In this document: positions 1 to 64,000 of the stretch, piece after piece
Layout: the number at the start of each line of letters is the position of its first letter
How positions within the stretch are numbered: the stretch's first letter is position 1
Source: an uncultured Chloroflexia bacterium
GTDB lineage: Bacteria; Chloroflexota; Limnocylindria; Limnocylindrales; CSP1-4
Direction: 5' to 3'
NCBI GenBank assembly: GCA_963775225.1
Contig: CAVZHW010000002.1
Location: forward strand, 211,909 to 275,908
Length of the DNA: 64,000 nucleotides
The notes under the pieces: model-generated
What the model was told of the DNA's origin: nothing
What the model saw: only the letters and a program-made list of their open reading frames with translations
Database searches by the model: none
Translations under genes and position numbers: made by a program

Positions 1-559
1 CCTTGGTCCGGGTGTCCTGGCCACCCGGCCCGCGGACGGTGATGGTGACCGAGTAGTCGCCGTAGGCGGCATAGGTGTGGCTGGGGTTCTGCGCATAGGA
101 CGTCTTGCCATCGCCGAAGTCCCAACTCCAGTGGGTGACGTCGCCACTCGAGAGGTCCTGCCACTTCACCGTCAGCCCGTCGGACTGGATGGTGCCGGTG
201 AAGTTCGCCTGCGGGGCAGCTGGCGGCGTCGGCGTCGGCTCCGACGTGGGCGTGGGCGTCGGCGAGGGGGTCGGTGTCGGTGTCGGTTGCAGCGTGGGCG
301 TCGGCGTCGGCTCTGCGGTCGGGGTCGGCTCGGTGGTCGGAGTTGGCGCTGCCGTCGGTGTTGGTGGGGCGGTCGAAGTCGTTTCATGCGTTGGCTGCAG
401 CGGGGTCGGCAGCACGTTGTTCACTGGGGTCGAGGCAGCAAACGTGTCGCCATCGACTGCCGGCTTTGGTGCCAAGCCGCTGACGGCCAGGAGCGCGACG
501 AACGTAAGGACGACTAACGCCACGATCAGCATGGCGAGAGTCCTGCCTGTGCTACCCAT
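1..559 (-). CDS. Secreted or anchored PKD-domain protein with a Pro/Thr-rich linker; the C-terminal part is cut by the window edge
   Basis: Not in the ORF track because it runs off the window. Reverse translation from ATG at 559 (alternative ATG at 532) gives MGSTGRTLAMLIVALVVLTFVALLAVSG (hydrophobic anchor or signal). This is followed by a (T/P)-rich linker, PTPTAAPTPTTEPTPTAEPTPTPTLQPTPTPTPSPTPTPTSEPTPTPP. Then comes WSWDFGDGKTSYAQNPSHTYAAYGDYSVTITVRGPGGQDT, a canonical PKD motif (WxFGDG..HxY..G.Y.V.L.V). Confidence 0.75.
   Translation of the reverse strand, partial: MGSTGRTLAMLIVALVVLTFVALLAVSGLAPKPAVDGDTFAASTPVNNVLPTPLQPTHETTSTAPPTPTAAPTPTTEPTPTAEPTPTPTLQPTPTPTPSPTPTPTSEPTPTPPAAPQANFTGTIQSDGLTVKWQDLSSGDVTHWSWDFGDGKTSYAQNPSHTYAAYGDYSVTITVRGPGGQDTRTK
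221..370 (-). repeat. Low-complexity GGCGTC/GGTGTC-type microsatellite-like tract encoding the (Thr-Pro)n linker of the PKD protein
   Basis: The plus strand reads ggcgtcggcgtcggctccgacgtgggcgtgggcgtcggcgagggggtcggtgtcggtgtcgg... This translates on the minus strand to TPTPTP-rich sequence. Confidence 0.7.
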
Positions 560-656
560 CCGCGCCCAGCGCTGCTCCTGTCACTGACGAAAATGTACGT
601 CGCGGCCATTGCGGTCACAAGGAATTCCGCGATCGCGGGCGGAGGCGTCGGGACCG

Positions 657-3158
657 TCAGTGAATGTGGTTCACCGTGCCGGCGACAATCGTGTACTGGA
701 GCGGCGTGGCGTCGCTGAACTTGAAATGCCACTTGCCCGGCAGCAGCTCGATGTCCTGCGTGAAGGTATGCCACGACGTCAGCGAGTACTGCGTCGCGTT
801 GCCGCTGTCGGAGTGCACGGCACCGGTCTGGAAGACCACCGGTGTTGAAACGTCCTGGGTGATCTCCACGGAGCTGTAGTTGTACGTCATCCTGAACTTG
901 TAGCTGCCCGGGAACAGCGCGAAGGTCACGTTGCCGGAGCCATCGGTCGTGCCAACCGGGATCCACGATCCACCGCCCTGCTCGACCACTCCCCCCGAGA
1001 GGCCAGCGCCACTGTGGTCGAGCAGGCTTACGGTCGCGTCGACAGTCGCAAAGGTGAAGATCGAGTGAGTCGGCTGGCTGTCGGTCTGCGTCGCCGAGCC
1101 GTTGTGGTAGTCCACGCGGACCTTGATGCTGCCCAGCGCACCGTCGACCAGCAGATATGCCCGGCCAGTGCCATCGGTAGTGCCGAACGGCAGCCATGAG
1201 CCGCCCGGCGCGTAGTCGATCACGCCACCGGACAGCCCACTGGCAGATGCATCGTCCAGGTGGACGATGACCATGCTCTTGGTGTAGGTCTCGCCCGCGC
1301 CCCACGTGAGCGGTAGCACGTAACCACCATCGGCCGGATCGCGGAAGTGGAAGTTGTAGGTGCCGGCGAGCAGATTCATCGTGGGCTGGGTGAACCAGGC
1401 TGAGTCGCCAGAGCCGCCACCGTACGAGAGCGAGCCGCTGTAGTACAGCGTGACCGTGGCCGTGTTCCAGGTCAGGGTCGTGTCCGCATCTGGGATATCG
1501 ACACTGACTTTAGTCTCAGCGGTGCCCTGGTACTCCATCTCGAACGAGTACGTGCCGGGGAACACTTCGGCAGAACTGGTGCCGTCGACGCCGGTCAGGC
1601 CACCCGGGAACCACCAGCTCGTGTAGGTCGAACCAATGCCGTAGCGCGCGTTCCCGCCGGCCAATGGATCACCACCGGCCGTCTCGAGCGCGAGCGTCAA
1701 CTTCCGCGTCTGGAACTGATAGACGGAGTTCACGCCGGCGTCCTGGGTCACCATCTGGGTCGTCCCGTTGAGCTTCATTTCGTTGGTCACGGTCCCCACG
1801 AGACCCGGCAGATCGTAGGCGAGGATCCCGGGCGCCGATGCCTCATCGCCGGTCGAGCCCGGAGCGAACTGCCAGCTGCCGGCCTGATAGCGTGCCGTCC
1901 CCCCATCGATCGGCACGCCACCACTGTCGACCAGGCGCAGGGCGATGAGGCTGCGCGTGTAGGTCGCACCAGGGCCGGCAGCGACCGGCCAGCCGAGCCC
2001 GATCCGGCCCGATGCCCCACCAGTCCCGTCAAGCCGGAAGCGGACCGGGGTGACACCGTCAGAGAAGAGCTCCATCGAGGGCTTGGAGAACGAGGCTGCA
2101 TCGCCGTTGGGCCCGCCAAAAGCAAGCGGTGCTCTGTACTGCAGCGTGACCCTGGTGGTGTAGAAGTTGAAGGTGGTGTCGGAGGTGACGTGCTCCGTCA
2201 CTTGCTGGCTGAGCGTGTGGTCCTTGCCCACCCAGACCGTTACATCGCCGGCCGGCACCGTGCTTTCTCGACAACCGCTGGCGCCGACCGGCCCCACATA
2301 GTGGCTCGAGCCCTCAGCCCACCAGGCCTGGTCACTGTCCAGCACGATGGGAGCGCCGGTGCTGTCGTACGCGCAGACGGTGATCGTCGGGTCCGTCGGG
2401 GTGCTCCAGGTCCCGGAGCTGGCGGACGCGCCGAGACTCGCGCTCGAACTGAACCAGGCTCCCGACGCGGTGACGGGACCCGGATCCCCGGCCGGCAGCA
2501 GGTTGCCCACCAGCGGGATCCGCAACACGACCTGGCCGACCACGCGCACGTCGTTGGCGCTGAAGTCGTCGCCCACGCTGTTGGCGTCGCCCTTGGTCAC
2601 GAAGGATCCATCGGAGTTGACCGTCGCGACCCGGTGCGTGACGACCGAGTTGTCCACTTCCATCGTCAGGATCATGCCCGGCTCGATCTGATCGGGCGGC
2701 CGGGTGATGACGACCAGGTCGCCGGCGCTGATGGTGGGCGTCATGCTCGCCCCCTTGACCACCAGCACGTGGTACCAGCGGTTGTTGATCAGCCCGTAGG
2801 CCACGAAGACCGCGAACACGACCGCCGCGACCAGGGCGGCGTCAAAGGCAAGGCCGACAATTCGCCTGACCAGGCGCAGTGCCCGGCGGCGTCGTGTCAG
2901 TGGCAGTGGGCGTGGTGCGACAGCCTCGACGGCCGCCTGGCCGCGGACGGGACCGTCTACCTCCGCTGAGCGTTCGGCCGCCGACGCGTCGTCCGGGTTG
3001 GCCGGCGGCTCAGGATCGCTGAGGTGCTGCAGCCGGAAACCGAGTGAGAAGAAGGTTGCCATGACGGTCACGCCGAAGATGAGGCCCGCGGCCTGGCCGA
3101 CAAGGCTCGATCCTCGTCGTGCCAAGCTGGGTTTCAACTTCGACTCCGTTGCCGCCAC
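657..3158 (-). CDS. SipW-like type I signal peptidase (S26, Ser/His type) fused to a C-terminal repeat (beta-sandwich-like) ectodomain of about 600 aa
   Basis: This is the ORF 657..3332, trimmed to GTG at 3158, which is preceded by AGGAGA and a 6-nt spacer. The upstream 58 codons overlap the TasA-like gene in another frame. One TM segment (GLIFGVTVMATFFSLGF) and a second hydrophobic stretch are present. S26 motifs seen: VVKGASMTPTISAGDLVVI, VVTHRV, TKGDAN. After the peptidase core there are repeated modules of the type LxDxxGxGLSGGxxxxxxGSWxPxGTTDGxGxxxxxLxPGxYxFxMxY. Confidence 0.8.
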   Translation of the reverse strand: MAATESKLKPSLARRGSSLVGQAAGLIFGVTVMATFFSLGFRLQHLSDPEPPANPDDASAAERSAEVDGPVRGQAAVEAVAPRPLPLTRRRRALRLVRRIVGLAFDAALVAAVVFAVFVAYGLINNRWYHVLVVKGASMTPTISAGDLVVITRPPDQIEPGMILTMEVDNSVVTHRVATVNSDGSFVTKGDANSVGDDFSANDVRVVGQVVLRIPLVGNLLPAGDPGPVTASGAWFSSSASLGASASSGTWSTPTDPTITVCAYDSTGAPIVLDSDQAWWAEGSSHYVGPVGASGCRESTVPAGDVTVWVGKDHTLSQQVTEHVTSDTTFNFYTTRVTLQYRAPLAFGGPNGDAASFSKPSMELFSDGVTPVRFRLDGTGGASGRIGLGWPVAAGPGATYTRSLIALRLVDSGGVPIDGGTARYQAGSWQFAPGSTGDEASAPGILAYDLPGLVGTVTNEMKLNGTTQMVTQDAGVNSVYQFQTRKLTLALETAGGDPLAGGNARYGIGSTYTSWWFPGGLTGVDGTSSAEVFPGTYSFEMEYQGTAETKVSVDIPDADTTLTWNTATVTLYYSGSLSYGGGSGDSAWFTQPTMNLLAGTYNFHFRDPADGGYVLPLTWGAGETYTKSMVIVHLDDASASGLSGGVIDYAPGGSWLPFGTTDGTGRAYLLVDGALGSIKVRVDYHNGSATQTDSQPTHSIFTFATVDATVSLLDHSGAGLSGGVVEQGGGSWIPVGTTDGSGNVTFALFPGSYKFRMTYNYSSVEITQDVSTPVVFQTGAVHSDSGNATQYSLTSWHTFTQDIELLPGKWHFKFSDATPLQYTIVAGTVNHIH

Positions 3159-3240
3159 TGCATGTCTCCTTGAGAGGGAAGACGAATCAAGAGGCTGAGG
3201 ACGGGTGGGCACGCCGTCCTCAGCCGAGGGTACTTGGCTC

Positions 3241-3813
3241 TTACCAGCCCGGGTTCTCGACCTGTGTCGCGTCGACGTGCAGGTTGAAATTGGCGGTCTG
3301 GTTCTCGTAAGCGTTGGTGGTATTCGAGGCAAGCTCGAAGTACACGTTGTAGCAGGCGGTGTAGTTGATCGGCAGGCCGCCGGCGAACGGACCGGGATTC
3401 TGGGTGTTGGTGAAGCTCAGGCTCGTGAGGGCGGCTTCCTGGATCGAGGGGGTGATCTCAGAACCACCGCAGTAGATCTGGTTCACGCGCACCCTGATCT
3501 TGTTGTAGAAGCCGGTCTGGCTCTCCGAGACGAACTCGTCGGTGACGCGGTACTTGACCGGCACCGTCGAGAGTGCGGTGTTGTAAACCTCGAACTCGTA
3601 CGGGCCGGACCAGACGCCGGGCATCAGGTTACTGACGGTGAAGCTGGTGGGATGCGCCTGGACGTCGATGTTGCCGGACGTGGCGGTGACGGCCACGTGA
3701 TCGGAATCACTGAACCACGCGGCGCTGCCGACGGTACCGAAGGCCATGACCGCGAGCATCGCCAGGGCAAAGGCGGCTACCAAGGTTTTTCGCACAGTTA
3801 CTGTCTCCTTCAT
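3241..3813 (-). CDS. TasA/camelysin-like (M73-like) secreted subunit with a SipW-cognate-type signal peptide, paralog 1
   Basis: This is the ORF 3241..3984, trimmed to ATG at 3813 with a GGGGGGAA Shine-Dalgarno-like tract upstream. The N-terminus is MKETVTVRKTLVAAFALAMLAVMAFGTVGSAAWFSDSD..., a hydrophobic signal ending in the AxF(S/T)D-type motif typical of TasA/camelysin family proteins. It is about 55-60% identical by eye to the ORF at 5159..5725. Confidence 0.8.
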   Translation of the reverse strand: MKETVTVRKTLVAAFALAMLAVMAFGTVGSAAWFSDSDHVAVTATSGNIDVQAHPTSFTVSNLMPGVWSGPYEFEVYNTALSTVPVKYRVTDEFVSESQTGFYNKIRVRVNQIYCGGSEITPSIQEAALTSLSFTNTQNPGPFAGGLPINYTACYNVYFELASNTTNAYENQTANFNLHVDATQVENPGW

Positions 3814-4241
3814 TTCCCCCCGCCGGTGACGGCGGCAGACTGCGAAATACGTGTTTGCGCAGTTGCGCGGAGACGATGGTCCAACGCGCAGCGTCCGGAC
3901 GTCATAGCCCACGAGTCCCATGGGGGGCCCAGGCGATAGTCCCAATTCGTGCGTACTGCCCGCCTTGGCCTCGCCCTTGGGCATCTGTCAGCGGCGCGGG
4001 ACTAGTGCGTTGGTACGTGGCAGCCCAAACGGTCAGCGGGGCGACCGTTCCCAGTCGTCGTGGTTGCGGCGATGAGGTGGGGCTGGGCGACGGTTCACGC
4101 TCGCGAGCAGGCTGCGCCTCGGTCGGCGCCGGTGCGGCGTTGGGGTCGGTGTCGACATGGACGTCGAAGTCGGCAGGACCCGCAGGTGAAGCACCTTGGT
4201 CCTGCTGTCCGGGCCGGCCGCTCCGCCGTGCGTCAGAGACG

Positions 4242-5075
4242 TCAGGGAGCCGGAATCGCGCTCCAGGTCGACCCTTCGGCCGACCCTCCGACGGTCAGCA
4301 GGGCGCTGAACCACGCTCCAGACGCGTGGGCCACGGCCGCATCTCCAGTGGGTAGCAGGTTGCCGATGAGAGGGATGCGAAACAGGTACTGCCCGACCAC
4401 ACCGACCGTGTTTCCGCTGAAGTCGTCGCCCACGGAATTGGCGTCGCCCTTGGTGACGAACGTGCCATCCGGGTTGACCTTCTCAACGCGGTGGGTGACG
4501 ACCGAGTTATCCACTTCCATCGTCAGGATCATGCCTGGCTCGATCTGTGCCGGCGGCGGGGTTATGACGATCAGGTCGCCGGCCGTGATGGTCGGATACA
4601 TGCTCCCGCCCTCGACCACGAGCACGTGGTACCAGCGGTTGTTGACCAGCCCGTAGGCGACGAACACGGCGAGCACGACGGCTGCGATCAGGGCCGTGTC
4701 GAGAGCGACGCCTGCCACCCGCCTAGCCAGCCCGAGGGCTTGTCGGCGGCGTGTCAGCGGCGGCCGGGCGGTAATGGCGGTCTCAGGGGGCGAGTCGATG
4801 ACGACAGGCTCGCCCGCAGCGGGCCGCTCCGCATCGGGCCGCTCCGCATCCGGCTCGTTCGCAGTCGCCTCGTTACCCGCCGGGCCGTCCAATCCGGACT
4901 CGTCAGCCGTGTCTTGCGTGGGCGGGGCGATGGTCACGCGCAGCAAATGGACCACGATGGCGAAGAAGGCGGCAACGACCGCCAGGACGACGATGAGCTC
5001 GACCACCTGACCGGCCGGACTCGCACCAGGCCGCTCGAACGTGGACTTGCGGACCGATTTGTTGGCCGCCATCAC
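4242..5075 (-). CDS. SipW-like type I signal peptidase (S26), short paralog
   Basis: Motifs seen: VVEGGSMYPTITAGDLIVI, VVTHRV, TKGDANS, FRIPLIGNLLP. There is an N-terminal TM (VVELIVVLAVVAAFFAIVV) and a second TM before the catalytic Ser. The start is GTG at 5075 or ATG at 5072, behind GGTGGAGA. The peptidase core is clearly paralogous to that of 657..3158. Confidence 0.85.
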   Translation of the reverse strand: MMAANKSVRKSTFERPGASPAGQVVELIVVLAVVAAFFAIVVHLLRVTIAPPTQDTADESGLDGPAGNEATANEPDAERPDAERPAAGEPVVIDSPPETAITARPPLTRRRQALGLARRVAGVALDTALIAAVVLAVFVAYGLVNNRWYHVLVVEGGSMYPTITAGDLIVITPPPAQIEPGMILTMEVDNSVVTHRVEKVNPDGTFVTKGDANSVGDDFSGNTVGVVGQYLFRIPLIGNLLPTGDAAVAHASGAWFSALLTVGGSAEGSTWSAIPAP

Positions 5076-5158
5076 GGTATCTCCACCTAGAGAAAGAAAG
5101 TCGCTCGGTTGAGGATGGACGCGCTGCGCCCATCCTCAGCCCTTCGATATTGGCTGTC

Positions 5159-5725
5159 TTACTGAGCCCAGCCCGGGTTCTCGAGCTGAGTCGCGTCGAC
5201 ATCCAAATTGAAGTGAGCGGTCTGGCTCTGGAACGTGTTCGGTGTGGCGTCCAAAAGCTTGAAGTACAGGTTGTAGCACGCGGTGGTGTTGATCGGAAGG
5301 CCCGTCGTGAACAACGTTGGCCCATTCGCGTTGGTGAAGACGAGGTTCTCAAGGAGACCTTGGTAGGTAGCGGGCGTGATTTCTGGACCATTGACGCCGC
5401 AGTACCACTGGTTGACCTTGACCAAGATTTGGTCGTAGAAACCAGCAACGGTCTGCGAGACGAACTCGTCCATCACTCGATACTTCACCGGGACCGTGGA
5501 ATCGGGCTCGTTGTGGATCTGGACCATGTATGCATCCGTCCACACGCCCGGCATCAGGTTGCTGACAGTGAAGTCGGTCGGATCGGCCGTGACATGGACC
5601 TTGCCAGACGTGGCGGTGACGGCCACGGTGTCAGAGCTGGTGAACCATGCGGCGCTGCCAATGGCGCCGTAGGCCATCACCGCGGTCAGGGCAAGAGCAA
5701 AAACGAATACCAGGGGCTTACGCAC
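5159..5725 (-). CDS. TasA/camelysin-like secreted subunit, paralog 2
   Basis: MRKPLVFVFALALTAVMAYGAIGSAAWFTSSDTVAVTATSGKVHV... The start is GTG, preceded by AAGGAG. It shares with paralog 1 the blocks FTVSNLMPGVW, TVPVKYRV.DEFVS, GLPIN.TACYN.YF and DATQ.ENPGW, plus two conserved Cys. Confidence 0.85.
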   Translation of the reverse strand: MRKPLVFVFALALTAVMAYGAIGSAAWFTSSDTVAVTATSGKVHVTADPTDFTVSNLMPGVWTDAYMVQIHNEPDSTVPVKYRVMDEFVSQTVAGFYDQILVKVNQWYCGVNGPEITPATYQGLLENLVFTNANGPTLFTTGLPINTTACYNLYFKLLDATPNTFQSQTAHFNLDVDATQLENPGWAQ

Positions 5726-6114
5726 GATTAGTTACTCCTTGACTTGGCCGCCGGGCACGGCGGCGTGACCGAGACTGCCTGTGCCATCCCGGAGACAGGC
5801 GTCAAGAACGCTAGGCAATAGACCATCCCCTCCCACTGCGAGATCGCGTGCAGCGCTCGTTACGCGGCTGCGCCCGCTGCAGCCTTCCTGTTCTCCCAGG
5901 GCACTCGTCGTGCGGGCCTTCGAGCACCGGTGCCGCGGCCGTTAGTACTAGTCAGGGCCAGTACGAAAGGCATGTGCCGGATGGACCCCGGGGTGGGCCA
6001 AAGGGCCCTCCAGCGCCTTGGGTGGGACGGTCGCTGTCGCGTCTAAACTGCGTTGTTGTGAACGAATCGGGCTCGACGGCAAGGATCGCGGGGGTCGTCG
6101 AACGTGGTGCGCGG

Positions 6115-9816
<3,702 letters not shown>

Positions 9817-9823
9817 CACCACC

Positions 9824-10015
9824 TTGGCAGCCTGACCCGCACCGTACCCGGCAGCCTGCGGCACCCCTACCCGGCAGCCTGACCGCACCCCTACCCGGCA
9901 GCCTGACCGCACCCCTACCCGGCAGCCTGACCCCACCCCGTCCCCGGCAGCCTGCCGCACCCCTACCCGGCAGCCTGGCGCACCCCGTCCCCGGCAGCCT
10001 GACTCCGATCTCCCC
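9824..10015. repeat. Tandem repeat, about 24-bp unit (CCGGCAGCCTGACCGCACCCCTAC), about 8 copies
   Basis: Direct reading of 9824-10015, immediately downstream of the metH stop codon. Copies diverge by a few substitutions or 1-nt indels. Confidence 0.9.
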
Positions 10016-10045
10016 CGACCGCCGTCACCTCCCCCAAAGAGACGG

Positions 10046-10164
10046 TTGATGCGCGCAGGGGATCGCAAACAGGCAATTCCCTGCATGAACCCTGCCTGAA
10101 TCGGTCGATTCGCGGCCACATCACTCAGGGAATCGGCGGCAGGCGATGCTCCACGCGCATCATG
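10046..10164 (+). repeat. Rod-hairpin intergenic repeat element, copy 1
   Basis: TTGATGCGCGCAGGGGATCGC...AATTCCCTGCA...GAATCGGTCGATTC...TCAGGGAATCGGCGGCAGGCGATGCTCCACGCGCATCATGA. The termini TGATGCGCG and CGCGCATCA are perfect inverted repeats. Nested complementary blocks are GGGGATCGC/GCGATGCTCC and AATTCCCTG/CAGGGAATC. The element sits inside a block of about 180 bp (10018..10200) that is duplicated at 10448..10628. Confidence 0.85.
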
Positions 10165-10222
10165 ACCGGGCAGAGCGGTCGCCAGTGAGGGCCAGGCGGG
10201 GAGGTCGGCCAGGAGGGCCGGC

Positions 10223-10421
10223 GGGAGATCGCCAGCCAGTCGGGTAGGTCGCCACGCGGGAGATCGCCAGCCAGTCGGGTAGGTCGCCACGCGGGAGATC
10301 GCCAGCCCAGTCGGGTAGGTCGCCACGCGGGAGATCGCCAGCCAGTCGGGTAGGTCGCCACGCGGGAGATCGCCAGCCCAGTCGGGTAGGTCGCCACGCG
10401 GGAGATCGCCAGCCAGTCGGG
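10223..10421. repeat. Tandem repeat, 35/36-bp unit (GGGAGATCGCCAGCCAGTCGGGTAGGTCGCCACGC), about 5.5 copies
   Basis: Direct reading. It lies between hairpin-element copies 1 and 2. Confidence 0.9.
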
Positions 10422-10474
10422 ATCGGCAGCGCTGGGCAGCGCCCCGACCGCCATCACCTCTCCCAAAGAGACGG

Positions 10475-10593
10475 TTGATGCGCGCAGAGGATCGCAAACA
10501 GGCAATTCCCTGCATGAACCCTGCCTGAATCGGTCGAATCGCGGCCACATCACTCAGGGAATCGGCGGCAGGCGATGCTCCACGCGCATCATG
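10475..10593 (+). repeat. Rod-hairpin intergenic repeat element, copy 2
   Basis: Near-identical to copy 1, with 2-3 substitutions over the whole 180-bp block. It is offset from copy 1 by 429 bp. Confidence 0.85.
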
Positions 10594-10691
10594 ACCGGGC
10601 AGAGCGGTCGCCAGTGAGGGCCAGGCGGGAAGGTCGGCGGTGAGGGCGAGGCGGGTGGTCGGCACGTGGGAGATCGGCAGACGGGAGGGCG

Positions 10692-10780
10692 GCGGAGATC
10701 GGGGTCAGAGGGGAAGATCGGCGGAGATCGGGGTCAGAGGGGAAGATCGGGCGAGATCGGGGCCAGGCGGGAGATCGGCA
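10692..10780. repeat. Tandem repeat, about 29-bp unit (GCGGAGATCGGGGTCAGAGGGGAAGATCG), about 3 copies
   Basis: Direct reading. It abuts the left end of the IS21-family element. Confidence 0.8.
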
Positions 10781-10899
10781 AGCGGGGTTTCTGTCGACGC
10801 CGGGTGAAAACTGAGCACTTCTCGCCGGTCGAAAACTGAGCACCCTTTCGGTTCGACTGGCACCCTCGACCACGACGAGCTCGTGTCGAGGAGGAAGGA

Positions 10900-12126
10900 G
10901 TGCATCACGTGGAGGACTGGGCCGAGGTCCATCGGCTCTTCGATCGGGAGGGCCGCCCGAAGGCGGCGATCGCCCGCCAGCTGGCGATGAGCCGGAACAC
11001 CGTCGATCGGCTGCTGGGCCTGACGGAGCCGCCGCGCTACAGCCGCCCGCCGCGAGGCTCGCAGCTCGACCCGTTCGAAGGCCCGATCACGGCGCTCCTG
11101 GTGGCCGATCCGACGGTCCCCGCCACGGTCATCTGCGAGCGTCTCCGGGCGGCCGGTTATCGGGGCGGGCTGACGATCCTCAAAGACCACCTCGCGCGGG
11201 TCCGGCCGGGGTTCCTCGCTGCCCGCGCCTTCCAGCGCACGTCGTATCGGCCGGGTGAGATCGGCCAGGTCGACTGGTGGCACACGGGCGCGCTGGTGCC
11301 GGTCGGCCGGGGCCGAAGCCGACCGGCCTTCGGCCTCGTCGCGACGCTGCCCCACTCGGGTGCCCACGCCGCGACGTTCAGCTTCACGATGACCGTCGGC
11401 GACGTGCGACCGGGGCTCGTCAGCTGCCTCGCCCGGCTCGGCGGCGTGCCCGAGGCGCTGGTCTTCGACAACGACGCCTCGATCGTCGCCTCGCGCTCCG
11501 GCGGCCGTGCCCGGCTGCACGACGAGGTCGCCGGTCTGCTCGGTGCGCTGCGCACCAAGGCGATCGTCCTGCGCCCGCGGCGACCGACCTCGAAGGCCCA
11601 GGTCGAGCGGACGATCGGTTATCTCGAGACGAGCTTCCTGCCGGCCCGCTCGTTCGACTCGCTCGACGACCTCCAGGACCAGCACGACAGCTGGGCGACC
11701 AACGTCGCGGCGCGGCGCACCCTCCGTCGGACCGGGGCCCGGGTCGGCGACCGCTGGGCGGTGGAGCGCCAGTTCCTGCGCCCGCTGCCGGATCCGCTGC
11801 CCGACACCGACCTCCACCTCGAGACCCGCGTCGGCCGCGATGCGTTCGTCCGGGCGGCCGGCGTCGATTACTCGGTCCCGCCAGCGTTCGTCGGGCGGCG
11901 GGTCGCGATCCGGGTCTCGCCGGTCGCCATCCGAGTGAGCTGCGAGGGCGCCGAGATCGCCCGTCATGAGCGGAGCTTCGTCCCGGCTGATGTCGTCCAG
12001 GCGCCAGCCCACGGCCGAGCGCTCCGGCTCGCCCGGGAGGCGCGCGACCAGCTGGCCGCCGGCGACGTCGAGCTGCCCGAGATCGATCTCGCCCGCTATG
12101 ACGCGCTCGTCGGCGCAAGCTCATGA
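10900..12126 (+). CDS. istA: IS21-family transposase IstA
   Basis: GTG start preceded by GAGGAAGGAG. N-terminal HTH: AIARQLAMSRNTVDRLL. Integrase-core-like region: YRPGEIGQVDWWH...LVFDNDASIV. The stop overlaps the istB start. Confidence 0.9.
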   Translation: MHHVEDWAEVHRLFDREGRPKAAIARQLAMSRNTVDRLLGLTEPPRYSRPPRGSQLDPFEGPITALLVADPTVPATVICERLRAAGYRGGLTILKDHLARVRPGFLAARAFQRTSYRPGEIGQVDWWHTGALVPVGRGRSRPAFGLVATLPHSGAHAATFSFTMTVGDVRPGLVSCLARLGGVPEALVFDNDASIVASRSGGRARLHDEVAGLLGALRTKAIVLRPRRPTSKAQVERTIGYLETSFLPARSFDSLDDLQDQHDSWATNVAARRTLRRTGARVGDRWAVERQFLRPLPDPLPDTDLHLETRVGRDAFVRAAGVDYSVPPAFVGRRVAIRVSPVAIRVSCEGAEIARHERSFVPADVVQAPAHGRALRLAREARDQLAAGDVELPEIDLARYDALVGASS

Positions 12127-12890
12127 GCACGGCCGCAGCCGAGCTCGCCTTCCTGTCGGCCGCCCTCAAAGCGCCCCGGATCAAGGCCGTCAGCGGGCGG
12201 CTCGCCAGCCGGGCTCGCGACGAGGGCTGGGATTACGAGGCGTATCTTGCCGCGGTTCTCACCGAAGAGGTCAACGCGCGTGACAGCCACGGCGGGGCGG
12301 CCCGGGTCAAGGCCGCCCGGTTCCCGGCGACAAAGACGCTCGACGACTTCGACTTCAGCGTCCAGACGTCGGTCAGCCGGACGACGATCGCCCATCTTGC
12401 CCAGCTCGACTTCCTGGCCGAGGCGCACAACGTCGTCTTCCTCGGCCCACCTGGAACGGGCAAGACGCATCTGTCGATTGCGCTCGGCGTCCAGGCTGCC
12501 CGGCGCGGCCAGCGGGTCGCTTTCGCGACCGCCCATCAGTGGGTCAACCGGCTCGGTGCGGCCAAGCGTGCCGGACGACTTGACGACGAGCTCGAGCGGC
12601 TCGGCCGGATCCCGCTGCTGATCGTCGACGAGGTCGGCTACATCCCGTTCGACCCCGAGGCCGCGGCGCTCTTCTTCGCCCTGATCAGCTCGCGCTATGA
12701 GCGGCGTTCGCTCATCGTGTCGAGCAACAAGACATTCAGCGCCTGGGCTGAGATCTTCGGCGACCCGGTCGCCGTGGCGGCGATGGTCGACCGCCTCGTC
12801 CACCACGCCGAAGTGATCGTTCTCAAGGGCGAGAGCTACCGCCTGCGGGGCAAGCGGGAGGAGGTGCTGACCGGCGAGAAGAAGCGCTGA
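12123..12890 (+). CDS. istB: IS21-family helper ATPase IstB
   Basis: Walker A is GPPGTGKTH and Walker B is LLIVDEVGY. The typical IstB tail is RLVHHAEVIVLKGESYRLRG. The start overlaps the istA stop by 4 nt (ATGA). Confidence 0.92.
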   Translation: MSTAAAELAFLSAALKAPRIKAVSGRLASRARDEGWDYEAYLAAVLTEEVNARDSHGGAARVKAARFPATKTLDDFDFSVQTSVSRTTIAHLAQLDFLAEAHNVVFLGPPGTGKTHLSIALGVQAARRGQRVAFATAHQWVNRLGAAKRAGRLDDELERLGRIPLLIVDEVGYIPFDPEAAALFFALISSRYERRSLIVSSNKTFSAWAEIFGDPVAVAAMVDRLVHHAEVIVLKGESYRLRGKREEVLTGEKKR

Positions 12891-13016
12891 CCTGCTCAGT
12901 TTTCAACCGGCGATTTCTGCTCAGGTTTGGACCGGCGTTGACAGGTTTCGGGCGGTCTGGAGACTGCGGCATGCGGAAATAAGTGAGAGATAAGTGGCCG
13001 GCGCTATGAATCGGGC

Positions 13017-13937
13017 ATGTCGGTGTCTGGTCGGGCGCTGCGAATCGACGTTGCGCGGACGATGCGGGACGTCCGGCTTGCGCTGGGCTGGTCCCAGAGA
13101 GAGTTGGCGAGGCGGGCGGATGTCACGCAGTCGACGGTCTGCCGCATCGAGCGCGCAACATTGGCCGCGCTGACGTTTGATACCGCGGCGCTGATCCTCG
13201 ATGTGCTTGGAGTGCGGGCATCGCTCGAACTTCGTGCGCCGTTCATCGCCGATCGGGGACGGCAGCGCGATGCCGGTCACTCGCGCTGCGTGGCCTACGT
13301 CGCTCGGCGTCTGCGCCGATTGGGCTGGACCGTGGTGACCGAAGTCGAGATCGCGACCGGTTCCAGCCGCGGGTGGATCGATGTGCTCGCCTATCGGCCG
13401 AGCGACGGCCTGCTGCTGATCATCGAAGTCAAGACCGACCTGACCGATATCGGCATGCTCCAGCGTCAGGTGTCCTGGTACGAGCGCGGCGCATGGGACG
13501 CCGCGCGTCGCGAGGGATGGCGGCCGCGGCGGGCGATCAGCGCGGTCCTGGTTCTGGCCACGGAACGCGCGCTCGAGCGGATCGGCGACAACCGCGAGCT
13601 GCTGCGGCAGGCGTTTCCGGCGAGCGCTCGGGAGCTGGGCCTGACTGTGGCACGTGACGGCGGTGCGCCTTCTGGCGGGGGTGTCCCTTCTGGCGGGGGT
13701 GTCCCTTCTGGCGGGGGTGTCCCTTCTGGCGGGGGTGTCCCTTCTGGCGGGGGTGTCCCTTCTGGCGGGGGTGTCCCTTCTGGCGGGGGTGTCCCTTCAG
13801 GGCGGCGGGCAATGGCGATGATCGACCCGTACAACCGCTCTCGGCGGTGGTTGCTGGCTACGCCGCTGGCCGGTCGGGTCACTGCAGCCCCCTACGCGGA
13901 TTACGCCGATCTCATGCGGAGAATCCGGGCGGGTTGA
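13017..13937 (+). CDS. XRE-family HTH protein with a PD-(D/E)xK nuclease-like C-terminal domain and an internal heptapeptide repeat
   Basis: HTH: LALGWSQRELARRADVTQSTVCRIERA. Later motifs are GWIDVLAY ... LLLIIEVKT, a D...ExK pattern of restriction-endonuclease-fold proteins. There are 7 copies of GGVPSGG, from a 21-bp tandem repeat. Confidence 0.6.
   Translation: MSVSGRALRIDVARTMRDVRLALGWSQRELARRADVTQSTVCRIERATLAALTFDTAALILDVLGVRASLELRAPFIADRGRQRDAGHSRCVAYVARRLRRLGWTVVTEVEIATGSSRGWIDVLAYRPSDGLLLIIEVKTDLTDIGMLQRQVSWYERGAWDAARREGWRPRRAISAVLVLATERALERIGDNRELLRQAFPASARELGLTVARDGGAPSGGGVPSGGGVPSGGGVPSGGGVPSGGGVPSGGGVPSGGGVPSGRRAMAMIDPYNRSRRWLLATPLAGRVTAAPYADYADLMRRIRAG
13663..13805 (+). repeat. 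In-frame 21-bp tandem repeat (GGTGTCCCTTCTGGCGGGGGT), about 7 copies, inside the CDS 13017..13937
   Basis: Direct reading. Copies 2-7 are essentially identical, which implies recent expansion. It encodes (GGVPSGG)n. Confidence 0.9.
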
Positions 13938-13947
13938 GAGGCGGGGG

Positions 13948-14049
13948 GCGATGCGGGTGGCGATGCGGGCCGTCCGGGCGATGCGGGTGGCGATGCAGGT
14001 GGTGCGGGCGGCGATGCGCGCGATGCGGGTGGCGCGGGCGATGCGGGTG
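13948..14049. repeat. Degenerate 12-nt tandem repeat, (GCGATGCGGGTG)n
   Basis: Direct reading. It starts 11 nt after the stop codon of 13017..13937. Confidence 0.85.
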
Positions 14050-14158
14050 GCGCATCAGGAGCGACCGAATCCTTGGGTAAACCCGGTCCGAATGGTTGCC
14101 TTGTGACCGACTTTCCTGGGGGATTCGACCGAAGGCGATGCTTCACACGCATCAAGCG
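14050..14158 (+). repeat. Rod-hairpin intergenic repeat element, copy 3 (divergent subtype)
   Basis: GCGCATCAGGAGCGACCGAATCCTTGGG...CCTGGGGGATTCGACCGAAGGCGATGCTTCACACGCATCAAGCG. The right half (GGGGATTCGACCGAAGGCGATGCTTCACACGCATCA) aligns with the right half of copy 1 (AGGGAATCGGCGGCAGGCGATGCTCCACGCGCATCA). There is an internal inverted repeat, CGACCGAATCC / GGATTCGACCG. Confidence 0.75.
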
Positions 14159-14178
14159 TCCCAACCGAGCCGGGTCGA

Positions 14179-14333
14179 GGTGCGGGCGGCAATGCGGGCC
14201 GTCCGGGCGATGCGGGTGGCGATGCGGGCGATGCGGGTGGCGATGCAGGTGGTGCGGGTGGCGATGCGGGTGGTGCGAGTGGCGATGCGGGTGGCGATGC
14301 GGGCGATGCAGGTGGCGATGCGCGATGCGGGTG
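14179..14333. repeat. Degenerate 12-nt tandem repeat, (GCGATGCGGGTG)n, second block
   Basis: Direct reading. Same unit as 13948..14049. Confidence 0.85.
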
Positions 14334-14440
14334 GCGCATCAGGAGCGACCGAATCCTTGGGCAAACCCGTTCCGAATGGCCGCTTGCGACCGACTTTCCT
14401 GGGGGATTCGACCGAAGGCGATGCTTCACACGCATCAGGC
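14334..14440 (+). repeat. Rod-hairpin intergenic repeat element, copy 4 (divergent subtype)
   Basis: About 90% identical to copy 3. It is offset from copy 3 by 284 bp. Confidence 0.75.
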
Positions 14441-14584
14441 GTTCCAATCAGGCGGAGGGATTCGGGACGCCGGTCGGTACGATCAGACTTCGCGGCCGGG
14501 CCCGCCACTCACTAGAATTCGCTGTGCCGGTGGCGCGACCGGCTTCGTCACAGGGGGCACGAACTCATCCGCACACATCGCTTC

Positions 14585-17119
14585 TTGGCGCCGCTCGTGG
14601 GAGTGGCACTCATCTGGCTCGTCGCGGCGCAACCGGCAGGCGCGGCGCAACCGGCCGCCGGTGCGCCAGCGCCAGCAACGGCTCAGACCGCCTCGGCTCC
14701 GCCTGCGCAGGTGCTCGTGCACTGGGGCGGCTCGCTCGCAGCCAGCCTATCCGTGGTGGCACAGACCGACCGATTGCAGGCGGCGGCGGGTCCATCGCTG
14801 CAGTACATACGCCGGACGGCGTCGGGTGCCCAGGTTTACCGACTGCCGGATGGAGCCAACCAGGCGGACGTGATGGCCCAGCTGCGGACAGTGCCAGGCG
14901 TCGCGTCGGTCGAGCCGGACATCTGGATGGCGCCGGTATCGGCGCCGGTATCGGCGCCGGCATCGGCGACGCCATTGACGCCGCCTACCAACGACACGTA
15001 TGCGGCGAGCATGTGGGGCCTGATGGGGCCGGCGCAGGGCAGTCGTTACGGCATCGACGCGGTCGATGCCTGGCCGCTGACCACCGGCCAGGGAGTCGCC
15101 GTCGCGGTGATCGACACCGGCCTGCTCTTCGACCACCCCGACCTCGCCGGACAGTCGCTGCCGGGCTACGACCTGATCACCGACTACGGACAGGGCCACA
15201 CGGCCGATGTCGCGGGTGACGGCAATGGACGCGACTCGGATGCCAGCGACCCCGGCGACTGGCCGCGCAAGAGTGACGGCTGCGGGGCGGACGTCTCGTC
15301 GTGGCACGGCACTCACGTGGCCGGCACGATTGCCGCCGTTGCCAACAACTCTCTCGGCGTGTTCGGTGGTGCTCCGGGCGTGAAGGTGCAGCCAGTGCGC
15401 GTGCTCGGCCACTGCGGCGGCTACATGTCCGACGTGATCGACGGCATCTACTGGGCCGCGGGGTCCAGTCAGGTCGGCGACGGTAGCGGCGGCCTCCTGC
15501 CCGTCAACCAGTACGCCAATTGCGCCACCTCTGATCCCTGCGTGCGGGTGCTCAACCTGTCGCTCGGCGGCCCGGGCGGCACATGCGATGCGGACCTGGA
15601 GGCCGCTATCCAGTACGCGCTGGGGCAGAACAAGATGGTCGTGGCGGCGGCCGGCAACAATGACAACAACGTCAGGAACTTCTCGCCCGCCAACTGCACC
15701 GGCGTCTTCACCGTTGCCGCGACGAATTTTAACGGCCGCCGCGCGTCCTTCTCGAACTACGGCTCAGCGACGTACCCGCTGGTCGATATCGCGGCTCCCG
15801 GCGTCGGCATCCTGAGCACGCTGAACAGCGGCACGAAGGGGCCGTCGAGCACCTACAACGACACCGTCTGCTACTACTCGCGCTCGAGCGGCTGCAGCTA
15901 CGACTTCTACGACGGCACGTCGATGGCCACGCCGCACGTCTCGCTCAGCGCGGCGCTGGTCGCGGCCGAGAACCCGTCACTCGACGTGGATCAGATCGAG
16001 CAGATCCTGCTCTCGACCGCAACCCGGTTCCCGTACTCGAGCGCCCGGCACTCCTGCTCGCGCAACGCCAACCTTTGTGGCGCAGGCATCGTGAACGCCG
16101 CGGCCGCGGTGGCCGCGGCGATGCCGCCGGCGACCGTGCCCGGCCCGCCAACGGGCGTCGCCGCTTCGGCCGGCCTGGGTGCCATCGCGGTGAGCTGGCA
16201 GCCGTCCGCCGATGACGGCGGCCGCGAGATCACCGGCTACGAAGCCACCGTGACACGCCAGGCCGACAACTCGACCTACACGTGCTCGACCCTTGGGACT
16301 CTGTCATGCACAGTCGGCAGCCTGGCCAACGGCAACTACATGGTCACCGTGCAGGCCCAGAACGCCATCGGCTACGGCGCTTTATCCGACCTCGTCGGCC
16401 CGATCAGCGTGCCGGCGGTCAGCCCGGCCGACACCGACCCGCCGACCGCCTTTGCGCCGACCCTCGCGATTGCGGGCGACCAACCGACCTCCGGTTCGAT
16501 CGCGGTCCACGTCGGCTGGCCCGCGGCGACAGACACCGGCGGGCCGATCGACAGCTACGAGCTGCAGGCGCGGCTCGATGGTGGCGCGTGGTCGACGGTC
16601 GATCTCGGCAGCCCCGCTGCGACCAGCACGGACCTCAGCGTGCGACCCGGCCAGACGGTCGACCTGCGCATCGCGGCGCGCGACATGGCCGGCAACTGGA
16701 GCGGCTGGGCACACCTCGCAAGCAGCCCTGCCAAGATCAATCTCATCCAGGAGAAACCCACCGCGCACGTCGTCTACAGCGGTCGCTTCCGCAAGTTCAG
16801 CTTCAGCGGCGCGTCGGGCGGCCACGTGCGCGCCGCCGGCCACGCCGGCCGCAAGGTGACGTTCACCTTCACCGGCTCGAGCGTCGCCTTCGTCAGCACC
16901 CTTTCACCGACGCGCGGCATCGCCACCGTCCGGCTCGACGGCGGCGCGCCGCAGACCATTGACCTGTACCACGCGGGCGGCTATGAGATGGCGCAGGTGG
17001 CCTGGTCGTCGGGTCCGCTGAGCGCCGGACCGCACACGCTCGTGGTCACCGTGACCGGCACCAGGAACGCTGCTTCGAGCAGGAACCGGGTCGACATCGA
17101 CGCCTTCCTGACCCTCTGA
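14585..17119 (+). CDS. Secreted subtilisin-like serine protease (S8) with fibronectin-III-like and C-terminal accessory domains
   Basis: Catalytic triad motifs: VAVIDTGLLFDHPDL (Asp), HGTHVAGTIAA (His), GTSMATPHVS (Ser). The N-terminal hydrophobic signal starts at TTG 14585, and this start is uncertain. Propeptide-like block: VYRLPDG...VASVEPD. Two Fn3-like segments are present: PGPPTGVAASAG...ITGYEATV and DTDPPTAF...IDSYELQ. Confidence 0.85.
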   Translation: MAPLVGVALIWLVAAQPAGAAQPAAGAPAPATAQTASAPPAQVLVHWGGSLAASLSVVAQTDRLQAAAGPSLQYIRRTASGAQVYRLPDGANQADVMAQLRTVPGVASVEPDIWMAPVSAPVSAPASATPLTPPTNDTYAASMWGLMGPAQGSRYGIDAVDAWPLTTGQGVAVAVIDTGLLFDHPDLAGQSLPGYDLITDYGQGHTADVAGDGNGRDSDASDPGDWPRKSDGCGADVSSWHGTHVAGTIAAVANNSLGVFGGAPGVKVQPVRVLGHCGGYMSDVIDGIYWAAGSSQVGDGSGGLLPVNQYANCATSDPCVRVLNLSLGGPGGTCDADLEAAIQYALGQNKMVVAAAGNNDNNVRNFSPANCTGVFTVAATNFNGRRASFSNYGSATYPLVDIAAPGVGILSTLNSGTKGPSSTYNDTVCYYSRSSGCSYDFYDGTSMATPHVSLSAALVAAENPSLDVDQIEQILLSTATRFPYSSARHSCSRNANLCGAGIVNAAAAVAAAMPPATVPGPPTGVAASAGLGAIAVSWQPSADDGGREITGYEATVTRQADNSTYTCSTLGTLSCTVGSLANGNYMVTVQAQNAIGYGALSDLVGPISVPAVSPADTDPPTAFAPTLAIAGDQPTSGSIAVHVGWPAATDTGGPIDSYELQARLDGGAWSTVDLGSPAATSTDLSVRPGQTVDLRIAARDMAGNWSGWAHLASSPAKINLIQEKPTAHVVYSGRFRKFSFSGASGGHVRAAGHAGRKVTFTFTGSSVAFVSTLSPTRGIATVRLDGGAPQTIDLYHAGGYEMAQVAWSSGPLSAGPHTLVVTVTGTRNAASSRNRVDIDAFLTL

Positions 17120-17234
17120 ACCGGCAAAGTGGCACGGTATACTCGGCCACGGCCGGTCGCGCCGCGCTCAACGAACCGCGCGGCTGGCCGTTCCGAACCG
17201 CGCGGCCGGCGGTTGCGCTGCTGAGGGAGTCCAC

Positions 17235-17525
17235 TTGACGTCGAACGTCGCCCAGAGCTACCCGTACACGACCGAGACGGACAGCGAACGGGCCGCGGCC
17301 GTCGCTGCCGCAGTTGAGCGCTTTCCCGATCTCGCCGACAAGATCGCCAGCGAGTCGCAGCCGCTCGAGTTCGACCAGCCCGCGGAGCCGGGCCGGCCGC
17401 ACCGGACGTGGGTGTTCGTCTGCCCCAGCCACGTCAGCGGCCGGCTGCACGTGTGCGGCTATGCGCTGGAGCGCCACGCGCTCTACACGGTCTGCGACGA
17501 AGGCGGCGAGACCTACCTGCGTTGA
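17235..17525 (+). CDS. Small hypothetical Cys/His-containing protein (96 aa)
   Basis: TTG start behind GAGGGAG. Third-position GC is high throughout. The C-terminal part is VCPSHVSGRLHVCGYALERHALYTVCDEGG. Its stop codon overlaps the TTG start of the next gene (TTGA). Confidence 0.5.
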   Translation: MTSNVAQSYPYTTETDSERAAAVAAAVERFPDLADKIASESQPLEFDQPAEPGRPHRTWVFVCPSHVSGRLHVCGYALERHALYTVCDEGGETYLR

Positions 17526-18688
17526 GCGATCCGGCCGACACCCTGATCCGCTGCAACCAGTGCGGCAACTCCGTGCCGCGCATGGCCTACTGCGTCCGCT
17601 GCGGCGATCCGCTCAGCGACGAATACGACGAGGAGGCGCGCGAGCGCCAGCGCGGCCGGTTCGCGGCAGCCCCTGACGAGCCACTCAACTCCATCTCGGT
17701 GATCAGCACCATCTTCCCGCAGCTGCCCTATGCGCACATGCGCACATTCCGGCTGGCGCTCCTGCTCGGAACGGCGCTGGTCATTCTGCTGGCGCTGGTT
17801 GGCGCCTTCGCCGTGGGTCTCGTGGCGGCGGCCGTGCTCGTGCCACTGCTGATGGTGCTCTACCTGTACGTCGTCGACATATACGAGGACGAGCCGCTGT
17901 CGGTCGTTGCCGCGACCATGATCTGGGGCGCCGCGGCCGGCGCAGTCTTTGCCTTCGCGACCAACGCGGTGCAGACGTCCAGCCCGTTCGCCGGCGGCAA
18001 TGCGAGCCAGCTGCTGGTCCACGGCATCGCCTTGCCCGTGGTCGCGGCGGCACTGATGTTCGTCGGTCCGCTCGCCCTGCTGCCCGCGCGGCGCTTCAAC
18101 GACGTGCTCGACGGCGCGACCTTCGGCGCGGCGTCGGGCGCATCGTTCGTGGGCGCCCAGATGATCGTCAACGCTCTGCCGCTCCTCTCCGGCGGCCTGC
18201 TGCCGGGCGGCGACACGCTGTCGTGGAGCGTGCAACTGGTGTCGCTCGGGATCCTGCAACCGGTCATCGCCGCCGGCTCGATCGGGGCCGCCACGGCCGC
18301 CATCTGGCTGCGCTACCGGGCACCCGTGCGTGATCGCCAGGCACTCGGCCCGCTGGGCGTGCCGGTCATCGCCGTCGCGGCGGCGGTTCTGCTGCTCGTG
18401 GCTGCCGGACTCGCGCGCACCGGCCTGTCGCTCATCCCCGAGTCGATCGCGCTGCTGGCCATCGCCGCGCTCGCCCTGCTCTGGCTGCGGCGCGCCCTGC
18501 ACCTGGGCCTGGTCGAGGAGCTGCACGAGCTGCACGATGCGCCCGACGTGCGCTGTCCCAACTGCGGCCGGCAGACACCCGGTATCGGGTTCTGCGGCAA
18601 CTGCGGCATCTCCCTCACCGCCGTACCGCGCGCGCGGCGCGGCCGGCCAGGGCCGGTCGCGGGCGCCGGCGAGGCCACCGACCAATGA
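17522..18688 (+). CDS. Polytopic membrane protein, PrsW-protease-like, flanked by N- and C-terminal zinc-ribbon motifs
   Basis: This is the ORF 17408..18688, trimmed to TTG at 17522, which overlaps the upstream stop. N-terminal zinc ribbon: CNQCGNSVPRMAYCVRCG. C-terminal zinc ribbon: CPNCGRQTPGIGFCGNCG. There are about 7 TM segments. The block YVVDIYEDEPLSVV..WG resembles the D.yE.EP signature of the PrsW family. The family call is tentative. Confidence 0.55.
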   Translation: MSDPADTLIRCNQCGNSVPRMAYCVRCGDPLSDEYDEEARERQRGRFAAAPDEPLNSISVISTIFPQLPYAHMRTFRLALLLGTALVILLALVGAFAVGLVAAAVLVPLLMVLYLYVVDIYEDEPLSVVAATMIWGAAAGAVFAFATNAVQTSSPFAGGNASQLLVHGIALPVVAAALMFVGPLALLPARRFNDVLDGATFGAASGASFVGAQMIVNALPLLSGGLLPGGDTLSWSVQLVSLGILQPVIAAGSIGAATAAIWLRYRAPVRDRQALGPLGVPVIAVAAAVLLLVAAGLARTGLSLIPESIALLAIAALALLWLRRALHLGLVEELHELHDAPDVRCPNCGRQTPGIGFCGNCGISLTAVPRARRGRPGPVAGAGEATDQ

Positions 18689-19512
18689 GCGGCTGGCAGC
18701 CATCGACGCCGCCGCCGGGTCCCTCCCTCAACCGGCCGCCGGCCCCGGCGAAGATGAGCCCGGTCGCGATCCTGGCCGTGTTCCTGGCCACCATGCTGGT
18801 GCTGTCGCTCGGCGCCGCGGTGGTCGTCTTTGCGCTCTCGCCGGGGCCCCAGCCGGCACCCTGTGCAGCGAACCAGGTGTGCGCACCACCACCGCCCGGC
18901 CAGCCGCGCGCGAGCACGCCGCCCGGAGCATCACCCGGGCCCACCAATCAACCGATTCCATCGGGCTCGCCCGGCACGGGACGCTTCGAACCGGCCGACG
19001 AGCCGCCGAGCACCGCCGCGCCGCTCGTCAACGGGGAGATCTGGAACAGCGGCAGCCTCGGTTATTCGTTCGAGTGGGACCCCGATCTGTGGTCGCTCAG
19101 CTTCCAGGACGACCAAACGGCGGTACTCGACAACTCGATCGGCGAGCTCGTCGTGGTGGGCGCCTCGTCCGACACGTCGGTCGACCAGCTGATCCAGCAG
19201 CAGCTCTCGATCGTCGACGGCTTCACTGTGGGCCGGGCGCTCGACAGCTCCGACGTCGACGCCGTCCTGGGCGCCCACGTCGGCTACATCGACGCCCACG
19301 CACAGGTCTACTCGGCCACGCTGCTCGACAACAGCGGCACGCCCAGCGCGCCGGCGAACGTGACCGTGGTCGGCGCGAGTAACGGCCGGATGAGCGCGGC
19401 GATAATCGTGATCGCCGCCAACCCCGACGACGACTCGCACGGCCAGCCGAACCTGACCATCGTGCGCCAGTCGGCCGACCAGATCCTCAAGACCTTCAAC
19501 TGGGGCGGCTGA
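18685..19512 (+). CDS. Membrane-anchored hypothetical protein with a Pro-rich stalk
   Basis: The start overlaps the upstream stop (ATGA). There is a single TM (VAILAVFLATMLVLSLGAAVVVFAL), followed by a P-rich segment and a globular part of about 170 aa with no motif I recognise. Confidence 0.55.
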   Translation: MSGWQPSTPPPGPSLNRPPAPAKMSPVAILAVFLATMLVLSLGAAVVVFALSPGPQPAPCAANQVCAPPPPGQPRASTPPGASPGPTNQPIPSGSPGTGRFEPADEPPSTAAPLVNGEIWNSGSLGYSFEWDPDLWSLSFQDDQTAVLDNSIGELVVVGASSDTSVDQLIQQQLSIVDGFTVGRALDSSDVDAVLGAHVGYIDAHAQVYSATLLDNSGTPSAPANVTVVGASNGRMSAAIIVIAANPDDDSHGQPNLTIVRQSADQILKTFNWGG

Positions 19513-19514
19513 CA

Positions 19515-21254
19515 GTGTCTGAGAAGCGCCGCGGCCGCATTCCGGTCACCAGCCTGGCGCTGGTGCTGCTCGCGGCGGTCGCCTGCTCCGGAGGGCCGTC
19601 GAGCCCAGCAGGGCGGCCGAGCGTCGCGACGCCCAACCAGGGCGCCTCCGCGTTCGGCGCCGCGCCGGCCACCGACGTCGCGTTGGGGCCGACGGCAGCC
19701 GACGCGTCAGTTTCCATCGCGGTCAGCCTGCGCCTGCCGGGCGAGGCGGCACTGGCCGACTACCTGGCCGGCCTGTCGAACCCGGCCTCGTCCGAATACG
19801 GCCACTACCTGACCGCCGCGGAGTTCGGCGCTCGTTTCGGCCTGCCGCTCTCGGAGATCGACCGTGTCGTCGCCTGGCTGCGCGACGGCGGGCTGGCCGT
19901 GACTCGGCTGCCGCAGCGCACGTCGCTGTCCGTTACGGGCACCGCCGGACAGGTCGAGCGGCTGCTCGGGATCGGCCTGATGGATCGTCAGACGGCCGAT
20001 GGCCAGCGCTATCACCTGCCCACCGGCTCAGCGCAGATACCGGCTGAGCTGGCCGCCGACGTGGCCAGCATCGTGGGCCTCGACAACGAGCCGGCGCTGC
20101 GCTCAGGTTTCGACAGCGTGAGCGGCCGTGACGTGCCCAACGGTGCGCTGGGGCCGGCCGACGTCGCGCGCGCCTACGGCATCGACCAGTTGTGGGCCGC
20201 CGGGCTGCACGGCGAGGGAGTGTCGGTTGGGCTCGTCGCGCTCGACACCTTCACCCAGAGCGACGTCGACAAGTTCGACCGGCGTAACGGCATCAGCGGG
20301 CCACCGATTGACGTCGTGCGCATGCCCGACGCCCTCGCCTCACCGGGCGACGAAGCCGGCGAGGTGGCCCTCGACGTGCAGGTGCTGCGCGGCATCGCGC
20401 CGAACGCGCAGATCGTGGCCTACGAGGGCAGCACCGACTTCGGATCGATGGGCCCGCTCATCGCGCGCATCGTCGCCGACGGGCGCGTCAAGATCGTCAG
20501 CATCAGCTTCGGTCTGTGCGAGAAGTACTACCCGAACGACGTGCGCCGGGCGGACGAGCAGGAACTGGCCGCCGCGTACGCCGCGGGTATCAGCGTCTTC
20601 GTCGCGAGCGGTGATTACGGCGCATATGACTGCCGCAACCTGCAGCTGCGCAGCGGGCCGCAGGACCGCGACCTGACGGCCTCGACCGACTGGCCGTCAT
20701 CCAGTTCCCACGCGATCTCGGTGGGCGGCACGTACCTGACCGTGCGCCAGGACGGCACGTACCTCGACGAGGCAGCGTGGGCCGATCCATTGAGCGGTGG
20801 CTCCACGGGTGGTGGCCTGTCGCTGGCCGTGCCCCGGCCGGATTGGCAGGCTGGTCCAGGCGTCGACAACAGCGACAGCAACGGCATGCGCCAGGTGCCC
20901 GACGTCGCCGGACCGGCCGACCCGTCGAGCGGCTTCGACATCCAGTACACCGAGGCAAGCGGCGACTTCGTCGATGCGCTGGTCGGCGGCACCAGCGCCG
21001 CCACGCCCTTCTTCGCGGCCACCATGGTGCTCACCGAGCAACTCGCCGAGCGCGAGGGCGTCGCCTTCGATCAGCCACTCGGCCCGTTGCTCTACCAGGT
21101 CGCTGCGCAACAGGGCGCCAATGCGTTCCACGACATCGTGCGCGGCAGCAACCTGCTCCAGGCCGCCGGCCCCGGTTGGGACTATGCCACCGGCCTCGGC
21201 TCACCGCGTGCCCCCCAGCTCGCGCGGGCAATCGTCGATTTACTGACGCGTTGA
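19515..21254 (+). CDS. Sedolisin/kumamolisin-like serine peptidase (S53) lipoprotein
   Basis: GTG start. Lipobox-like LLAAVAC|SG. The pro-kumamolisin activation region (YLTAAEFGARFG) is followed by the S53 catalytic Ser block, VGGTSAATPFFAA. Confidence 0.75.
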   Translation: MSEKRRGRIPVTSLALVLLAAVACSGGPSSPAGRPSVATPNQGASAFGAAPATDVALGPTAADASVSIAVSLRLPGEAALADYLAGLSNPASSEYGHYLTAAEFGARFGLPLSEIDRVVAWLRDGGLAVTRLPQRTSLSVTGTAGQVERLLGIGLMDRQTADGQRYHLPTGSAQIPAELAADVASIVGLDNEPALRSGFDSVSGRDVPNGALGPADVARAYGIDQLWAAGLHGEGVSVGLVALDTFTQSDVDKFDRRNGISGPPIDVVRMPDALASPGDEAGEVALDVQVLRGIAPNAQIVAYEGSTDFGSMGPLIARIVADGRVKIVSISFGLCEKYYPNDVRRADEQELAAAYAAGISVFVASGDYGAYDCRNLQLRSGPQDRDLTASTDWPSSSSHAISVGGTYLTVRQDGTYLDEAAWADPLSGGSTGGGLSLAVPRPDWQAGPGVDNSDSNGMRQVPDVAGPADPSSGFDIQYTEASGDFVDALVGGTSAATPFFAATMVLTEQLAEREGVAFDQPLGPLLYQVAAQQGANAFHDIVRGSNLLQAAGPGWDYATGLGSPRAPQLARAIVDLLTR

Positions 21255-22445
21255 CGCCTCCCGGCTGAGGGTCAGCAACAGCGCCGCGAGCAGGGTGGTG
21301 CGCGGCACGATCGAGTCGATCTCGACGTATTCGGCCGGCGAGTGGGGATTACCGCCCACCGGCCCGAGGCCGTCGAGCGTGGGCACGCCCAAGCCGGCCG
21401 TGGTGTTCGCGTCCGACGCGCCGCCGGTCGCGGCATCTTTCAGGGCGAAGCCCAGGCGCGCGGCAAGGGCCACCGCCTGATCCACCAGCGCACCGGCGGC
21501 GGCGGTCTTCTCCATCGGCCAGAAATGCCCGCGCAGCTCAACCGACGTCACGACGTCGGGCACGGTCGAGCGCTCGGCGATCGCGCGTATCTCCGCCTCG
21601 GCCCGCTCCAGCGCCGCCCGGTTGGTGGCACGCAGGTCGATCTCCAGTTCGGCGTGCTCGGCGATGACGTTGGCCCGCGTCCCGCCGTGCACGGCGCCCA
21701 CGTTCACCGTCACGCCCGGCCAGCGGCCATTGAGCGCGGTCAGCGCCAGGATCTTGTGCGCCGCCTCGACCACCGCGCTGCGGCCCTTCTCCGGCTCGAC
21801 CCCGGCGTGCGCGGCGCGCCCCGCGATGCGCAGCCTGATGTCGACGACACCCTTGCGCGCGCTGACGATGTCGCCGTTCGCGCGGCCCTCCTCGAGCACC
21901 AGCGCGAAGTCGATCGACTGCTCGCGAACCACACGCTCGATGACCGGGGTGCTGGCCGGCGAGCCGATCTCCTCGTCGGGATTGACGACGTACACCAGCC
22001 GGCCGAAAGGCAGCTGGTCGGGAGCACCGACCGTTGACTCCAGCGCGCGCAACGCATACAGCCCCGCCAGCAGACCCGACTTCATATCCGCCGCGCCCGG
22101 GCCGTAGGCCCTCCCGCCGCGCACGCTGAACGGGCGCGCGGCGACCGTTCCGGGTTCGAAGACGGTGTCGAGGTGGCCGATCAACAAGATGTTCGGCCCG
22201 CCCCGCCCGGGGAGCTCGCCCACCAGCGTGTCGCCCAGGCTCGCGTTGGGCTCGACTCGCACACTCGCGCCGAGCGCGCGCAGCTGCTCGGCAACCCAGC
22301 GCCCGACCTCATCCACGCCGGCCTTGGTGTACGTGCCGCAGTCGATGTTCACCAACCGCTCGAGATCGGCCAGGTAGCCGGGCAGCATGCCTTCGATCGA
22401 CTGACGCAGGCGCCCCAGCTCGGCGTCGGTGACTTTTTCGTGCAA
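21240..22445 (-). CDS. M20-family metallopeptidase (carboxypeptidase G2 / ArgE-DapE-like)
   Basis: This is the ORF 21240..22940, trimmed because its 5' part overlaps the real membrane-protein gene at 22502..22933 in another frame. The proposed start is TTG at 22445 (LHEKVTDAELGRL...), with an alternative ATG at 22550. Motifs seen: LLIGHLDTVF, GPGAADMKSG, NPDEEIGSP. Confidence 0.75.
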   Translation of the reverse strand: MHEKVTDAELGRLRQSIEGMLPGYLADLERLVNIDCGTYTKAGVDEVGRWVAEQLRALGASVRVEPNASLGDTLVGELPGRGGPNILLIGHLDTVFEPGTVAARPFSVRGGRAYGPGAADMKSGLLAGLYALRALESTVGAPDQLPFGRLVYVVNPDEEIGSPASTPVIERVVREQSIDFALVLEEGRANGDIVSARKGVVDIRLRIAGRAAHAGVEPEKGRSAVVEAAHKILALTALNGRWPGVTVNVGAVHGGTRANVIAEHAELEIDLRATNRAALERAEAEIRAIAERSTVPDVVTSVELRGHFWPMEKTAAAGALVDQAVALAARLGFALKDAATGGASDANTTAGLGVPTLDGLGPVGGNPHSPAEYVEIDSIVPRTTLLAALLLTLSREASTRQ

Positions 22446-22501
22446 CGGGTTAGCCGCGTGAGTAGGGTCGGTGGGCGGGATGGATCGCGTGGGCCGCGAG
22501 C

Positions 22502-22933
22502 CTACCGCTCCTCGAAGGCCAGGCCGCTCGTCAAGAGCGAGACCAGGCATGCTGCATAGGAGAGCGCGGTCACCAGGTAGGGTGTGGCGACGCGCCACGC
22601 ATCTTCCGAGTGGGTGAACTGGTCGAACCAGATGCTTCCCGACAAGGCAGTCGCCAGCAACGAAATTACGATCCCAAGCACACCCGCCAAGGGATGGTGC
22701 GACCAGATGCCGCGGGCGGCCACGAAATGGAGAACCGCGATCACGACCAGCACCGCCGCGACCGCGGCGAAGAACAGCGCGACCGGTGGCGTGTTGACCT
22801 GCGTCCCATAGATCAGGATCGCCGCGGCGACGACGAAGGCGAGACCGGTGAGTCCGAGCACAAGTGCCGCGATCACCAGCCGTGCTGGTCGGCGGTTGAG
22901 GAGTCGAGAGTCCGAAGCCACGACGCTCTGCAT
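22502..22933 (-). CDS. Small integral membrane protein (4 predicted TM)
   Basis: There are four hydrophobic stretches of about 20 aa (LVIAALVLGLTGLAFVVAAAILI, ALFFAAVAAVLVVIAVLHFV, LAGVLGIVISLLATAL, YLVTALSYAACLVSLL). Codon bias is good. No recognisable family. Confidence 0.6.
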   Translation of the reverse strand: MQSVVASDSRLLNRRPARLVIAALVLGLTGLAFVVAAAILIYGTQVNTPPVALFFAAVAAVLVVIAVLHFVAARGIWSHHPLAGVLGIVISLLATALSGSIWFDQFTHSEDAWRVATPYLVTALSYAACLVSLLTSGLAFEER

Positions 22934-23047
22934 AGCGCACCTCCCTCAGAGCTCGCTTTCAAGCATCGTCCTGCCGCTGCCGGAGCGCAAGACAGGACGA
23001 TCTCTGAACACCGAGTCGCCTTCCGGCGGCCATATACTCCGGCGACG

Positions 23048-24742
23048 GTGCGGCTGGTCGAAATTCGCCTGCTCGATGGGCCGAACCTCTATCGGCTCGA
23101 ACCGGCGGTGCGGATCGAGCTTGCGCTGGGCCGGCGGCGCTCCTGGTACGGGCAGCGGCTGCCCGAGCGTCACTCGGTCGTTCACCTGAGTGCCACGGTA
23201 CCGCGCGCCGATGTGCCGCCGCCGCTGCTCGAACTGGCGCGCCAGATCCGCCTGCTGCACCGGCGCGCGCTGTCACGCGCGGTCAGCGTGACCTTCTACC
23301 GCACCAGCGAACCCGGCCACTGGGTCGTCGCCTATCCATGGCAGGCCGACGATGAAGCCGAGATGGTCGCGCGCACGGCGCTGCGGCTCATCAACGAGCC
23401 GCTTCCCGACAGCGCCGGCGAGCGCCTGTTGCGGCGCATCCGCGAGGCCGGCGGGCGGGCACCGGCCTGGATCACCGACGCGCAGCGGACCATGCCGCTC
23501 ATCAGCATCAGCGGCACCAACGGCAAGTCGACGACGACGCGCATGATCAGCCACATCGCGCGCCTGGCCGGGCGGTCGGTTGGGACGACCACGACTGACG
23601 GCGTGCTGGTCGACGAAGAGCTGGTGGAAGCGGGCGACTACACCGGGCCGCAGGGCGCGCAGCGGGTCTTGGGCCGGCCGGGAGTCGAACTGGCCGTCCT
23701 CGAAACGGCACGCGGCGGCATCCTGCTGCGCGGCCTTGGCTACCAGTCGAACGACGTCAGCGTGCTGACCAACATCAGCGCCGACCACCTCGACCTGCAG
23801 GGCGTCCACACCCTGCCCGAGCTGACCGAGGTCAAGTCGATCATCTGCCGCGTCACGCGGCCGACAGGCGCGGTGGTGCTGAACGCCGACGATCCGCTCG
23901 TCGCGGCACTTGCGCGGCGACTGCGGCCGCAGATCTTCTTCTTCAGCCTGTCGGGCAAGGGGTCAAGACTACGGCGCCACCTCGCGCGCGGCGGGCGCGC
24001 CTACGTGTTCGAGGACGGCTGGCTGGTCGAACGCGAGGGAAAGCGCGCCGAGCGAATCGTTGCCGCGACCGACGTTCCGGCCACGCTCGGCGGGCTGGCG
24101 CGCCACAACGTGGCCAACGCCCTGGCCGCGGCGGCCGGGGTACGCGCGCTGGGCTTGACCGTTCCCCAGGTGGCGCGCGGACTGCGCGACTTTGGCCTCG
24201 ACGCGCGGCTGATGCCCGGCCGGCTCAACGTCTATCGGCGCGGCCGGCGCCTGGTGATCGTCGATTTCGCACACAACGAGGCCGGCCTGGCCGCGCTGAT
24301 CGAAACCGCCGAGGGGCTGGCCGGCGGCCGCCGAGGTCACCGCCGGACAACCATCAGCGTGATCATCGGCACGGCCGGCGATCGGCCCGAGGATTCACTG
24401 CGCGCCATCGGGCGCATCGCCGGCGAGCGCGCCGACGAGGTGGCCATCAAGGAGTCACTGGGCTACCTGCGCGGGCGGACCCGGGCCAGCATCGTGGGCG
24501 AGCTGCTGGCGGGACTCACCCAGGGCGGCGTCGCGGCGCGCGACGTGCCGGTCTACGGCGACGAGCTGGCCGCGATCACCGGCGAGCTGACGGAGCCGGC
24601 GCGACTGGCGGCAGGCCGCGGTGAGCAGCCACACATCGTGCTGCTGATGTGTCACTCGCACCGCGACGAGGTCGAGCAATTCCTCGCCGACGAGGGCTAT
24701 GCCACGGTTGACAGCAGCGCCGCGCTGTCCGGCTTCGGCTGA
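23048..24742 (+). CDS. Cyanophycin-synthetase-like protein with an N-domain-like region and a Mur-ligase (M) domain only; the ATP-grasp domain is absent
   Basis: This is the ORF 22610..24742, trimmed to GTG at 23048. The trimmed protein starts MRLVEIRLLDGPNLYRLEPAV, compared with LRILETRVMRGPNIWARAPAI in the neighbouring cphA. The Mur-ligase P-loop ISISGTNGKSTTT lies at about residue 155, versus about residue 513 in cphA. Blocks shared with the cphA M domain: TTTDG, LETARGGILLRGLGY, DVSVLTNISADHL, VLNADDPLVA, NVANALAAAA, DFAHNEAG, GTAGDRPED. Confidence 0.75.
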   Translation: MRLVEIRLLDGPNLYRLEPAVRIELALGRRRSWYGQRLPERHSVVHLSATVPRADVPPPLLELARQIRLLHRRALSRAVSVTFYRTSEPGHWVVAYPWQADDEAEMVARTALRLINEPLPDSAGERLLRRIREAGGRAPAWITDAQRTMPLISISGTNGKSTTTRMISHIARLAGRSVGTTTTDGVLVDEELVEAGDYTGPQGAQRVLGRPGVELAVLETARGGILLRGLGYQSNDVSVLTNISADHLDLQGVHTLPELTEVKSIICRVTRPTGAVVLNADDPLVAALARRLRPQIFFFSLSGKGSRLRRHLARGGRAYVFEDGWLVEREGKRAERIVAATDVPATLGGLARHNVANALAAAAGVRALGLTVPQVARGLRDFGLDARLMPGRLNVYRRGRRLVIVDFAHNEAGLAALIETAEGLAGGRRGHRRTTISVIIGTAGDRPEDSLRAIGRIAGERADEVAIKESLGYLRGRTRASIVGELLAGLTQGGVAARDVPVYGDELAAITGELTEPARLAAGRGEQPHIVLLMCHSHRDEVEQFLADEGYATVDSSAALSGFG

Positions 24743-24764
24743 TCCCTTCCGCCGAGCGCCGGAG

Positions 24765-27608
24765 TTAGCCCTCCTCGACCTCGAATTCGCCGGGCGCGCC
24801 GATGGCCGTGCCGCCGGAGCGGTTCGCCCCACCGGCTGCCACCTGGCGATAGACGCCGGTGATGTCGTCGGCACACACCACGACGACGTCGCCCGGCCGT
24901 GCCTGACGCATGCCGGCGGCCACGGCTTGCCCTTCGTCCAGCAGCGTCTCGACGCGCTGCACTCGTCCGCCCGCGCGCCGCGCGCGCTCGATGCCCTCGG
25001 CCAGCAGGACGGCCGATTCACCCTCCTTGCGCCCGCGCAGGTTGGCGTCTTCGCGCAAGACCAGAGCGTCGAAGGCCTGCCCGGCGAGGCGCCCGTACTC
25101 GCGGTGGTCGTCGTCTCGGCGGTCACCCGGCATGCCGATCACGCCGATCGCTCGGCCCGCGCGCGCCGGCTGACGCCCGTCGCCCGAGTCGCCGACGGCC
25201 GGGTCGGCCGAGCCCTCGTTGGTCGGCTCCATGAGCAGCTCGACGAACTCGCCCAGCCGGCGCATGCCGTCGACGTTGTGGCAGTAGTCGAGGATCACCT
25301 TGTAGCCGTTGACCTCGATCTCGTTGAGCCGCCCGGGAGCCTGGAAGAACGACGTGCTGAAGGTGCGCAGAGCCTGGCGAATGTCGTGCAGATGCGCGCC
25401 GGCCGCCCACGCGGCCGCGGCCGCGGCGAGGGCGTTGGCGACGTTCATGCGCGCGCGGCCGCCGAACGTGGCCGGGATGAGGTGCGTGTACTGCAGGTGC
25501 ATCGTCCGGTCGCCCTGGCGCAGCACGATCAGCTCGCCGTCCGGCGTCTGCTGCAGCACCATCGCCGCGCCGCCGCGGCCGCAGTGCCCGTCGACCCGGT
25601 CGTAGCCCTCCTCCCCCTCGTGCTGCTGCATCGAGAAGTAGACGACCCGGCCGCGGCATTGCCGCGTCATGCGCGCGACGAGCGGGTCGTCGGCGTTGAG
25701 CACGGCCATGCCCGCGCGCGGCACCGCCTCGACCAGCACCGACTTGACATGCGCCAGCTGGGCCAGTGTCTCGACGCCGCGCAGGCCCAGATGATCGCCG
25801 GTCACGTTGGTCACCACCGCGACATCGTTGCGGTCGTAGCCCAGGCCCTCGCGCAGGATGCCGCCGCGCGCGACCTCGAAAACGGCGGTGTCGACCGACG
25901 GGTTCTGGAGCACCATCTGCGCCGAGCGCGGGCCGGACATGTCGCCCTTGCGGATCAGCCGGCCGTCGATGACGATGCCGTCGGTCGTGGTCATGCCCAC
26001 GCGGCGGCCCATCAGCTTGAGGATGTGGGCGATCATGCGCACGGTCGTCGTCTTGCCGTTGGTGCCGGTCACGCTGATGATCGGGATGCGCGCGTTCGAC
26101 CCGTCGGGGAAGAGCAGGTCGATGACCGGCTTGGCCACGTACTGTGGCTCACCCGAGGTGGGATGCGTGTGCATCCGGAAGCCGGGTGCCGCATTGACCT
26201 CGACGATGGCGCCGCCCTGTTCGCGGACGGGGACGGCGATGTCGGGCACGATGAAGTCGATGCCGGCCACGTCGAGACCGATCACGAGTGCCGCGGTCTC
26301 GGCGATCTCGACGTTGTCGGGGTGCGCCTCCAGCGTTCGGTCGATGGCCGTGCCGCCGGTCGACATGTTGCCGGTCGCCGCGAGCAGCACGCGTTGCCCC
26401 TTCGCCGGCTTGTCGTCGAGCGACAACCCCTGCCTGGCCAGCAGCTCGTCTGCGGCCGGCGTCACGCGGATGCGCGTCAGCACCCGTTCGTGACCGATGC
26501 CGCGCCGTGGATCGGAGTTCTCCCGGTCGACCAGCTCGCGCACGGTGTGCCGGCCGTCGCCGACCACGCTCGCGGGCATGCGCTGAGCAACCGCCGCCAG
26601 CCGGCCGCCGACCACCAGCACGCGGTAGTCGTTACCGGTGACATACGACTCGACCACCACCTCACCGTGCCGGCTCTCGTCCCACGCCGCCTGGAAGGCA
26701 TTGCGCACGTCGTCGTCGGTGCGCAGGTCGAGGCCGACTCCGCGGCCGTGGTTGCCGTCGAGCGGCTTGACCACGACCGGGTAGCCGATGCGCTGCCCCG
26801 CCTCGACCGCGCCCTTCTCGGACTGCACCACCTGCGAGCGCGGCACGGGCAGCCCGGCCGAGCTGAGCAACTGGTTGGTCAGGCTCTTGTCAGACGCGAG
26901 GTCGACCGCGATCGCCGACGTGCGTGACGTCATCGTCGCCCGGATGCGCTGCTGGTGGATGCCCTGGCCGAGCTGGACGAGGCTCGCCTGGTCGAGCCTG
27001 ATGAACGGGATGTCGCGCGAAACGGCCTCGTCGATGAGCGCCTGGGTGGACGGACCGAAGGCCTTGCGCTCGGCGAGCAGGATGAGATCGGAGAGTTCGC
27101 TGGCGAAATCGAACTCGACCTGGTCGGGCGCAATGAGGTGGTTGAGCAGCTCGACGGCGATGCGCCCCGCCTCGCGACCGACCTCCTCCTCGCGGTACTC
27201 GAAGACCACGTTGTAGCGGCCGGGCTTGCCGGCGCTGCGTGTCTTGCCCAGCCGCGCCTCGGTGCCGGCCAGGCTCTGCAGCTCGAGCGCGACGTGTTCC
27301 GCGACGTGGCCGAGCCACGTTCCGTCACGCAGCCGGGCCAGGAAGCCGCCCCGCCGGCCGAGCGAGCAGGCATGGCCGTCGAGCGTGGGCAGCAGCTCGA
27401 CGAGCGCCTCGTTGAACCCGGGAATCAGGTTGCTCGGCCACTCCTCGAGGGCGCCCAGGTCGACCAGCATCACGATGGCCGGGGCGCGCGCCCAGATGTT
27501 CGGTCCGCGCATGACGCGCGTCTCAAGGATGCGCAGCGTGGGCGCCGGTGCGCGCGACGATCCCGCGCCCGACTTCCCGGCACCCGGCGACCCCACGCCC
27601 GACTTCAC
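24765..27608 (-). CDS. cphA: Cyanophycin synthetase (N, ATP-grasp G and Mur-ligase M domains)
   Basis: This is the ORF 24765..27842, trimmed to GTG at 27608, which is preceded by AAGAGG and a 5-nt spacer. The alternative ATG at 27512 would remove the first conserved strand. ATP-grasp blocks: GYPVVVKPLDGNHGRGV, DYRVLVVGG, IVEVNAAPG. Mur-ligase blocks: ISVTGTNGKTTT, FEVARGGILREGLGY, DYCHNVDG. Confidence 0.9.
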   Translation of the reverse strand: MKSGVGSPGAGKSGAGSSRAPAPTLRILETRVMRGPNIWARAPAIVMLVDLGALEEWPSNLIPGFNEALVELLPTLDGHACSLGRRGGFLARLRDGTWLGHVAEHVALELQSLAGTEARLGKTRSAGKPGRYNVVFEYREEEVGREAGRIAVELLNHLIAPDQVEFDFASELSDLILLAERKAFGPSTQALIDEAVSRDIPFIRLDQASLVQLGQGIHQQRIRATMTSRTSAIAVDLASDKSLTNQLLSSAGLPVPRSQVVQSEKGAVEAGQRIGYPVVVKPLDGNHGRGVGLDLRTDDDVRNAFQAAWDESRHGEVVVESYVTGNDYRVLVVGGRLAAVAQRMPASVVGDGRHTVRELVDRENSDPRRGIGHERVLTRIRVTPAADELLARQGLSLDDKPAKGQRVLLAATGNMSTGGTAIDRTLEAHPDNVEIAETAALVIGLDVAGIDFIVPDIAVPVREQGGAIVEVNAAPGFRMHTHPTSGEPQYVAKPVIDLLFPDGSNARIPIISVTGTNGKTTTVRMIAHILKLMGRRVGMTTTDGIVIDGRLIRKGDMSGPRSAQMVLQNPSVDTAVFEVARGGILREGLGYDRNDVAVVTNVTGDHLGLRGVETLAQLAHVKSVLVEAVPRAGMAVLNADDPLVARMTRQCRGRVVYFSMQQHEGEEGYDRVDGHCGRGGAAMVLQQTPDGELIVLRQGDRTMHLQYTHLIPATFGGRARMNVANALAAAAAAWAAGAHLHDIRQALRTFSTSFFQAPGRLNEIEVNGYKVILDYCHNVDGMRRLGEFVELLMEPTNEGSADPAVGDSGDGRQPARAGRAIGVIGMPGDRRDDDHREYGRLAGQAFDALVLREDANLRGRKEGESAVLLAEGIERARRAGGRVQRVETLLDEGQAVAAGMRQARPGDVVVVCADDITGVYRQVAAGGANRSGGTAIGAPGEFEVEEG

Positions 27609-27691
27609 GCGCCGGCCTCTTGAGCGCGCCGGCTGGCCACCGGCAACGGTTCTGGCGATGTCGCCCTCCCGGGTGATTCTCTCGCGCCTGC

Positions 27692-28606
27692 CTAGCTCGA
27701 GGCGAGCGAGTCGTTTTCGAGCGCGCGGAGCACGGGCGTCGCCACTCGCTCGCGACGCTCGAGGTCGAAACGGTAACCGGCCGGCAGCGAGTGCAGCACG
27801 ACGTTGCTGATCATCACCGGCCGGTGCGCCTTGACCTCCCATACGTCGGTCTCCGATTCGGCGCCGTCGAGGATGGTGACGCTGCGTCGGCCGATGACCT
27901 CCATCACGTGATCGGGACCGATGTCACCCGCGGTGTCCTCGTCGAAGCCGAGGCCGAGCAGCGACGGGTTCGAGGCAATGATCGCCAGCAGCCGGCCCAG
28001 CCGGTTACGCTGCTCGAAGTGCTGATCGATGATCAATCCCGGCAACAGGCCCAGACCGGCCGCCATCTGGAACATGCGCTGCTTGGGTGTTTCACCACTT
28101 GCCCCGAATGCGACCATGTGGGTACTCATCGCGGAGGCGCCTGCGCTCGTGCCGGCGATGACGGCGCCTTCGCGGTGACGCCGCGTTATCGCCTTGCCCA
28201 TGGCCGTGCCGCCGATGGTCGAGGACAGGCGCAGTTGGTTGCCGCCGGTCAGGAACACGCCGGTCGCCTCACGCACTGCGCGGACGGCGGCGGGATCGCC
28301 GGCCTCCTCGCGCGTCGTCGCGTGAATCGGCCTGACCTCGGAAACGCCCAGCTCGCCGAATATGCGCCGGTACATCTCGCCCGCCAGCGGCCCGAGCGAC
28401 GACGCGCTGCTGATGACCGCGATGCACGCTCCGGAACCGCCGGCCAGCTTGACGAAGCGCGTGAGGATGGCGCGCTCGCGCACCTTGTCCTCCGCGCCGC
28501 CGATGACGATGACGTGTCCCGCGCTCACCTGCCGGAGTATGGCATGCGCCAGAGTGGCGGCGTGGTGCACGACTGCCGTTCGGGGCTTGCCGCGAGGCTT
28601 TACCAT
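27692..28606 (-). CDS. cphB: Cyanophycinase (S51 peptidase)
   Basis: This is the ORF 27692..28858, trimmed to ATG at 28606. Motifs seen: VIVIGGAEDK, FLTGGNQLRL, the catalytic Ser block IAGTSAGASAM, and IIDQHFEQRNRLGRL. Confidence 0.88.
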   Translation of the reverse strand: MVKPRGKPRTAVVHHAATLAHAILRQVSAGHVIVIGGAEDKVRERAILTRFVKLAGGSGACIAVISSASSLGPLAGEMYRRIFGELGVSEVRPIHATTREEAGDPAAVRAVREATGVFLTGGNQLRLSSTIGGTAMGKAITRRHREGAVIAGTSAGASAMSTHMVAFGASGETPKQRMFQMAAGLGLLPGLIIDQHFEQRNRLGRLLAIIASNPSLLGLGFDEDTAGDIGPDHVMEVIGRRSVTILDGAESETDVWEVKAHRPVMISNVVLHSLPAGYRFDLERRERVATPVLRALENDSLASS

Positions 28607-28683
28607 GTGCGCCGGGCGGGGGCGCCCAACAAGTTCGGACGAGGAGGACGAGCTCAGCCCCGCCCGCTTAGTCTCCCCAGCCA

Positions 28684-29511
28684 GTGACCGACGCGCTCCG
28701 TTCCAATTCGTCGTCCACCCACTCGCTGCTCGCTCGTGCCGTGCCGGCGCGCCTGCGCGAGCCGCGACGCGTGGCGGCCATTGCCCTGCTCGCGCTGGCC
28801 GGCGGCCTGATCCTGGCTTTCGTCGCGGCGCGTGGGCAGCTGGCCGGCTCGGACGCACTGGCCTACTGGACGGCCGTCCACCGCTGGTGGGTCGCTGCCG
28901 ACATCTACCAGGCGCTGCCCGATCGCTACGTGGCGCCGCCGGGCGTGCTGCCTTACTCGTACGCGCCGTGGACGCTCTACCTGCTGCTGCCGTGGGCGGC
29001 GCTGCCGTGGGACGTGGCCTGGATCGTGTGGCGTGCCGCGATGGTCGTGACCTTCGCGCTTACCGTCGCATGGGCCTATCGCCAACGACCCCTGGGCACC
29101 GCTGCGCTGGTAGCGCTGTTCGGCGCCCCGTTGGCGGCCAATTTCGACACGGGCAACGTCAACCTCTTCATCGGCGTAGGGCTCTGGGCCGCCTACTGGA
29201 CCGGGCCACGCCTTGGCGGACTTGCCTGGGGACTGGCGGCCGCGATCAAGTTCCTGCCCGTACCATTGCTCGCGTTCATGCCCCGCCGCTCGTGGAAGTG
29301 GGGCCTCGCCATATTTGGCGTGTTGATGGTCCTGACCTTGGCGACGTGGCCACAGACCCTGCGCCAGCTGGACATCGACCTCAACTACCCGCGGCCCATC
29401 CGCATCGACTACCTCGTCATCCTGTGGGGCATCGTGCCGTGGTTGTACTCGCGGCCATGGCCGCCGCGCCTATCGTGGTCCTGGCTGCGCGAGGCGCCGC
29501 CGCCGGCATGA
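28684..29511 (+). CDS. Polytopic membrane protein, DUF2029/GT87-like glycosyltransferase candidate
   Basis: There are about 8 TM segments. Motifs LPYSYAPW, DTGNVNL and AAIKFLP resemble the Y.YPP, GQ.N and K..P motifs of polyprenyl-phosphate-dependent GT87 enzymes. It is divergent from cphB with a 77-nt spacer. Confidence 0.45.
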   Translation: MTDALRSNSSSTHSLLARAVPARLREPRRVAAIALLALAGGLILAFVAARGQLAGSDALAYWTAVHRWWVAADIYQALPDRYVAPPGVLPYSYAPWTLYLLLPWAALPWDVAWIVWRAAMVVTFALTVAWAYRQRPLGTAALVALFGAPLAANFDTGNVNLFIGVGLWAAYWTGPRLGGLAWGLAAAIKFLPVPLLAFMPRRSWKWGLAIFGVLMVLTLATWPQTLRQLDIDLNYPRPIRIDYLVILWGIVPWLYSRPWPPRLSWSWLREAPPPA

Positions 29512-29617
29512 TCGCCCGATCCTCTTGATGGGCCACGTCGATCACACAGCTCTCAAGCTAGCCTAGGCCGGCCGCCGAACACTTCCCAGATGGCCGGGCA
29601 GCCCCTGAGGCGACGCG

Positions 29618-32600
29618 TCAGGCGCGCAGCAGCCAGCCGCGGTAAGAGCGCTGGAAGCCGGCGGCGGTGAGCGCGGCGACATGCGGCGAGTCGGCAACCG
29701 CGACGCCGTCGACGCGCTCGACCTGGAGAGCGCGGAAGCGGCCGCCGTCGAGCAGCTGGCGCAGGGCGGTGAGCGCGGCCGCGGCAACCGCCGCATCGGC
29801 AAATGCGGGCAGTGTCTGCAGCGATCTGCCGCCACGCTCGAGGTACAGCACGGCCTGCCCGTCGACGATGACCACGTAGGCGCCGGCGGCACGCGCCAGC
29901 GGGCGCCGGTCGTCGTCCGACCAGCGCGGCCAGGGCAGCGCCGCGCCGAAGGCATTGGCCGGGTCGGCGGCGGCGAGGATCAGCGGTTGCCCGGGGGCCC
30001 GATCCCCCGACGGGTCGGTGCGTTCGGAGCGCAGCCGGTCGAGCGCCGCCGGCAGGCAGAACTGGGCGCCGCCGAGGCCCTCGACGAAGTACCCCCGGCG
30101 CACCCGGCCGCGCTCCTCCATGTCGCGCAGGATGGGATAGACGGCGCCGAAGCCGCCGCTCAGGCCTTCCCCGGCGACCGTGTCACGCGTCACCACGCCG
30201 TACGCATCGAGCAGCCGCACCGCCTGCGCGTGGCGGCGTTCGGTCTCGCTGGGCGGCTGCCCGCCGCGCAACGCGATCGCCGTGGCCCGCGCGTCGGTGA
30301 GCAGCGACCAGCGGCCGGCGGCCTCGGGCGGGCCCATCCGCGCGGTCGCCGCGAAGCGCGGCCGCGCGGTCGCCGCGAAGCGCGGCCGCGCACTCGATAC
30401 GGCGCCGCTGCGGCGAGTGCCAGTGCGCGGCCAGCGCAACGCACGCAGCGGGGCGAAGGTGTCGTTGGTGACCTCCGTCGCCCAGACCAGGTCCCACAGC
30501 CCGTCGAGCAGCTCACGCTCACGCACCGGCCGTTCGCCGCGCTCGGCGGCCGCGTGCAGCACCGCCGCCAGCAGGTCACGGTAGAAGGACGCCCCACGCC
30601 GCCCCAGATGCTCGCGGATGGCGTCGTGCAGCCAGGTCGACGGGCGGTCGGGCGCGTCACCATCGGGCGCCGGCAGCAGCAGCGGCAGCCGATCGGGCCG
30701 GTACAACGCGACGCGGCCGTCATCCTGACCGAGCGGGCCCAGGCCGACCCACACCACTTCGCCCGCCGCACCCAGTTCGTCGAGCAGCCGCGGCGTGTAG
30801 CCGGCGACGCGCGCGGGCAGGATGTCGCGCTCGAGCACACTCGCCGGCAGCGGCGTCCCGTCGAGCTGCGCCACCACCTCGGCCAGCCGGTCGATACCGC
30901 CGTGGCGCTCACCGACGCCCTGCCAGCGCGGCAGGAAGCGCGCCAGCGCCTGCGCCTCCACCGGCTCGATCTCACGGCGGAGCGCAGCCAGCGAGCGGCG
31001 GCGCAGCACGCGCAGCACCTCCGGATGGCACCACTCGCGCTCCACCCCGTTGGGCCGGAACTCGCCGCGCAGCAGCAGGCCGTCGGCCAATAGTCGATCG
31101 AGTTGCACCTCAACCTCCGCCACCGGCAGACCCCAGCGCGCGGCCGGTTCGGCCGCCAGGAACGGACCGTGGTGGCGTGCCCAGCGCAGCAGCAGGCCCG
31201 AGAGTGCATCGTGAACCGGCGCCAGGAATGCCTGGGGCACGCCCACCGGCGGCACGACGCCCAGCGCGTCGCGGTAGCGCGCCACGTCCTCGATGGCAAT
31301 CCAGCGTTCCTCGCCCCGGACGCGGACGGCGATCGCGCGCCGGTCGGCGGCGATCGCCTCGAGCCACTCGTCCGCGGCCGAGAGGCGTGCCCGCTCGTCA
31401 GGCCCGCGCACGCGCGCGGCCACCTCGTCACGCGTCAGGTCGCCCAGCCGGCGCAGGAGGTCGTGCACCGCGTCGGCCGAGCCGGCTTGCCGCTCCGGGG
31501 TCAGTGCCTGGAGCTCGAGCTCGAGCTCGGCCAGCGCGCCGGCGTCGAGCAGCTCGCGCAACTCCTCGGCGCCGAGCAGCTCGCGCAGCAGGTCGCGGTC
31601 GAGCGCCAGTGCCTGAGCACGCCGGTCGACGAGTGGCGCGTCGCCCTCGTACATGTACGAGGCGATGTAGTCGAACATCAGTGAGCTGGCGAACGGCGAG
31701 GCGTGGCGCGTCTCGACGCTGACCAGGCGAATCTCGCGCCGCTCGATGGCGGCCAGGATCGACTTGAGCGCGGGGAGGTCGAAGACGTCCTGCAGGCATT
31801 CGCGGTAGGTCTCGAGGATGATCGGGAACGAGGCGTAGCGGCTGGCCACGCCGAGCAGCTGCGCCGAGCGCTGGCGCATCTGCCACAAAGGAGTGCGCTG
31901 GCCGGCGCGGCGGCGCGGCAGCAGCAGCGCACGTGCCGCGTTCTCGCGGAAGTGGCTCGAGAAGAGCGCCGAGCCGCCGAGCACACCGATGACCAACTCC
32001 TCGACGTCGTCGGCCCCGATCCTGATCGCCGCCTCCGCCGCCGCGACGGCGCCATGTCCGCCACCCGGCAGGCCGCCGGAGACGCCGTCGGCCAGGGCAT
32101 CGCCGGCCAGCTCGTCGGCCATCGGCAGGCGGATGACGATGCCGTCGTCCGACCAGATCGGCTGGACCTCCAGCCCGAGCAATTCACGCAGGCGCGCCTC
32201 GATCGCCAGCGCCCAGGGCGCATGCACGCGCGCGCCGAAGGGCGTCAGCATGACTATCCGCCAGTCGCCGAGCTCGTCGCGGAAGCGCTCGACGACCACC
32301 GTCTGGTCGGTGGGCAGCGCGCCTGTCGCCGCCTGCTCCTCGGCCAGGTAGTCGATCAGGTTGCGCGCCGCGAGTGGGTCGAGCAGGTGCTTCTCCTGGA
32401 GTCGTGCCTGTGCTCGTTCGCGGCCGGCCGGGCTTCGTGCCGCCTCTTCGCCGACGCTGCGCGTGAATTCGCCCAGGGCACGCCCGAGCTCGATCGGCCG
32501 TCCCGGTCCCTCCCCCTTCCAGAACGGGATCTTGCCCGGTTCGCCGGGGGCCGGGCTGACCAGCACCCGGTCGCGCGTTATCTCCTCGATGCGCCAGGCG

Positions 32601-34315
32601 CTGGCGCCCAGCAGGATGACCTCGCCCACGCGCGCCTCGTAGACCATCTCCTCGTCCAGCTCGCCGACACGCCGCCCACCCGAGCGCGACGAGCGGGCGC
32701 CTGTTGACCCGGCGCCGTCCTCCGCGAGGTAGACGCCGAACAGGCCGCGGTCGGGGATCGTGCCGCCACTGATGACCGCCACTGTGCGCGCATCGCGGCG
32801 GCTCTCGACGGTGCCTGCGGCACGGTCCCAGATGACCCGCGGGCGCAGATCGGCGAACTCGTCGCCGGGGTAGTTGCCGGCGAGCATGCCCAGCACGGCC
32901 TCGAACGTCTCGCGACCCAGGTCGGCGAAGTTCTCCGCCCGGCGCGCCAGGCCGTAGAGTTCGTCGGCCGTCCAGCGTCGCTCGGCAGCGGTGGCGACGA
33001 CCTGCTGGGCAAGCACGTCGAGCGGGTTGCGCGGGATGACCGTCTGCTCGATCTCGCCGTCGAGCATCCGTCGGGTGACCACGGCGCACTCGAGCAGGTC
33101 GCCGCGGTACTTGGGGAAGATGACGCCCTGGCTGGGCTCGTCGACGTGGTGGCCGGCGCGGCCGATGCGCTGCAGTCCACGCGCCACCGAGCCCGGAGAT
33201 TCCACCTGGATGACGAGATCCACTGCGCCCATGTCGATGCCCAGTTCGAGGCTGCTGGTGGCGACCAGCGCCGGCAAGCGGCCGTCCTTGAGGCGCTCCT
33301 CGATCTCGAGGCGCTCCTCGCGCGCGAGCGAACCGTGATGGGCGCGTACCAGCTCCTCGCCGGCGAGCTCGTTGAGGCGCAGCGCCAGCCGCTCGGCGAG
33401 CCGCCGGCTGTTGACGAAGACGATCGTGGACTTGTGCGCACAGATGAGCTCGAGGATGCGCGGATGGATCTGCGGCCAGATCGAACTGCGCTGGTCGGGC
33501 GCGGCCGCCGAGCCACTCGGCTGCTGCTCGGGCGGCAGCACTTCGCCGATGGCGGCCATGTCCTCGACCGGCACCACGACCTGAAGCTCCAGCTGCTTGC
33601 GCACGCCGGCGTCGACGATGGCCACCTGGCGCGGCGTGCCGTCCGCCTCGCGGCCGCCCAGGAAGCCGGCAACAACGGATAGCGGTCGCTGCGTGGCCGA
33701 GAGCCCCATGCGCTGGGGCGGTTTGTCGGTGAGTGTCGCGAGGCGTTCCAGCGACAGCGCCAGGTGGGCGCCGCGCTTGGTCGCAGCGAGGGCGTGGATC
33801 TCGTCGACGATTACCCACTCGATACCGCGCAGCGCCTCCCGGGCAGCCGAGGTCAGGAGGAGATACAGCGACTCGGGCGTGGTGACCAGGATGTCCGGCG
33901 GCCGCTTGCCGAAGGCACGCCGCTCGTCCGCCGGCGTGTCGCCGGTGCGCATGCCCACGCGCAGCTCGCGCGCATTACCGCCTTCGCGCTGCGCGGCCAG
34001 GGTGATGCCCGCCAGCGGCGAGCGCAGGTTGCGGTTCACATCGTGGACGAGTGCCTTGAGCGGCGAGACGTACAGCAGGCGCAAGCGGCGTTGTGGATCT
34101 GCCGGTGCCGGCTCGTGCATCAGCCGGTCGAGGCACCACAGGAACGCGGCAAGCGTCTTGCCCGAACCGGTCGGCGCGCAGATGAGCGTGTGCCCGCCGG
34201 CGGTGATCGCCGGCCAGCCCTTTGCCTGTGCGGCCGTGGGCGCGGCGAACGACGACTCGAACCAGGCACGGGTGGCGGGCGAGAAGGCCGCCAACGGGGA
34301 TCGGGAGCGGGGCAC
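29618..34315 (-). CDS. lhr: Lhr-family large ATP-dependent DNA/RNA helicase (1565 aa)
   Basis: Motif I is APTGSGKT and motif II is VIVDEIHA. Further blocks are the SAT-like LSAT, and HHGSLAREERLEIEERLKDGRLPALVATSSLELGIDMG. A long C-terminal extension typical of actinobacterial Lhr is present. Confidence 0.9.
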   Translation of the reverse strand: MPRSRSPLAAFSPATRAWFESSFAAPTAAQAKGWPAITAGGHTLICAPTGSGKTLAAFLWCLDRLMHEPAPADPQRRLRLLYVSPLKALVHDVNRNLRSPLAGITLAAQREGGNARELRVGMRTGDTPADERRAFGKRPPDILVTTPESLYLLLTSAAREALRGIEWVIVDEIHALAATKRGAHLALSLERLATLTDKPPQRMGLSATQRPLSVVAGFLGGREADGTPRQVAIVDAGVRKQLELQVVVPVEDMAAIGEVLPPEQQPSGSAAAPDQRSSIWPQIHPRILELICAHKSTIVFVNSRRLAERLALRLNELAGEELVRAHHGSLAREERLEIEERLKDGRLPALVATSSLELGIDMGAVDLVIQVESPGSVARGLQRIGRAGHHVDEPSQGVIFPKYRGDLLECAVVTRRMLDGEIEQTVIPRNPLDVLAQQVVATAAERRWTADELYGLARRAENFADLGRETFEAVLGMLAGNYPGDEFADLRPRVIWDRAAGTVESRRDARTVAVISGGTIPDRGLFGVYLAEDGAGSTGARSSRSGGRRVGELDEEMVYEARVGEVILLGASAWRIEEITRDRVLVSPAPGEPGKIPFWKGEGPGRPIELGRALGEFTRSVGEEAARSPAGRERAQARLQEKHLLDPLAARNLIDYLAEEQAATGALPTDQTVVVERFRDELGDWRIVMLTPFGARVHAPWALAIEARLRELLGLEVQPIWSDDGIVIRLPMADELAGDALADGVSGGLPGGGHGAVAAAEAAIRIGADDVEELVIGVLGGSALFSSHFRENAARALLLPRRRAGQRTPLWQMRQRSAQLLGVASRYASFPIILETYRECLQDVFDLPALKSILAAIERREIRLVSVETRHASPFASSLMFDYIASYMYEGDAPLVDRRAQALALDRDLLRELLGAEELRELLDAGALAELELELQALTPERQAGSADAVHDLLRRLGDLTRDEVAARVRGPDERARLSAADEWLEAIAADRRAIAVRVRGEERWIAIEDVARYRDALGVVPPVGVPQAFLAPVHDALSGLLLRWARHHGPFLAAEPAARWGLPVAEVEVQLDRLLADGLLLRGEFRPNGVEREWCHPEVLRVLRRRSLAALRREIEPVEAQALARFLPRWQGVGERHGGIDRLAEVVAQLDGTPLPASVLERDILPARVAGYTPRLLDELGAAGEVVWVGLGPLGQDDGRVALYRPDRLPLLLPAPDGDAPDRPSTWLHDAIREHLGRRGASFYRDLLAAVLHAAAERGERPVRERELLDGLWDLVWATEVTNDTFAPLRALRWPRTGTRRSGAVSSARPRFAATARPRFAATARMGPPEAAGRWSLLTDARATAIALRGGQPPSETERRHAQAVRLLDAYGVVTRDTVAGEGLSGGFGAVYPILRDMEERGRVRRGYFVEGLGGAQFCLPAALDRLRSERTDPSGDRAPGQPLILAAADPANAFGAALPWPRWSDDDRRPLARAAGAYVVIVDGQAVLYLERGGRSLQTLPAFADAAVAAAALTALRQLLDGGRFRALQVERVDGVAVADSPHVAALTAAGFQRSYRGWLLRA

Positions 34316-34497
34316 GGGCGCCGAGTATACGCGGGCCGCCAGAATCGAACAAGTGATCTAAATGGATTGCTGCTCGTGCCCAGCCACCCGCTATCCACCG
34401 GTAGCGCAGGCGCCCCCGGGGCCGCACGCTAGTGCCGAAATGAGCAACGCGATCAACAACGAAGGCCATCACCACCGTACCGAGGTGGCGGCACGAC

Positions 34498-35412
34498 TCA
34501 TTCTGGTCGTCTGCGACTCACAACAAGGACGGTCATTCCGGCGCAAACGATAGCGATCCCGCCGACGATCATCGCTGTCGCCAGCGCGACTGCCGGGTAC
34601 TCGCTGCCCGGTACGCCGTAGGCGACCCGATCCAAGTTATTCCACGCCCAATCTTGTGGGTCGCTACCTTCGGGCGCGAGCGCCATCGCCTGCTCCAGCG
34701 AGAGCAGGTCGCCGCTCGCAGTTCGGAAGCGTTCTTCGAACACGATGGAGTGGGCGATCTCTTTACTTGGGTATGGGCCGATCACCTCTGGCTGACCGAC
34801 GACAGCAGGCAGAAGGGCAACCGCGGCGAGCGCTGCGACGCCAACGATCACGCTCAGAAGCAGCGCCGGCAGCATCCGTCCCAACACTGCACCGAACAGG
34901 AGTGCTGCGCCGAACGTGCCTACCGCAACTGAGGCCAAACCGGGTCCGCGCATCGCGACATCGATGAGGCTGGCATTTGGACTGACCGAATCCTCGATTC
35001 CCCCTTCGAGAAAATGACCAGCAATGGCGAGCGGGACAACAAGGAACGCAAGCAGCGCAAGTGCGACGGTTGCGCGGACCGTGAACCAGCGGACACGCGA
35101 ACGGGCCAACGACCAGACGATCGGTGCCGTACCGCGTTCGATCTCCCGTGCGACCAGCTGACTTCCGAGCAGTGCGGCCGCCGTTAGCGAGACGACGACG
35201 TACCCAAGCATCACCAAGTGGCCGTTCTGTATCTGATCGTTGCGCAAGCCGTACGCCGCGCACGAAGGATCGCCACACTGCGAGAGCGGAGCAAGCCCGG
35301 CCAGCGACACCAGAACGTATGCCGTGAATGCGAGCAGAGTGAGCACGCATGCACCGAGGATCGCCAGTTCAAGGCGCTCGACGCGGAGCGCCAGTTGGAG
35401 CGAGCGCTTCAT
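34498..35412 (-). CDS. ABC-2-type transporter permease, paralog 1
   Basis: This is the ORF 34498..35526, trimmed to ATG at 35412, which overlaps the ATPase stop (ATGA). There are 6 hydrophobic segments. It carries the conserved block AREIERGTAPIVWSLARSRVRWF, which is shared with the permeases at 37118, 51923 and 52741. Confidence 0.75.
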   Translation of the reverse strand: MKRSLQLALRVERLELAILGACVLTLLAFTAYVLVSLAGLAPLSQCGDPSCAAYGLRNDQIQNGHLVMLGYVVVSLTAAALLGSQLVAREIERGTAPIVWSLARSRVRWFTVRATVALALLAFLVVPLAIAGHFLEGGIEDSVSPNASLIDVAMRGPGLASVAVGTFGAALLFGAVLGRMLPALLLSVIVGVAALAAVALLPAVVGQPEVIGPYPSKEIAHSIVFEERFRTASGDLLSLEQAMALAPEGSDPQDWAWNNLDRVAYGVPGSEYPAVALATAMIVGGIAIVCAGMTVLVVSRRRPE

Positions 35413-36293
35413 GCGCCGCCGCTCGCTTTTGCCTGGCCAGCCCGTCCTCGCGCCAGATACCCCAGCACGATCTCCTCCAGGTTTGCGGGCCTCCCGGCCC
35501 CGCCTGCCCCAGCCCGTATCAGCCACTCCGGTTGTCCCGGCAGTTGGGCGACAGCCGTTTCGGCGACGGACGAGTCGGCGACGACCCTGTGCTCCTGTGT
35601 CGCCGCAGCGGTACTGGTGCTGAGCAAAACGCGACCGACGCCGAGAACAATCAGGTGGTCGCTTGCTTGCTCGACATCGCGGACTATGTGCGACGAGAGC
35701 AGCGCCGTCAGACCACGCTCGTCGACCGCGCGCTGAAGAAGCTCGAGCACTTCGTGGCGCGCCAGCGGATCCAAGCTCGCGAGAGGTTCGTCCAGGACCA
35801 GTATTTCGGCCCCGCTTGCCAGCGCGATCGACAGCACGACTTGCGCCGCCTGCCCGCCGGACACCCTGCCCAGCCGCGCATCGAGTGGGATACTCAGCCG
35901 GTCGACATAGTCAATTGCGCCGGCCACGTCGAGAGTCGGCCGCAGGTACGCCGCGTAGTCGATGTTCTGGGCGACAGTTAGTTCCCGGTACAGCTCTGGG
36001 CGCTGCGGGACATACGCGATCTTCGCCAATGCTTGCACGGCCGAGCGAACGGGATCGATCCCGGCGACTGACACCTGGCCGGCCGTCGGTCGCTCGAAGC
36101 CTATCCACGTCTTGATGAGCGTCGATTTCCCGGCCGCGTTTGGCCCGACGAGTGCCGTGATCCCACCGCGTGGGACATCTACGGACACGTCGCGCAATGC
36201 CCACGTCGAGCGCCCGTAACGCTTCGAGACGTCGCCGGCGTGGAGCGCCACGTGTCGGGCGGAGGGAGGGGCTTGGTCTGTGGTCGGGGTCAA
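35409..36293 (-). CDS. ABC transporter ATP-binding protein, paralog 1
   Basis: Walker A is GPNAAGKST, the signature-like motif is VSGGQAAQV, and Walker B is ILVLDEPLASLD. The H-loop is LLSSH. Confidence 0.88.
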   Translation of the reverse strand: MTPTTDQAPPSARHVALHAGDVSKRYGRSTWALRDVSVDVPRGGITALVGPNAAGKSTLIKTWIGFERPTAGQVSVAGIDPVRSAVQALAKIAYVPQRPELYRELTVAQNIDYAAYLRPTLDVAGAIDYVDRLSIPLDARLGRVSGGQAAQVVLSIALASGAEILVLDEPLASLDPLARHEVLELLQRAVDERGLTALLSSHIVRDVEQASDHLIVLGVGRVLLSTSTAAATQEHRVVADSSVAETAVAQLPGQPEWLIRAGAGGAGRPANLEEIVLGYLARGRAGQAKASGGA

Positions 36294-36967
36294 AGCCGGT
36301 GGCCCTGATCGGAAGTCTGACTAAGCCAGAGCCACTCGCGGGTGGTCATGCCCGAGGCGTTGATGGCAGCCGCACGCTCCGGGCCAAAGTAGCGGTAGTG
36401 CCAAGGTTCCGGCTGGTAGCAGGTTCGTTCGGGACTGCTGCCAAGGGGATAGCTCGCGACGAAACCGAAGCGCCACGCGTTATCCGCCAGCCACGCGTCG
36501 CCGCCGTCGAGATCAACGGCTGTCCCGAGCTGGTGCTCCGAATGGCCGGGTCGCGCGACGAAGCCAGCCGCATAAGCGACACCGTCGGCCGAAGCGGTCG
36601 ATGAAAAGAGCTCAGTCTGCTCGTCGTAGCTCCGATACGAGCTCTTAACGGTCAACGTGACGCCATTGTTGTCGGCCGCGGTTACGAGCCGCCGCAGGTC
36701 GTCGACGACGAACGAGCGGAGTCGCACCGGCGAGCCTTCAACACTTGCACGAACAAGGTCAGGTGGTACGTAATCCGCACTGAGCGCGTGATCCGTGTCG
36801 AGCAGTGTCCATGCCCAGTCCGCGTAATCGCTGCGCAACGCGGGATCGTCGCCCGTGGTACAGGACGGCGTTGATCCGGATGTGACGGCGGCGGCTCCAA
36901 GGACGCAAATCAAGAGTGCGCCGATCAACAGCGTCGGCCATAGAAGAGAGGCTTTGTGCCTCGACAC
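36290..36967 (-). CDS. VanY-like D-alanyl-D-alanine carboxypeptidase (M15B) with a signal anchor
   Basis: Motifs seen: SSYRSYDEQ, PGHSEHQLGTAVDL, WRFGFVASYP, EPWHYRY (the zinc ligand pattern H..D..H of M15). There is an N-terminal TM or signal. Its stop overlaps the start of the downstream ABC ATPase gene by 4 nt. Confidence 0.8.
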   Translation of the reverse strand: MSRHKASLLWPTLLIGALLICVLGAAAVTSGSTPSCTTGDDPALRSDYADWAWTLLDTDHALSADYVPPDLVRASVEGSPVRLRSFVVDDLRRLVTAADNNGVTLTVKSSYRSYDEQTELFSSTASADGVAYAAGFVARPGHSEHQLGTAVDLDGGDAWLADNAWRFGFVASYPLGSSPERTCYQPEPWHYRYFGPERAAAINASGMTTREWLWLSQTSDQGHRL

Positions 36968-37117
36968 AGCTCAGCCCAACATCCGTACGAAGCGCGGCCC
37001 ACATGGGTGACGGCCACGAGGGCGCCACGCGGCCAAGAGCTGCGGCCAACGGCAGCAGCGGTGCAGATCGACAGGCCAACCCAACGCCGGCTGGCGACAT
37101 CCGGGCGACATAGCGGG

Positions 37118-38104
37118 TTACGTCGGCCGCCTGCGTCGCACGAGTGCCAGGGAAGCGAGCCCGGCGATGGCGCCGCCCAGAACAACGAAGCTGCAGTGGA
37201 GGAGGACTGCATCTGGGTAACGCTCTCCCGGCACGAGTAGCCAGACTTGGGTGAAGTTCCGGTCGAGCCATGTTCCGTCGATGCCGCCCGGCGGCAACTC
37301 AGGATTGGACGGAGCGAGCGCCGCCGCCTGGTCGTATGTGAGCAGGCTCCCATCCGAGGCTCGCAGGCGAAGGTCGAGGAACCGATCCGCGGCTGTCTGG
37401 CTTTCGGGGTTCGCTACTTCATACACCGCAGAAGCGGCATACCACTGGTCCATCATCATCAACGCGCCGATCACCAACAGGGCGGCCATGCCGAACCCCA
37501 CGATGATCGCGGGAAGCTGCCGTCCGAGAACGAGACCGGCGAGGATGGCCAGACCGAAGCTCGCCAGCCCCCGCGCCAACAGGATCGGACCCCTGTAGTT
37601 GTCATCCAGAAACGACTGCGCCGGATTGATGGTCGGCGTCCAAGACGCCTCGAGGCGCTCCGACGCTAGCGCCACCGCGACCAAGGCGATGAGAAGGACG
37701 GCACCGAGGATGGCTGTCCGGGTGAGCAGCCACCGTCGTCGCGAGCCGCTGAGCGTCCAGGGGAGCGGTGCGGTGCCTCGCTCGAGTTCACGCGCCAGCA
37801 CCGGCGCACCGAGCAACAGACCGGCGCCGATCGGCAGGAGCCCGATGAGCTGAAGCACTCGGACGCCGAAGCGGCTGCCGATCGTCGACCATGTATCTAG
37901 AAGCGCGCTGCAGGCCGCCGGTTGCGTCACGTCGGGTGGTGTGGGAGCGGGTGGGGTGGAAGCGAAGCACGTCAGCGGCACGCCGACGTCGTCCAGCAGT
38001 TTCGCGACGACAAGCGCCGCCGCCGCGAGCGCGAACGACGTCAGCAGCACGGCGGCGATCTCAAACCGATAGAGCTTGAGGGTTAGCCGGATGGTCGTCG
38101 TCAT
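37118..38104 (-). CDS. ABC-2-type transporter permease, paralog 2
   Basis: This is the ORF 37118..38221, trimmed to ATG at 38104, which overlaps the ATPase stop by 1 nt (TGATG). It carries the block ARELERGTAPLPWTLSGSRRRWL. Confidence 0.75.
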   Translation of the reverse strand: MTTTIRLTLKLYRFEIAAVLLTSFALAAAALVVAKLLDDVGVPLTCFASTPPAPTPPDVTQPAACSALLDTWSTIGSRFGVRVLQLIGLLPIGAGLLLGAPVLARELERGTAPLPWTLSGSRRRWLLTRTAILGAVLLIALVAVALASERLEASWTPTINPAQSFLDDNYRGPILLARGLASFGLAILAGLVLGRQLPAIIVGFGMAALLVIGALMMMDQWYAASAVYEVANPESQTAADRFLDLRLRASDGSLLTYDQAAALAPSNPELPPGGIDGTWLDRNFTQVWLLVPGERYPDAVLLHCSFVVLGGAIAGLASLALVRRRRPT

Positions 38105-39009
38105 CAGGCAGCTAGCTCCGCCGCGGCGGCGGCGGCTCGGCTCGCCGCGAGGTAGCCAAGGACGATGTCCTCGAGCGTCGCGGGCGACGCGCCGCCGACT
38201 TTGTCTCGATTGAGCCGCCAAAGCTGGATGAGCGCCCGCTCCGCGCTTTCGAACCCGCCCACGAGCGTCGCGTCGTCGGGAATGGCCGCGTCAAGGCTGG
38301 TAACGACATGTCGCTCGAGCGCGTCGGCGATGGTCGTGTCGAGAAGCTTGCGCCCGTTGCCGAGCACCACCAGGTGATCGCACGCCTGCTCTATGTCTGT
38401 GACTACGTGCGAAGACAGCAACGCGGTTGATCCGTCGGCGCGTACCGCGTCGACAAGAACATGCAAGAACTCGCGCCGAGCGAGCGGATCGAGACTCGCG
38501 AGTGGCTCATCCAAGAGCAGGATGCGAGCACGCGTCGCGAGTGCGAGGGCAAGTCCAACCTGCGCCCGTTGACCGCCGGAGAGCTGGCTGGCCGGCTGGT
38601 CGAGCGGCACGCCGAGTTCGTGTAGCCGCTGCTCAGCGTACGGACGGTCGAATTGACGTCGAAGACTCTGCGCGAGGGCGAGGTGGTCGGCTACCGTCAG
38701 GCCGCCGTAGAGCGCCGGCGACTGTGGGACATACCCCAGGAGCCGGATGGCGCGTCCCGGATCCGCCCACGGGTCGACTCCGCCGACTTCAACATGGCCG
38801 GCGCTGGGCGGCTCCAGCCCGACCCAAGCCTTGATGAGGGTCGACTTACCGGCGCCGTTTGGGCCGACCAGTGCCGTAAGGCCAGGCTCACCGATTGTGA
38901 TGTCCAGCTGGCGCAACGCAGGGTGCCGTCCATACCTCTTGACGAGCCCTTGCGCGACCAAGGCTGGAGTCGGGGTTTCAGCGATAGGCGCGCGTGACGG
39001 TTCGACCAC
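38104..39009 (-). CDS. ABC transporter ATP-binding protein, paralog 2
   Basis: Motifs seen: GPNGAGKST, LSGGQRAQV, ILLLDEPLASLD, LLSSH. Confidence 0.88.
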   Translation of the reverse strand: MVEPSRAPIAETPTPALVAQGLVKRYGRHPALRQLDITIGEPGLTALVGPNGAGKSTLIKAWVGLEPPSAGHVEVGGVDPWADPGRAIRLLGYVPQSPALYGGLTVADHLALAQSLRRQFDRPYAEQRLHELGVPLDQPASQLSGGQRAQVGLALALATRARILLLDEPLASLDPLARREFLHVLVDAVRADGSTALLSSHVVTDIEQACDHLVVLGNGRKLLDTTIADALERHVVTSLDAAIPDDATLVGGFESAERALIQLWRLNRDKVGGASPATLEDIVLGYLAASRAAAAAAELAA

Positions 39010-39120
39010 ACAACGACCCTAGGTCGACGTCGAGGGACGGACCATCGACGATGGTGCCGATGCAGGGTAAGGAGAATCCCGTACCCGGAACCCGGAGAAG
39101 CGGGCGAGAATCGCCGTGCC

Positions 39121-40465
39121 ATGCCCGCTCGCACACGAGATCGAGTCGCGCTCGTAGTCGCCGTTCTGGCTTTCGTCGCCGGGGCGCTCGCCATGCTTGG
39201 CGACGCCAACGGCCAGTACGGTCCCTACGACATCCGCCTGGCCGGCGAGAAGTTGCTGCCGATTGGCCTGGCATTGGTCGCCGTCGGTGTCATGTGGCCA
39301 CTTACGGATCGGGGCCCGTTGCGCAACCTGTCGATCACACTCGCAGTCGCGACGGCAACTCCGATCCTGCTCGAGCCGGCCAGGATGACGACCACGCAGC
39401 CGGCAACGCTCGTCGTGTGGACGCTGGGCGCCGCCGCGTCGCTCATCCTCGCGTTCGGGATTTCGCGTGAGCTCCCGGCGCCGCAGGGCCGCACGCTCCT
39501 GAGCATGGCGGGCATTCTTGCTGTGACCGCGATGGCAGTCGGCCTCGTCACCGTGTCCGGGTCGCCGCAGGGCCTTGGCGCCGGGGCGTCGGGCTTGCTG
39601 CTGCTGGGCGCGATCACCGCACTACCGGGCGTGGGCGGTGCAGTCCTCCGTTATCGGACGCCCGATCCAGCGGCTGCCCGGGAAAATGTCCCGGACGCAA
39701 TCGAGCTTACGATCGCCGGGCTCACCCCGGCGATCGCATGGCTAACAGCCGCGGGCTCGGGCGGCGCCTTGAGCCCGCTCCTCCCGCTGGGCGTTTGGCT
39801 CGTGGCAGCGGCGATCGGAACCAGGTTTGCCATTCGTCCTCTCGTGCGATCTGCCGCCCGGGCGGCTGTCCAGCGAGACATGACCGTGGCGATCCTCGAG
39901 GCGGAACGCTCTCGGATCGCGGCAGATATCCACGACGAGGCGCTTCAGGACCTCACGCTCCTGGGATGGCGTCTCGATACGAGCGGCGATTTCGGCCAAT
40001 GCGGCGCTGGCTCGCCACGTCGGCGAGCGATTGCGCGCGATATGCGGCGATCTGCGGCTACCGATCCTTGACGACCTTGGGGCAGGGCCGGCGCTCGAGT
40101 GGCTCGTCGAACGCGTCAGGCCCATGGCCGGCGGAGAGGTCACGTTGGACCGATCGGATGGCAATCGGCCACCGCACGAGGTCGAACTGGCCTTCTTTCG
40201 TGTGGCCCAGGAAGCAGTCTCGAACGCAATCCGGCACGGTCAGCCACCCATCCGAATCAACTACTCAACCAATCCCCACGGGGCCGCACTGTCGGTTGAC
40301 GACGCGGGCCCTGGCCTCGCAAAGAGCGTCTTTGAATCGCCCGCGGAAGGTCATTACGGCTTGCTGAACATGCGTCAGCGAGCCGAGCGGATCGGCGGGC
40401 TCCTGGACGTCCAATCCAGGCCCGGCGGAGGGACGCGCGTTAAGCTCGACTGGCGGACGTCGTGA
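39121..40465 (+). pseudogene. NarL-class (HisKA_3) sensor histidine kinase interrupted by a +1 frameshift near 39960-39990
   Basis: Frame 1 (39121..40071) encodes the TM sensor part and the H-box ERSRIAADIHDEALQDLT, then runs into nonsense (TSGDFGQCGAGSPRRRAIARDMRRSAATDP*). Frame 2 reads sensibly from about 39975, as AAISANAALARHVGERLRAICGDLRLPILDDLG. It continues as the ORF 40031..40465 with HATPase_c blocks (FRVAQEAVSNAIRHG, DDAGPG, GHYGLLNMRQRAERIGG). The disruption could be genuine or a sequencing or assembly indel. Confidence 0.65.
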
Positions 40466-41097
40466 TTGGCGATAGGCCAGATTCAACCCGGCCCGGCGAC
40501 CAGATACGGATCGCCATAATCGATGACCATCCCGTCCTTCGCGACGGCCTGGCTTCGTTGCTCAACAGCGAGCCCGATCTCGAGGTCGTGGCCACAGGGC
40601 AGACAAGCAGCGACGCGGCCGAGCTTCTCGCCACGACCGGTGTTGACGTTCTCATTCTCGATGTGCGACTCGGCCAGGCCAGCGGGTTCGAGCCACTGGG
40701 TCAGCCGACGGGCCAGGCCACTCGTCCCGCCGTCGTCGTCCTGACCGCCTTCGACTACCCGCAGTACGCAGACGCGGCGCTGCGCCTTGGCGCATCAGCC
40801 TTCGTGCTCAAGAGTGCTCCGATCAGGGAACTGCTTGGAGCGATCCGTCGCGCCGCCGCAGGCGGACTCACCTTCTCAAGGCGTCCTGGCGCGACTGTGA
40901 CACTCACCCGACGTGAACTCGAGGTCGTCCGCCTGGTGGCTGATGGCCACTCGAACGATGAGATCGCGGTGGCTCTCGGGATCGCGCCGAGGACCGTCGA
41001 GACTCACCTGCGCAAGGTATTCGAGCGGTACGACATCGCGTCGCGAACCGAGCTCGCTGCACGCGCGATCAGAGAAGGCTGGCTCGAACTGCCCTGA
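40462..41097 (+). CDS. NarL/LuxR-family response regulator
   Basis: The GTG start overlaps the kinase stop (GTGA). Receiver blocks: IAIIDDHPVLRDGL, DVLILDVRL. LuxR HTH: LTRRELEVVRLVADGHSNDEIAVALGIAPRTVETHLRKVF. Confidence 0.9.
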   Translation: MIGDRPDSTRPGDQIRIAIIDDHPVLRDGLASLLNSEPDLEVVATGQTSSDAAELLATTGVDVLILDVRLGQASGFEPLGQPTGQATRPAVVVLTAFDYPQYADAALRLGASAFVLKSAPIRELLGAIRRAAAGGLTFSRRPGATVTLTRRELEVVRLVADGHSNDEIAVALGIAPRTVETHLRKVFERYDIASRTELAARAIREGWLELP

Positions 41098-41244
41098 CCA
41101 CGGCCGGTCGTTGAGCATGCACCTATAGACAACGAGCAGGGAACCTGAGACGGCGAGCGCGGAGCGGCGGCCGCCCAACGTCATCCGCCTCTGGTACCTC
41201 ACGAGGATGTCCGGGCCGGCTGACCATCCGTAGCGTCGCAGGCG

Positions 41245-42669
41245 ATGTCCGCTCGGAGACAGGGCCCGCGCCGTGGGCCGACGCGGCTGGGCTTTTCGCT
41301 GTTCCTGGCACTCGTGGCGCTGGCGCTCTTGGCGCCGGCCGGCTCGGTCATGGGCGGCCTGGCCAGCCAGCCATTCGTGATCATGCTCGGCGATTCGGCC
41401 GCGTCGGTCGCGGCGGTCGACGAGGACGCGGCCGTTCAGCGCGTGACGAATCAGATCCGCCAGATCGCGTCAGCGGCGCGTGTGACCACGACCAACGTTT
41501 ACCCGTACGTGAGCGCCTTCACGGCCGACCTCTCGCCCGGCCAGCTGCTGGCGCTCGAGCAGGACCCCGCGGTGGCCGAGCTCATCCCCGACCAACAGAT
41601 CCGACTTGACGACGGCACCTCGGCGGCGGCCGATGCGCCGTCCGCGAAGGGCGCCAGCGTGCACACCGTGCGCCACCCCAATCAGCGCGTGCCCCCCGGC
41701 GTACGGCGCGTCGGCGGCGGCGTGAGCACCCTCTCGGCTGCCCGCAGCGGCGGCCGTCGGGTGAATGCCGACGTGGCCATCATCGATACCGGCATCCAGC
41801 CCGATCATCCCGACCTGAACGTCGCCGGTGGCTACAACTGCACCAGTCGCAACCCGAACAAGTGGGCCGACAACGACGGTCACGGCACACACGTCGCCGG
41901 GATCGTCGGCGGCACGGGCCGTGGCGATGGCGTCGTCGGCGTGGCACCTGGTGTGCGCCTGTGGTCGGTCAAGGTGCTCGACGCCGACGGCTTCGGCTGG
42001 ATCTCGTGGCTGGTGTGCGGCGTGGACTGGGTGACCGCCCAGCATGACCCGCACAACCGTAAGAAGCCGCTCTTCGAGGTCGCCAATATGAGCATCAGCT
42101 ACGTGCGCGCGAACGGCAATAACCGCTCGTGCGGCGACCCCAAGGCGGACATGCTCCACAAGGCGATCTGCCGCTCGATCGACGCGGGCATCGTGTACGT
42201 CGTGGCCGCCGGGAACGAGGGCCACGACGCGCGGCGCAACCGGCCGGGCGCCTACGACGAGGTGATCACCGTCGGCGCGCTGGCCGACTACGACGGCAAG
42301 GGCGGCGGGCAGGGCAAGGTTGCCGACTCATGCCCGTACTGGACCGGCATGCGCGACGACACGCTGGCGCCGTTCAGCAACTACGGCCTCGACCTCGACT
42401 TCGTGGCACCCGGCGTCTGTGTGCTGTCGACCTGGATCCACGGCCGCTACGCCTACCTGAGCGGCACGTCGATGGCCGCACCGCACGTCACCGGCGCGGT
42501 GGCGGTCTACCGTGCCGTGAACCCGGGCGCCACGCCCAAGCAGGTCAGCGCAGCTCTCGAAGCGGCCGGCCGGCGCGACTGGCGAACCAAGACCTATCCG
42601 CGCGATGGCCGGCCGCCCAAGGCGATCTGGTTCGGCTCGCTGAGCCCCGCGCCGGAAACCGAGCCGTAG
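41245..42669 (+). CDS. Secreted subtilisin-like serine protease (S8) with an I9-like propeptide
   Basis: There is a signal peptide. Propeptide block: FTADLSPGQLLALEQDPAVAELIPD. Triad motifs: VAIIDTGIQPDHPDL, HGTHVAGIVGG, GTSMAAPHVTGA. Confidence 0.88.
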   Translation: MSARRQGPRRGPTRLGFSLFLALVALALLAPAGSVMGGLASQPFVIMLGDSAASVAAVDEDAAVQRVTNQIRQIASAARVTTTNVYPYVSAFTADLSPGQLLALEQDPAVAELIPDQQIRLDDGTSAAADAPSAKGASVHTVRHPNQRVPPGVRRVGGGVSTLSAARSGGRRVNADVAIIDTGIQPDHPDLNVAGGYNCTSRNPNKWADNDGHGTHVAGIVGGTGRGDGVVGVAPGVRLWSVKVLDADGFGWISWLVCGVDWVTAQHDPHNRKKPLFEVANMSISYVRANGNNRSCGDPKADMLHKAICRSIDAGIVYVVAAGNEGHDARRNRPGAYDEVITVGALADYDGKGGGQGKVADSCPYWTGMRDDTLAPFSNYGLDLDFVAPGVCVLSTWIHGRYAYLSGTSMAAPHVTGAVAVYRAVNPGATPKQVSAALEAAGRRDWRTKTYPRDGRPPKAIWFGSLSPAPETEP

Positions 42670-42745
42670 CGCCTGCGCACGTTGTTGGCGTCGCACGAGC
42701 CTGCCTGCCCGTCAGCGTGATGCCCTGCATGGGCCATAGCACGCC

Positions 42746-42880
42746 TGATGCGCAAAGCGGTTCAAGAGCGGCCGATTCCCTGCACAAACCTGGCTCACAG
42801 CGACCATTGCGCTGACTATCCCTGCACGAATTGCCGGTGCGCGATGCGCTGTGCGCATCAGGCGTGCGCGCATCAAGCGC
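42746..42880 (+). repeat. Rod-hairpin intergenic repeat element, copy 5
   Basis: TGATGCGCAAAGCGGTTCAAGAGCGGCCGATTCCCTGCACAAACCTGGCT...CCCTGCACGAATTGCCGGTGCGCGATGCGCTGTGCGCATCAGGCGTGCGCGCATCAAGCG. It shares the terminal TGATGCGC / GCGCATCA inverted repeats and the GATTCCCTGCA core with copies 1 and 2. Confidence 0.75.
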
Positions 42881-43001
42881 GGGTGGCAGGCTCGGCGCGC
42901 CCGCACACGGCGCTGCCTGGCTCAACGCCCTGTTCGGCCACGGTCCGTAACGTCCGTGGCACTCACAGCTAGCGGATCGTGGCTCAGTCCGAGGCGAGTG
43001 G

Positions 43002-43835
43002 CTACCAGGCCGCCAGCAGGAAATCGAGCACGAGCTGATTGAACTCGGCCGGGCTCTCCAGGCTGACCATGTGCGCCACGCCCTCGAAGACCTTCTTCTT
43101 CGCGCCTGATATCTCGCCGGCCATGCGCTCCCCCGCGGCAATCGTGTCGAGTGTGTCCAGGGTTCCCCAGGTGAGCAGCGTGGGAACTTTCACTTCTGCC
43201 AGCCGGCCGACCGCCGGCGGGTCGGTGCGGCGCACCTGGTCGGCCTCCTGCTCGGCGCGATAGTTCTCGAGGTTCCACTCGATCATTCGCCGGCGGACAT
43301 CAGGATCGACGCGATCAGGCGGCTGCCCGACGCCGTCGGTCCAGACCTGTGTCTCGAGTTCTACCAGGGCTTCCCAGTCGCGCGCCTTCCACAGCCGCTC
43401 CTCCGCCTGCCAGGTCTCGGTGAGGCGCGGGTCGTCGGCGTCGAAGCCGCCCAGCCCGGCGGCCACGAGGACCAGTGAGCGCACCCGGTCCGGGTGCTCG
43501 AGGGTGAAATCGAGCGCGATCGAGCCTCCGCGGCTCGCGCCGAGCAGGTGCGTGCGCTCGGACCCGACGTGGTCGAGGACGTGGAGCAGGTCGTCGGCAT
43601 TCGAATACGAAACGTCCTCGGTCAGCGTGCGGCCCCAGCCGCGCGTGTCGTACCTGATCACCCGGAAGTGATCGCGCCACGCGGCGACCTGCTCATCCCA
43701 CATGCGCAGATGGGCCACACCGGCATGGATGAGCGTGAGATCCGGGCCGCTGCCCTCGACCTCGTAGTAGATGCGCGTGCCGGGAAACTCGACGAAGCCC
43801 GCATCGACCTGGCTCATGCTGCCTCCCTCACTCAT
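43002..43835 (-). CDS. Alpha/beta-fold hydrolase
   Basis: HAGVAH oxyanion-region-like block; the nucleophile elbow is GASRGG (G-x-S-x-G). The C-terminal block VFEGVAHMVSLESP contains the catalytic His. The start overlaps the upstream stop (ATGA). Confidence 0.8.
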   Translation of the reverse strand: MSEGGSMSQVDAGFVEFPGTRIYYEVEGSGPDLTLIHAGVAHLRMWDEQVAAWRDHFRVIRYDTRGWGRTLTEDVSYSNADDLLHVLDHVGSERTHLLGASRGGSIALDFTLEHPDRVRSLVLVAAGLGGFDADDPRLTETWQAEERLWKARDWEALVELETQVWTDGVGQPPDRVDPDVRRRMIEWNLENYRAEQEADQVRRTDPPAVGRLAEVKVPTLLTWGTLDTLDTIAAGERMAGEISGAKKKVFEGVAHMVSLESPAEFNQLVLDFLLAAW

Positions 43836-44980
43836 GCTGTCTCCCTCAATAGCTCCAGCGCCCCGTCCAGGGCGCGCTCGGCGGTCGTTTCGTTGGCTGC
43901 CCGCACGTCCGGCGTGTCGGCCGGCACGAGATCGTCAGGGTCGATGAACAGCGCCGGCGCCGGCGACTGCCCGTACTGCTCCGCCTCGTCCTCCCAGCGC
44001 GCGCGCCAGTCCGCGTCCGTTTCCTGCGGCGGTTCGCGATGCGCCTGGGCCAGCCACACCAGCGTCCACGAGCGCGGCACGACCCGGTATGCGTCGTAGC
44101 CACCGCCGCCGGTCGCCAGCCAGCGGCCCTTGGTATGGCGGTGCGCGATCTGGTCGAGCAGCACCGTAGCTTCCCGGTAGGCAGCGGTCGTCAGGCGCAG
44201 ATGGGCGAGCGGGTCGTACACGTGCGAGTCGCAGCCGTGCTGCGAGACGAGGAAGGTGGGCGCGAACGCGTCGGCGAGCGCGGGCACGACCTTGTGAACC
44301 GCGGCCAGCCACGAGCCGTCGCCGCTGTACGGCTGGAGCGGGACGTTGACGGCCGTACCGCGCGCGGCGTCGCCGCCACGCTCATCGACGAAGCCGGTGC
44401 CGGGAAACAGCGTCAGCCCGGTTTCGTGGATCGACAGGGTGAGGACCTGCGGGTCGTCCCAGAAGAGCGCCTGCACGCCGTCGCCATGATGCACGTCGAG
44501 GTCCACGTACAGCACGCGGTGTCCGGCGTCGCGCGCGCGGGCGACCGCCAGCGCGACGTCGTTGTAGATGCAAAAGCCTGACGCGCGTGCGGCCATCGCG
44601 TGGTGGAGTCCACCGCCGGGGTGGAAGGCATGCTTCACCTCGCCCGCGAGGATCCGATCGACCGCGTCGATCGAACCGCCGGCCACGGTTGCCGACGCCT
44701 CATGGATGGCGTCGAACGGCGGGCAATCGCCGGGTCCGATGCCGGCGGCCGGCGGGCGCAGCGGATGGTGCTCAAACGAGCGCACGGTGTGGATGTAATC
44801 GGCGGTGTGCAGGCGGCGGAGTTCTTCGTCGGTGGCCAGGCGCGGCGCGACGAAGTTGTCCGCCCCGAGCGTGCGCAGCAGCTCGATCGACGGTCCAAAG
44901 CGACGCGGCGTCAGTGGATGCTCGGGCCCGAAGTCGTACTCGAGGCTGGCCGGACCGTAGACCAGCAGCGGCTGGCTCAC
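43832..44980 (-). CDS. Histone-deacetylase-family enzyme (AcuC / acetylpolyamine amidohydrolase-like)
   Basis: This is the ORF 43832..45262, trimmed to GTG at 44980, which overlaps the upstream stop (GTGA). Motifs seen: HPGGGLHHAM, FCIYNDVALA, YVDLDVHHGDGVQ, and the SQHG and GGGGY blocks. Confidence 0.85.
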   Translation of the reverse strand: MSQPLLVYGPASLEYDFGPEHPLTPRRFGPSIELLRTLGADNFVAPRLATDEELRRLHTADYIHTVRSFEHHPLRPPAAGIGPGDCPPFDAIHEASATVAGGSIDAVDRILAGEVKHAFHPGGGLHHAMAARASGFCIYNDVALAVARARDAGHRVLYVDLDVHHGDGVQALFWDDPQVLTLSIHETGLTLFPGTGFVDERGGDAARGTAVNVPLQPYSGDGSWLAAVHKVVPALADAFAPTFLVSQHGCDSHVYDPLAHLRLTTAAYREATVLLDQIAHRHTKGRWLATGGGGYDAYRVVPRSWTLVWLAQAHREPPQETDADWRARWEDEAEQYGQSPAPALFIDPDDLVPADTPDVRAANETTAERALDGALELLRETA

Positions 44981-45603
44981 TCGCCGGCCGGCTCCCAGCC
45001 ACTGCGCGCCAGGGCATCGTGCCACGCATCGGCCGGCAGCCGGCCGGCCTCCAGCTGCGCGGCATACAGACCGACCAGCCGGCTGAACGGCTCGATGTCG
45101 CCGTCGGGCAGCTCGAGCACGGTGGCATCGTCGGGCAGCGCCGCGCCGGGGGCGTCGCGCGCAACGACGACGATGAACGCGGCGCCGTGATAGGTGGCGG
45201 CCTCGGCCGCGGCCGCGAGCGGCGCCGGCGCGAGCGGCTCGCCGGCGACCAGTACCTGGCAATCGGCCAGGTAGCTCAGCCCGAGCGCCACGTCGGCGGC
45301 GTCGAGGTGCGGCGCAGGTGCGTCAAGGTCGGGCACGTGAGCGTCCGCTGGGGGCCCGGACGGCTCGTCCGCTGCGGTGGTCTCCCGTGGCGTGGCCGCC
45401 GCGGGGTCGCGCAGCAGCGCGGCGTGCCCGATGCCGTGACGGCCGAGTTCGAGCGCGACGTGCTCCCCGTCGGCGTCGTCGCCAACCGAGCCAACCAGCT
45501 CGACCCGCGCGCCCGCCTCGGCCGCCGCCAGCGCGATCCGTGCCGGCGCGCGGGCAAGGTCGCCGTCGGCACTGAGACCGGGCCGCCCGACAACGACGAT
45601 CAC
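44977..45603 (-). CDS. Hypothetical protein with a PfkB/ribokinase-like N-terminal half (short or degenerate)
   Basis: MIVVVGRPGLS...ARIALAAAEAGARVELVGSVGDDADGEHVALELGRHGI resembles the N-terminus of PfkB sugar kinases. No C-terminal DTxGAGD-type ATP motif is present. Confidence 0.4.
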   Translation of the reverse strand: MIVVVGRPGLSADGDLARAPARIALAAAEAGARVELVGSVGDDADGEHVALELGRHGIGHAALLRDPAAATPRETTAADEPSGPPADAHVPDLDAPAPHLDAADVALGLSYLADCQVLVAGEPLAPAPLAAAAEAATYHGAAFIVVVARDAPGAALPDDATVLELPDGDIEPFSRLVGLYAAQLEAGRLPADAWHDALARSGWEPAGE

Positions 45604-45640
45604 GCGGTCCGCGCGACTCTCATCTGGGCGGGTGCGTCGA

Positions 45641-47209
45641 TCAGCCGGGACTTGCGTCGGCCGGCACGACGGTCAGCTCACCCAAGCCGGCGTCGCGCAG
45701 CGGCCCCGCGACCTGGCTGGCGTCGCCGACGACCACGATCGACAGGTCATCGGGACGCACGTGCCGGCGCGCCGCCGCGAGCACGTCGGCGCTCGAAACA
45801 CGCGCGATCATCGGCCGATAGCGGTCGAGCTCGTCGTCGGGCAGGTTGAGCACGACCAGGCCCGACAACGCGGCCACAACCTGGCCGGCGCTCTCGAAGC
45901 GCAGCGGGAAGACGCCCTCGAGGTAGTCGCGCGCGACGCCGATCTCCTCGGCAGTGACCGGTGCTTCGCGGATGGCGCGCACGATCTGGAGCGCATCGAC
46001 GATCGCCGGCGCCGTGGCCGCCGTCTCGACCGCCGTACGGATGACGAACGGACCCGCGTGGCCGCGCATATCGAACGAGGAATGGATGCCGTAGGTGTAG
46101 CCCTTCTCTTCGCGAATGACGCGGTTCAGGCGCGAGTTGAAGGTGCCGCCGAGGATCGCGTTGAGTACCGAGATGGTGTGGAAGTCGTCGGTCCGGCGCG
46201 AGACGCCGATGTGCCCGATGCGCAGCTCCGACTGCGGTGCCCCGGGCCGGTCGACGAGCACCAGCTGCGGCCGCGCCGGGTTGGGTGCGACATCGCCATC
46301 GGCCGGCGACCCAGCTGGACCGGCGGGCGAACCGGGCAGCGAACCGAGATGCTGCGCGGCCAGCTCCTCGACCCGCAGGCCGGTCAGGTCACCGGCGACC
46401 ACCAGCGTCGCGGTCGAGGGGTCGAGTAACTGCCGGTGGCGCTCGACGATCGCCTCGCGATCGAGTGGCCGGATGGTCGGCGGGATGCCGCCCAGCGGGC
46501 GGCTGTACGGCGTTTCGGGCGCGTAGATCGTCTCGGGGAAGACGCGCTCGGCACGGCGCCGCGCGTCGGCCCACGCCTGGAGCAGGTCGTTGAGCCGTTC
46601 GTCGCGCAGGCGCGCGATCTCGTCGGCCGGGAAGGCGGGCTCGAAGCACATCTCGGCGAGCAGCGCGAGCGCCGCGCCGAACCGCGAGCGCGGCACATCG
46701 AGCCCGGCCGATAACGCCTCCCAGCTGGCCTCCGCGTGGATCTCGGCGCCCAGGCGCTCCGACGCCTCGATGAATTCGTTCGCATCGCGCCGTTGCGTGC
46801 CTTCGGGCATCGCGCGCGCGGTGAGCACTGTCACCCCGCCGCGGTCGGCCGGCTCGGTCCACGCGCCACCGGGGAAGATCAGCTGCGCCGCGAGCAGTGC
46901 GCGGCCGGGCACGTGCGCGCTGAGTACGGTCAGGCCGTTGGCCAGCCGGCTGCGCTCGAAGCGTGGAAAGTGGTACTCCCGTGGCGCGCCGGGCTGCGGC
47001 CGCGCGTCGAGCACCGACAGGTCGACCTCCGTCGCGGCGATGACGGTTGCCGAAGGTGGTTCTGCGACGAGGCCGTCGCTGGTCGGCTGGTCGAGCGGGC
47101 CGACCGGCAGCTCGGGTGATATGTCAGTCGTCGACGGCGGCGTGTGCTCTACGTCGGTGCCCACCGGCTGGTCGGTCAGGAAACCGCGCTCGCCCTCGTC
47201 GGGGGTCAT
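45641..47209 (-). CDS. M16-family peptidase, non-catalytic subunit (no HxxEH motif)
   Basis: The start overlaps the upstream stop (ATGA). The position that carries HxxEH in active M16 enzymes reads GGVTVLTARAMPEGT. Conserved M16 C-terminal domain blocks are present. Confidence 0.8.
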   Translation of the reverse strand: MTPDEGERGFLTDQPVGTDVEHTPPSTTDISPELPVGPLDQPTSDGLVAEPPSATVIAATEVDLSVLDARPQPGAPREYHFPRFERSRLANGLTVLSAHVPGRALLAAQLIFPGGAWTEPADRGGVTVLTARAMPEGTQRRDANEFIEASERLGAEIHAEASWEALSAGLDVPRSRFGAALALLAEMCFEPAFPADEIARLRDERLNDLLQAWADARRRAERVFPETIYAPETPYSRPLGGIPPTIRPLDREAIVERHRQLLDPSTATLVVAGDLTGLRVEELAAQHLGSLPGSPAGPAGSPADGDVAPNPARPQLVLVDRPGAPQSELRIGHIGVSRRTDDFHTISVLNAILGGTFNSRLNRVIREEKGYTYGIHSSFDMRGHAGPFVIRTAVETAATAPAIVDALQIVRAIREAPVTAEEIGVARDYLEGVFPLRFESAGQVVAALSGLVVLNLPDDELDRYRPMIARVSSADVLAAARRHVRPDDLSIVVVGDASQVAGPLRDAGLGELTVVPADASPG

Positions 47210-48552
47210 GCCGCCGCCTCGTCGCTCTCGGCAGTTTCGGGGACGTAGGTCAGCACCACGCGGTTGTCGGCGCGGAAAACGTCACGGGCGACGGCCCGGA
47301 TCTGGTCGGCCGTGACCGCCAGGTAGCGTGGCAGCATCTCGTTGACCATCTCCGGGCGGTCGAACAGCGCCGCGAACATCGACAGCCGGTCGGCGACCTC
47401 CTCGACGCGGCCCAGCGCGCCCAGCTCGCTGGCCTCGATAAGTGCCCGCGCGCGGGCCAGCTCATCGTCGGTCACCGGCTCGTCGACCAGCCGCTGCAGC
47501 TCGGCGAGAAAGGCCGCCTCGCACGTTTGCGCGTCGCTTTCCGGGCGTACCGTCACCCAGCCGCCGAAGAAGCTGCCGCCACCGACGAGCGGCAGCGCGA
47601 AGGCGGTCGCGTCCTGGGCGATGCGCTGTTCGCGCACCAGGCTTCGGTAGAGCCGTGAACCGCGGCCGCCGGCCAGGATCTGGCTGGCGACCTCGAGCGC
47701 GTCGAATTCCGGCGTGCCGAAGGGCGGGCAGCGAAAGCCGATGTGCACGCGCGTCAGCGGCACGCGGTCGGGCACCACCTCGCGCACTTCGCGGCCGATG
47801 TGCGGCGCGACGGTCGGCAACGGTGGCTGCGTCAGCCCGGGGTTGGCCGGGATCGGCCCGAAGAAGCGCGCGGCGGCGGCGTGCGCTTCCTCCTCGTCGA
47901 CGTCGCCGACGATCGACAGCACCGCGTTGTTGGGCGCGTACCAGCTGCGGAAGAAGTTGCTGACATCCTCGACGCTGGCCGCGTTGAGGTCCGCCATCGA
48001 GCCGATCGGCGTGTGGTGGTAGGGGTGCTCGGGCGGGAAGACCGACGCCATCAGCTTCTCGTAGAAGGAGCCGTAGGGTCGGTTGTCGTAGCTCTGGCGC
48101 TTCTCGTTCTTGACCACCTCGCGCTGGTTGTCGAGGTTCTCCTGGTCGAGCGCGTCGAGCAGCGTGGCCATGCGGTCGGCCTCGAGCCACAGCGCCAGCT
48201 CGTACTGATGCGAGGGCAGCGTCTCGAAGTAGTTGGTCCGATCGAAGTAGGTCGTCGCATTGTTCACGCCGCCGGCACTCTGGATGATGCTGAAGTGCTC
48301 GGTCTTCGACACGTGCCGCGAGCCCTGGAACATGAAATGCTCGAACAGGTGCGCGAAGCCCGTCCGGCCGGGCTGCTCGTGGCGCGAGCCGACCACGTAC
48401 CAGATGTTGATCGCGACCACGGGTGCCAGATGATCCGGCGCCACGATCACGCGCAGGCCGTTGGCCAGCCGGCGCTGGCTGAAGTGGATGATGGGCAGGT
48501 CGGTGGACGACGCGGACGCCTCGGCCGGCGACGCGGGCTGGAGCTGGGCCAT
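47206..48552 (-). CDS. M16-family zinc peptidase, catalytic subunit
   Basis: This is the ORF 47206..48705, trimmed to ATG at 48552 (alternative ATG at 48570). The longer 5' part lies in a 51-bp-period direct repeat. The zinc motif is GFAHLFEHFMFQGS (HxxEH). RRLANGLRVIV is at the N-terminus. Confidence 0.85.
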   Translation of the reverse strand: MAQLQPASPAEASASSTDLPIIHFSQRRLANGLRVIVAPDHLAPVVAINIWYVVGSRHEQPGRTGFAHLFEHFMFQGSRHVSKTEHFSIIQSAGGVNNATTYFDRTNYFETLPSHQYELALWLEADRMATLLDALDQENLDNQREVVKNEKRQSYDNRPYGSFYEKLMASVFPPEHPYHHTPIGSMADLNAASVEDVSNFFRSWYAPNNAVLSIVGDVDEEEAHAAAARFFGPIPANPGLTQPPLPTVAPHIGREVREVVPDRVPLTRVHIGFRCPPFGTPEFDALEVASQILAGGRGSRLYRSLVREQRIAQDATAFALPLVGGGSFFGGWVTVRPESDAQTCEAAFLAELQRLVDEPVTDDELARARALIEASELGALGRVEEVADRLSMFAALFDRPEMVNEMLPRYLAVTADQIRAVARDVFRADNRVVLTYVPETAESDEAAA

Positions 48553-48616
48553 GCCCCGATTGTGACGCATCGCCAGCTTCCGTACGCGAACGCCCGGACT
48601 TTGGCGGGCCGCACTT

Positions 48617-48699
48617 GGCGTCAGCTGCGCACCCCACGCGTAGGTGGCCCGCGCACCGCCCGAATTCGGCGTCAGCTGCGCACCCCACGCGTAGGTGGC
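48617..48699. repeat. Direct repeat, 32 bp in 2 copies (GGCGTCAGCTGCGCACCCCACGCGTAGGTGGC), period 51 bp
   Basis: Direct reading at 48617-48648 and 48668-48699. Confidence 0.9.
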
Positions 48700-48817
48700 T
48701 CCCATTTGCGCCGAAAGCGACGCCTGGGCCTGGTTCGGGCGTTTCTACTGCGCGCCTGGTGCGCAAGTGGCACCAGCGAAAGCCGCCGACCAGCCGTGTC
48801 GTCCTCCTTTTCCCGCG

Positions 48818-48933
48818 TGATGCGCGCAGCGGTTCAACATTGGGCCATTCCTTGGACAAACCGGCCTCAAATCGGCGTTTTGAGAGCACTTTGCGCAGGG
48901 ATTTGCCCGACATCGATGCGGCACGCGCATCAA
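48818..48933 (+). repeat. Rod-hairpin intergenic repeat element, copy 6
   Basis: TGATGCGCGCAGCGGTTCAACATTGGGCCATTCCTTGGACAAACCGGCCTCAAATCGGCG...GCGCAGGGATTTGCCCGACATCGATGCGGCACGCGCATCAA. The terminal inverted repeats and overall layout match copies 1, 2, 5 and 7. Confidence 0.8.
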
Positions 48934-49060
48934 CCGTCGGTGGCGATGGTTCGGCGGGGCGTGGACAACGGCAACCGCGACAGCGACCGCAACTGCAACC
49001 GCGACCGCGCACCGTGATCGGCTTCAACTAAGCTCCGGGCACGAGCCAGGCGCCAACCGC

Positions 49061-50452
49061 GTGAGTTCGCCAGCACTGCCCGTTCGAGAGGGGGCGGAAG
49101 CCGGCCGCCCAACCCGTGCGTTGCCGTGGACGCACCTGCTCAACCTGTCGGTCTACTGGTTGGGCATCAACGTCATCTGGTCGGGCCTGGGCTACGTCAT
49201 CTTCCAGGCCCGTTTCAACGCCATGTTCGGCGAGACGCTCGGCCCATCGTATGTGGCCTTCCTCGAGGTCATCCCGCTCGCCGTCGCGATTATCGTCCAG
49301 CCGACCGTCGCGGCCATCTCCGACTACACGGTCACGCGGTGGGGCAGGCGCAAGCCGTACATCCTGGCCGGCGGCCTGCTCGACATCGTCTTCCTGGCCG
49401 GCATCGCGGCGGCGAACGACTTCGTGGCCATCGCCGCCTTCGTCCTGCTGCTGCAGTTCTCGTCCAACTTCGCCCAGGGCCCGTTCCAGGGTTACGTGCC
49501 CGACCTCGTACCGGAACGCCAAGTGGGCGTGGCGAGCGGCCTCATGGGCGTGATGATCATCGGCGGCCAGGTGGCCGGGGTCGGCATCGCCACGCTCGGC
49601 CTGCTGGCGCCCAACCCCTATGCGCTGGGGACGCCCGACGCCGGCTCCTTCGCCCAGGCGCACTTCTTCCTGCCGACGCTCGGCCTGGCGCTGATCGAGA
49701 TCGTGACCATGGTGCCCATCCTGCTGTTCGTCGACGAAGGTCGCCGCGCCCCGTCACGGGACGGCAGGTCGTGGCTCAAGATAGCCATGTCCACCTGGAG
49801 CCTCGACGTCCTGCGCGAACGCAGCTACGTGTGGTTGCTTGTGTCGCGCCTGTTCTTCCTGATGTCGGCGGCAATGGTCACCTATGCCGGCATCTACTAC
49901 CTCGAACGCTCGCTGGGTCTCAGCCAGGACGAGACGGCGCTGCCGCTGGCCATCATCGCCGCGGTGCTCGGGGTCACGACCGGCATCGTCACGTTCCCGG
50001 CCGCACGCCTGTCCGATCGCGTCGGGCGCAAACGCATGATCTATGTCGCGACTGGCGTCGGCACCCTGGGCGTGCTGGGGGTCGCGGCGGCACCGTCGTT
50101 CGCGGTCATGCTCGCCGCGCTGGTGCTGGTCGGTGTTTCGTCGGGCGCGTTCCTGGCCGTCGACTGGGCGCTCATGACCGACATCATTCCCAAGGCGACG
50201 GCCGGCCGCTTCATGGGCCTGTCCAACGTCGCCACCGCGCTGTCCGGCCCGGTCAGCCGAACGACGGGCGGGCTGCTGCTCACGGTACTCGTGCTGGTCG
50301 GTTTGCCGGCCGACGCGCCGCCCGGAGCCCCTGCAACGGCAAGCAGCCTCTATGCCGCCGGACCGCGCATCGCCATCGGCCTGACCGTGCTGTTCTTCGC
50401 CGTCTCGGCCTGGGCGCTGCGCCACGTGGACGAGCACCGCCGCGAGGAGTAG
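49061..50452 (+). CDS. MFS-type transporter (about 12 TM)
   Basis: GTG start. There are 12 hydrophobic segments. Loop motifs: DYTVTRWGRRKPYIL (D-R/K-x-G-R-R/K-like, between TM2 and TM3) and SDRVGRKRM (TM8-9). Confidence 0.8.
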   Translation: MSSPALPVREGAEAGRPTRALPWTHLLNLSVYWLGINVIWSGLGYVIFQARFNAMFGETLGPSYVAFLEVIPLAVAIIVQPTVAAISDYTVTRWGRRKPYILAGGLLDIVFLAGIAAANDFVAIAAFVLLLQFSSNFAQGPFQGYVPDLVPERQVGVASGLMGVMIIGGQVAGVGIATLGLLAPNPYALGTPDAGSFAQAHFFLPTLGLALIEIVTMVPILLFVDEGRRAPSRDGRSWLKIAMSTWSLDVLRERSYVWLLVSRLFFLMSAAMVTYAGIYYLERSLGLSQDETALPLAIIAAVLGVTTGIVTFPAARLSDRVGRKRMIYVATGVGTLGVLGVAAAPSFAVMLAALVLVGVSSGAFLAVDWALMTDIIPKATAGRFMGLSNVATALSGPVSRTTGGLLLTVLVLVGLPADAPPGAPATASSLYAAGPRIAIGLTVLFFAVSAWALRHVDEHRREE

Positions 50453-50475
50453 GCGGCGGCCGATCAAACACCCCG

Positions 50476-50585
50476 ATGCCGGCACTATCGGCACGGATGC
50501 ACTCTCTACCTGGCGTTGCCGCTCCCAGCGGCCCTCCGCCCATGCCGTTCCCTGAGCAGCGGCCCGGTGACGATAGTGCCGGCAT
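50476..50585. repeat. 15-bp perfect inverted repeat (ATGCCGGCACTATCG / CGATAGTGCCGGCAT) separated by 80 nt in a convergent intergenic region
   Basis: Direct reading at 50476-50490 and 50571-50585, between the 3' ends of the MFS gene and the kinase gene. Confidence 0.8.
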
Positions 50586-50605
50586 TGAGTACGCCTGCGG
50601 CGTAA

Positions 50606-51127
50606 CTAGGGTGCGCGCCGAACGCGCTCGACGCGCGCATCCGTGACGGCCTCGGGCGAGCGCAGCACGTACAGCGCGGCGTAGTTCTTCGCGGGCAGGG
50701 CTGCCAACGTGGCCGGCATCCGCGCGGCCTGGCGTGCCACCACGTCATCGTCGACCGTCCGCCCGTCGCGCAGCGAGTTGTGGCGCACGTAGGCCTCCGT
50801 AGGAAAGTCGAAGGCGATGGCGACGGCCGGCACGCCGTAGCGCTCGGCCATCCGGCGGAAGCGTGTGCGTGACGGGGCGTGCAGGTTCGTCGCATCGACC
50901 ACGGTCATCAGCCGTCGACCCAGCCTGGACTTGGCGATCAGTTCGACGACCTTGAAGGCGTCGGCCGACGCCGACTGGTCGGCCGGGTCATCGGCCACCA
51001 GCGCGCGAGCGAAGTCGCTCGAGACAATCTCGGTCGTGGAGAAATTGCGCGCGGCAAAGGTCGATTTGCCCGCGCCGGACGGCCCGACCAGGAGCACCAA
51101 CGCTGGATCGGGAATGGCCAGTTTCAC
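50606..51127 (-). CDS. Stand-alone P-loop kinase resembling the kinase module of bacterial polynucleotide kinase-phosphatase (Pnkp)
   Basis: The GTG start overlaps the vapC stop (GTGA). The sequence is MKLAIPDPALVLLVGPSGAGKSTFAARNFSTTEIVSSDFARALVADDPADQ...LMTVVDATN...AVAIAFDFP...YVLRSPEAV. From memory, this is colinear with the N-terminal kinase domain of Clostridium thermocellum Pnkp (LVVLIGSSGSGKSTFAKKHF..EVISSD..R....DDENDQ...VVDATN). There are no phosphatase or ligase domains. Confidence 0.6.
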   Translation of the reverse strand: MKLAIPDPALVLLVGPSGAGKSTFAARNFSTTEIVSSDFARALVADDPADQSASADAFKVVELIAKSRLGRRLMTVVDATNLHAPSRTRFRRMAERYGVPAVAIAFDFPTEAYVRHNSLRDGRTVDDDVVARQAARMPATLAALPAKNYAALYVLRSPEAVTDARVERVRRAP

Positions 51128-51501
51128 GCGCCCAGGACGGGCACCCCGTACTGCTCGAACCGCGTGTCGCGAGTGACGATTGTGAGACCTTCGATCGTGG
51201 CCTGGGCAATCAGCATGCGGTCGAACGGATCCCTGTGGTGGGGCGGGAGCGTCCCCGCCGCAAGGCTGTGCTGCTGAGTGATCGGGAGAGGCTCGAAACG
51301 GCTGGCCTCGATCGTCGCGACGAGGTCACCAGAGATTTGCAGGCGGCCGTTGGCCTGCTTGATCGCCAGCTCCCACACCGACGCCGCGCTTACGAACACC
51401 TCATTGGACGGGTCGCGGATCGCATCTCGGGCCTCCGCGCGCAGTTGCTCGGGGGCCTCGAGCGACCAGAGAAGGGCGTGGGAGTCGAGCAGGAGTCTCA
51501 C
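51124..51501 (-). CDS. vapC: PIN-domain toxin VapC
   Basis: MRLLLDSHALLW..., SAASVWELAIK, DPFDRMLIAQA, IVTRD: the acidic PIN residues are spaced as in VapC toxins. The GTG start overlaps the antitoxin stop (GTGA). Confidence 0.88.
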   Translation of the reverse strand: MRLLLDSHALLWSLEAPEQLRAEARDAIRDPSNEVFVSAASVWELAIKQANGRLQISGDLVATIEASRFEPLPITQQHSLAAGTLPPHHRDPFDRMLIAQATIEGLTIVTRDTRFEQYGVPVLGA

Positions 51502-51767
51502 TCGGCCGCTGACGTGCCCGGATCGTCCGGTAAGAGTTCACCCTCCTCGAAGTCCCGGATGATCTCGTCATCCACTTCGTCGAAATCGGGCGCGATCCAG
51601 ATCTTCCCCTTCAGGAGTCCGAGCGGGCGCGGCTCAGTCATGGGTTGGTACGCGACAAGTCTGGCGAGGGGCTTACCCGACCGGGCGATGACGACATCCT
51701 CGCCGGCAGCCGCTCGGTCCACCAGTCGCGACAGATGAGTCTTGGCCTCGTGGATGTTGACCTTCAT
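51498..51767 (-). CDS. Phd/YefM-type antitoxin
   Basis: MKVNIHEAKTHLSRLVDRAAAGEDVVIARSGKPLARLV is the typical Phd/YefM N-terminus. The ORF 51498..51785 was trimmed to ATG at 51767 (alternative GTG at 51785). Confidence 0.85.
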   Translation of the reverse strand: MKVNIHEAKTHLSRLVDRAAAGEDVVIARSGKPLARLVAYQPMTEPRPLGLLKGKIWIAPDFDEVDDEIIRDFEEGELLPDDPGTSAAE

Positions 51768-51786
51768 CGAGCGGCATCGTAGCACG

Positions 51787-51811
51787 CTGGACTGGACTTA
51801 GTCCGGTCCAG
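51787..51811. promoter_or_regulatory. Near-perfect 25-bp palindrome, a putative antitoxin operator immediately upstream of the TA operon
   Basis: CTGGACTGGACT T AGTCCGGTCCAG, with 11 of 12 arm positions complementary. It lies 20 nt upstream of the antitoxin ATG. Confidence 0.5.
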
Positions 51812-51922
51812 TCCCGCGTGGTCACCCCGTAACAGGTAGTGGGCACTCCGGAGCGCGCTACGCTGCGGTCCATATGACCGCCATCGGCAATGGCCCACGC
51901 GTCTGACCGGCAGGGTCGGCAC

Positions 51923-52735
51923 TCACACAGGGCGCCTGTGCTCGACAACGAGGCTCGCGATGAGCACGGCTCCAGCAGCGGTGACGGTCAGCGTTCCAGT
52001 CTGGCCCAGCAGCAGTAGGAGGCGGGTATCCGACGACAATCCAACGCCGACTGTCGGCGACTGCGACGCGGCCGTCGGCCCCTCCGCAGCGGCTTGTGGG
52101 ACGGGAAACACGCCGGGCTGTGTCAGGTCGATGGGACCCGCCGCGGCACCGCGCCACGCGGCGAAGCCGAGCTCAACCGCACCAAGGACAAGGCACGCGG
52201 CAACGAGCCCGATCACGAGGGCCTGCAGCGAGCGCCCGACGATGAGCGCGACCAGGGTACCCACGGCGAACGCGGCGATCGCGCGGGCGGGAATGAGCAC
52301 GGCGGCGGTGTCGATACTGGCGGGCGCCGAGGTCGCGTCGAGGGTCGGGCCCAGTGATCCGCCCAGGATCACGCTCACCAAAACGAGTGGGACGGTGATA
52401 ACGACGAGCGCGAGCAGTCCTGCCGTCAGCAGGTCGGCCAGCCAGCGCCTGCGGCTGCCGACGACCGACCAGGCAAAGACGGACGTTCCGCTATCGATCT
52501 CGCCGGCGATGAGCGACGCTGCGAAAGAGAGCCCCGCGACAACCGGCAGGCAGACCAGCGCCACTTGAAAATAGGGCACCCATTGCAGCCAGTCGAACTC
52601 GGCCGCGGTTCCCTGTGCTTCCGTCAGCTCGCGCGTCAGGGCGAGGCCCGCGGCCGAGACCAGGAAGACGGCGCCAAGGGCCAGGATGAGCTCGAGCCGC
52701 AGCCTCCGAACCAGGATGCGGACGGGCCACGTCAT
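51923..52735 (-). CDS. ABC-2-type transporter permease, paralog 3b
   Basis: There are 6 hydrophobic segments. It carries the block AGEIDSGTSVFAWSVVGSRRRWL. Confidence 0.7.
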   Translation of the reverse strand: MTWPVRILVRRLRLELILALGAVFLVSAAGLALTRELTEAQGTAAEFDWLQWVPYFQVALVCLPVVAGLSFAASLIAGEIDSGTSVFAWSVVGSRRRWLADLLTAGLLALVVITVPLVLVSVILGGSLGPTLDATSAPASIDTAAVLIPARAIAAFAVGTLVALIVGRSLQALVIGLVAACLVLGAVELGFAAWRGAAAGPIDLTQPGVFPVPQAAAEGPTAASQSPTVGVGLSSDTRLLLLLGQTGTLTVTAAGAVLIASLVVEHRRPV

Positions 52736-52740
52736 GCTCG

Positions 52741-53646
52741 CTACGGCCGCCGGTCGCGGGTCATCTTGAATGCCAGGCCGCCGAACACGAGGGCCACAAC
52801 GGTCAGGATCGCCGACTCGCGCAACTCAACCGCTGGCATCTGCGAGCCCGCCAGGAAGAGCTCGCCAGCGGGACAGTTCGCGGCCTCCCACGCGTTTCGC
52901 TGGCTGCCATCGGGATCAGCTCCGAACGACGGCTCCGCGGCCATGCAGTCAGACATCGGTATGAATCGCCCGTCGGGCGTGAGGGCCCCATACTGGACAG
53001 ACATTGCCTCGCTCGTCGTCGGATCGGTGATGGGGATCAGCCTGGCTGGCTCAAACGCCCGGCCCATGATGAGCGCAGCCGTGGTCACCACGGTCACCAG
53101 CACCAGCGCGACCGAGAAGGCTGCCACGACGCGCCCGGAGCGGATGCCGATGGCGAGACCGATGGCGTAGCCGCACAGCGCTCGGATGGCGAGGATGGGG
53201 CCCCACAGGCCATAGGCGACGAAGGTGGCCGCGATGTCGTGGTCCGGATTGAGCCGGGCCACGATGAATGCGTTCGCCGCGCCACAGGCGAGGCCGAACA
53301 CGACGATGGCCACGCCATCCACCAGGACCCGTTCAGAGAGCCAGCGCACCCTGCTGCGAGCGATCGACCAGGCGAACGCCGCTGTTCGCTGCTCGATCTC
53401 ACCGCCGACGGCGGCGACGCCGAGGATCAGGCCGAGGAAGATGGGCGCGACCGCGATGACGAACGTCAGCGCCGTCGAAGGCGGATTCGCGTTGAGATAG
53501 CGTTCGCACTTGTAGGTAGACAGGGAGGGATCGCAGGCAATGGTCGTCGCGTAGAAGACGCCGACGGTCGCGGTCACGATCGCCACCGCCAACACCAACA
53601 GAACCAACCGCCGATTTGTCCGCCACCACAGCCTGAAGACGGTCAT
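52741..53646 (-). CDS. ABC-2-type transporter permease, paralog 3a
   Basis: It carries the block GGEIEQRTAAFAWSIARSRVRWL. The start overlaps the ATPase stop (ATGA). Confidence 0.7.
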   Translation of the reverse strand: MTVFRLWWRTNRRLVLLVLAVAIVTATVGVFYATTIACDPSLSTYKCERYLNANPPSTALTFVIAVAPIFLGLILGVAAVGGEIEQRTAAFAWSIARSRVRWLSERVLVDGVAIVVFGLACGAANAFIVARLNPDHDIAATFVAYGLWGPILAIRALCGYAIGLAIGIRSGRVVAAFSVALVLVTVVTTAALIMGRAFEPARLIPITDPTTSEAMSVQYGALTPDGRFIPMSDCMAAEPSFGADPDGSQRNAWEAANCPAGELFLAGSQMPAVELRESAILTVVALVFGGLAFKMTRDRRP

Positions 53647-54488
53647 CCGGGCGAACCTCGACCGGCGGCGAGGTAGCCGAGCACGACATCCTCCAGGTTG
53701 GCCGCCCGGGCGTGGACCGGGCGTCCGTCGGCAGCTCCGCGGAAGAGCTGCGAACGGTCGGGCAGGCGAGCGACGAGCGCGGCGCCTTCCGGGCCAGGCT
53801 CATCGCTGACGAAGTGGTCCTCCAGGATGGCGTCGACGCTGCCCTGGAGTTGGACGCGCCCGGCGGCCAGGACCACCAGCCGGTGGCACGCACGTTCGAT
53901 GTCCGAGACGATCTGCGACGAGAGCACGGCCGTCGCCCCGGTCCGGGCGAGCTCGTCGGTCAGCACGTCGATGAACTCGCGCCGGGCGAGCGGATCGATG
54001 GACGCGAGCGGTTCATCGAGGATCAACACCTCGGCCCGCAGGCCCAACGCGATAGCGAGGCCGACCTGGGCCGCCTGGCCCCCCGAAAGCGTCCCGGCCA
54101 GGGCATCCAGGGGGACGCCGAGATCCGCGAGTCGTTGCGTTGCGAGGCGGCGATCGAAACTCGAGCCGCGGTAATGGGCCACGTAGTCGAGGTGGTCGCT
54201 CACGCGAAGGTCGCGATACAGCGCAGGTGTCTGGGGGAGGTACGCGACATGGCCAAGCACGGCAGCTCGTTGCCGCCACGGATCGATGCCCAGCACGCTG
54301 ACGGAGCCCCGGGTGGGACGCTCGAAGCCGACCCAGGTCTTGAGGAGGGTCGACTTCCCGGCGCCATTTGGCCCGACCAGTCCGATGGCACCGCCGGAGC
54401 CCAGGGAGAGGTCGACGTCACTCAGCGCCCAGACGCCCTGCCGATACTGCTTTGAAAGGCCCTGGGCCTGCAATAGGGCGTCCGGCAT
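53643..54488 (-). CDS. ABC transporter ATP-binding protein, paralog 3
   Basis: This is the ORF 53643..54587, trimmed to ATG at 54488 (MPDALLQAQGLSKQY). Motifs seen: GPNGAGKST, LSGGQAAQV, VLILDEPLASID, LSSQ. Confidence 0.85.
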   Translation of the reverse strand: MPDALLQAQGLSKQYRQGVWALSDVDLSLGSGGAIGLVGPNGAGKSTLLKTWVGFERPTRGSVSVLGIDPWRQRAAVLGHVAYLPQTPALYRDLRVSDHLDYVAHYRGSSFDRRLATQRLADLGVPLDALAGTLSGGQAAQVGLAIALGLRAEVLILDEPLASIDPLARREFIDVLTDELARTGATAVLSSQIVSDIERACHRLVVLAAGRVQLQGSVDAILEDHFVSDEPGPEGAALVARLPDRSQLFRGAADGRPVHARAANLEDVVLGYLAAGRGSPG

Positions 54489-54647
54489 GTTCTTCTTGCT
54501 CCTCCGCACCCAATGAGCATCCCGGATGCTCATGCAGGCTAGGACAGGGGAGCCAGTCCCGGCGGTGCTGTTCGGCCCTGGTGCCATGTGCCGGCCGTCA
54601 TCGGTTGCCAGCCGGCCGGGCGGCCCGGAGGGCCTGGACTTAGCTCG

Positions 54648-58201
<3,554 letters not shown>

Positions 58202-58205
<4 letters not shown>

Positions 58206-59410
58206 AGCCGCGCCACGAAGCGGTCAAAGACCTCCAGCGCGTCGAGCGGGCCGGGTGATCCCTCGGGGTGGTACTGGACCGTCTCGATCGGCTTCGACAA
58301 GTGGCGCAGACCCTCGACCGAGCCGTCGTTCAGGTTGCGCTGGCTGACCGTGAAGCCTGATTGGCGCGGCAGCGTGCCGGCAACCACCTCCACCTCGTGG
58401 TTCTGCGCCGTCACTTGGACGCGCCCCGTGTCGAGGTCCTTGACCGGGTGGTTCGCGCCGTGGTGGCCGAAGCGCAGGCGGCGCGTTTCGGCGCCGGCGG
58501 CGCGCGCCACGATCTGGTGGCCCAGGCAGATGCCCAGCAGCGGCCGGCCGTCCTCGATGGCGGCCTGCGCCAGGCGCACCGGGCCCGCGAGCCGCGCCGG
58601 GTCGCCCGGGCCGGGCGATAGCACGAGCCCGCGAATTTCTGGCGCCAAGGCCAGCCGCGCGTCGGCGGTGTGCGGCAGCACGCGTACCCGCGCGCCACGC
58701 GCGACGAGCTGGCGCACGATGTTCTCCTTGAGGCCGTAGTCGACCACCCCCACGAGCGGACCGTCCACCGGCCCGACCTCGTGCGGTGCCACGGCCGACA
58801 CCTGGCCGACGAAATCCTGGTCCTCCCAGCGCGGCACTTCCGCGACCGCGCGCATTGCGGCGGCCGCATCGACGTCACCGGGCGCGGTGATAAGCACTCG
58901 CTGCGAACCAGTTTCGCGGAGCCGGCGCGCCAGCAGACGCGTGTCCAGCCCGGCGATCGCGGGCACGCCCGAACGGCGCAGCAGCTCGACCAGCTGGCGC
59001 GCCGGCTCCAGCACAGCCGCCGTGGCATGCGCAACGATGAGCCCGGTCAGCCACGGCCGCGACGATTGATCGTCGAGCGCGATGCGCCCGTAATTGCCGA
59101 TCAACGGGTAGGTCATCAGCACCGTTTGGCCGGCATACGACGGGTCCGTGCAGATCTCCTGGTAGCCGGTTTGGCTGGTGTTGGCGACCAAGTCGCCACC
59201 GCCGCCAACTGGCGCCCCGAACGCGATGCCGCGAAAAACGCTGCCGTCCTCGAGCGCCAGCAGGGCCGGGCCGTGGGGACCCAGACGCGGATCGACGACC
59301 GAGTCGGCGGGCAGCGGCAGGACACCGGGCAGTGGCAGAACGCCCGCCGGCGCACCGCGCGCAGAAAAAACGCCACCGCTCTCGGGTGAGCGGTGGCTGT
59401 GTACGGTCAA
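58202..59410 (-). CDS. carA: Carbamoyl-phosphate synthase small (glutaminase) subunit
   Basis: Motifs seen: ALLALEDGSVFRG, QTGYQEICTDPSY, GICLGHQ (catalytic Cys), VQYHPE. The stop overlaps the carB start. The N-terminal 45 aa or so (including GVLPLPGVLPLP) are non-canonical, so the start is uncertain. Confidence 0.9.
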
Positions 59411-59526
59411 GCTCGACGTCCTCCTTCCCGGCCCTCTCGGAGCCGCCCTCGCCGGCCTCTCTGGACCGGTGTGAAGGGACCGCCTCAGGTTAGCACGCGC
59501 GGCAGGGCAGACTCCGCGCGTCGGTG

Positions 59527-60045
59527 CTAGGCGGGAATCTCGGTTCGCTCGGCAACCGCCTCGGGGGACTCCTGGCCCATGACGCCCACCAGCTCCGGGC
59601 CGGCCCCCGCGGCCGGCGCGCCGTCATCGGGTACCTCGGCCGGCACCTCCGCAGCGGCGTCGTCGGACGGGGTCATGTCGGCCAGCCGATCCTCGATGGC
59701 AGCCTGGCGCGCCCGGCGCCGCGCTGCCGCACGCCGCTGAAGCAGGTACATGACGCTGAGTCCGGCGAGAAAGCCAAGGAGCACGGCAACCAGCATCGGC
59801 GCATCGGGTTCCGACCGACGCGGCTCGGTGGTCAGGCGCAGCGTGCGCAAGCCTCTGCCTCGTGTGGCTGCCTGGCGGCGCGCGGTTGATGCCGCATTGC
59901 GAGCCTTCTTGTGGGAGCTCCGGGACACGCCCGCCGCCTGCGTGGCGGCCGTATCTGCGGCATCGCGTGCCGCGCGGCGGACGTCCATGTCAGCGATCAG
60001 CCTGGGGAGTCTCGCGATAGTGCTTCTGGAAATGACGACGCTCAT
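59527..60045 (-). CDS. Hypothetical single-pass membrane protein, Arg/Ala-rich
   Basis: This is the ORF 59527..60153, trimmed to ATG at 60045, which is preceded by a strong GAAGGAGG. There is one TM (MLVAVLLGFLAGLSVMYLL). Confidence 0.5.
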   Translation of the reverse strand: MSVVISRSTIARLPRLIADMDVRRAARDAADTAATQAAGVSRSSHKKARNAASTARRQAATRGRGLRTLRLTTEPRRSEPDAPMLVAVLLGFLAGLSVMYLLQRRAAARRRARQAAIEDRLADMTPSDDAAAEVPAEVPDDGAPAAGAGPELVGVMGQESPEAVAERTEIPA

Positions 60046-60167
60046 GGGCACCTCCTTCTGACGGTGCCTACCATGGTCGTCCTTCGACGCAAGGAGCGCC
60101 CAGAGCCGTTCGTCACCACCCGCCTGCCGGACGTCGCAACGCTCGCGGCACAATCTAGGATTGAACC

Positions 60168-60737
60168 GTGCGCCTGACCGAGTGGGAACAACAGCGACTG
60201 CTCGTCTTCTCGGCCGCCGAGCTGGCGCGCCGACACCGTTCAGCCGGCCTCAAGCTCAACGCGCCGGAGGCGATCGCGTTGATGTGTGACGCGATGTTCG
60301 AGGCGGCGCGCGCCGGCGCGACCTACGAAGAGACCGCTGCGGCGGGAGCGGCGGCGGTCAGGCCGGACGAGGTGATGGACGGCGTGCCCGCACTCGTCGA
60401 CGAGGTGCGCCTCGAGGTCATGATGGGCGACGGCACGCGCCTGATCTTCCTGCGCCACCCACTGGGAGAACCGGCGCCCGCCGATGGGCCCGGTTCCGTT
60501 CCCGGGCGCGCGCCGACACTCGAGACACGCACCGTCGAGGTCACCAACACGAGCGATCACATCGTGCGCGTCTCGTCGCACTACCCGTTCGACCAGGTCA
60601 ACCGGCGGCTCGAGTTCGATCGCGATCTGGCGCGCGGCTTCCGTCTCGATCTGCCGGCCGGCTCGACCCTGCGTTGGGCCCCCGGCGAGATGCGCACCGT
60701 CACGCTCGTCCGCTACGCCGGAACCGGGGATAGATGA
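60168..60737 (+). CDS. ureAB: Urease gamma-beta fusion subunit
   Basis: The gamma part is MRLTEWEQQRLLVFSAAELARRHRSAGLKLNAPEAIALM...VMDGVPALV. The beta part is NTSDHIVRVSSHYPFDQVNRRLEFDR...GFRLDLPAGSTLRWAPGE. The stop overlaps the ureC start. Confidence 0.85.
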   Translation: MRLTEWEQQRLLVFSAAELARRHRSAGLKLNAPEAIALMCDAMFEAARAGATYEETAAAGAAAVRPDEVMDGVPALVDEVRLEVMMGDGTRLIFLRHPLGEPAPADGPGSVPGRAPTLETRTVEVTNTSDHIVRVSSHYPFDQVNRRLEFDRDLARGFRLDLPAGSTLRWAPGEMRTVTLVRYAGTGDR

Positions 60738-62410
60738 CCGCCCGCGATTTCACCGCGCGCTTCGGGCCTACCGCGGGCGACCGCATCCGGGTCGCCGACT
60801 CGGATCTGTGGCTGCGCGTCGAGGAGGACCGCCAGGCGCACGGCGACGAACCAATTTGGGGCTACGGCAAGACGATCCGCCTGCGCGAGGCCCAATCGGA
60901 AGCGGCCGACCCCAGCGAACTCGACACGATTCTGATCGGCGCGGTGATCGTGGACCCCGTGCTGGGCGTGCTGAAGGCGGACATCGGCATCAAGGACGGC
61001 TGGATCGTCGGCATCGGCAGGGCGGGCAATCCGGCGATCAGCGACGGCATCGACCTGGCCATCGGGCCGCACACCGAGCCGATCATCGCCTATGGCCTGA
61101 TCGCGACGCCCGGCGCGGTCGACAGCCACGTCCACCTGATCACGCCCGAACTCATTCCCACCGCGCTCGCCGCCGGCGTGACGACGCTCATCACCGCCGG
61201 CTTCGAGGAGCCACCGTGGGCCATGGAACGAACGCTACGCTCGTTCGAGGACTGGCCGATCAACCTGGGCCTGCAGGCGAACGCCCGGGCGGCAGCCGAT
61301 TCGACGCTCGATGCGCTGCTCGACGCAGGTGCCGTGGGCTTCAAGATCCACGAGGATTACGGCGCGTATCCGGAGCTGATCGATGCCGTGCTGCGCTACG
61401 CCGACGCGCACGATGTCAGCGTCTCGCTGCACACCGACGGGCTCAACGAGGCGGCCGAGCTCGAGGACACGGTCGCCGCCATCGCCGGGCGGACGGTCCA
61501 CGCTTACCACGTCGAGGGCGCCGGCGGCGGACACGTGCCGGACGTCATCGGCCTGGTCCGCTACGCCAACATCATCTGCTCCTCGACCACGCCGACCATC
61601 CCCTTTGGCGTTAACGCGGTGGCCGAGCACCTGCCCATGACCATCCTCAACCACGGCCTGACCTTCGATCTGGCGGAGGACCTGGAGCTGGCGCACGAGC
61701 GCGTGCGTGCCTCGACTATGGCGGCGGAGGGCCCGCTCCACGAGCTCGGCGCAATCGCGATCACCAACAGCAATTCGCAGGGCATGGGTCGCATTGGCGA
61801 GACGCTGCGCCGCACGCTGCAGCTTGCCCACGTCATGAAGGGCTGGGCGGCCGACCATCCCGACCTCGCGCCGGCCACAAACGCCGCGGACGACAACGCG
61901 CGTGTGCTGCGCTACCTGGCCAAGTGCACCATCGAGCCGGCCATCACCCACGGCATCGCCGAGCACGTCGGTTCGCTGCAACCCGGCCGGCTGGCCGACA
62001 TCGTGCTCTGGAAGCCAGGCTGGCTGGGCGTCAAGCCGGAGGTCGTCTTCAAGTCGGGCTACCCGGCGTGGGGCTCGTACGGCGAGGGCAACGCGACCGT
62101 CGAGTGGGCCGAGCCGCGCCGTCTGCGGCCGGGCTGGGGCGGCCATGGCTTGGCACCGGCGGTCATTTCGGTAACTTTCGTCTCCGGGACGCTGGATACG
62201 GTCGAGTTCGCCATGCGACTTGGCAGCCGGCGAACCTTCCTGCCGGTTCGCCACACGCGCGGACTTACACGCGCCGACCTTGCCCTGAACACCGCCACGG
62301 CGGACATCGAGGTCAACCCGCTCACAGGCGAGGTGACCCTCGACGGCCGCGTTTTCGCCGTCGAGCCGGCCGGCGAACTACCGCTCAACCGCCGCTATTT
62401 CCTGCGCTGA
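60734..62410 (+). CDS. ureC: Urease alpha-subunit homolog (divergent)
   Basis: Conserved blocks: FGPTAGDRIRVADSDLW, AVDSHVHLI, GFKIHEDYG, SLHTDGLNE, HAYHVEGAGGGH, RYFLR. The block that is SSDSQAMGR in canonical ureases reads NSNSQGMGR here. Confidence 0.8.
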   Translation: MTARDFTARFGPTAGDRIRVADSDLWLRVEEDRQAHGDEPIWGYGKTIRLREAQSEAADPSELDTILIGAVIVDPVLGVLKADIGIKDGWIVGIGRAGNPAISDGIDLAIGPHTEPIIAYGLIATPGAVDSHVHLITPELIPTALAAGVTTLITAGFEEPPWAMERTLRSFEDWPINLGLQANARAAADSTLDALLDAGAVGFKIHEDYGAYPELIDAVLRYADAHDVSVSLHTDGLNEAAELEDTVAAIAGRTVHAYHVEGAGGGHVPDVIGLVRYANIICSSTTPTIPFGVNAVAEHLPMTILNHGLTFDLAEDLELAHERVRASTMAAEGPLHELGAIAITNSNSQGMGRIGETLRRTLQLAHVMKGWAADHPDLAPATNAADDNARVLRYLAKCTIEPAITHGIAEHVGSLQPGRLADIVLWKPGWLGVKPEVVFKSGYPAWGSYGEGNATVEWAEPRRLRPGWGGHGLAPAVISVTFVSGTLDTVEFAMRLGSRRTFLPVRHTRGLTRADLALNTATADIEVNPLTGEVTLDGRVFAVEPAGELPLNRRYFLR

Positions 62411-62682
62411 GGTCGCTGCCCGGACTTGCGACGCCCACCGCCTGGCAGGCGCGGGCAAGCGTCAAGTCTCCACGCCCAGGGTCCTCTTCAGCCGGGTAGC
62501 ACCCACGAAGGCCAGAACGTTCTTCCGGGCGTATCCCGCGTTGATTCGCGCGGGAGGGCCGATTGCAGCCTTGGAATAGTCCTCGTGGCGATTTCATCCG
62601 GGACGTGTGGTCCGTGGAAATCCATCGGCTCGCTAACCCACGCTTTACCGAGTCACGCGACTCTTGCATTGGGAGGTGAGAA

Positions 62683-63060
62683 GTGAGCGCAACCGTAGTC
62701 AACCGCCTGTGGCAATGGCCGAGCTTTGCCTGGGCAGGTGTCGTCGCCTCAGTCATTGCGTGGGCGTGGGTCTGGCTCCGGGTGGGCGGGGCGAGTGTTG
62801 TCATGCTGTTTCTTGCCATAGCCGCGGCCGTCTTCGTGTATCGCGGCACTGCCGGGATGCGCACTGCGTTGGCTGGCCTCCTGTTGGCCGCCCTGGCCAT
62901 GCTCCTCGCGAGCCTCTACCTTGCGCTCCAGCTGCTCCTCCAGGGCAGCCCCGCCATCACGCCAGCGGACGTGCTAACAGAGTCGGTGTTCCCGATGGTT
63001 GCCGCCGTCTTCCTGGCCCTCGGTGCCGTGGCCGGCCTTCGCCATGTGCGTGTCAGCTGA
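62683..63060 (+). CDS. Small integral membrane protein (4 TM), hypothetical
   Basis: The GTG start is preceded by GGGAGGTGAGAA. Four hydrophobic helices are present. No family recognised. Confidence 0.55.
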   Translation: MSATVVNRLWQWPSFAWAGVVASVIAWAWVWLRVGGASVVMLFLAIAAAVFVYRGTAGMRTALAGLLLAALAMLLASLYLALQLLLQGSPAITPADVLTESVFPMVAAVFLALGAVAGLRHVRVS

Positions 63061-63189
63061 CCAAGCTGGTTCTGTCGCCAACATCTGGCGACACTCGTCG
63101 GGCCCCGGGGTTGCGCGCCCGGTGGGCCAAGTCGCGCAGGTAGCGCCCGGTCGATCGGCAGCGTCTAGGCCAGCCTGCGTGGCCGAGAC

Positions 63190-63305
63190 TTGATGCGCGC
63201 AGGGCATCGAGAAGCGTCGATTCCCCCGGCAATCCTGAGCGCAACCGCCAGTCCGGAGCGACTCTTGTGCGTGAATCGGCCGGCAGCGATGCTGTGCCCG
63301 CATCG
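63190..63305 (+). repeat. Rod-hairpin intergenic repeat element, copy 7
   Basis: TTGATGCGCGCAGGGCATCGAGAAGCGTCGATTCCCCCGGCAATCC...GAATCGGCCGGCAGCGATGCTGTGCCCGCATC. It has the same 5' end and the same GATTCCC...GAATCGGC..GCGATGCT layout. The 3' terminal repeat is degraded. Confidence 0.7.
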
Positions 63306-63444
63306 CTGCCCCGGCTAGCGTTCACGCACCCGCGCAGGCTGCTCGATATTTGACACAGACCTCTGTGAGCCATGCTCAGGGGAGGCGGTGCAGGGTATCC
63401 TGTGCCCGTGCGGGGACGAGCACCGCAGCTGCGAAGGAGACGAC

Positions 63445-64000
63445 ATGGCACGCGCGATGTGGCGCGGCGCGATCCAGTTCGGTCTGGTGACCGTGCCGGT
63501 CAAGCTGTACCTGGCGACCGAGTCGCGGGGTGGGCTGAGCTTTCATCTGCTGCACCGCGAGGACATGCAGCGCATCCAGATGAAGGTCCATTGCCCCATC
63601 CACGGGGAGATCCCGCGCAGCGAGACGGTGCGCGGCTACGAGTACAGCAAGGGCCAGTACGTGATCGTCGACGAGTCCGACTTCGAGTCCGTCCCGCTCA
63701 AGACCGTCCGTGCGATCGAGATCGAGACGTTCGTCGTCGCCGATGCCGAGGACAACGGCACCCGCTTCGTGAAGCAGGCCTACTACCTCGAGCCGGAGGC
63801 AATCGGGCGCAAGGCTTTCTACCTGTTGAAGTCGGTCCTTGCCGAGGAGGGTCTCAGCGCGATCTGCAAGATCGTGCTCAAGGATCGCGAGGCGCTCGCC
63901 GCGCTCAATCCGTACTCCAACACGATGTTGCTCTCAACGCTCTACTGGCCGGACGAGGTGCGCTCGACGGCGGAGCTCGACCTGCCCGCCGAGGAGTTCG
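63445..64000 (+). CDS. ku: Ku protein (non-homologous end joining); 3' end truncated by the window edge
   Basis: Not in the ORF track because it runs off the window. ATG at 63445 lies behind GAAGGAGA. The sequence is MARAMWRGAIQFGLVTVPVKLYLATES...GYEYSKGQYV...IEIETFV, the hallmark bacterial Ku N-terminus. Confidence 0.9.
   Translation, partial: MARAMWRGAIQFGLVTVPVKLYLATESRGGLSFHLLHREDMQRIQMKVHCPIHGEIPRSETVRGYEYSKGQYVIVDESDFESVPLKTVRAIEIETFVVADAEDNGTRFVKQAYYLEPEAIGRKAFYLLKSVLAEEGLSAICKIVLKDREALAALNPYSNTMLLSTLYWPDEVRSTAELDLPAEEF

Follow-up and report, generated by a model that had tools for sequence, protein, structure and literature searches.

A putative surface-fibre locus of the TasA type in a soil Chloroflexota bacterium, duplicated in tandem and with subunit-like tails on its signal peptidases

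Introduction

In Bacillus subtilis, TasA fibres (PDB 5OF1, 8AUR) depend on the tapA-sipW-tasA operon. The donor strand of TasA comprises its first 11 mature residues, and the N-terminus of TapA resembles this strand and nucleates the fibres (PMC9674648, PMC10151520), while the C-terminal segment of SipW is cytoplasmic (PMC8767453). The sipW-tasA/calY system with CapP of B. cereus has two diverged TasA paralogues at one locus, both served by one peptidase, and a SipW-processed accessory protein governs polymerisation and surface anchoring (PMC13082335). TasA-superfamily loci with a dedicated signal peptidase I (SPase I) have been described across bacteria and archaea, Chloroflexota included, and the AbpA, AbpX and Tafi loci carry tip, minor-subunit and anchor genes alongside a co-localised SPase I (TIGR02228) (PMC9245690; bioRxiv 10.64898/2026.01.04.697558). 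For AbpX fibres, donor-strand complementation is the predicted route by which the products of these accessory genes are incorporated (bioRxiv 10.64898/2026.01.04.697558).

Here we describe a locus at the left edge of a 64,000-nt stretch of contig CAVZHW010000002.1 (the window), for which the best explanation is a surface-fibre system of the TasA superfamily in a Chloroflexota bacterium from soil, with a unit of subunit and ER-type (SipW-like) peptidase tandemly duplicated. A preliminary description had called the system uncharacterised, which holds for this lineage but not for the superfamily, since the bioinformatic reports cited above already include Chloroflexota.

Results

Gene organization and duplication

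Five minus-strand open reading frames, encoding two TasA-like subunits, two SipW-like peptidases and a PKD/PT-linker protein, were recovered at the coordinates of the preliminary description (Table 1), together with its subunit-to-peptidase spacers of 82-83 nt (83 nt at 5076-5158, 82 nt at 3159-3240). The 428-nt gap that it placed between the cassettes holds if TasA-like 1 begins at ATG 3813, but becomes 446 nt with GTG 3795. The GTG is the more likely start, since an AAGGAGA Shine-Dalgarno sequence precedes it, it mirrors TasA-like 2, and the public gene call (P0019) also has 184 aa; the ATG start would add 6 aa. In a synteny survey of Chloroflexota, Acidimicrobiia, Actinomycetes, Saccharibacteria and Christensenellaceae, the peptidase gene directly followed the subunit gene in 19 of 20 genome loci. 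This order, subunit then peptidase, differs from that of B. subtilis tapA-sipW-tasA, and no TapA homologue was found here.

The whole unit has been duplicated, unlike the B. subtilis operon. Identity between the subunits is 61% (114/186, E 2e-83), close to the earlier estimate of about 55-60%, and the peptidase modules share 56% identity across 272 aa. Three features support duplication of the cassette as one unit, namely the equal spacers, a common GC-rich RNA hairpin within them and collinear repeats in the DNA: direct repeats D1, D2, D4 and D5 have 72-81% identity, and the cassettes about 68% overall, far above chance. The hairpin is kept with compensatory changes in six spacers of three genomes (6 of 11 pairs covary). 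The duplication is older than the split from the closest relative, a Chloroflexia MAG.

Table 1. Features of the locus (window coordinates; an arrow marks the cleavage position or its counterpart)
Feature	Coordinates	Strand	Remarks
TasA-like 2 gene	5159-5725	minus	188-aa ORF
RNA hairpin, 83-nt spacer downstream of TasA-like 2	5110-5138	minus	GC-rich; -34 kcal/mol, z = -3.5
SipW-like 2 gene	4242-5075	minus	ORF
SipW-like 2, peptidase module	4320-5075	minus	TIGR02228
SipW2 C-terminal tail	4245-4319	minus	ASGA↓WFSALLTVGGSAEGSTWSAIPAP; resembles subunit cleavage site and N-terminal arm; no TM helix
PKD/PT pseudogene remnant in inter-cassette gap	4136-4239	minus	PKD-domain end (SLTHGGAAGPDSRTKVLHLRVLPTS), then PT-linker-like repeat
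TasA-like 1 gene	3241-3795/3813	minus	ORF, start-codon dependent
RNA hairpin, 82-nt spacer downstream of TasA-like 1	3193-3225	minus	GC-rich; -35.2 kcal/mol, z = -4.3
SipW-like 1 gene	657-3158	minus	833-aa ORF
SipW-like 1, peptidase module (aa 1-232)	2463-3158	minus	TIGR02228
SipW1 tail/linker (aa 233-254)	2397-2462	minus	GA↓WFSSSASLGASASSGTWSTP; resembles donor-strand arm and cleavage site
Passenger fused to SipW1 (aa 258-833)	657-2387	minus	About six tandem Ig-like/CnaB-like beta-sandwich domains
PT-linker/PKD protein gene	1-559	minus	ORF clipped at window edge

Subunits related to TasA

Judged by sequence, both subunits are homologues of B. subtilis TasA, acidic proteins of ~17.5 kDa with signal peptides of the SipW type. 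These signal peptides end in ...YGAIGSAA↓WFTSSD (TasA-like 2) and ...FGTVGSAA↓WFSDSD (TasA-like 1), giving predicted mature forms of 162 aa (pI 4.3) and 158 aa (pI 4.4), each with two Cys; compared with B. subtilis TasA, they are ~100 residues shorter and have two conserved Cys. TasA-like 1 passed PF12389 (Peptidase_M73; 28.4 bits, cutoff 22.5) and TIGR04088 (21 bits, cutoff 19), the SipW-dependent signal peptide type common to the B. subtilis system. TasA-like 2 alone scored under both curated cutoffs in the HMM search and is assigned through its 61% identity to TasA-like 1; against the family HMM it reached 222 bits. When a 60-sequence family profile was searched against the PDB, the sole match was B. 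subtilis TasA (5OF1/8AUR, E 7e-8).

The AF2 model of TasA-like 1 (pLDDT 87.8) has an all-beta body that forms a beta-sandwich, whereas its N-terminal arm is disordered. No Foldseek match of the subunit model reached E <= 1e-3; AbpA (probability 0.98), FimF/G and CanA, all donor-strand pilins, are among the top matches. B. subtilis TasA was absent from the top 50 structural matches, so the link between the subunits and TasA rests on sequence profiles. Conservation is strongest in the interface elements, namely the arm at the N-terminus and the TQxENPGW strand at the C-terminus.

Peptidase modules and the fused passenger

Both peptidases scored above the 51.85-bit curated cutoff of the archaeal/ER-type signal peptidase I model TIGR02228, with 71.8 bits for SipW-like 2 and 58.5 bits for SipW-like 1. 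HMM searches thus found matches to S26 signal peptidase I as well as to the TasA/camelysin families, as had been proposed. By their sequences, both bear the Ser/His/Asp signature of Sec11/SipW enzymes, and a dedicated ER-type peptidase of this kind is also present in the B. subtilis operon, yet the Bacillus SipW equivalog model was widely missed (39 and 31 bits, cutoff 190). In SipW-like 2, a hydrophobicity scan of the module revealed two hydrophobic helices at the N-terminus with an acidic linker between them; the ER-type catalytic domain (GGSM...THRV...GDAN) comes next. Both enzymes of this locus have two such N-terminal hydrophobic segments, whereas the AbpX-linked SPase I is described as having ten TM helices. 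Alignment to human SEC11A/C located the Ser, His and Asp motifs of SipW-like 1, with Ser138, His175 and Asp191 as the presumed catalytic residues; AF2 modelled the peptidase module poorly.

SipW-like 1 had been taken for a signal peptidase throughout, which is correct for the first ~232 aa but not for the rest of its 833 aa. The protein is three times as large as a signal peptidase because a multi-Ig-like domain of ~580 aa is fused to the enzyme. This passenger has no family match in Pfam. Its AF2 model (pLDDT > 90) resembles in Foldseek the GhpA base (5.5e-11), a TIE protein and the pilins BcpA, PitA, SpaC and RrgB. Its homologues P0003-P0006 and P0010 are free-standing proteins of 600-700 aa, each with its own Sec signal peptide, and the segment that joins peptidase and passenger in SipW1, the tail described below, sits exactly where they carry that signal peptide.

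A peptidase tail resembling the subunit arm

Both peptidases lack a C-terminal TM helix in the hydrophobicity scan, so the tail beyond the catalytic domain should be extracytoplasmic, on the catalytic-domain side of the membrane, in contrast to the cytoplasmic segment of B. subtilis SipW. Its pattern, S-G-A↓W-F-x15-G-[ST]-W, copies the cleavage site of the subunits together with their initial ~20 mature residues, the cleavage-site positions being S/T/V/I at -3, G/A at -2, A at -1 and W/F at +1. An acidic residue at arm position 4, present in most subunits and several other tails, is absent from both window tails. Among the surveyed loci, 16 of ~24 distinct peptidases have a [ST]GAW[FYHVL] tail without a C-terminal TM helix, and the motif keeps a fixed position across phyla; about a third of the family peptidases are tail-less, and the tail is therefore not obligatory for the system. 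Other passengers also follow the motif, namely PT-rich linkers (L008, L009, L024), a Cys-containing domain (L013, L017) and a ~300-aa domain (L023).

When an HMM of the subunit N-terminal arm was searched against 1591 ORFs, peptidase tails made up 8 of the top 9 non-subunit matches, led by the SipW1 tail (12.6 bits). Comparison of tails with arms by hhalign gave a probability of 96.9% and a score of 36.4. Shuffling the downstream columns while leaving the core motif unchanged lowered the score to 24.8 +/- 1.7, and 0/100 shuffles reached 36.4. The 14 downstream columns alone scored 10.8 against 3.8 +/- 0.8 when shuffled (0/100). The motif windows were picked by regular expression, which leaves the fixed-core controls as the only unbiased ones.

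Discussion

These observations suggest the following model. The subunits would be exported by Sec and cut by the adjacent peptidase after ...S-A-A, exposing the N-terminal arm (W-F-[ST]-D...), and would polymerise through donor-strand exchange as TasA does, while the spacer hairpin may attenuate or stabilise the transcript to keep subunit in excess over peptidase. The two subunits might also form a heteropolymer, which is the sense of 'two-component' in the preliminary description. The peptidase tail could be a built-in TapA-like donor strand, both systems having a donor-strand sequence mimic (TapA in B. subtilis, the peptidase tail here). It might remain attached, nucleating the fibre and tethering it at the membrane, or the peptidase might cut its own tail at SGA↓WF, which in SipW1 would free an Ig-like stalk with a donor-strand N-terminus to cap the fibre end as a tip or adhesin. 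If the tail is a nucleator, anchor or self-cleavage site, the fused domain would be the fibre cap.

We lean modestly towards this explanation as a whole, a duplicated TasA-type fibre locus whose tail has a structural role. Of its parts, secreted TasA-type subunits with dedicated peptidases are very likely and donor-strand fibres are probable, whereas a structural role of the tail is put forward tentatively. It is rather unlikely that the locus is an ordinary duplicated TasA/SipW operon in which the tail is a lineage-specific extension, such as a spacer or wall-interacting segment, of no special role, and the fusion is neutral or convenient, the peptidase helices exporting and anchoring an Ig-like stalk that never joins the fibre. 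The tail is indeed missing in some family members, the passenger homologues function as independent secreted proteins without the WF arm, L002 has no SipW near its passenger homologue, and no passenger is attached to the same SipW1 in the close relative L004. However, a neutral spacer would not show conservation at a fixed position across phyla, nor would it resemble the subunit arm past the 4-residue core or retain small residues at -1 and -3 of the signal-peptidase site. Because the tail copies cleavage-site residues as well as the arm, and lies on the catalytic-domain side with no TM helix following, it might also act as a pseudo-substrate in the enzyme's own active site, an autoinhibitor or self-cleaved pro-segment that times subunit processing and plays no part in the fibre. 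We consider this improbable, since the likeness runs at least 14 residues past the scissile bond where a pseudo-substrate needs about 6, those 14 residues span the TasA donor-strand and linker region (PMC9674648), and the large passengers after the motif are hard to square with autoinhibition alone.

The name of the matching Pfam family (Peptidase_M73, camelysin) and the first description of TasA as an antimicrobial spore component (PMC9674648) would suit secreted camelysin-type (M73) enzymes or antimicrobials instead of fibre subunits. This is very improbable: reading of the 158-162-aa mature sequences found no HExxH or other metal-site motif, the N-terminal arm and TQxENPGW strand are the most conserved elements, and TasA and CalY are now regarded as donor-strand fibre subunits (PMC9674648, PMC13082335). 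There is even less reason to believe that the 833-aa ORF is an assembly artefact in which a 1-nt indel merged two genes. The related contig L001 is frameshifted exactly at the junction, just past AAWF, but it belongs to a noisy long-read assembly with metH split in two and the TasA2 C-terminus garbled, and its passenger ORF has no signal peptide of its own. In the window, metH is intact and the peptidase-passenger reading frame is unbroken, and an independent SPAdes/Illumina contig (L007) carries the in-frame fusion as well. The SipW1-passenger fusion is real.

Compared with B. cereus, which likewise combines two paralogues with an accessory protein, this locus has one peptidase per paralogue, and CapP, which has a gene of its own, shows no sequence relationship with the passenger (PMC13082335). 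An SPase I fusion to DUF5305 has been noted in Anaerolinea, but the passenger here, in which Pfam finds nothing, is not DUF5305; the available text on the AbpA, AbpX and Tafi loci makes no mention of a donor-strand-like tail on the peptidase itself (PMC9245690; bioRxiv 10.64898/2026.01.04.697558). Chaperone-usher pili (Fim/Pap) offer a mechanistic analogy only, with donor-strand-exchange fibres, a non-subunit transient strand supplier and a tip adhesin cap, and the subunit model has FimF and FimG among its best structural matches. There is no homology to Fim/Pap, the cell envelope differs, usher and periplasmic chaperone are lacking, and the proposed strand donor is a signal peptidase.

The left-edge protein does contain the PT linker and PKD domain ascribed to it (PF18911, E 9e-16), and has an N-terminal membrane anchor; its L004 orthologue has 251 aa and two PKD domains. 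As a separate observation overlooked in the preliminary description, the inter-cassette gap holds a remnant of a PKD/PT gene, which matched the L004 PKD proteins at 15/25 identity (E 1e-7; tblastn, small search) and of which positions 4136-4172 belong to the PT-repeat family D3.

Two TasA-like subunit–SipW-like peptidase cassettes duplicated as a unit

All five minus-strand ORFs that the preliminary description had placed at positions 1–5725 of the window (GC content 69%) are present, namely two cassettes, each joining a predicted TasA-like fibre subunit (subunits 1 and 2) to a SipW-like signal peptidase (SipW1 and SipW2), and a PKD protein. For TasA-like 1, the GTG codon is the better start, because an AAGGAGA Shine-Dalgarno sequence lies 8 nt before it and because this codon mirrors the start of TasA-like 2; a public gene call of 184 aa (P0019) agrees with this choice. 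The PKD domain was recognized by PF18911 (58.1 bits, cutoff 27, E 9e-16) and PF00801 (48 bits, cutoff 23.5).

Features of the cassette locus and its surroundings
Feature	Positions	Strand	Remarks
N-terminally anchored PT-linker/PKD protein	1–559	minus	gene runs off the left window edge
PKD domain	within 2–559	minus	
SipW-like 1	657–3158	minus	833 aa ORF
Hairpin after subunit gene 1 stop	3193–3225	minus	−35.2 kcal/mol, z = −4.3
TasA-like 1	3241–3813 or 3241–3795	minus	ATG start or GTG start (better)
PKD-domain end and PT-linker-like repeat	4136–4239	minus	dead frame
SipW-like 2	4242–5075	minus	277 aa ORF
Hairpin after subunit gene 2 stop	5110–5138	minus	−34 kcal/mol, z = −3.5
TasA-like 2	5159–5725	minus	188 aa ORF
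metH	5848–9816	plus	divergent; 1322 aa as listed

The spacers between subunit and peptidase genes measured 83 and 82 nt, in line with the 82–83 nt reported before, and at the DNA level the cassettes are collinear direct repeats of 72–81% identity, which bears out the proposal that the whole cassette was duplicated as a unit. TasA-like 1 and TasA-like 2 share ~61–62% identity and the peptidase modules of SipW1 and SipW2 share 56%; the subunits are diverged paralogues as had been claimed, the earlier figure for them being about 55–60%. The closest locus in species-representative genomes (L004/L006) belongs to the MAG 'uncultured Chloroflexia bacterium MFD05442.bin.1.98' and has 83% identity in subunit 1; given also its GC content, the window most probably comes from a soil Chloroflexota genome. 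Between the window and L004, the orthologous copies (TasA1 83%, TasA2 66%) are more alike than the paralogues (62%), so the duplication is older than the split of these lineages. The tandem double unit beside metH is common to the window and the related loci L001 and L003–L006, and the double unit also occurs in L007, where metH is not in view.

Searches by word index brought up few homologues (8 and 29 proteins), and at E ≤ 1e-3 an exhaustive HMM search with a seven-sequence profile returned 623 representative clusters. The 20 loci retrieved come from Chloroflexia, Anaerolineaceae, Limnocylindria, Acidimicrobiia, Actinomycetes, Acidobacteriota, Saccharibacteria and Christensenellaceae. In all except one of them the subunit gene is followed directly by a SipW-type gene (19/20), and the two-gene unit is therefore a conserved module.

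The subunits are TasA homologues

The proposed TasA family membership was confirmed for TasA-like 1, which passed the cutoffs of both PF12389 Peptidase_M73 (28.4 bits, cutoff 22.5) and TIGR04088, the model of the SipW-dependent signal peptide (21 bits, cutoff 19), while TasA-like 2, carrying the same GSAAWF motif, fell below both when scored alone (13.6 and 14.6 bits, respectively). A single-sequence PDB search with subunit 1 returned only noise, and TasA was reached by the family profile alone: with 60 sequences, the only significant matches were B. subtilis TasA (5OF1/8AUR, E 7e-8), over a span including the SGTLDL, NLKPG and C-terminal ATQ motifs. Subunit 1 was modelled by AF2 with confidence (pLDDT 87.8) as an all-beta body with a disordered arm at residues 25–37, the N-terminal stretch presumed to act as donor strand. 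A Foldseek search with this model gave nothing at E ≤ 1e-3, and TasA was absent from the top 50; the best matches, AbpA 7UEG (probability 0.98, TM 0.33), FimF/G and CanA, point weakly at donor-strand pilins and are no proof of fold.

The predicted mature subunits 1 and 2 consist of 158 and 162 aa, with pI values of 4.4 and 4.3 and two conserved Cys. Throughout the subfamily alignment, two Cys (C109 and C148 of subunit 1) and a C-terminal TQxENPGW motif are invariant, whereas B. subtilis TasA has neither. These residues point to a body stabilised by a disulfide and to an interface strand at the C-terminus.

ER-type peptidases without a C-terminal membrane segment

With TIGR02228 (archaeal/ER-type signal peptidase I, cutoff 51.85), SipW2 reached 71.8 bits and SipW1 58.5 bits, and the predicted signal-peptidase identity thus holds for both. 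Alignment to human SEC11A/C gave Ser138 (GASM), His175 (THRV) and Asp191 (GDAN) as the predicted catalytic residues of SipW1, and both enzymes carry the ER-type Ser-His-Asp signature in place of the Ser-Lys dyad. The Ser-His and His-Asp spacings of SipW1 (37 and 16 residues) come near to those of the B. subtilis SipW triad, Ser47/His87/Asp106 (PMC8767453). Against the Bacillus SipW equivalog NF046067 (at least 190 bits), the two enzymes reached only 39.2 and 31.5 bits, indicating that they are of the same enzyme type and not orthologues of Bacillus SipW.

Members of the Bacillus SipW group have a C-terminal transmembrane segment and a cytoplasmic tail, and the C-terminal 20 residues of B. subtilis SipW serve a second function on the cytoplasmic side (PMC8767453). 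SipW1 and SipW2, in contrast, lack both; after the catalytic domain, the maximal 19-residue Kyte-Doolittle means of 0.62 and 1.23 revealed no transmembrane segment. The AF2 model of the peptidase module was of poor quality. At their N-termini (positions 2790–3158 and 4700–5075), both peptidases have an extra hydrophobic helix before the usual Arg-flanked membrane helix, the two being separated by a 45–60-aa acidic, Pro-rich linker. The charge distribution of this region, which is poorly conserved between the paralogues, gives conflicting topology predictions.

The peptidase tail resembles the subunit arm

In 16 of the ~24 distinct peptidases of the related loci, the catalytic domain is followed by no hydrophobic segment but by a GAW-type tail. 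The tail motif, [ST]-G-A-W-[FYHVL] followed by ~15 residues and then often by G-[ST]-W, begins 15–20 residues past the last catalytic-domain motif (IPLxGxL). Peptidases of the tail-less minority either have a classical C-terminal TM helix (L004 14063–14815, L019) or end soon after the catalytic domain. In sequence, the tail reproduces the cleavage-site region of the subunit pre-protein, G-S-[AG]-A/W-F-[ST]-D (the slash marks predicted cleavage), a site placed by alignment to the known TasA site TWA/AFND.

When an HMM of the 25-residue subunit arm was run against 1591 ORFs of the loci, peptidase tails made up 8 of the top 9 non-subunit matches, the best being the SipW1 tail (12.6 bits over 19 residues), and the few remaining matches were genuine SipW-type signal peptides. 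Profile–profile alignment of 16 tails with 45 arms by hhalign gave a probability of 96.9% and a score of 36.4. Since both sets were anchored on the core motif, we ran shuffle controls. With the core fixed and the downstream columns shuffled, the score was 24.8 ± 1.7 (maximum 29.3), and the 14 downstream columns alone scored 10.8 versus 3.8 ± 0.8 after shuffling; in either control, none of 100 shuffles reached the observed value. The TasA donor strand comprises mature residues 1–11 and is followed by a linker with an SG motif (PMC9674648), and the similarity past the core therefore means that the mimicry spans the donor-strand and SG-linker region of TasA. Like TapA, a fibre assembly protein of Bacillus, the tails contain a segment resembling the N-terminal donor strand of the cognate subunit, as judged from both hhalign and the arm HMM.

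Elsewhere, other sequences stand behind the tail motif: a ~300-aa domain in L023, a ~100-aa domain with Cys in L013 and L017, and linkers rich in PT or PE in L008, L009 and L024. An RTX/PKD protein of the L004 locus has the signal peptide ISASGA/WFSSD. We considered whether the AWF tail is a mere by-product of passenger fusion, but the tail is also present in the passenger-less SipW1 of L004 and in both SipW2 copies, and the idea was therefore rejected.

SipW1 is fused to an Ig-like passenger

SipW-like 1 had been described simply as a peptidase; this assignment stands on its TIGR02228 score, but the ORF is three times peptidase length, and the multi-Ig-like passenger fused behind the peptidase module had been overlooked. 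The homologues of SipW1 residues ~258–833 are free-standing 600–700-aa proteins with ordinary Sec signal peptides (P0003–P0006, P0010), one of which, at L002, has no SipW nearby. The SipW1 peptidase and tail substitute exactly for the signal peptide of these proteins, the junction reading SSGTWSTPTDP/TITVCAYDSTG in the window (the slash here marking the join) and ASA/VPTGTIAVCVTDSTG in the free-standing form. The AF2 model of the passenger (pLDDT >90) is a string of beta-sandwich domains, and its best structural matches were the base of the grappling-hook protein GhpA (5.5e-11), a B. anthracis TIE protein, and the Gram-positive pilins and adhesins BcpA, PitA, SpaC and RrgB. A Pfam scan of the passenger found no family. 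A fusion of SPase I to DUF5305 is known from Anaerolinea (bioRxiv 10.64898/2026.01.04.697558), and we rejected DUF5305 as the identity of the passenger, which is without any Pfam match.

Two related loci bear on whether the fusion could be an assembly artefact. The in-frame SipW1–passenger fusion recurs in L007, a SPAdes/Illumina contig, with a passenger ~85% identical, while the nanopore contig L001 has a 1-nt frameshift directly after AAWF at the junction. The L001 passenger ORF has no signal peptide of its own and the frameshift lies in an error-ridden assembly, which, together with the in-frame Illumina contig, argues that the fusion is no artefact. SipW1 of L004 is present without a passenger (256 aa). 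In the long-read contig L001 (ENA ERZ25039495 contig_31154), metH is split and the TasA2 C-terminus and the S26 gene are garbled, besides the shift at the junction; its gene calls should not be trusted for the presence or absence of fusions.

Identity between window positions 657–3158 and L007 7799–9151 is uneven, at 80–88% in the passenger and ~36% in the peptidase N-terminus, with ~57% in the subunits. The uneven divergence could mean that the passenger is strongly constrained, or that lineages recently exchanged it.

A proposed model for fibre initiation by the peptidase

Established at the level of sequence comparison are the TasA homology, the ER-type signature, the subunit–peptidase adjacency, the duplication, the hairpin covariation, the tail–arm mimicry and the fusion. 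Beyond these, we propose a model in which Sec would export the subunits, the neighbouring peptidase would cut them after SAA, and the freed W-F-[ST]-D arm would insert into the subunit that follows, as it does in TasA. The tail of the peptidase, predicted to remain extracytoplasmic since the catalytic domain is not followed by a TM helix, would supply a donor strand, a part played in B. subtilis by the N-terminus of TapA (PMC9674648, PMC10151520). In one version, the tail would remain tethered, nucleating the fibre and holding it to the membrane, and might be displaced by successive subunits; in another, the tail would be self-cleaved at SGA/WF, a site with conserved small residues at −1 and −3, releasing a nucleator peptide. 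In SipW1, self-cleavage would release an Ig-like stalk with a donor-strand N-terminus and, as the stalk has no TasA-type acceptor groove, it would form the cap at one end of the fibre, serving as tip or adhesin.

That these are secreted TasA-type subunits with dedicated peptidases is very likely, and their assembly into donor-strand fibres is probable. A structural role for the tail is a tentative proposal. Likewise tentative is the full reading of a widespread subfamily in which the signal peptidase doubles as assembly factor that nucleates, tethers or caps, uniting TapA and anchor, and in which passengers self-cleaved at SGA/WF, here an Ig-like stalk of six domains, might become fibre tips.

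TasA-type donor-strand fibres are an emerging cross-domain building principle of biofilm matrices. To our knowledge, the start of the fibre and its attachment to the cell are understood for Bacillus only, via TapA and CapP. This locus and the 16 of ~24 related peptidases, from several phyla, suggest an alternative solution, a peptidase carrying a copy of the assembly strand and sometimes a large adhesin-like domain. If the model is correct, it would explain fibre nucleation in many lineages without TapA, make the GAWF tail after the catalytic domain a sequence rule for finding fibre tips and anchors in metagenomes, and offer a modular 'plug-in' site for adhesins. It would further provide a compact two-gene system for engineered protein fibres with programmable end-caps, and a new way for monoderm-type bacteria to link fibre initiation to secretion and processing with neither chaperone nor sortase. 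Should the tail play no such part, what remains is a further uncharacterised TasA/SipW operon of an uncultured soil Chloroflexota bacterium.

TasA homologues with co-localised SPase I and genes for tip, minor subunit and anchor have been described across bacteria and archaea, with Chloroflexota and Actinomycetota named explicitly as hosts (PMC9245690; bioRxiv 10.64898/2026.01.04.697558), and B. cereus has two TasA paralogues and the SipW-processed assembly factor CapP (PMC13082335). Such loci being already described, the cassettes as presented in the preliminary description belong to a known type. In the open-access literature we found no mention of a donor-strand and cleavage-site mimic in the peptidase, of the loss of its C-terminal TM segment or of recurrent passengers behind the mimic; an earlier description may exist elsewhere.

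Spacer hairpins and traces of cassette turnover

All six spacers of the window, L004 and L007 keep a GC-rich hairpin, in which 6 of 11 pairs have changed on both sides. An alignment of eight spacers including the distant L008 and L009 yielded no consensus structure, whereas the three close genomes alone gave one. A consensus scan for sigma-70 promoters and intrinsic terminators found nothing relevant, an Rfam scan of window positions 1–6500 found no known RNA family, and the hairpins are not classical terminators because they have no T-run. Probably they act as an attenuator or as an mRNA 3′-end stabiliser, which would set a high subunit-to-peptidase ratio.

The cassettes are separated by a 428-nt gap that opens, immediately behind the SipW2 stop codon, with the end of a PKD domain (SLTHGGAAGPDSRTKVLHLRVLPTS) and a PT-linker-like repeat in a dead frame. 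This remnant, which is absent from the L004 gap, indicates that a PKD gene formerly belonged to the upstream cassette as well and was later deleted.

Between SipW1 and the PKD gene, the related loci contain extra modules (L004 13409–15961, L001 10190–14415), all of which are missing from the window. They include a third, divergent TasA-like gene with a GAYFTD signal, a SipW whose C-terminus has a classical TM helix, and an RTX/PKD protein with an ASGA/WFSSD signal; in L001 there are also a fourth SipW and a 379-aa protein whose N-terminus is TasA-like. These gene arrangements mark the locus as a hot spot where cassettes are gained and lost. On the other side, metH, encoding a B12-dependent methionine synthase, is the conserved upstream neighbour in the window, L001 and L004; the ORF as listed starts ~90 codons upstream of the likely true start.

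Follow-up and report, generated by a model that had tools for sequence, protein, structure and literature searches.

The window analysed here is a 64,000-nt stretch from an uncultured Chloroflexia bacterium (Limnocylindrales; CSP1-4; assembly GCA_963775225.1, contig CAVZHW010000002.1, positions 211,909-275,908 of the forward strand), and all coordinates given below are window positions. Near its beginning, genes on the minus strand encode two pairs of a SipW-like signal peptidase and a TasA/camelysin-like subunit. Read in the direction of transcription, they are TasA-like subunit 2 (5159..5725), whose signal peptide ends in YGAIGSAA directly before WFTSSDTVAVTATSG; the SipW-like peptidase 2 (SipW2; 4242..5075, 277 aa, TIGR02228 at 71.8 bits), a paralogue of the peptidase studied here; TasA/camelysin-like subunit 1 (3241..3813, with an approximate start, the longest open reading frame reaching to 3984), whose signal peptide ends in FGTVGSAA before WFSDSDHVAVTATSG; and a large gene (657..3158, stop codon at 657-659, protein P0002) that encodes a SipW-type signal peptidase, a junction tail and an array of eight modules, and that is called the fusion in the following. 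Subunit 1 matches PF12389 (27.1 bits against 22.5) and TIGR04088 (20.5 against 19); subunit 2 stays below threshold for both (13.6 and 14.6 bits), yet is a clear paralogue of subunit 1. The operon is thus of the SipW/TasA type, with an adjacent TasA/camelysin-like subunit that carries a SipW-dependent-type signal peptide. Between the gene for subunit 1 and the fusion, a stem-loop with an 8-bp GC-rich stem and a 9-nt loop can be read from the sequence (3197..3221, minus strand). Downstream of the fusion, a minus-strand gene (2..559) encodes a protein with a membrane anchor, a PT-rich linker and PKD domains (PF18911, 9e-16); it exceeds the window and encodes 268 aa in the genome.

The fusion is a single open reading frame of 833 aa with its coding end at 660. 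The longest version of this frame reaches 3332 (891 aa) and overlaps the upstream gene; translation probably begins at the GTG at 3158, which has an AAGGAG sequence 7 nt ahead of it. Catalytic residues are numbered below according to the 891-aa frame, and residues of the second hydrophobic segment according to P0002. The original prediction of a SipW-like peptidase with a long C-terminal extracytoplasmic repeat extension was borne out, since one frame encodes a domain matching TIGR02228 and PF00717 and then the extension. Measured from where the paralogue stops, the extension is about 576 aa long; the value of about 596 given earlier corresponds to a count from just after the SGAWF motif described below.

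Hydropathy analysis revealed two hydrophobic segments, both on the N-terminal side of the catalytic domain; the C-terminal side has none. The first (LVGQAAGLIFGVTVMATFFSLGF; 3036..3104, minus strand) is present, according to the alignment, in the closest relatives alone. The second, a signal-anchor helix preceded by TRRRRALRLVRR (2787..2861, minus strand; P0002 residues 96-127), is predicted by AF2 as a long helix with a pLDDT of 86-97, and has RRRR before it and the catalytic domain directly after it. From this arrangement we infer that the catalytic domain lies outside the cell and is anchored in the membrane by a putative two-segment N-terminal topology.

The catalytic core (2484..2786, minus strand) is of the ER/archaeal type of signal peptidase I, is modelled by AF2 with a pLDDT of about 90, and matches TIGR02228 (58.1 bits against a cut-off of 51.85, residues 168-278) and PF00717 (28.5 bits). 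The catalytic residues are Ser196 (2745-2747, GASM context), His233 (2634-2636, VTHR context) and Asp249 (2586-2588, in the stretch GDANSVGDD, which also holds Asp255), all encoded on the minus strand, and form a Ser-His(-Asp) arrangement in place of the bacterial Ser-Lys dyad; we take their roles to be those known from work on SipW. These three residues and Asp255 are invariant across 34 aligned relatives, and the peptidase looks active by its sequence. With the Bacillus SipW equivalog NF046067 it scored 31.3 bits and did not reach the cut-off of 190; by these family models, the peptidase is SipW-like in kind and not an orthologue of Bacillus SipW.

The array consists of about 580-590 aa of β-sandwich repeats (AlphaFold pLDDT 93), and self-alignment of its internal repeats gave scores of 76-113, against 36 ± 5 (maximum 54) for a null of shuffled queries. 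Instead of the at least six modules of 85-100 aa first described, there are eight of about 61-83 aa, and the sequence strings quoted for the repeats do occur in the protein. The single L.D..G-type consensus proposed for them fits only the five A-type modules (L.D..G..L.GG...GSW...G.TD..G; pairwise identity 21-42 %), the other three being of a B-type (VTL.YSG.L.YGG..GD..WF..P.M.L; pairwise identity 18-41 %). The modules are ordered A-B-A-A-B-A-A-B, which amounts to a super-repeat of about 230 aa. Module 1 (A-type, 2157..2396) contains a Cys pair (ITVCAY...GASGCRE) and marks the point where mature stand-alone homologues start. Next come module 2 (B-type, 1953..2156), module 3 (A-type, 1710..1952), module 4 (A-type, 1461..1709), module 5 (B-type, 1278..1460), module 6 (A-type, 1050..1277) and module 7 (A-type, 846..1049), and module 8 (B-type, 660..845) ends in VNHIH; all are on the minus strand. 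Many larger proteins have modules 7 and 8 at their C-terminus.

Searches with the extension yielded no match in Pfam even at E ≤ 1 (CnaB, SpaA and CarboxypepD_reg included), none in NCBIfam at E ≤ 0.1, where the TapA family TIGR04087 (YqxM_for_SipW) was covered, and none in a PDB sequence search even at E ≤ 10; the homologue P0014 gave sub-threshold matches only, to Pfam families of the CnaB/SpaA/CarboxypepD_reg type. In a Foldseek search with the whole array, tandem Ig/CnaB-like arrays came out best, with E-values between 6e-13 and 1e-4 and probabilities reaching 1.0. The resemblance to carboxypeptidase-regulatory or Cna-B repeats suggested earlier is thus supported by the predicted fold of the whole array, probably a string of Ig/CnaB/prealbumin-like β-sandwiches, and not by the CarboxypepD_reg or Cna-B HMMs. 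The best matches include rod-like strings of small β-sandwich surface domains, namely the pilins BcpA, SpaD and PilB, TIE of B. anthracis and the grappling-hook protein GhpA. Those to pilins and TIE reach a probability of about 1.0 but a TM score of 0.15-0.25; over all these proteins, sequence identity is about 10 % and the whole-chain TM score 0.05-0.25, and the array of the fusion, unlike them, has neither a sortase signal nor a match to the Pfam families named above. The array family comprises 920 representative clusters of extracellular proteins with many domain contexts.

A gene of this kind could be an assembly or frameshift artefact, or a recent chance read-through of two genes with no function of its own, and in the closest relative (L001) peptidase and array are indeed in different frames, called as proteins of 241 aa and 600 aa. 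The L001 sequence is a long-read assembly, a type prone to 1-nt indels, and because its 600-aa frame lacks a signal peptide and starts within the conserved tail, it represents a frameshifted copy of the fusion and not an ancestral split. A programmed frameshift in L001 was considered and rejected, since the sequence offers no slippery context and the frame is intact in the two other genomes. In G021 (contig C95), an independent short-read co-assembly from another species of the genus, the same junction is found in one open frame without stops at 75 % identity, which argues that the junction is kept under selection. The search of relatives for a fused or a split version gave one in-frame fusion and one fusion with a 1-nt indel, and not a split pair. 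Furthermore, the junction is exact, with the whole peptidase tail running straight into the residue at which the mature array starts. We consider an artefact or chance read-through highly improbable; on these sequence comparisons, the fusion is real.

Peptidase and array are joined by a flexible tail element (SGAWFSSSASLGASASSGTWSTPTDP; 2388..2465, minus strand) that is similar to the cleavage region plus N-terminal strand of TasA-like subunits. It begins with the motif S-G-A-W-F (2451..2465, minus strand), recognized in the clade alignment, with a proposed cleavage SGA/WF that places Ser at P3, Ala at P1 and Phe at P2'. Among 34 peptidases of the clade, Ser is present in 32 and Ala in 34, all 34 have Phe or Leu at P2', and the best-conserved positions of the tail are exactly P3 and P1. 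Judged by its residues, the motif agrees with the -3/-1 rule and has an aromatic P2', which PMC10269814 describes as a trait of the SipW substrate TasA. In this genome, AWF with the tail flanks is confined to the two peptidase tails and to the two TasA-like subunits, whose signal peptides end in GSAAWF followed by Ser or Thr. Unlike in a true signal peptide, there is no hydrophobic h-region directly upstream of SGAWF in the fusion, and a TIGR04088 scan of isolated tails gave no match, as it also did for a genuine signal peptide serving as the positive control. That the tail is an integral strand of the peptidase fold was ruled out, since it is modelled as disordered and lies beyond the end of the family HMM.

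SipW-like peptidases of the clade commonly carry C-terminal additions beyond the same motif, such as PT-rich linkers, RTX repeats and other globular domains, and the fusion is therefore the largest example found here of a recurrent architecture and not a one-off. It had been noted originally that no signal peptidase with such an appendage was known; none that is characterized and comparable was found in the literature searched, but the uniqueness that this implied is at odds with the common additions in the clade. In other bacteria, homologues of the array with 65-71 % identity occur as stand-alone secreted proteins with ordinary Sec signal peptides. A peptidase orthologue that is more than 90 % identical lacks the array, and the comparison of L001 with its sister genome G006 shows a clean cassette indel; the array thus behaves as an exchangeable cassette. 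G006 also encodes a 381-aa RTX/PKD protein whose signal peptide ends in SASGAWFSSD, the same string as in the tail of the fusion. This stand-alone protein is 47 % identical (E = 3e-34) to the RTX cargo fused to a peptidase in P0149, and as the alignment begins at the motif, signal peptide and peptidase body appear interchangeable N-terminal to it.

Conservation of the motif, together with the presence of cargoes both after signal peptides and after peptidases, points to cleavage at SGA/WF. We give roughly even weight to a reading in which the fusion is a polyprotein whose cargo would be cut off at this site and may plug into the fibre. The peptidase body, with hydrophobic segments only N-terminal to its catalytic domain, would serve as export leader for the array. 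The cut could then be made by the active site of the same chain, by that of a neighbouring copy or by SipW2, and would release a protein of about 62 kDa that starts with WFSSSASLGASASSGTW. Most speculatively, the released strand might insert into a TasA-like subunit, and the protein could then belong to the fibre as an initiator like TapA, as its tip or as an adhesin.

Alternatively, the array may stay on the peptidase as a permanent ectodomain, a wall stalk or a platform docking substrate or fibre that localizes the enzyme, with the tail as pseudo-substrate, regulator or uncleaved donor strand anchoring the fibre base to the membrane-bound peptidase. The SGAWF motif and the tail are also found in the short paralogue, SipW2, which stops 25 aa past its own motif, and in many relatives with only about 20 residues or PT-rich linkers of a wall-spanning type behind them. 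As release has no evident purpose in such short-tailed peptidases, the motif may have another role there, for example as pseudo-substrate, anchor strand or regulatory element. In the AF2 model of peptidase plus tail, the tail is not docked in the active site and is left disordered, a result that tells neither for nor against docking; its pLDDT is below 50 in both AF2 models, in which the neighbouring domains are confident. The spacing from the Phe of the motif to a conserved Trp is fixed at 15 residues, an element that exceeds the needs of a cleavage site and would suit a binding strand. SipW of B. subtilis has been called bifunctional in the literature, and its second role sits in the C-terminal region. 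Against permanent attachment stand the highly similar orthologue that dispenses with the array, the occurrence of the array as a free secreted protein, the peak of tail conservation exactly at P3 and P1, and the same type of cargo behind a cleavable signal peptide, alignable from the motif onwards. We regard a permanent ectodomain as possible but doubtful. Of the two roles offered in the original prediction, a tether or a released surface component, the evidence favours the second, given the cleavage-type motif, the secreted homologues and the array-less orthologue.

Whether a released array would have to do with the fibre depends on the residues behind the motif. The tail retains a TasA-like spacing to position +16, with a hydrophobic residue at +7, Ser or Thr at +10 and Gly at +14, and the approximately 15-17 residues past the motif resemble, in sequence, the N-terminal donor strand of the two subunits encoded in this operon. 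In TasA, the donor strand comprises residues 28-38, immediately past the SipW site, and the N-terminus of TapA mimics it (PMC9674648, PMC10151520). The tail peptide considered for strand insertion into TasA-like subunits is WFSSSASLGASASSGTWSTP. A PSSM built from 32 foreign tails was scanned across 1.7 million positions of this genome. Its first two ranks were the genome's own two peptidase tails, rank 3 (33.9 bits) was TasA-like subunit 2, and the other subunit was tied at rank 4/5 (19.3 bits), both subunit matches falling exactly at the signal-peptide ends. In seven tail/substrate pairs, cognate scores exceeded non-cognate scores (exact permutation p = 0.019, with the motif included or excluded), in a test that is small and in which cognate sequences share the composition of their genome.

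These results bear on a further alternative, in which a released array has nothing to do with the fibre. The peptidase would then be no more than a second kind of export leader, for a surface protein or adhesin of a general type, and the strand likeness would reflect an extended recognition sequence of the enzyme. The stand-alone homologues are not adjacent to SipW or TasA genes, and the breadth of the extracellular repeat family, with its many contexts, also suits this explanation. It accounts poorly for the TasA-like spacing to +16 and the co-variation with the cognate subunit beyond the motif, in a stretch that is the donor strand in TasA (PMC9674648), and we consider it rather unlikely.

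The polyprotein reading can be compared with known systems. As in the tapA-sipW-tasA operon of B. subtilis, a dedicated peptidase gene of the ER/archaeal type adjoins TasA/camelysin-like subunits, the subunit signal peptides end in small-x-Ala followed by aromatic-Phe, and there is an accessory protein with a copy of the donor strand right past the SipW site (PMC9674648, PMC10151520), which is here proposed from sequence likeness. In contrast to B. subtilis, the accessory part continues the peptidase chain at its C-terminus instead of having a separate gene and a signal peptide, the array of eight modules and about 590 aa has no similarity to TapA (no match to TIGR04087), there are two peptidase/subunit pairs, the host belongs to the Chloroflexota, and the peptidase is not a SipW orthologue. 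A second comparison is with LexA, UmuD and lambda CI (clan SF, Peptidase_S24), which belong to the same protease clan and share the PF00717 match. These proteins cut their own flexible linker at a site of small residues (Ala/Gly), in cis or in trans, so that self-cleavage by this fold is established. Theirs is a cytoplasmic Ser-Lys dyad with the site N-terminal to the catalytic domain, whereas the fusion would be extracytoplasmic, with Ser-His(-Asp) and a candidate site C-terminal to it.

More generally, and tentatively, the Chloroflexota SipW peptidases with an SGAWF tail might form a self-delivering system, in which a copy of the donor strand lies behind every peptidase's own site and any cargo, be it an Ig array, RTX repeats, lectins or linkers, can be spliced on, to be released where the subunits are processed and to prime or cap the TasA-type fibre. 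If so, it would provide modular tip display that needs neither chaperone nor sortase, and would be the first case of a signal peptidase serving as the leader of its own substrate.

Signal peptidases are generally viewed as stand-alone housekeeping or dedicated enzymes. If the polyprotein reading is true, a conserved fusion of peptidase and cargo through the enzyme's own cleavage motif would be a new coupling of export, processing and assembly. TasA-type fibres occur widely among bacteria and archaea and are relevant to biofilms, and one gene with one motif would offer a simple genetic handle on their initiation or decoration outside Bacillus. An uncharacterized extracellular repeat family of about 900 clusters gains a context, and its cassette-like gain and loss suggests a natural plug-in scaffold that may be useful in protein display.

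The peptidase-array fusion lies in a compact operon on the minus strand (window 1-5800) that contains two pairs of a SipW-like peptidase and a TasA-like subunit together with a PKD protein. TasA-like subunit 2 (5159-5725), the 277-aa peptidase 2 (4242-5075), TasA-like subunit 1 (3241 to about 3813) and the fusion gene (657-3158) are all encoded on this strand. The longest open reading frame of the fusion gene reaches 3332; the GTG start at 3158 has AAGGAG 7 nt upstream, avoids overlap with the preceding gene, and agrees with the public gene call P0002 (833 aa). The protein encoded 3' of the fusion (minus strand, 2-559, running past the window; genome C2:211661-212467) combines an N-terminal membrane anchor, a long PT-rich linker and two PKD domains, is kept at the locus end in the sister genome G006 and in L001, the locus of the closest relative, and could span the wall as a partner of the fibre system. 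Between the stop codon of subunit 1 and the ribosome-binding site of the fusion, a GC-rich stem-loop, GAGGACGG-N9-CCGTCCTC (3197-3221, minus strand), may act as an attenuator holding the subunit in excess over peptidase and cargo.

Related genomes indicate that the fusion is real, as the original prediction had it. In G021:C95, a contig from a congeneric species (short-read co-assembly MAG labelled uncultured Anaerolineaceae/Chloroflexota), the corresponding gene reads ...SGNPGPVPVSGAWFTASQAIGASVTSGSWSDPNVTIDVCAYNSTG... in one frame, with 75 % identity and stop-free to the contig end; because a second species reads through the junction in this way, a false joining of peptidase and array is very improbable. 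L001, which holds the closest relative of the array (83 % identity), shows the same locus with one base missing directly after TGGTTCA, the codons for WF (L001 7990-8030), and this deletion led to two overlapping gene calls, a peptidase of 241 aa and a protein of 600 aa, the latter starting inside the tail and lacking a signal peptide. By its sequence, L001 carries the fusion in frameshifted form, within a long-read assembly, and does not represent an ancestral split pair; the deletion may be either an error of that assembly or a real inactivation.

The N-terminal 235 residues of P0002 form a signal peptidase I of the ER/archaeal type (TIGR02228, 58.1 bits against a cut-off of 51.85; PF00717, 28.5 bits), and Ser196, His233, Asp249 and Asp255 (numbering of the 891-aa reading frame) are invariant in the alignment of 34 relatives. 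Against the Bacillus SipW equivalog model, the fusion peptidase falls well short of the cut-off and is therefore not an orthologue. The chain has two hydrophobic segments in all, both N-terminal to the catalytic domain, and the extension and the catalytic domain would therefore share one membrane side, whichever that is. In both peptidase paralogues (4242-5075 and 2388-3158) and their closest relatives, the signal-anchor helix is preceded by an acidic loop of about 55 residues and by an additional hydrophobic segment at the N-terminus; more distant family members have neither, and the topology of the paralogues may be LepB-like.

Self-comparison of the extension gave scores of 76-113 against 36 +/- 5 (maximum 54) for a shuffled null, and eight modules were resolved in the order A-B-A-A-B-A-A-B, so that the repeats originally predicted are real and exceed the minimum of six of a single kind then proposed. 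The five A-type modules (21-42 % pairwise identity) carry the motif recognized at that time, and the three B-type modules share 18-41 % identity. An AlphaFold2 model built from an alignment of 37 homologues is all-beta (mean pLDDT 93.2, pTM 0.72), with disorder confined to its initial 16 residues, the tail. In Foldseek searches of the PDB, the array matched strings of small beta-sandwiches, among them GhpA 'grappling hook' fragments (E = 6e-13), the TIE protein of B. anthracis (E = 3e-9), and the Gram-positive pilins BcpA, SpaD, PilA/B and PitA (E = 1e-6 to 1e-4), at about 10 % identity and with low whole-chain TM scores, as expected for flexible multi-domain rods. Sequence searches of Pfam, NCBIfam and the PDB gave no match for the extension; the proposed Cna-B or carboxypeptidase-regulatory character may apply to the predicted fold, which appears similar to CnaB/Ig-type pilin domains, and does not extend to membership of a named family. 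At E <= 1e-3 the array family comprises 920 representative clusters, and at E <= 1e-30 it still has 358. The proteins concerned are 200-3400 aa long and frequently combine the array with T9SS, CarboxypepD_reg, Big_1, YD or HYR domains. Modules 7-8 (660-1049), which end in ...VNHIH, have matches at the very C-terminus of many far larger proteins of the representative library, of up to 3448 aa, and may be a conserved capping or anchoring unit.

Next in similarity to the array come P0004-P0008 (65-71 % identity), each a stand-alone protein of 600-700 aa that carries an ordinary Sec signal peptide; their mature parts start at ...AVTHTIAVCLTDSTG, the exact point at which the array begins in the fusion (TITVCAYDSTG), and their genes do not adjoin SipW or TasA genes. 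The SipW1 orthologues of G006, from the same genus, and L001 fall in one 90 %-identity cluster, and that of G006 ends right after the tail (274 aa). Comparison of L001 (8025-9850) with the G006 locus L018 (G006:C3, 7380-7470) reveals a clean indel of about 1.8 kb holding exactly the array, with DNA flanks aligning on both sides, so that the array is polymorphic in presence among near-identical peptidase orthologues. The stand-alone homologues and this indel show the array to be a cassette, joined without its signal peptide to a complete peptidase and dispensable for the enzyme. Behind the stand-alone homologues there is often a further, more divergent paralogue of 585-644 aa (L002 2572-4329; L020 2737-4671), which shares the first modules and differs in its C-terminal part.

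The tail, PAGDPGPVTASGAWFSSSASLGASASSGTWSTPTDP, connects the last strand of the catalytic domain (RIPLVGNLLP) to the array. Its motif S-G-A-W-F is conserved across the 34 clade peptidases (S in 32, G in 28, A in all, W in 24, and F or L in all), and 23 of them have a W exactly 15 residues after it. Conservation is highest at the two positions corresponding to P3 and P1 in a signal-peptidase site, and the P2' residue is aromatic; PMC10269814 describes an aromatic P2' as a hallmark of the SipW substrate TasA, handled poorly by E. coli LepB. The signal peptides of the operon's TasA-like subunits end in GSAAWFSD and GSAAWFTS, and within this 68 %-complete genome the motif is confined to these two subunits and the two peptidase tails. 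The fusion has no hydrophobic segment immediately ahead of the motif. Since the tail is disordered between confident domains in both AlphaFold2 models, it behaves as a conserved linear motif and not as part of a fold.

The resemblance to substrates extends beyond the motif. The tail, WFSSSASLGASASSG, and the subunits, WFSDSDHVAVTATSG, align gap-free from P3 to +16, with a hydrophobic residue at +7, S/T at +10 and G at +14 in common. When a PSSM made from 32 tails of other organisms was scanned over 1.7 million positions of this genome, its own tails ranked first and second, subunit 2 third (33.9 bits) and subunit 1 tied fourth/fifth (19.3 bits), both subunit matches sitting exactly at the signal-peptide end. 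Among seven pairs of a peptidase and its neighbouring subunit from different lineages, cognate combinations outscored non-cognate ones (exact permutation p = 0.019, in a small test in which cognates share genome composition), also without the five motif residues. In B. subtilis TasA, residues 28-38, directly after the SipW site, form the fibre-building donor strand, and TapA has a mimic of it that is thought to supply the first strand (PMC9674648, PMC10151520).

Tailed clade peptidases are found mostly in Chloroflexota MAGs and in a few Actinomycetota. Behind the same motif, RTX (HemolysinCabind) cargo occurs in P0149 (L026 4001-5278), L044 and probably P0158 (L023 4167-4844), whose start lies inside a peptidase C-terminus and which is probably another frameshifted fusion; P0115, P0116, P0148, P0153, L031 and L041 carry other globular domains. 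Long cargoes are rare, as a word-based search of 5.8 billion proteins yielded five with the peptidase domain and a length of at least 458 aa. Other members have PT-rich linkers or about 20 residues alone behind the motif, and in such short-tailed paralogues release seems pointless. This favors the main alternative, that the chain stays uncut as an ectodomain or anchor, with the tail as a pseudo-substrate or anchoring strand, which we consider possible but rather unlikely. The most telling comparison is that of the RTX cargo: the fused P0149 and a stand-alone 381-aa RTX/PKD protein of G006 (L018 4562-5707), whose signal peptide ends in SASGAWFSSD, share 47 % identity (E = 3e-34) in an alignment that starts at the motif (APSGAIF/SASGAWF), preceded by the peptidase in one and by a 26-residue signal peptide in the other. 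Peptidase body and signal peptide are thus interchangeable ahead of one cargo.

The most economical reading is a polyprotein in which the membrane-anchored peptidase would serve as export leader for its own cargo, to be released by a cut at SGA|WF in cis or in trans. LexA and UmuD, members of the same protease clan, are among the well-established cases of self-cleavage at a flexible linker. We regard cleavage at this site as fairly likely, and the full account, with a fibre role, as evenly poised. Our literature search found no paper in which a signal peptidase and its own substrate form one chain. The locus is a variant of the known tapA-sipW-tasA system: the peptidase and subunit 1 pass their family tests, and subunit 2, which scores below threshold, is a clear paralogue. 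The cargo comes from an otherwise Sec-exported family and is fused to the peptidase. Once freed, the array would begin with a TasA-like donor strand and could be an initiator, tip or adhesin of a TasA-like fibre, as proposed for TapA.

Follow-up and report, generated by a model that had tools for sequence, protein, structure and literature searches.

Why should a signal peptidase carry, behind its catalytic core, a copy of the sequence at which the signal peptides of its neighbours are presumably cut? This question is raised by two SipW-like peptidases and two TasA-like subunits encoded on the minus strand of the window, the whole 64,000-nucleotide stretch of DNA that was analysed. A preliminary description had noted the shared motif and offered two readings, either that the peptidases process themselves or that the segment is a pseudo-substrate occupying the active site.

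The motif and the four proteins that carry it

Translation places SGAWFS at 2448-2465 in peptidase 1 and at 4305-4322 in peptidase 2, as previously described, within TASGAWFSSSAS (2436-2471, minus strand) and HASGAWFSALLT (4293-4328, minus strand), respectively. The match to the subunits was also correctly read, as these have ...GTVGSAAWFSD (subunit 1) and ...GAIGSAAWFTS (subunit 2). The pattern [STAG][GAS]AWF[ST] occurs five times in the 2.15 million residues of the six-frame ORFs from the whole 1.44-Mb assembly, and four of the five occurrences belong to these peptidases and the TasA-like subunits next to them. The observation is thus confirmed as real and well above chance.

Its position was described less exactly. 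The motif starts 8-9 residues downstream of ...GNLLP, not directly after it, and it straddles the predicted cut rather than ending the signal peptide, as the alignment gives GSAA/WFSD for the subunits and ASGA/WFSS for the tails (the slash marks the predicted cut). The references for this alignment were the known cleavage sites ..TWA/AFND.. in TasA and ..TFA/FFSD.. in camelysin, and because of the alignment with these, 'WFSD' is the predicted mature N-terminus. In peptidase 1, the motif does lie at the junction with the long extension, and the tail and the cargo directly adjoin (Table 1).

Both peptidases score above the cut-off of TIGR02228 (51.85 bits), peptidase 1 with 58.1 bits and peptidase 2 with 71.8 bits, and the matches stop at positions 129 and 134, respectively, of the 158 in the profile. 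The Pfam match of the catalytic fold is PF00717. All 100 aligned homologues keep S157, H194, D210, and D216 (P0001 numbering), in the motifs GGSMxP, VTHR, and GDAN..D, so that the catalytic residues are of the Ser and His kind, not Lys, together with conserved Asp residues. By sequence, both enzymes are assigned to archaeal/ER-type signal peptidase I (TIGR02228, MEROPS S26B), the SipW/Sec11 kind. They were also considered as orthologues of Bacillus SipW, but with the NF046067 equivalog they reach just 31.3 and 39.2 bits, below its cut-off (190), and they are SipW-like only. The AlphaFold2 model of peptidase 2 has a core pLDDT >90, and its best Foldseek match is human SEC11C. The matches sharing the fold include 7p2q_A, 1jhe_A, and 8gmt_A, with LexA, UmuD, and lambda cI among them.

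Preceding the core, both peptidases have an extra N-terminal hydrophobic helix, then an acidic/Pro-rich loop, and then the usual RRR and TM anchor; AlphaFold2 models helices at residues 19-47 and 106-142 of peptidase 2. An orthologous long form of peptidase 1 is found in locus L005. The subunit and peptidase genes are in different reading frames. A terminator-like hairpin lies 3' of the long peptidase gene, and the promoter and terminator scan was otherwise uninformative.

Subunit 1 is matched by PF12389 with 27.1 bits (cut-off 22.5) and by TIGR04088 with 20.5 bits (cut-off 19). Subunit 2 has no match among the Pfam and NCBIfam profiles. It has a SipW-type signal peptide with the same motif as subunit 1, and it matches a local TasA-like HMM at 2.7e-70, although this HMM was made from neighbouring-gene subunits that include its paralogue.

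Table 1. Positions of the peptidase and subunit features in the window.
Feature	Position	Strand	Remarks
SipW-like peptidase 1 (833 aa)	657..3158	-	N-terminal helices, catalytic core, tail, ~575-aa cargo; gene call P0174
Extra N-terminal hydrophobic helix, peptidase 1	3030-3104	-	counterpart of the peptidase 2 helix
RRR + TM anchor, peptidase 1	2790-2894	-	hydrophobic helix preceding core
Ser in GASMTP, peptidase 1	2736-2753	-	landmark
His in VTHR, peptidase 1	2631-2642	-	landmark
GDAN, peptidase 1	2580-2591	-	landmark
IPLVGNLLP, peptidase 1	2493-2519	-	landmark
Tail of peptidase 1, ASGA/WFSSSASLGASASSGTW STPTDP	2388..2468	-	translation; junction with cargo
Cleavage box, peptidase 1 tail	2445-2468	-	includes SGAWFS
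Donor-strand-like segment, peptidase 1 tail	2406-2456	-	from residue profile of 111 tails
Cargo, repeated beta-rich ectodomain from TITVCAYDSTG	660..2387	-	has stand-alone homologues
TasA-like subunit 1 (190 aa)	3241..3813	-	GSAAWFSD 3706-3729; predicted mature start WFSDSDHVAVTATSGNIDV 3661-3717
SipW-like peptidase 2 (276 aa)	4242..5072	-	N-terminal helices, catalytic core, substrate-like tail, stop
Extra N-terminal hydrophobic helix, peptidase 2	4941..5009	-	kept in 7 closest relatives
RRR + TM anchor, peptidase 2	4647-4751	-	hydrophobic helix preceding core
Ser in GGSMYP, peptidase 2	4593-4610	-	landmark
His in VTHR, peptidase 2	4488-4499	-	landmark
GDAN, peptidase 2	4437-4448	-	landmark
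IPLIGNLLP, peptidase 2	4350-4376	-	landmark
Tail of peptidase 2, ASGA/WFSALLTVGGSAEGSTWSAIPAP	4245..4325	-	translation; cleavage box -4..-1
Donor-strand-like segment, peptidase 2 tail, +1..+17	4263-4313	-	then 6 residues, stop
TasA-like subunit 2 (188 aa)	5159..5725	-	GSAAWFTS 5636-5659; predicted mature start WFTSSDTVAVTATSGKVHV 5591-5647

The tail module and what follows it

The motif is part of a module of about 25 residues at the C-terminal end of the catalytic domain, which in the profile of 111 tails begins 6-14 residues past the last core strand. The pattern is S-x-A/(W)-F-x-D, followed by about 17 residues with hydrophobic residues at +8, +12, and +14, G at +15, and W at +17. The tail thus has the -3/-1 cleavage box of the subunits (Ser/Thr and Ala) together with a copy of about 17 residues of their mature N-terminus, in which D+4 is frequent. 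The six-residue string that had been reported is therefore only a portion of the resemblance, which spans -4 to about +19. Over +3..+19, the tail scores 7.5 with its cognate subunit, while order-shuffled subunits score -7.8 ± 1.7. Furthermore, the TasA-like HMM matches the tail of P0022 (7e-5) and, over about 60 residues, those of P0096 and P0168. F+2, the hydrophobic residue at +12, G+15, and the hydrophobic residue at +17 of the tail align with F29, F39, G42, and L44 of TasA. The mature N-terminus of TasA is the donor strand linking the subunits, with F29 and F39 as contact residues (PMC9674648). In the window's own subunits, the sign of a fibre-forming donor strand is limited to F+2, hydrophobic +12, G+15, and hydrophobic +17, a sequence pattern also present in TasA.

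The preliminary description made its case depend on conservation in homologous peptidases, and this was found. [ST]xAx[FLYW] is present within 36 residues in 104 of the 139 homologues with ≥28 residues after the core, where 5% would be expected by chance. The homologues without it have mostly Ser or Gly at -1, and the -1 residue is small in all. S251 and A253, at -3 and -1, show no variation or almost none, and a few tails carry Arg, Pro, or Phe at -4/-3-like positions. The representative search gave 169 clusters at E ≤ 1e-30, and the motif marks the whole clade of SipW/Sec11-type peptidases.

Covariation of tail and subunit, also suggested earlier, is seen between two classes but not between duplicated cassettes. 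Across 24 pairs of adjacent genes, tails and subunits each fall into two classes that correspond to each other (own versus permuted loci, p = 6e-5), and the table of Trp and non-Trp at P1' for these pairs is 15/0/3/6 (Fisher p = 6e-4). Both classes are found side by side in locus L006. This class-level covariation may rest on few evolutionary events. Within class I alone, the match of tail and subunit has p ~0.05-0.07, and in the duplicated cassettes of the window (win1/win2), L004a/b, and L005a/b, there is no fine-scale covariation, with own and cross scores about equal.

What does the tail replace? The C-terminal hydrophobic (TM) helix of SipW and Sec11A was not found after either core, where the following residues are polar or small, while at the position of the tail, a hydrophobic TM helix is encoded by most of the other SipW-like genes that were sampled from this phylum. 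In the tree, where tail and TM forms were told apart by a hydropathy window, 75 of 75 tail-bearing cores fall in one clade without C-terminal TM helices (support 0.77). Judged from the sequences, the tail replaces the membrane helix with which ordinary SipW/Sec11 enzymes end, which would place the module on the outer membrane face beside the active site. This helix is reported to be necessary for the activity of human Sec11A (PMC13385932). Because it is absent, the activity of the clade on ordinary signal peptides is not certain, and the clade would indicate that the helix is replaceable. Nor does a hydrophobic h-region separate the core from the motif. No match of TIGR04088 to the peptidases was reported in the search of the Pfam and NCBIfam libraries, because the model requires an h-region. 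The close loci number 11 from the genome-collection scan and about 10 useful ones from the metagenome scan. The rest of what these scans gave are classical gut SipW-like genes. Loci L004, L006, and L054 also encode a classical SipW-like enzyme.

The sequence after the tail varies across the clade, and may be nothing, P/T linkers, RTX repeats, Ig arrays, CBM96, or the 600-aa beta domain. Stand-alone homologues of the cargo of peptidase 1 (P0176, P0179, P0180, and P0187; about 600 aa, 65-71% identity) have an ordinary Sec signal peptide directly before 'TIAVC..DSTGA' and no tail. Thus, the tail belongs to the peptidase, and the cargo has been appended. We also considered that the long cargo is a former SipW substrate, but this was rejected, since the ordinary Sec signal peptides of the homologues do not carry the motif. 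For the cargo of the P0030 group, a TasA-like jelly roll was considered, as it has a 29-column local match to the TasA-like subunits in hhalign (96.6%). However, Foldseek with the P0030 model finds generic arrestin/CARDB/Ig-like sandwiches, and TasA is absent from the top 50.

Proposed recognition and fate of the tail

In the structure of Sec11A with a signal peptide, P4-P2 form a beta strand, with a backbone network to the c-region groove (PMC13385932). For peptidase 2, AlphaFold2 predicts a beta bridge that involves residues 250-252, corresponding to P4-P2, and for P0030 a strand at P3-P2', with a tail pLDDT of only 57-76 in these models. Pro at P1' blocks signal peptidases (PMC13385932); P1' in the window's tails is Trp, as in the subunits. 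Since Ser/Thr at -3 and Ala at -1 are nearly invariant, P1' is Trp, and the models contain the strand, there is good evidence, from sequence and prediction, that the tail is recognised by the active site, as self-processing and pseudo-substrate both need. Between self-processing and pure pseudo-substrate inhibition, self-processing is the favoured reading. We infer the binding of the tail at the active site, its cleavage, and its function as a donor strand.

There is, in our judgement, about an even chance that the tail is a substrate of its peptidase and that the piece set free serves to start the fibre or as an adaptor, in the manner of TapA. In this scheme, the tail would be bound in the substrate groove of the peptidase or of its paralogue and cut there at A/W, in cis or in trans. 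The freed fragment would have an N-terminus identical in kind to that of a processed subunit, and this would enter the groove of a TasA-like subunit as a donor strand. The inserted strand would then start or cap the fibre and attach the downstream cargo, which would be the 600-aa beta-repeat ectodomain for peptidase 1 and just a 23-residue peptide for peptidase 2. The tail would function as an initiator or adaptor like TapA, AbpB, or CapP, but its export would come from being fused to the peptidase and not from a signal peptide of its own. All three are known or proposed initiators that donate a first strand once a signal peptidase has processed them: TapA (PMC10151520, PMC9674648), AbpB (PMC9245690), and CapP, which is processed by SipW (PMC13082335).

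The tail behaves as a junction or release site, because the cargo is highly variable and the stand-alone homologues use ordinary signal peptides. Self-cleavage is established in the same fold for LexA, UmuD, and lambda cI. However, it would seem wasteful for the short paralogue to set free a peptide of 23 residues, and in L004, L006, and L054, the classical SipW-like enzyme could do the cutting. Against a donor-strand role, the central stretch of the tails in the window (+3..+11, e.g. SSSASLGAS) is rich in Ser, Ala, and Gly and has less hydrophobic character than donor strands usually have. We did not find a described fusion of a peptidase with its substrate or with a donor strand in the literature searched.

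The tail might instead stay uncut, as a tethered donor strand that fills the groove of the first subunit at the very place of subunit processing, making the enzyme the nucleator and membrane anchor as well. The donor-strand-like features over +1 to +17 agree with this, and the conserved short tail-only forms (P0002-P0004, P0008, and P0010), which end 6-8 residues past W+17, fit it better than they fit a released peptide. There are also precedents, since TapA is regarded as a likely nucleator and anchor of TasA (PMC9674648), and the peptidase homologue SipA of S. pyogenes serves pilus assembly (PMC4049620). We nevertheless regard a tethered strand as unlikely. It does not explain why -3 Ser and -1 Ala are near-invariant when they are removed from real subunits, or why P1' has not changed to a noncleavable residue, and bulky cargo behind the strand would sit at the membrane.

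It is similarly doubtful that the peptidase is a complete fibre assembly platform, in which the tail, either tethered or handed over at cleavage, fills the groove of the subunit just processed. If so, one enzyme would link the removal of signal peptides to nucleation, to polarity, and to membrane anchoring or the attachment of cargo. It would be a functional analogue, made of a single component, of the chaperone-usher machinery and would occur across Chloroflexota, Actinomycetota, and other uncultured lineages.

Could the tail be simply a pseudo-substrate or autoinhibitor, filling the c-region groove for zymogen-like control or as a helix substitute, with no role in the fibre? The conserved -3/-1 box and the beta strand that AlphaFold2 places at P4-P2 are in keeping with this, and at 6-14 residues from the last core strand the tail is near enough to fold onto the active site. 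However, the site looks cleavable, with a small residue at -1 and Trp at +1, unlike that of usual inhibitors; the residue that blocks signal peptidases is Pro at P1'. Furthermore, the conservation from +8 to +17 and the class-specific match to the subunits exceed what groove binding needs, and the variable cargo is not explained, making this reading quite improbable. That the tail is a relic, a functionless linker left from the subunit N-terminus by an old fusion of peptidase and subunit genes, is very improbable, since the motif is maintained in >100 clusters at 50% identity while linker and cargo vary freely, and five residues (S, A, W, F, and W) are invariant in the window's subclade amid diverging surroundings, even though P0096 and P0168 have more subunit-like sequence (the ~60 residues), P0161 has a complete signal peptide, and the P0030-group cargo has its local match to the subunits.

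Comparison with known systems

The locus resembles the tapA-sipW-tasA operon of B. subtilis in that a dedicated ER/archaeal-type peptidase adjoins TasA/camelysin-like subunits with a TIGR04088-type signal, that the F+2, hydrophobic +12, G+15, and hydrophobic +17 pattern is that of the mature N-terminus of TasA, and that the cluster encodes a strand-donor-like accessory element. In the window, however, it is the peptidase itself that supplies this element, as its C-terminal tail; on reading the ORFs of the cluster, we noticed no separate TapA or other initiator gene. The peptidases also differ from SipW in being without a C-terminal membrane helix, and the gene order is subunit then peptidase, with the cassette duplicated. 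Compared by description, the layout of tail and beta-repeat cargo is like that of archaeal AbpA/AbpB and B. cereus CapP, which belong to TasA-like filaments. AbpB and CapP, though, are free-standing and secreted with their own signal peptides, whereas the window's module would be exported within the peptidase.

The catalytic fold is shared, by Foldseek, with LexA, UmuD, and lambda cI (S24) and with SEC11A/C (S26B). The strand that holds the cleavage site of LexA docks into the active site of the same protein. LexA-type proteins use a Ser-Lys dyad, and their Ala-Gly site lies on the N-terminal side of the core, while the window's enzymes have a Ser-His dyad (plus Asp) and a site C-terminal of the core, so the fold alone is common. 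Sec11A keeps the C-terminal helix that binds the h-region, which the window's clade lacks. S. pyogenes SipA/LepA is another signal-peptidase-fold protein dedicated to a surface fibre (Foldseek match 4n31; PMC4049620), but it has lost its catalytic residues and accompanies sortase-built pili, whereas the window's enzymes keep all of these residues and accompany TasA-like subunits.

If the tail is indeed cut and released by its peptidase, this would be a type I signal peptidase that carries a substrate within its own chain. The start, orientation, and attachment of TasA-type fibres are, to our knowledge, known only for Bacillus (TapA, CapP) and guessed for archaea (AbpB), and we know of no recognisable initiator in most phyla with TasA-like genes. 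The tail-bearing peptidase clade is a concrete and easily testable candidate for this missing initiator. In annotation, members of the clade go simply by 'signal peptidase I'. Their tails and cargos (RTX, Ig arrays, CBM96, and beta-repeat ectodomains) would be predicted components of the surface or the fibre tip.

The gene cluster and its shared motif

The minus strand of the window carries two tandem cassettes, each with a TasA-like subunit gene followed after about 82 nt by a SipW-like peptidase gene. Subunit 1 passes the cut-offs of PF12389 (camelysin/TasA) and TIGR04088 (SipW-dependent signal). Both peptidases exceed the 51.85-bit cut-off of TIGR02228 (archaeal/ER-type signal peptidase I), and both score far under the model for the Bacillus SipW equivalog. 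The 428-nt non-coding gap that sets the cassettes apart is a probable site for the promoter of cassette 1, the second in order; a sigma-70 promoter scan of this gap gave no match. The gene directly 3' of the long peptidase gene may be an additional surface component of the same locus, and a putative metH, divergent from the fibre cluster, lies outside the finding.

Features of the fibre cluster and its surroundings
Feature	Position	Strand	Remarks
Membrane-anchored protein	2-559	-	PT-rich linker, PKD-like domain; incomplete at window edge
Terminator-like hairpin	626-643		between gene 2-559 and SipW-like 1
SipW-like 1 (long)	657-3158	-	TIGR02228 58.1 bits
Cargo of SipW-like 1	660-2387	-	575 aa
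Extra helix, SipW-like 1	3030-3104	-
TasA-like 1	3241-3813	-
Non-coding gap	3814-4241
SipW-like 2 (short)	4242-5072	-	TIGR02228 71.8 bits
Extra helix, SipW-like 2	4941-5009	-
TasA-like 2	5159-5725	-	upstream partner of SipW-like 2
Putative metH	5848-9816	+	long ORF resembling cobalamin-dependent methionine synthase

The preliminary description had placed SGAWFS in both peptidases, at 2448-2465 and 4305-4322, and translation bears these coordinates out. The pattern [STAG][GAS]AWF[ST] occurs five times in the whole assembly (1.44 Mb, 68% complete; 2.15 million residues in six-frame ORFs), and four of these occurrences are the two subunits and two peptidases of the window. It is confirmed that this sharing far exceeds chance.

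The motif, whose conservation in homologous peptidases had been left to be checked, is clade-wide rather than peculiar to this locus. Among 40 homologues of the short peptidase, most have (S/T)-x-A-(W/x)-(F/L) 6-14 residues past the last core strand, 'IPxxG', and G-x-W about 15 residues farther downstream. When 1.84 billion representative proteins were searched with a profile, 25,955 matched as members of the family, including 169 with E<=1e-30. In this last set, 139 have at least 28 residues past the core, and [ST]xAx[FLYW] is found within 36 residues in 104 of the 139 (chance expectation, 5%); the remainder mostly carry Ser or Gly at -1, counted from the predicted cut. The closest relatives are uncultured Chloroflexota, with more homologues in Actinomycetota. 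Only 4 of 401 sampled genomes of the phylum, the window's among them, have a strong full-length match, and most other SipW-like genes in this sample have a hydrophobic C-terminal helix at the position of the tail. When the catalytic cores are placed in a tree, all 75 that bear a tail group as a single clade without C-terminal helices (support 0.77). The catalytic Ser, His, and Asp are unchanged in 100 of 100 tail-bearing sequences, and thus these peptidases look like active enzymes.

Likeness of the tail to the subunits

TasA is cleaved at ...GGGTWA|AFNDIK and camelysin at ...GTFA|FFSDKE. Alignment of F-(S/N)-D to these sites predicts the cut at GSAA|WFSD in the window subunits and at ASGA|WFSS in the tails. 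With the cut at A|W, the tails show a canonical signal-peptidase site, with the nearly invariant Ser at -3 and an Ala that does not vary at -1. In true subunits, these two positions leave together with the signal peptide. Downstream of the cut, a profile built from 111 tails has W+1, F+2, D+4, hydrophobic residues at +8, +12, and +14, G+15, and W+17, and the pattern of the TasA-like subunits is equal to it. The counterparts in TasA are F29 (+2), F39 (+12), G42 (+15), and L44 (+17); the TasA donor strand spans residues 28-38, with hydrophobic contacts made by F29, I32, and F39 (PMC9674648). Over +3 to +19, the tail scores 7.5 against the neighboring subunit, compared with -7.8 +/- 1.7 for residue-shuffled subunits. 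Furthermore, a subunit HMM matches the tails of the homologous peptidases P0022 (7e-5) and, across about 60 residues, P0096 and P0168. In P0161, a representative of 392 aa, a complete SipW-type signal peptide (KKFWIPALVFLIILIIGRTVGSLALFNSTS) and a TasA-like start continue the reading frame of the core; this is a fusion of odd topology or else an artefact of gene calling or of a frameshift.

We gathered 24 pairs of peptidase and adjacent subunit from genome and metagenome loci. In class I, subunits have AWF...(S/T)G.(I/L) and tails AWF...G.W; in the other class, subunits have A(Q/V/S/F)F...Q.I.VG.F and tails A(S/I/T/L)F...(Q/M).(I/V).VG.(W/F). Trp or non-Trp at P1' separates the classes in tails and subunits alike, with 21 of the 24 pairs concordant (table 15/0/3/6; Fisher p = 6e-4); the discordant loci L050, L051, and L053 have Trp in the subunit and Tyr or Phe in the tail. 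Similarity within a locus exceeds that of permuted pairings (p = 6e-5 for -4 to +19; 1.8e-4 for +3 to +19), and in locus L006 the two classes occur in adjacent cassettes. Within class I, the co-variation is marginal (p ~0.05-0.07). The co-variation of peptidase and subunit motifs raised in the preliminary description therefore stands between the two classes, but the duplicated cassettes of the window, L004, and L005 give no such signal between them. The co-variation is real, if coarse, and only a few events may underlie it. A peptidase or subunit gene is frameshifted in L008 (7941-9121), L014 (7968-8441), L049 (7376-7687), and L010 (7046-7787), these being either pseudogenes or MAG assembly errors.

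Function of the tail

What does the tail do? The -3/-1 box is an argument for its recognition by the active site, and the copying of +1 to +17 argues that the downstream piece acts like the N-terminus of a processed subunit. In the best explanation, to which we give an even chance, the peptidase or its paralogue would cleave the tail at A|W, and the released piece would be a starter or adaptor like TapA, AbpB, or CapP. Its N-terminal strand would insert into the groove of a subunit, and, depending on the paralogue, it would bear a large ectodomain or nothing. TapA, CapP, and AbpB are separate secreted initiators in the searched papers, whereas here the starter-like module is part of the peptidase. 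Those papers treat the SipW C-terminus only as to a regulatory role, and we found in searchable papers no description of a peptidase carrying the site and first strand of its substrates. We class the tail-bearing peptidases as a variant of the TasA/SipW fibre system.

The AlphaFold2 model of the short peptidase has pLDDT >90 in the core and 57-73 in the tail, where the sole regular element is a predicted beta bridge at 250-252, corresponding to P4-P2. In P0030, a distant clade member, S157-F161 (P3-P2') is modeled as a five-residue strand (pLDDT ~76). Confidence in these tail models is modest. Human SPC has been solved at 2.6 Angstrom together with a signal peptide; there, the c-region binding groove of Sec11A and the P4-P2 backbone form a beta-type network, and the h-region is bound by the Sec11A C-terminal helix (PMC13385932). 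Foldseek ranks SEC11C/A first, followed by the self-cleaving LexA/UmuD/lambda cI and the pilus-assembly factor SipA.

The best explanation has weak points besides the modest confidence in the tail models. The mid-section of the window tails is poorly hydrophobic, and some related loci have classical SipW-like genes. Unlike Sec11A, the tail-bearing clade has no C-terminal helix. Finally, an extra hydrophobic helix, conserved in both window peptidases and in their five closest relatives, precedes the usual RRR and TM anchor together with an acidic/Pro-rich loop of about 60 aa. With two membrane helices at the N-terminal end, the catalytic domain would come to lie inside the cell, unless the chain begins on the outer side. 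This additional helix may substitute for the absent C-terminal one. The classical genes, with a C-terminal TM helix, lie beside TasA-like genes and tail-bearing peptidases in L006 (3855-9029), L054 (5839-9348), and L004 (10402-12036).

It is less probable that the tail is a tethered strand that is never cleaved, the enzyme being nucleator and anchor; this reading leaves the near-invariance of the -3/-1 box unexplained. Somewhat more doubtful still is a pseudo-substrate regulator, a reading offered in the preliminary description beside self-processing, which shares that box and leaves the copy of +1 to +17 aside. A functionless relic of a fusion is very improbable for a motif conserved clade-wide.

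Cargo after the tail

The short paralogue has nothing beyond the tail, a form conserved in its homologues P0002-P0004. Other members continue with P/T-rich linkers, RTX repeats, Ig-like arrays, or CBM96, and the long peptidase of the window and that of L005 with a beta-repeat ectodomain of about 575 aa. Close stand-alone homologues of this ectodomain have an ordinary Sec signal peptide directly ahead of the first strand and no tail; thus, the tail is part of the peptidase and forms the junction to interchangeable cargo. The ectodomain belongs to a widespread secreted beta-repeat family with motifs such as 'DS.G..L.GG.(A/V).Y' and 'G.Y.F.M.Y'. This family includes Actinomycetota and Chloroflexota proteins with ordinary signal peptides, and Bacteroidota proteins that bear T9SS C-terminal sorting domains (PF18962).

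Follow-up and report, generated by a model that had tools for sequence, protein, structure and literature searches.

REPIN-like intergenic elements that bracket a gene for an HTH protein with a predicted PD-(D/E)xK nuclease fold

Repeat populations maintained within bacterial genomes by a dedicated and vertically inherited nuclease are known mainly from REP/REPIN sequences and RAYT, a system that relies on HUH single-strand chemistry. ERIC/IRU sequences and the Correia MITEs have TA-like target duplications, and DDE transposases acting in trans are thought to be responsible for them. The attC sites of integrons, 57-141 nt long, are imperfect palindromes whose conserved ends, of the form RYYYAAC...GTTRRRY, enclose a variable centre. 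In proteobacteria, REP/REPIN and RAYT (TnpA-REP) form the so-called 'REPtron' (PMC3116915, PMC3337134, PMC8266576, PMC3733652); a GTAG (or CGTC) tetranucleotide at one end of the palindrome is the cleavage site of RAYT (PMC3733652). In TIRtrons/TIRYTs, long terminal inverted repeats lie on both sides of a tyrosine transposase gene and also make up moderately abundant repeat families (PMC3733652).

The stretch of DNA analysed here, referred to as the window, is 64 kb long, with a G+C content of 69%, and on protein similarity its host is an uncultured Chloroflexota bacterium, probably Limnocylindria-like: the MetH protein of the window is 89% identical to that of the "Anaerolineaceae" MAG GCA_964610835.1, and MetH relatives at 66-79% identity are named Chloroflexota or Candidatus Limnocylindrales. 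A covariance model, R1, was built from 17 copies of the repeat and used to scan the whole window with no filters. It returned precisely the seven copies, each alignable over about 120 nt, that the earlier note on this DNA had listed (82-112 bits, with E-values from 1e-17 to 1e-24, which for R1 are rough); an eighth copy is absent, the best remaining R1 score in the window being 17 bits. The seven elements are the following:

10044..10164, plus strand: element UP-1, 3' of metH and upstream of the HTH-nuclease gene (R1 112.1 bits)
10473..10593, plus strand: element UP-2, tandem duplicate of UP-1 (R1 112.0 bits; repeat family D7)
14036..14156, plus strand: element DN-1, downstream of the HTH-nuclease gene (R1 92.2 bits)
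14320..14439, plus strand: element DN-2, tandem duplicate of DN-1 (R1 100.2 bits)
42743..42880, plus strand: dispersed element w42743, core at 42743-42862 (R1 111.4 bits)
48815..48934, plus strand: dispersed element (R1 103.6 bits)
63188..63307, plus strand: dispersed element upstream of the Ku gene, the most divergent copy (R1 81.8 bits)

The common orientation claimed for the copies is confirmed, all seven being on the plus strand; since the R1 score of each copy is 35-60 bits higher on this strand than on the minus strand, the polarity of the element is real. It is also correct that five of the seven lie directly 3' of plus-strand genes. The 3' motif CGATGC-N6-CGCATC, with at most one mismatch, is found 17 times where 2.1 occurrences would be expected, and all 17 are within elements. 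UP-1 and UP-2 are 98% identical and belong to a duplication unit of 429 nt (10013-10218 versus 10442-10647, 96% identical), while DN-1 and DN-2 are 93% identical, with a unit of 284 nt; given these two local tandem duplications, the seven copies represent five independent sites, and the identity between independent copies is only 53-72%. Behind its core, w42743 has a further reiteration of the 3' terminus, GCGCGCATCA; this element is found in a convergent spacer, 77 nt past the stop of the S8 peptidase gene. The copy at 48815..48934 occupies instead a divergent spacer, between an M16 peptidase gene on the minus strand and an MFS transporter gene on the plus strand.

Each element is composed of two imperfect inverted arms, about 35 nt long, around a 46-nt centre, which is variable in sequence and has no significant structure. 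The 3' end is a REP-like 17-nt palindrome, GATGCGC-N3-GCGCATC, with a stem of 5-6 bp in some copies, and one of these two forms is present in every copy; the 5' end, TGATGCGCGCAG(S)GGNTC, is a degenerate inverted version of the same palindrome, and the two inverted units pair as one hairpin, as in a REPIN. Further inside, the boxes CCGATTCCCTG and CAGGGAATCGG are mutually complementary, the consensus of the second being CAGGGAAT(C/T)GG. The perfect 9-nt inverted repeat TGATGCGCG/CGCGCATCA, which had been described as canonical, holds for the copies at 10046, 10475 and 48818, whereas the other copies carry variants. The termini are invariant also in copies located by synteny and not by pattern; copies from the pattern scans are biased towards intact termini, but those from the window and from synteny are unbiased and display the same conservation.

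In an alignment of 19 copies, the model structure leaves 82% of cells paired, compared to 29-47% with slid partners, and 9 of the 29 pairs are invariant. Covariation in the same alignment is modest, 0.150 versus 0.113 in shuffles, a value reached by 2 of 500 shuffles; some compensatory changes are seen, but the pairing is mostly carried by pairs that never vary. Compared to dinucleotide shuffles, the mean folding z is -2.8 for whole elements and -0.2 for the central 46 nt, indicating that the "rod" consists of the two arms and an unconstrained centre; of the one long stem initially proposed, the pairing of the arms holds and the central part does not.

The earlier note had left three options open, a MITE, a REP-like repeat, or a structured 3'-UTR or sRNA module. 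In the last case the element would be a hairpin co-transcribed with the upstream gene, working as a 3' stabiliser, a terminator or an sRNA. Indeed, about 10 of 15 independent sites surveyed have the element in sense orientation, 18-230 nt past a co-oriented stop codon, and both the uniform strand in the window and the compensatory changes agree with this proposal; however, 3 of the 15 sites are antisense to both neighbour genes and 2 are in divergent 5' regions, the minus strand folds better than the plus strand (summed energies of -1023 and -969 kcal/mol, respectively), and the slight excess of G-U over A-C pairs (38 versus 24) is indecisive and gives no RNA-strand signal. Moreover, the apical third is without structure, no U-tract and no promoter or terminator consensus is present within the elements, and no named RNA family was matched, since Rfam gave no hit at gathering thresholds over the whole window and, up to E = 10 in the region 9700-10800, a chance miRNA was the sole match. 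An RNA module is very improbable as an account of the family, while an added role in RNA, as with REP sequences, is possible. The features that support a DNA repeat of REP or MITE type, the part of the initial proposal that is retained, are the terminal palindromes, the inverted arms, the dispersal, the insertion polymorphism and the occurrence of the same subfamilies in different genomes at non-orthologous sites.

Metagenomes and a collection with one genome per species were scanned with a strict pattern for both ends of the element. Apart from a few soil and freshwater contigs, true copies were found only in two MAGs, one labelled Chloroflexia and the other Anaerolineaceae, so that, among the data scanned, the element family is confined to close relatives belonging to uncultured Chloroflexota. 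The two related MAGs contain 2 and 4 strict-pattern copies, compared to five independent sites in the 64 kb of the window, and no copy is present in 82 kb of four slightly more distant relatives (L025-L028; MetH identity 81-84%). Neither the element nor a homologue of the nuclease protein was found in viral contigs and plasmids. Pattern matches in Paraburkholderia and in metagenomes (L001, L011, L014-L018) were discarded as chance or unrelated sequences. Many copies are located at contig ends, and for these lineages short-read assembly appears to be interrupted at the elements.

Dispersed copies lie beside unrelated housekeeping genes, and no RAYT or other transposase is found next to them. 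Element w42743 is 82-85% identical to two copies at non-orthologous sites in a related MAG (L004, L007). Insertion polymorphism is observed in the genome L031, where a copy at 16282-16401 occupies the spacer between an M20 peptidase gene and a Mur ligase gene; the same spacer in L025 and L026 is 23-25 nt long and element-free. Empty sites of the kind that the earlier note had proposed to look for in relatives are present at this spacer, but no precise junction could be drawn from them.

The region that separates metH from the S8/fn3 peptidase gene measures 4.8 kb in the window. Starting from metH, it contains an array, UP-1, a second array, UP-2, a third array, an IS21 insertion, the control region and the nuclease gene; the latter is followed by an array, DN-1, another array and DN-2. 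The components of this region besides the elements are:

9826..10003, no strand: tandem array directly beside UP-1, 7.5 copies of a 24-nt unit (Tandem Repeats Finder)
10221..10421, no strand: 35-nt tandem array from UP-1 to UP-2 (Tandem Repeats Finder, 5.7 copies, 97% matches)
10606..10779, no strand: degenerate 26-nt/29-nt arrays, GGAGATCGG-rich, from UP-2 to the IS21 insertion
12945..13016, plus strand: gene control region, with ATAAGTG direct repeats and then GCTATGAATCGGGC directly before the ATG
13017..13937, plus strand: gene for the protein with a HipB/XRE-type HTH and a predicted PD-(D/E)xK nuclease domain
13929..14053, no strand: 9/12-nt array (GGCGATGCGGGT)n, which reiterates the DN-1 5' terminus
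14204..14336, no strand: 9/12-nt array (GGCGATGCGGGT)n preceding DN-2

The HTH-nuclease gene had been recorded as a mere neighbour of some copies; it does adjoin them, yet it proved to be the constant partner of the repeats. In five of the five genomes that possess an orthologue, elements are present on both sides of the gene and on the strand of the gene:

Window: upstream 10044-10164 and 10473-10593; gene 13017-13937; downstream 14036-14156 and 14320-14439
L024: upstream 8083-8203; gene 8295-9089; downstream from about 9100, cut by the contig end
L029: upstream 9823-9942; gene 10001-10819; downstream 10814-10933
L031: upstream 9805-9924; gene 10001-10804; downstream 10813-10932
L033: upstream 362-482 and 655-775; gene 845-1807; downstream 1750-1869

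The proteins of the other four genomes are 65-71% identical to that of the window. Orthologues of UP-1 immediately precede the HTH gene in L029 and L033, and in L024 and L031 they occupy the spacer that separates it from metH; on the other side, the downstream copies of L024, L029 and L031 begin at most about 20 nt from the stop codon, and in L033 the downstream copy overlaps the annotated 3' end of the gene. The upstream copies form one orthologous series and the downstream copies another; thus, both have been kept since the divergence of these genomes (MetH about 81% identical), while their centres have drifted. In relatives that have no such gene at this locus, the next gene starts 69-200 nt past metH and no element is found. 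In a neighbour-joining tree of MetH, which is weak evidence, the cassette-bearing genomes are not monophyletic. Since the five bracketed loci are orthologous, as indicated by their shared metH context, they count as one evolutionary event for the linkage, and independent support has to come from the two further contexts represented by L034 and L035/L036.

The distant homologue in L034 has 44% identity with the window protein and its gene is placed between two-component and Tad genes. Upstream of it there are two direct repeats of 146 nt, 97% identical to each other; downstream, one inverted copy and a half copy are found, with three tandem copies 3 kb off. The unit includes a hairpin element of about 125 nt plus flank, with termini GCATGCATCTCACTCATGAGATTC, and it is a different sequence family, R1 giving no match to it. 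Flanking copies are direct in the family of the window and inverted in L034. The homologue in L035/L036 (40% identity) is found in a further genomic context, where 18-nt palindromes, GAGCGAT-N4-ATCGCTC, occur twice upstream and five times downstream of the gene, paired about 83 nt apart. Conversely, the L025 homologue (31% identity) has no flanking repeats. Similarity between the two flanks of each gene was compared by blastn with a control set, in which the 350-nt flanks of 894 pseudo-genes of 800 nt had a 99th percentile of 30.1 bits; the scores were 140 bits for L034, 45.5 for L029, 39.2 for the window and 31.9, a modest value, for L035. The linkage between gene and repeats is therefore observed in three independent gene contexts, each with a separate clade of the protein, and one context, that of L025, is without it.

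Target-site duplications, another feature suggested for inspection in the earlier note, are not present: no flanking direct repeat is found at any of 18 copies. In about 6 of 17 copies the flanks are complementary beyond the termini and so lengthen the hairpin; as this is not consistent, insertion into pre-existing palindromes may occur without being general. The same 18 copies have no GTAG/CTAC and no conserved CGTC/GACG at or beside either terminus, and no match to Y1_Tnp was obtained among the scanned proteins of the window and of the other loci. Thus, the system falls outside the REP-RAYT family; it is possible that a RAYT is encoded elsewhere in the source genome, the scan covering the 64 kb of the window. 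PATEs, the palindrome-associated elements derived from IS200/IS605, have subterminal hairpins at both ends, a TnpA(Y1)/TnpB parent and a fixed target of 4-5 nt on the 5' side. Comparison with them revealed hairpins at both element ends and a 5' flank that is often ..GTT or ..CGT but not fixed, and neither a TnpB nor a Y1 gene is present among the scanned window and locus proteins. The IS21 in the window, considered as a parent element, was rejected, since it has its own unrelated 52-nt inverted repeats and a GGTTTC duplication.

These data also bear on the possibility that the elements are plain MITEs, that is deletion derivatives of an unseen DDE transposon mobilised by a transposase in trans, in which case the neighbourhood of the gene would be no more than a hot spot where insertions and tandem repeats are tolerated. 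The terminal inverted repeats, which are imperfect, about 35 nt long and bounded by TG...CA, the dispersal and the insertion polymorphism in L031 are all compatible with such an origin, and the metH-S8 spacer is clearly unstable, as revealed by the tandem arrays and by the IS21 insertion. However, besides the lack of target-site duplications, no parent element was found, the sole transposon of the window having unrelated ends; this negative result applies to genome and metagenome pattern scans that required both ends within 100 nt, which a full-length parent would escape. Furthermore, the termini are invariant in old resident copies that have diverged by 55-70%, the gene is flanked by whole elements and not by half-ends, and two other clades of the gene family are bracketed elsewhere by different palindromic repeats. 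A plain MITE is, on this evidence, decidedly unlikely.

The partner protein has a single Pfam match, limited to its HTH domain, and no Pfam model for the nuclease domain reaches threshold; the sub-threshold matches are only to MmcB-like, NERD, MTES_1575 and YhcG, all nuclease or DNA-repair domains according to Pfam. In an alignment of 48 sequences, H88, E109, D122 and K139 are invariant and E137 is conserved in at least 90%, so the E..D..ExK motif is conserved as in the PD-(D/E)xK superfamily. The AlphaFold model has a pLDDT of 86, rising above 90 in a helix-strand-strand-strand-helix-strand core, and Foldseek matches it to the endonuclease domain of the R2 retrotransposon, to AF1548 and to HipB; the predicted fold is restriction-endonuclease-like, which together with the motif places the protein in the PD-(D/E)xK superfamily. 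The domain family comprises 916 cluster representatives at 50% identity with E <= 1e-3, and at least 272 with E <= 1e-10; nearly all members are 260-290 amino acids long and have the same layout. Identity with a known defence protein was considered and set aside, as the matches were weak and nearly all limited to the HTH domain.

The HTH domain, being of the HipB/XRE type, could also indicate that the protein is a transcription factor, with the 17-bp palindromes as its operators, the dispersed copies as its regulon and the nuclease-like domain as a sensor or dimerisation module. Dyad-symmetric motifs of 17 bp are of the kind bound by XRE dimers, the gene itself is flanked by copies and the palindromes vary with the clade of the protein; a regulator, however, would not account for the invariance of the catalytic E..D..ExK residues over 48 diverged sequences (apart from the E137 figure given above), nor for dispersed copies that are mostly located past stop codons or in convergent spacers and not at promoters, and an element of 120 bp with paired arms far exceeds the needs of an operator. 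In addition, the gene is preceded in each of the eight homologues that were compared, some of which have other repeat families, by ATAAGYG direct repeats and then by a TATGAAT-like box, about five to seven bases from the ATG. The box of the window, GCTATGAATCGGGC, may be the -10 box of a leaderless mRNA. Like the HTH region, the ATAAGYG repeats are conserved across clades, and they are a stronger candidate for the operator of the conserved HTH than the palindromes, which are specific to each clade. A GAATCGG operator common to the elements and to the 5' region of the gene was dropped, since in the latter this sequence is part of the likely -10 box. Action as a regulator through the elements is rather unlikely.

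The explanation preferred here, to which about even probability is assigned, is a REPIN/REPtron-like system in which a non-HUH nuclease of the PD-(D/E)xK type replaces the HUH transposase (RAYT). Judging from the sequences, the nuclease protein would bind, cleave and mobilise the elements: it would recognise the palindromes at the termini, whether in duplex form or extruded into a hairpin or cruciform, and nick at these sites; the nick would seed the copying and dispersal of elements to new intergenic positions, tolerated mostly just past stop codons, and selection would keep intact the termini of the resident copies. The repeat-free L025 homologue (31% identity) argues against this REPtron-like explanation, as do the facts that no target duplication and no exact empty site could be defined, that the orthologous loci provide a single event for the linkage and L035 a modest score, that flanking copies are direct in one family and inverted in the other, that a RAYT may be encoded outside the 64 kb, and that the ATAAGYG repeats are the better candidate for what the HTH binds. 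A broader proposal, more doubtful and to be taken as tentative, is that the REP-RAYT arrangement was invented a second time, and independently, in the HipB-HTH/PD-(D/E)xK family, each member of which would maintain and spread its own family of REPIN-like palindromic elements. So formulated, it covers at least 272 clusters, with the gene between copies, in Chloroflexota and probably in other uncultured soil and freshwater bacteria. A system parallel in structure to REP-RAYT but built on a restriction-like nuclease would mean that the persistence of repeats through a dedicated nuclease evolved more than once. It would also give a function to an unannotated protein family and make available a nuclease specific for a sequence or a structure, its target being a defined palindrome of 17 bp or a hairpin.

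Among the known systems, integron attC sites have similar conserved ends around a variable centre, a position 3' of genes and a shared orientation; however, the elements end in GTTGATGC...GCATCAAC, the reverse of RYYYAAC...GTTRRRY, the copies are scattered among housekeeping genes with no cassette array, and no integrase is present among the scanned window proteins, so that an attC origin was rejected. ERIC/IRU and Correia sequences are likewise imperfect palindromes of 100-150 bp with terminal inverted repeats, intergenic and often co-transcribed, but in the present case there is neither a target duplication nor a parent element, and a specific bracketed gene is present. TIRtrons share with the present system a gene that has long, partly palindromic repeats on both flanks, the same repeats occurring also as a modest dispersed family; they differ in having a Y1/HUH enzyme, and single inverted ends where here whole hairpin elements lie on each side. 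From the REPtron, whose enzyme is an HUH/Y1 transposase, the system diverges in that the bracketed gene codes for an HTH protein with a predicted PD-(D/E)xK nuclease, the palindromes have no GTAG/CGTC tag, the host lineage belongs to the uncultured Chloroflexota, the copies are so far tens and not hundreds, and in the family of the window the flanking copies are direct. As in the REPtron, short palindromes are paired in inverted orientation to give a hairpin of about 100-120 nt, the elements are intergenic and mostly just downstream of genes, copies are long retained at orthologous sites, and one dedicated nuclease gene is bracketed, with different repeat families accompanying the different gene clades.

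Immediately beside the gene for the HTH-nuclease, a protein with a HipB-like HTH and a PD-(D/E)xK nuclease domain (window 13017-13937, plus strand), and within the gene itself, the window contains the following features:

10792-12944: complete IS21-family element, with istA at about 10900-12126 and istB at 12123-12890
12945-13016: ATAAG(T/C)G direct repeats, then a TATGAAT-like box
13668-13798: perfect 18-nt tandem repeat, 7.3 copies, inside the HTH-nuclease gene

The IS21 element is bounded by 52-nt imperfect terminal inverted repeats containing internal repeated GAAAACTGAGCA motifs, and is flanked by a 6-bp target duplication, GGTTTC; its insertion site separates the upstream palindromic elements from the HTH-nuclease gene's control region. 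No insertion sequence is present at the equivalent position of the orthologous locus L024. The direct repeats and the box, which lies a few bases 5' of the start codon, recur at the equivalent positions of three further orthologous loci (L029, L031 and L033), of L024 and of three distant homologues (L025, L034 and L035), so that the layout is kept across homologues of 31-100% identity; the region looks like an autoregulated promoter giving rise to a leaderless mRNA. The 18-nt repeat encodes (PSGGGV)n and is located in a linker, short in every homologue and modelled with low confidence; it is therefore an in-frame minisatellite expansion peculiar to this genome.

Minisatellite-like tandem arrays directly adjoin the elements, both in the window and in L024:

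window 9826-10779: tandem arrays
window 13929-14336: tandem arrays
window 48966-49014: tandem array
L024 8043-8080: tandem array
L024 8215-8262: tandem array

Their periods are 9-35 nt, and in some of them the terminus of the element itself (GCGATGCGGGT) is reiterated. The arrays may originate from slippage or from replication stalling at the palindromes.

Other repeated segments and genes were observed in the window. Upstream of metH, two pairs of paralogous segments (2449-2748/4306-4605 and 3467-3815/5397-5745), 72-81% identical and spaced by about 1.9 kb, lie among clustered genes of peptidase S24-like and M73-like type; this gene cluster is also found in L024 and L029. Three further paralogous gene segments (35452-36168, 38147-38887 and 53668-54396; 70-78% DNA identity), corresponding to repeat families D10-D12 and D18, were taken for putative ABC-transporter ATPase genes. 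A PIN-domain (VapC-like) gene lies at 51127-51537 on the minus strand. The last element copy is located about 130 nt upstream of a plus-strand ORF running from 63436 to the window end, whose N-terminal sequence was read as the start of a putative Ku gene.

Many element copies in short-read assemblies are found no more than a few hundred bases from the end of a contig:

L004 3817-3936: element, contig of 4375 nt
L006 139-258: element
L019 115-234: element
L023 78-197: element
L024 9107 to contig end: element

Assembly may therefore break off at these repeats, and the copies counted in MAGs may be too few. Homologous PyrK-like (DHODB Fe-S/FAD-binding) genes in two different MAGs each have an element a short distance upstream:

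L002: element 2842-2961, gene 3064-3969
L009: element 2395-2514, gene 1364-2440

The two copies are oppositely oriented relative to the gene and only 61% identical, pointing either to independent insertion or to local inversion. Finally, a metagenome contig (L011, 513-642) carries two perfect palindromes about 100 nt apart, GGATGCGC-GCA-GCGCATCC and CGATGCGC-TGT-GCGCATCG; the interior is unrelated, and the score with R1, the covariance model built from 17 element copies, is 31 bits. This repeat may represent a sister family sharing the terminal palindrome of the element.
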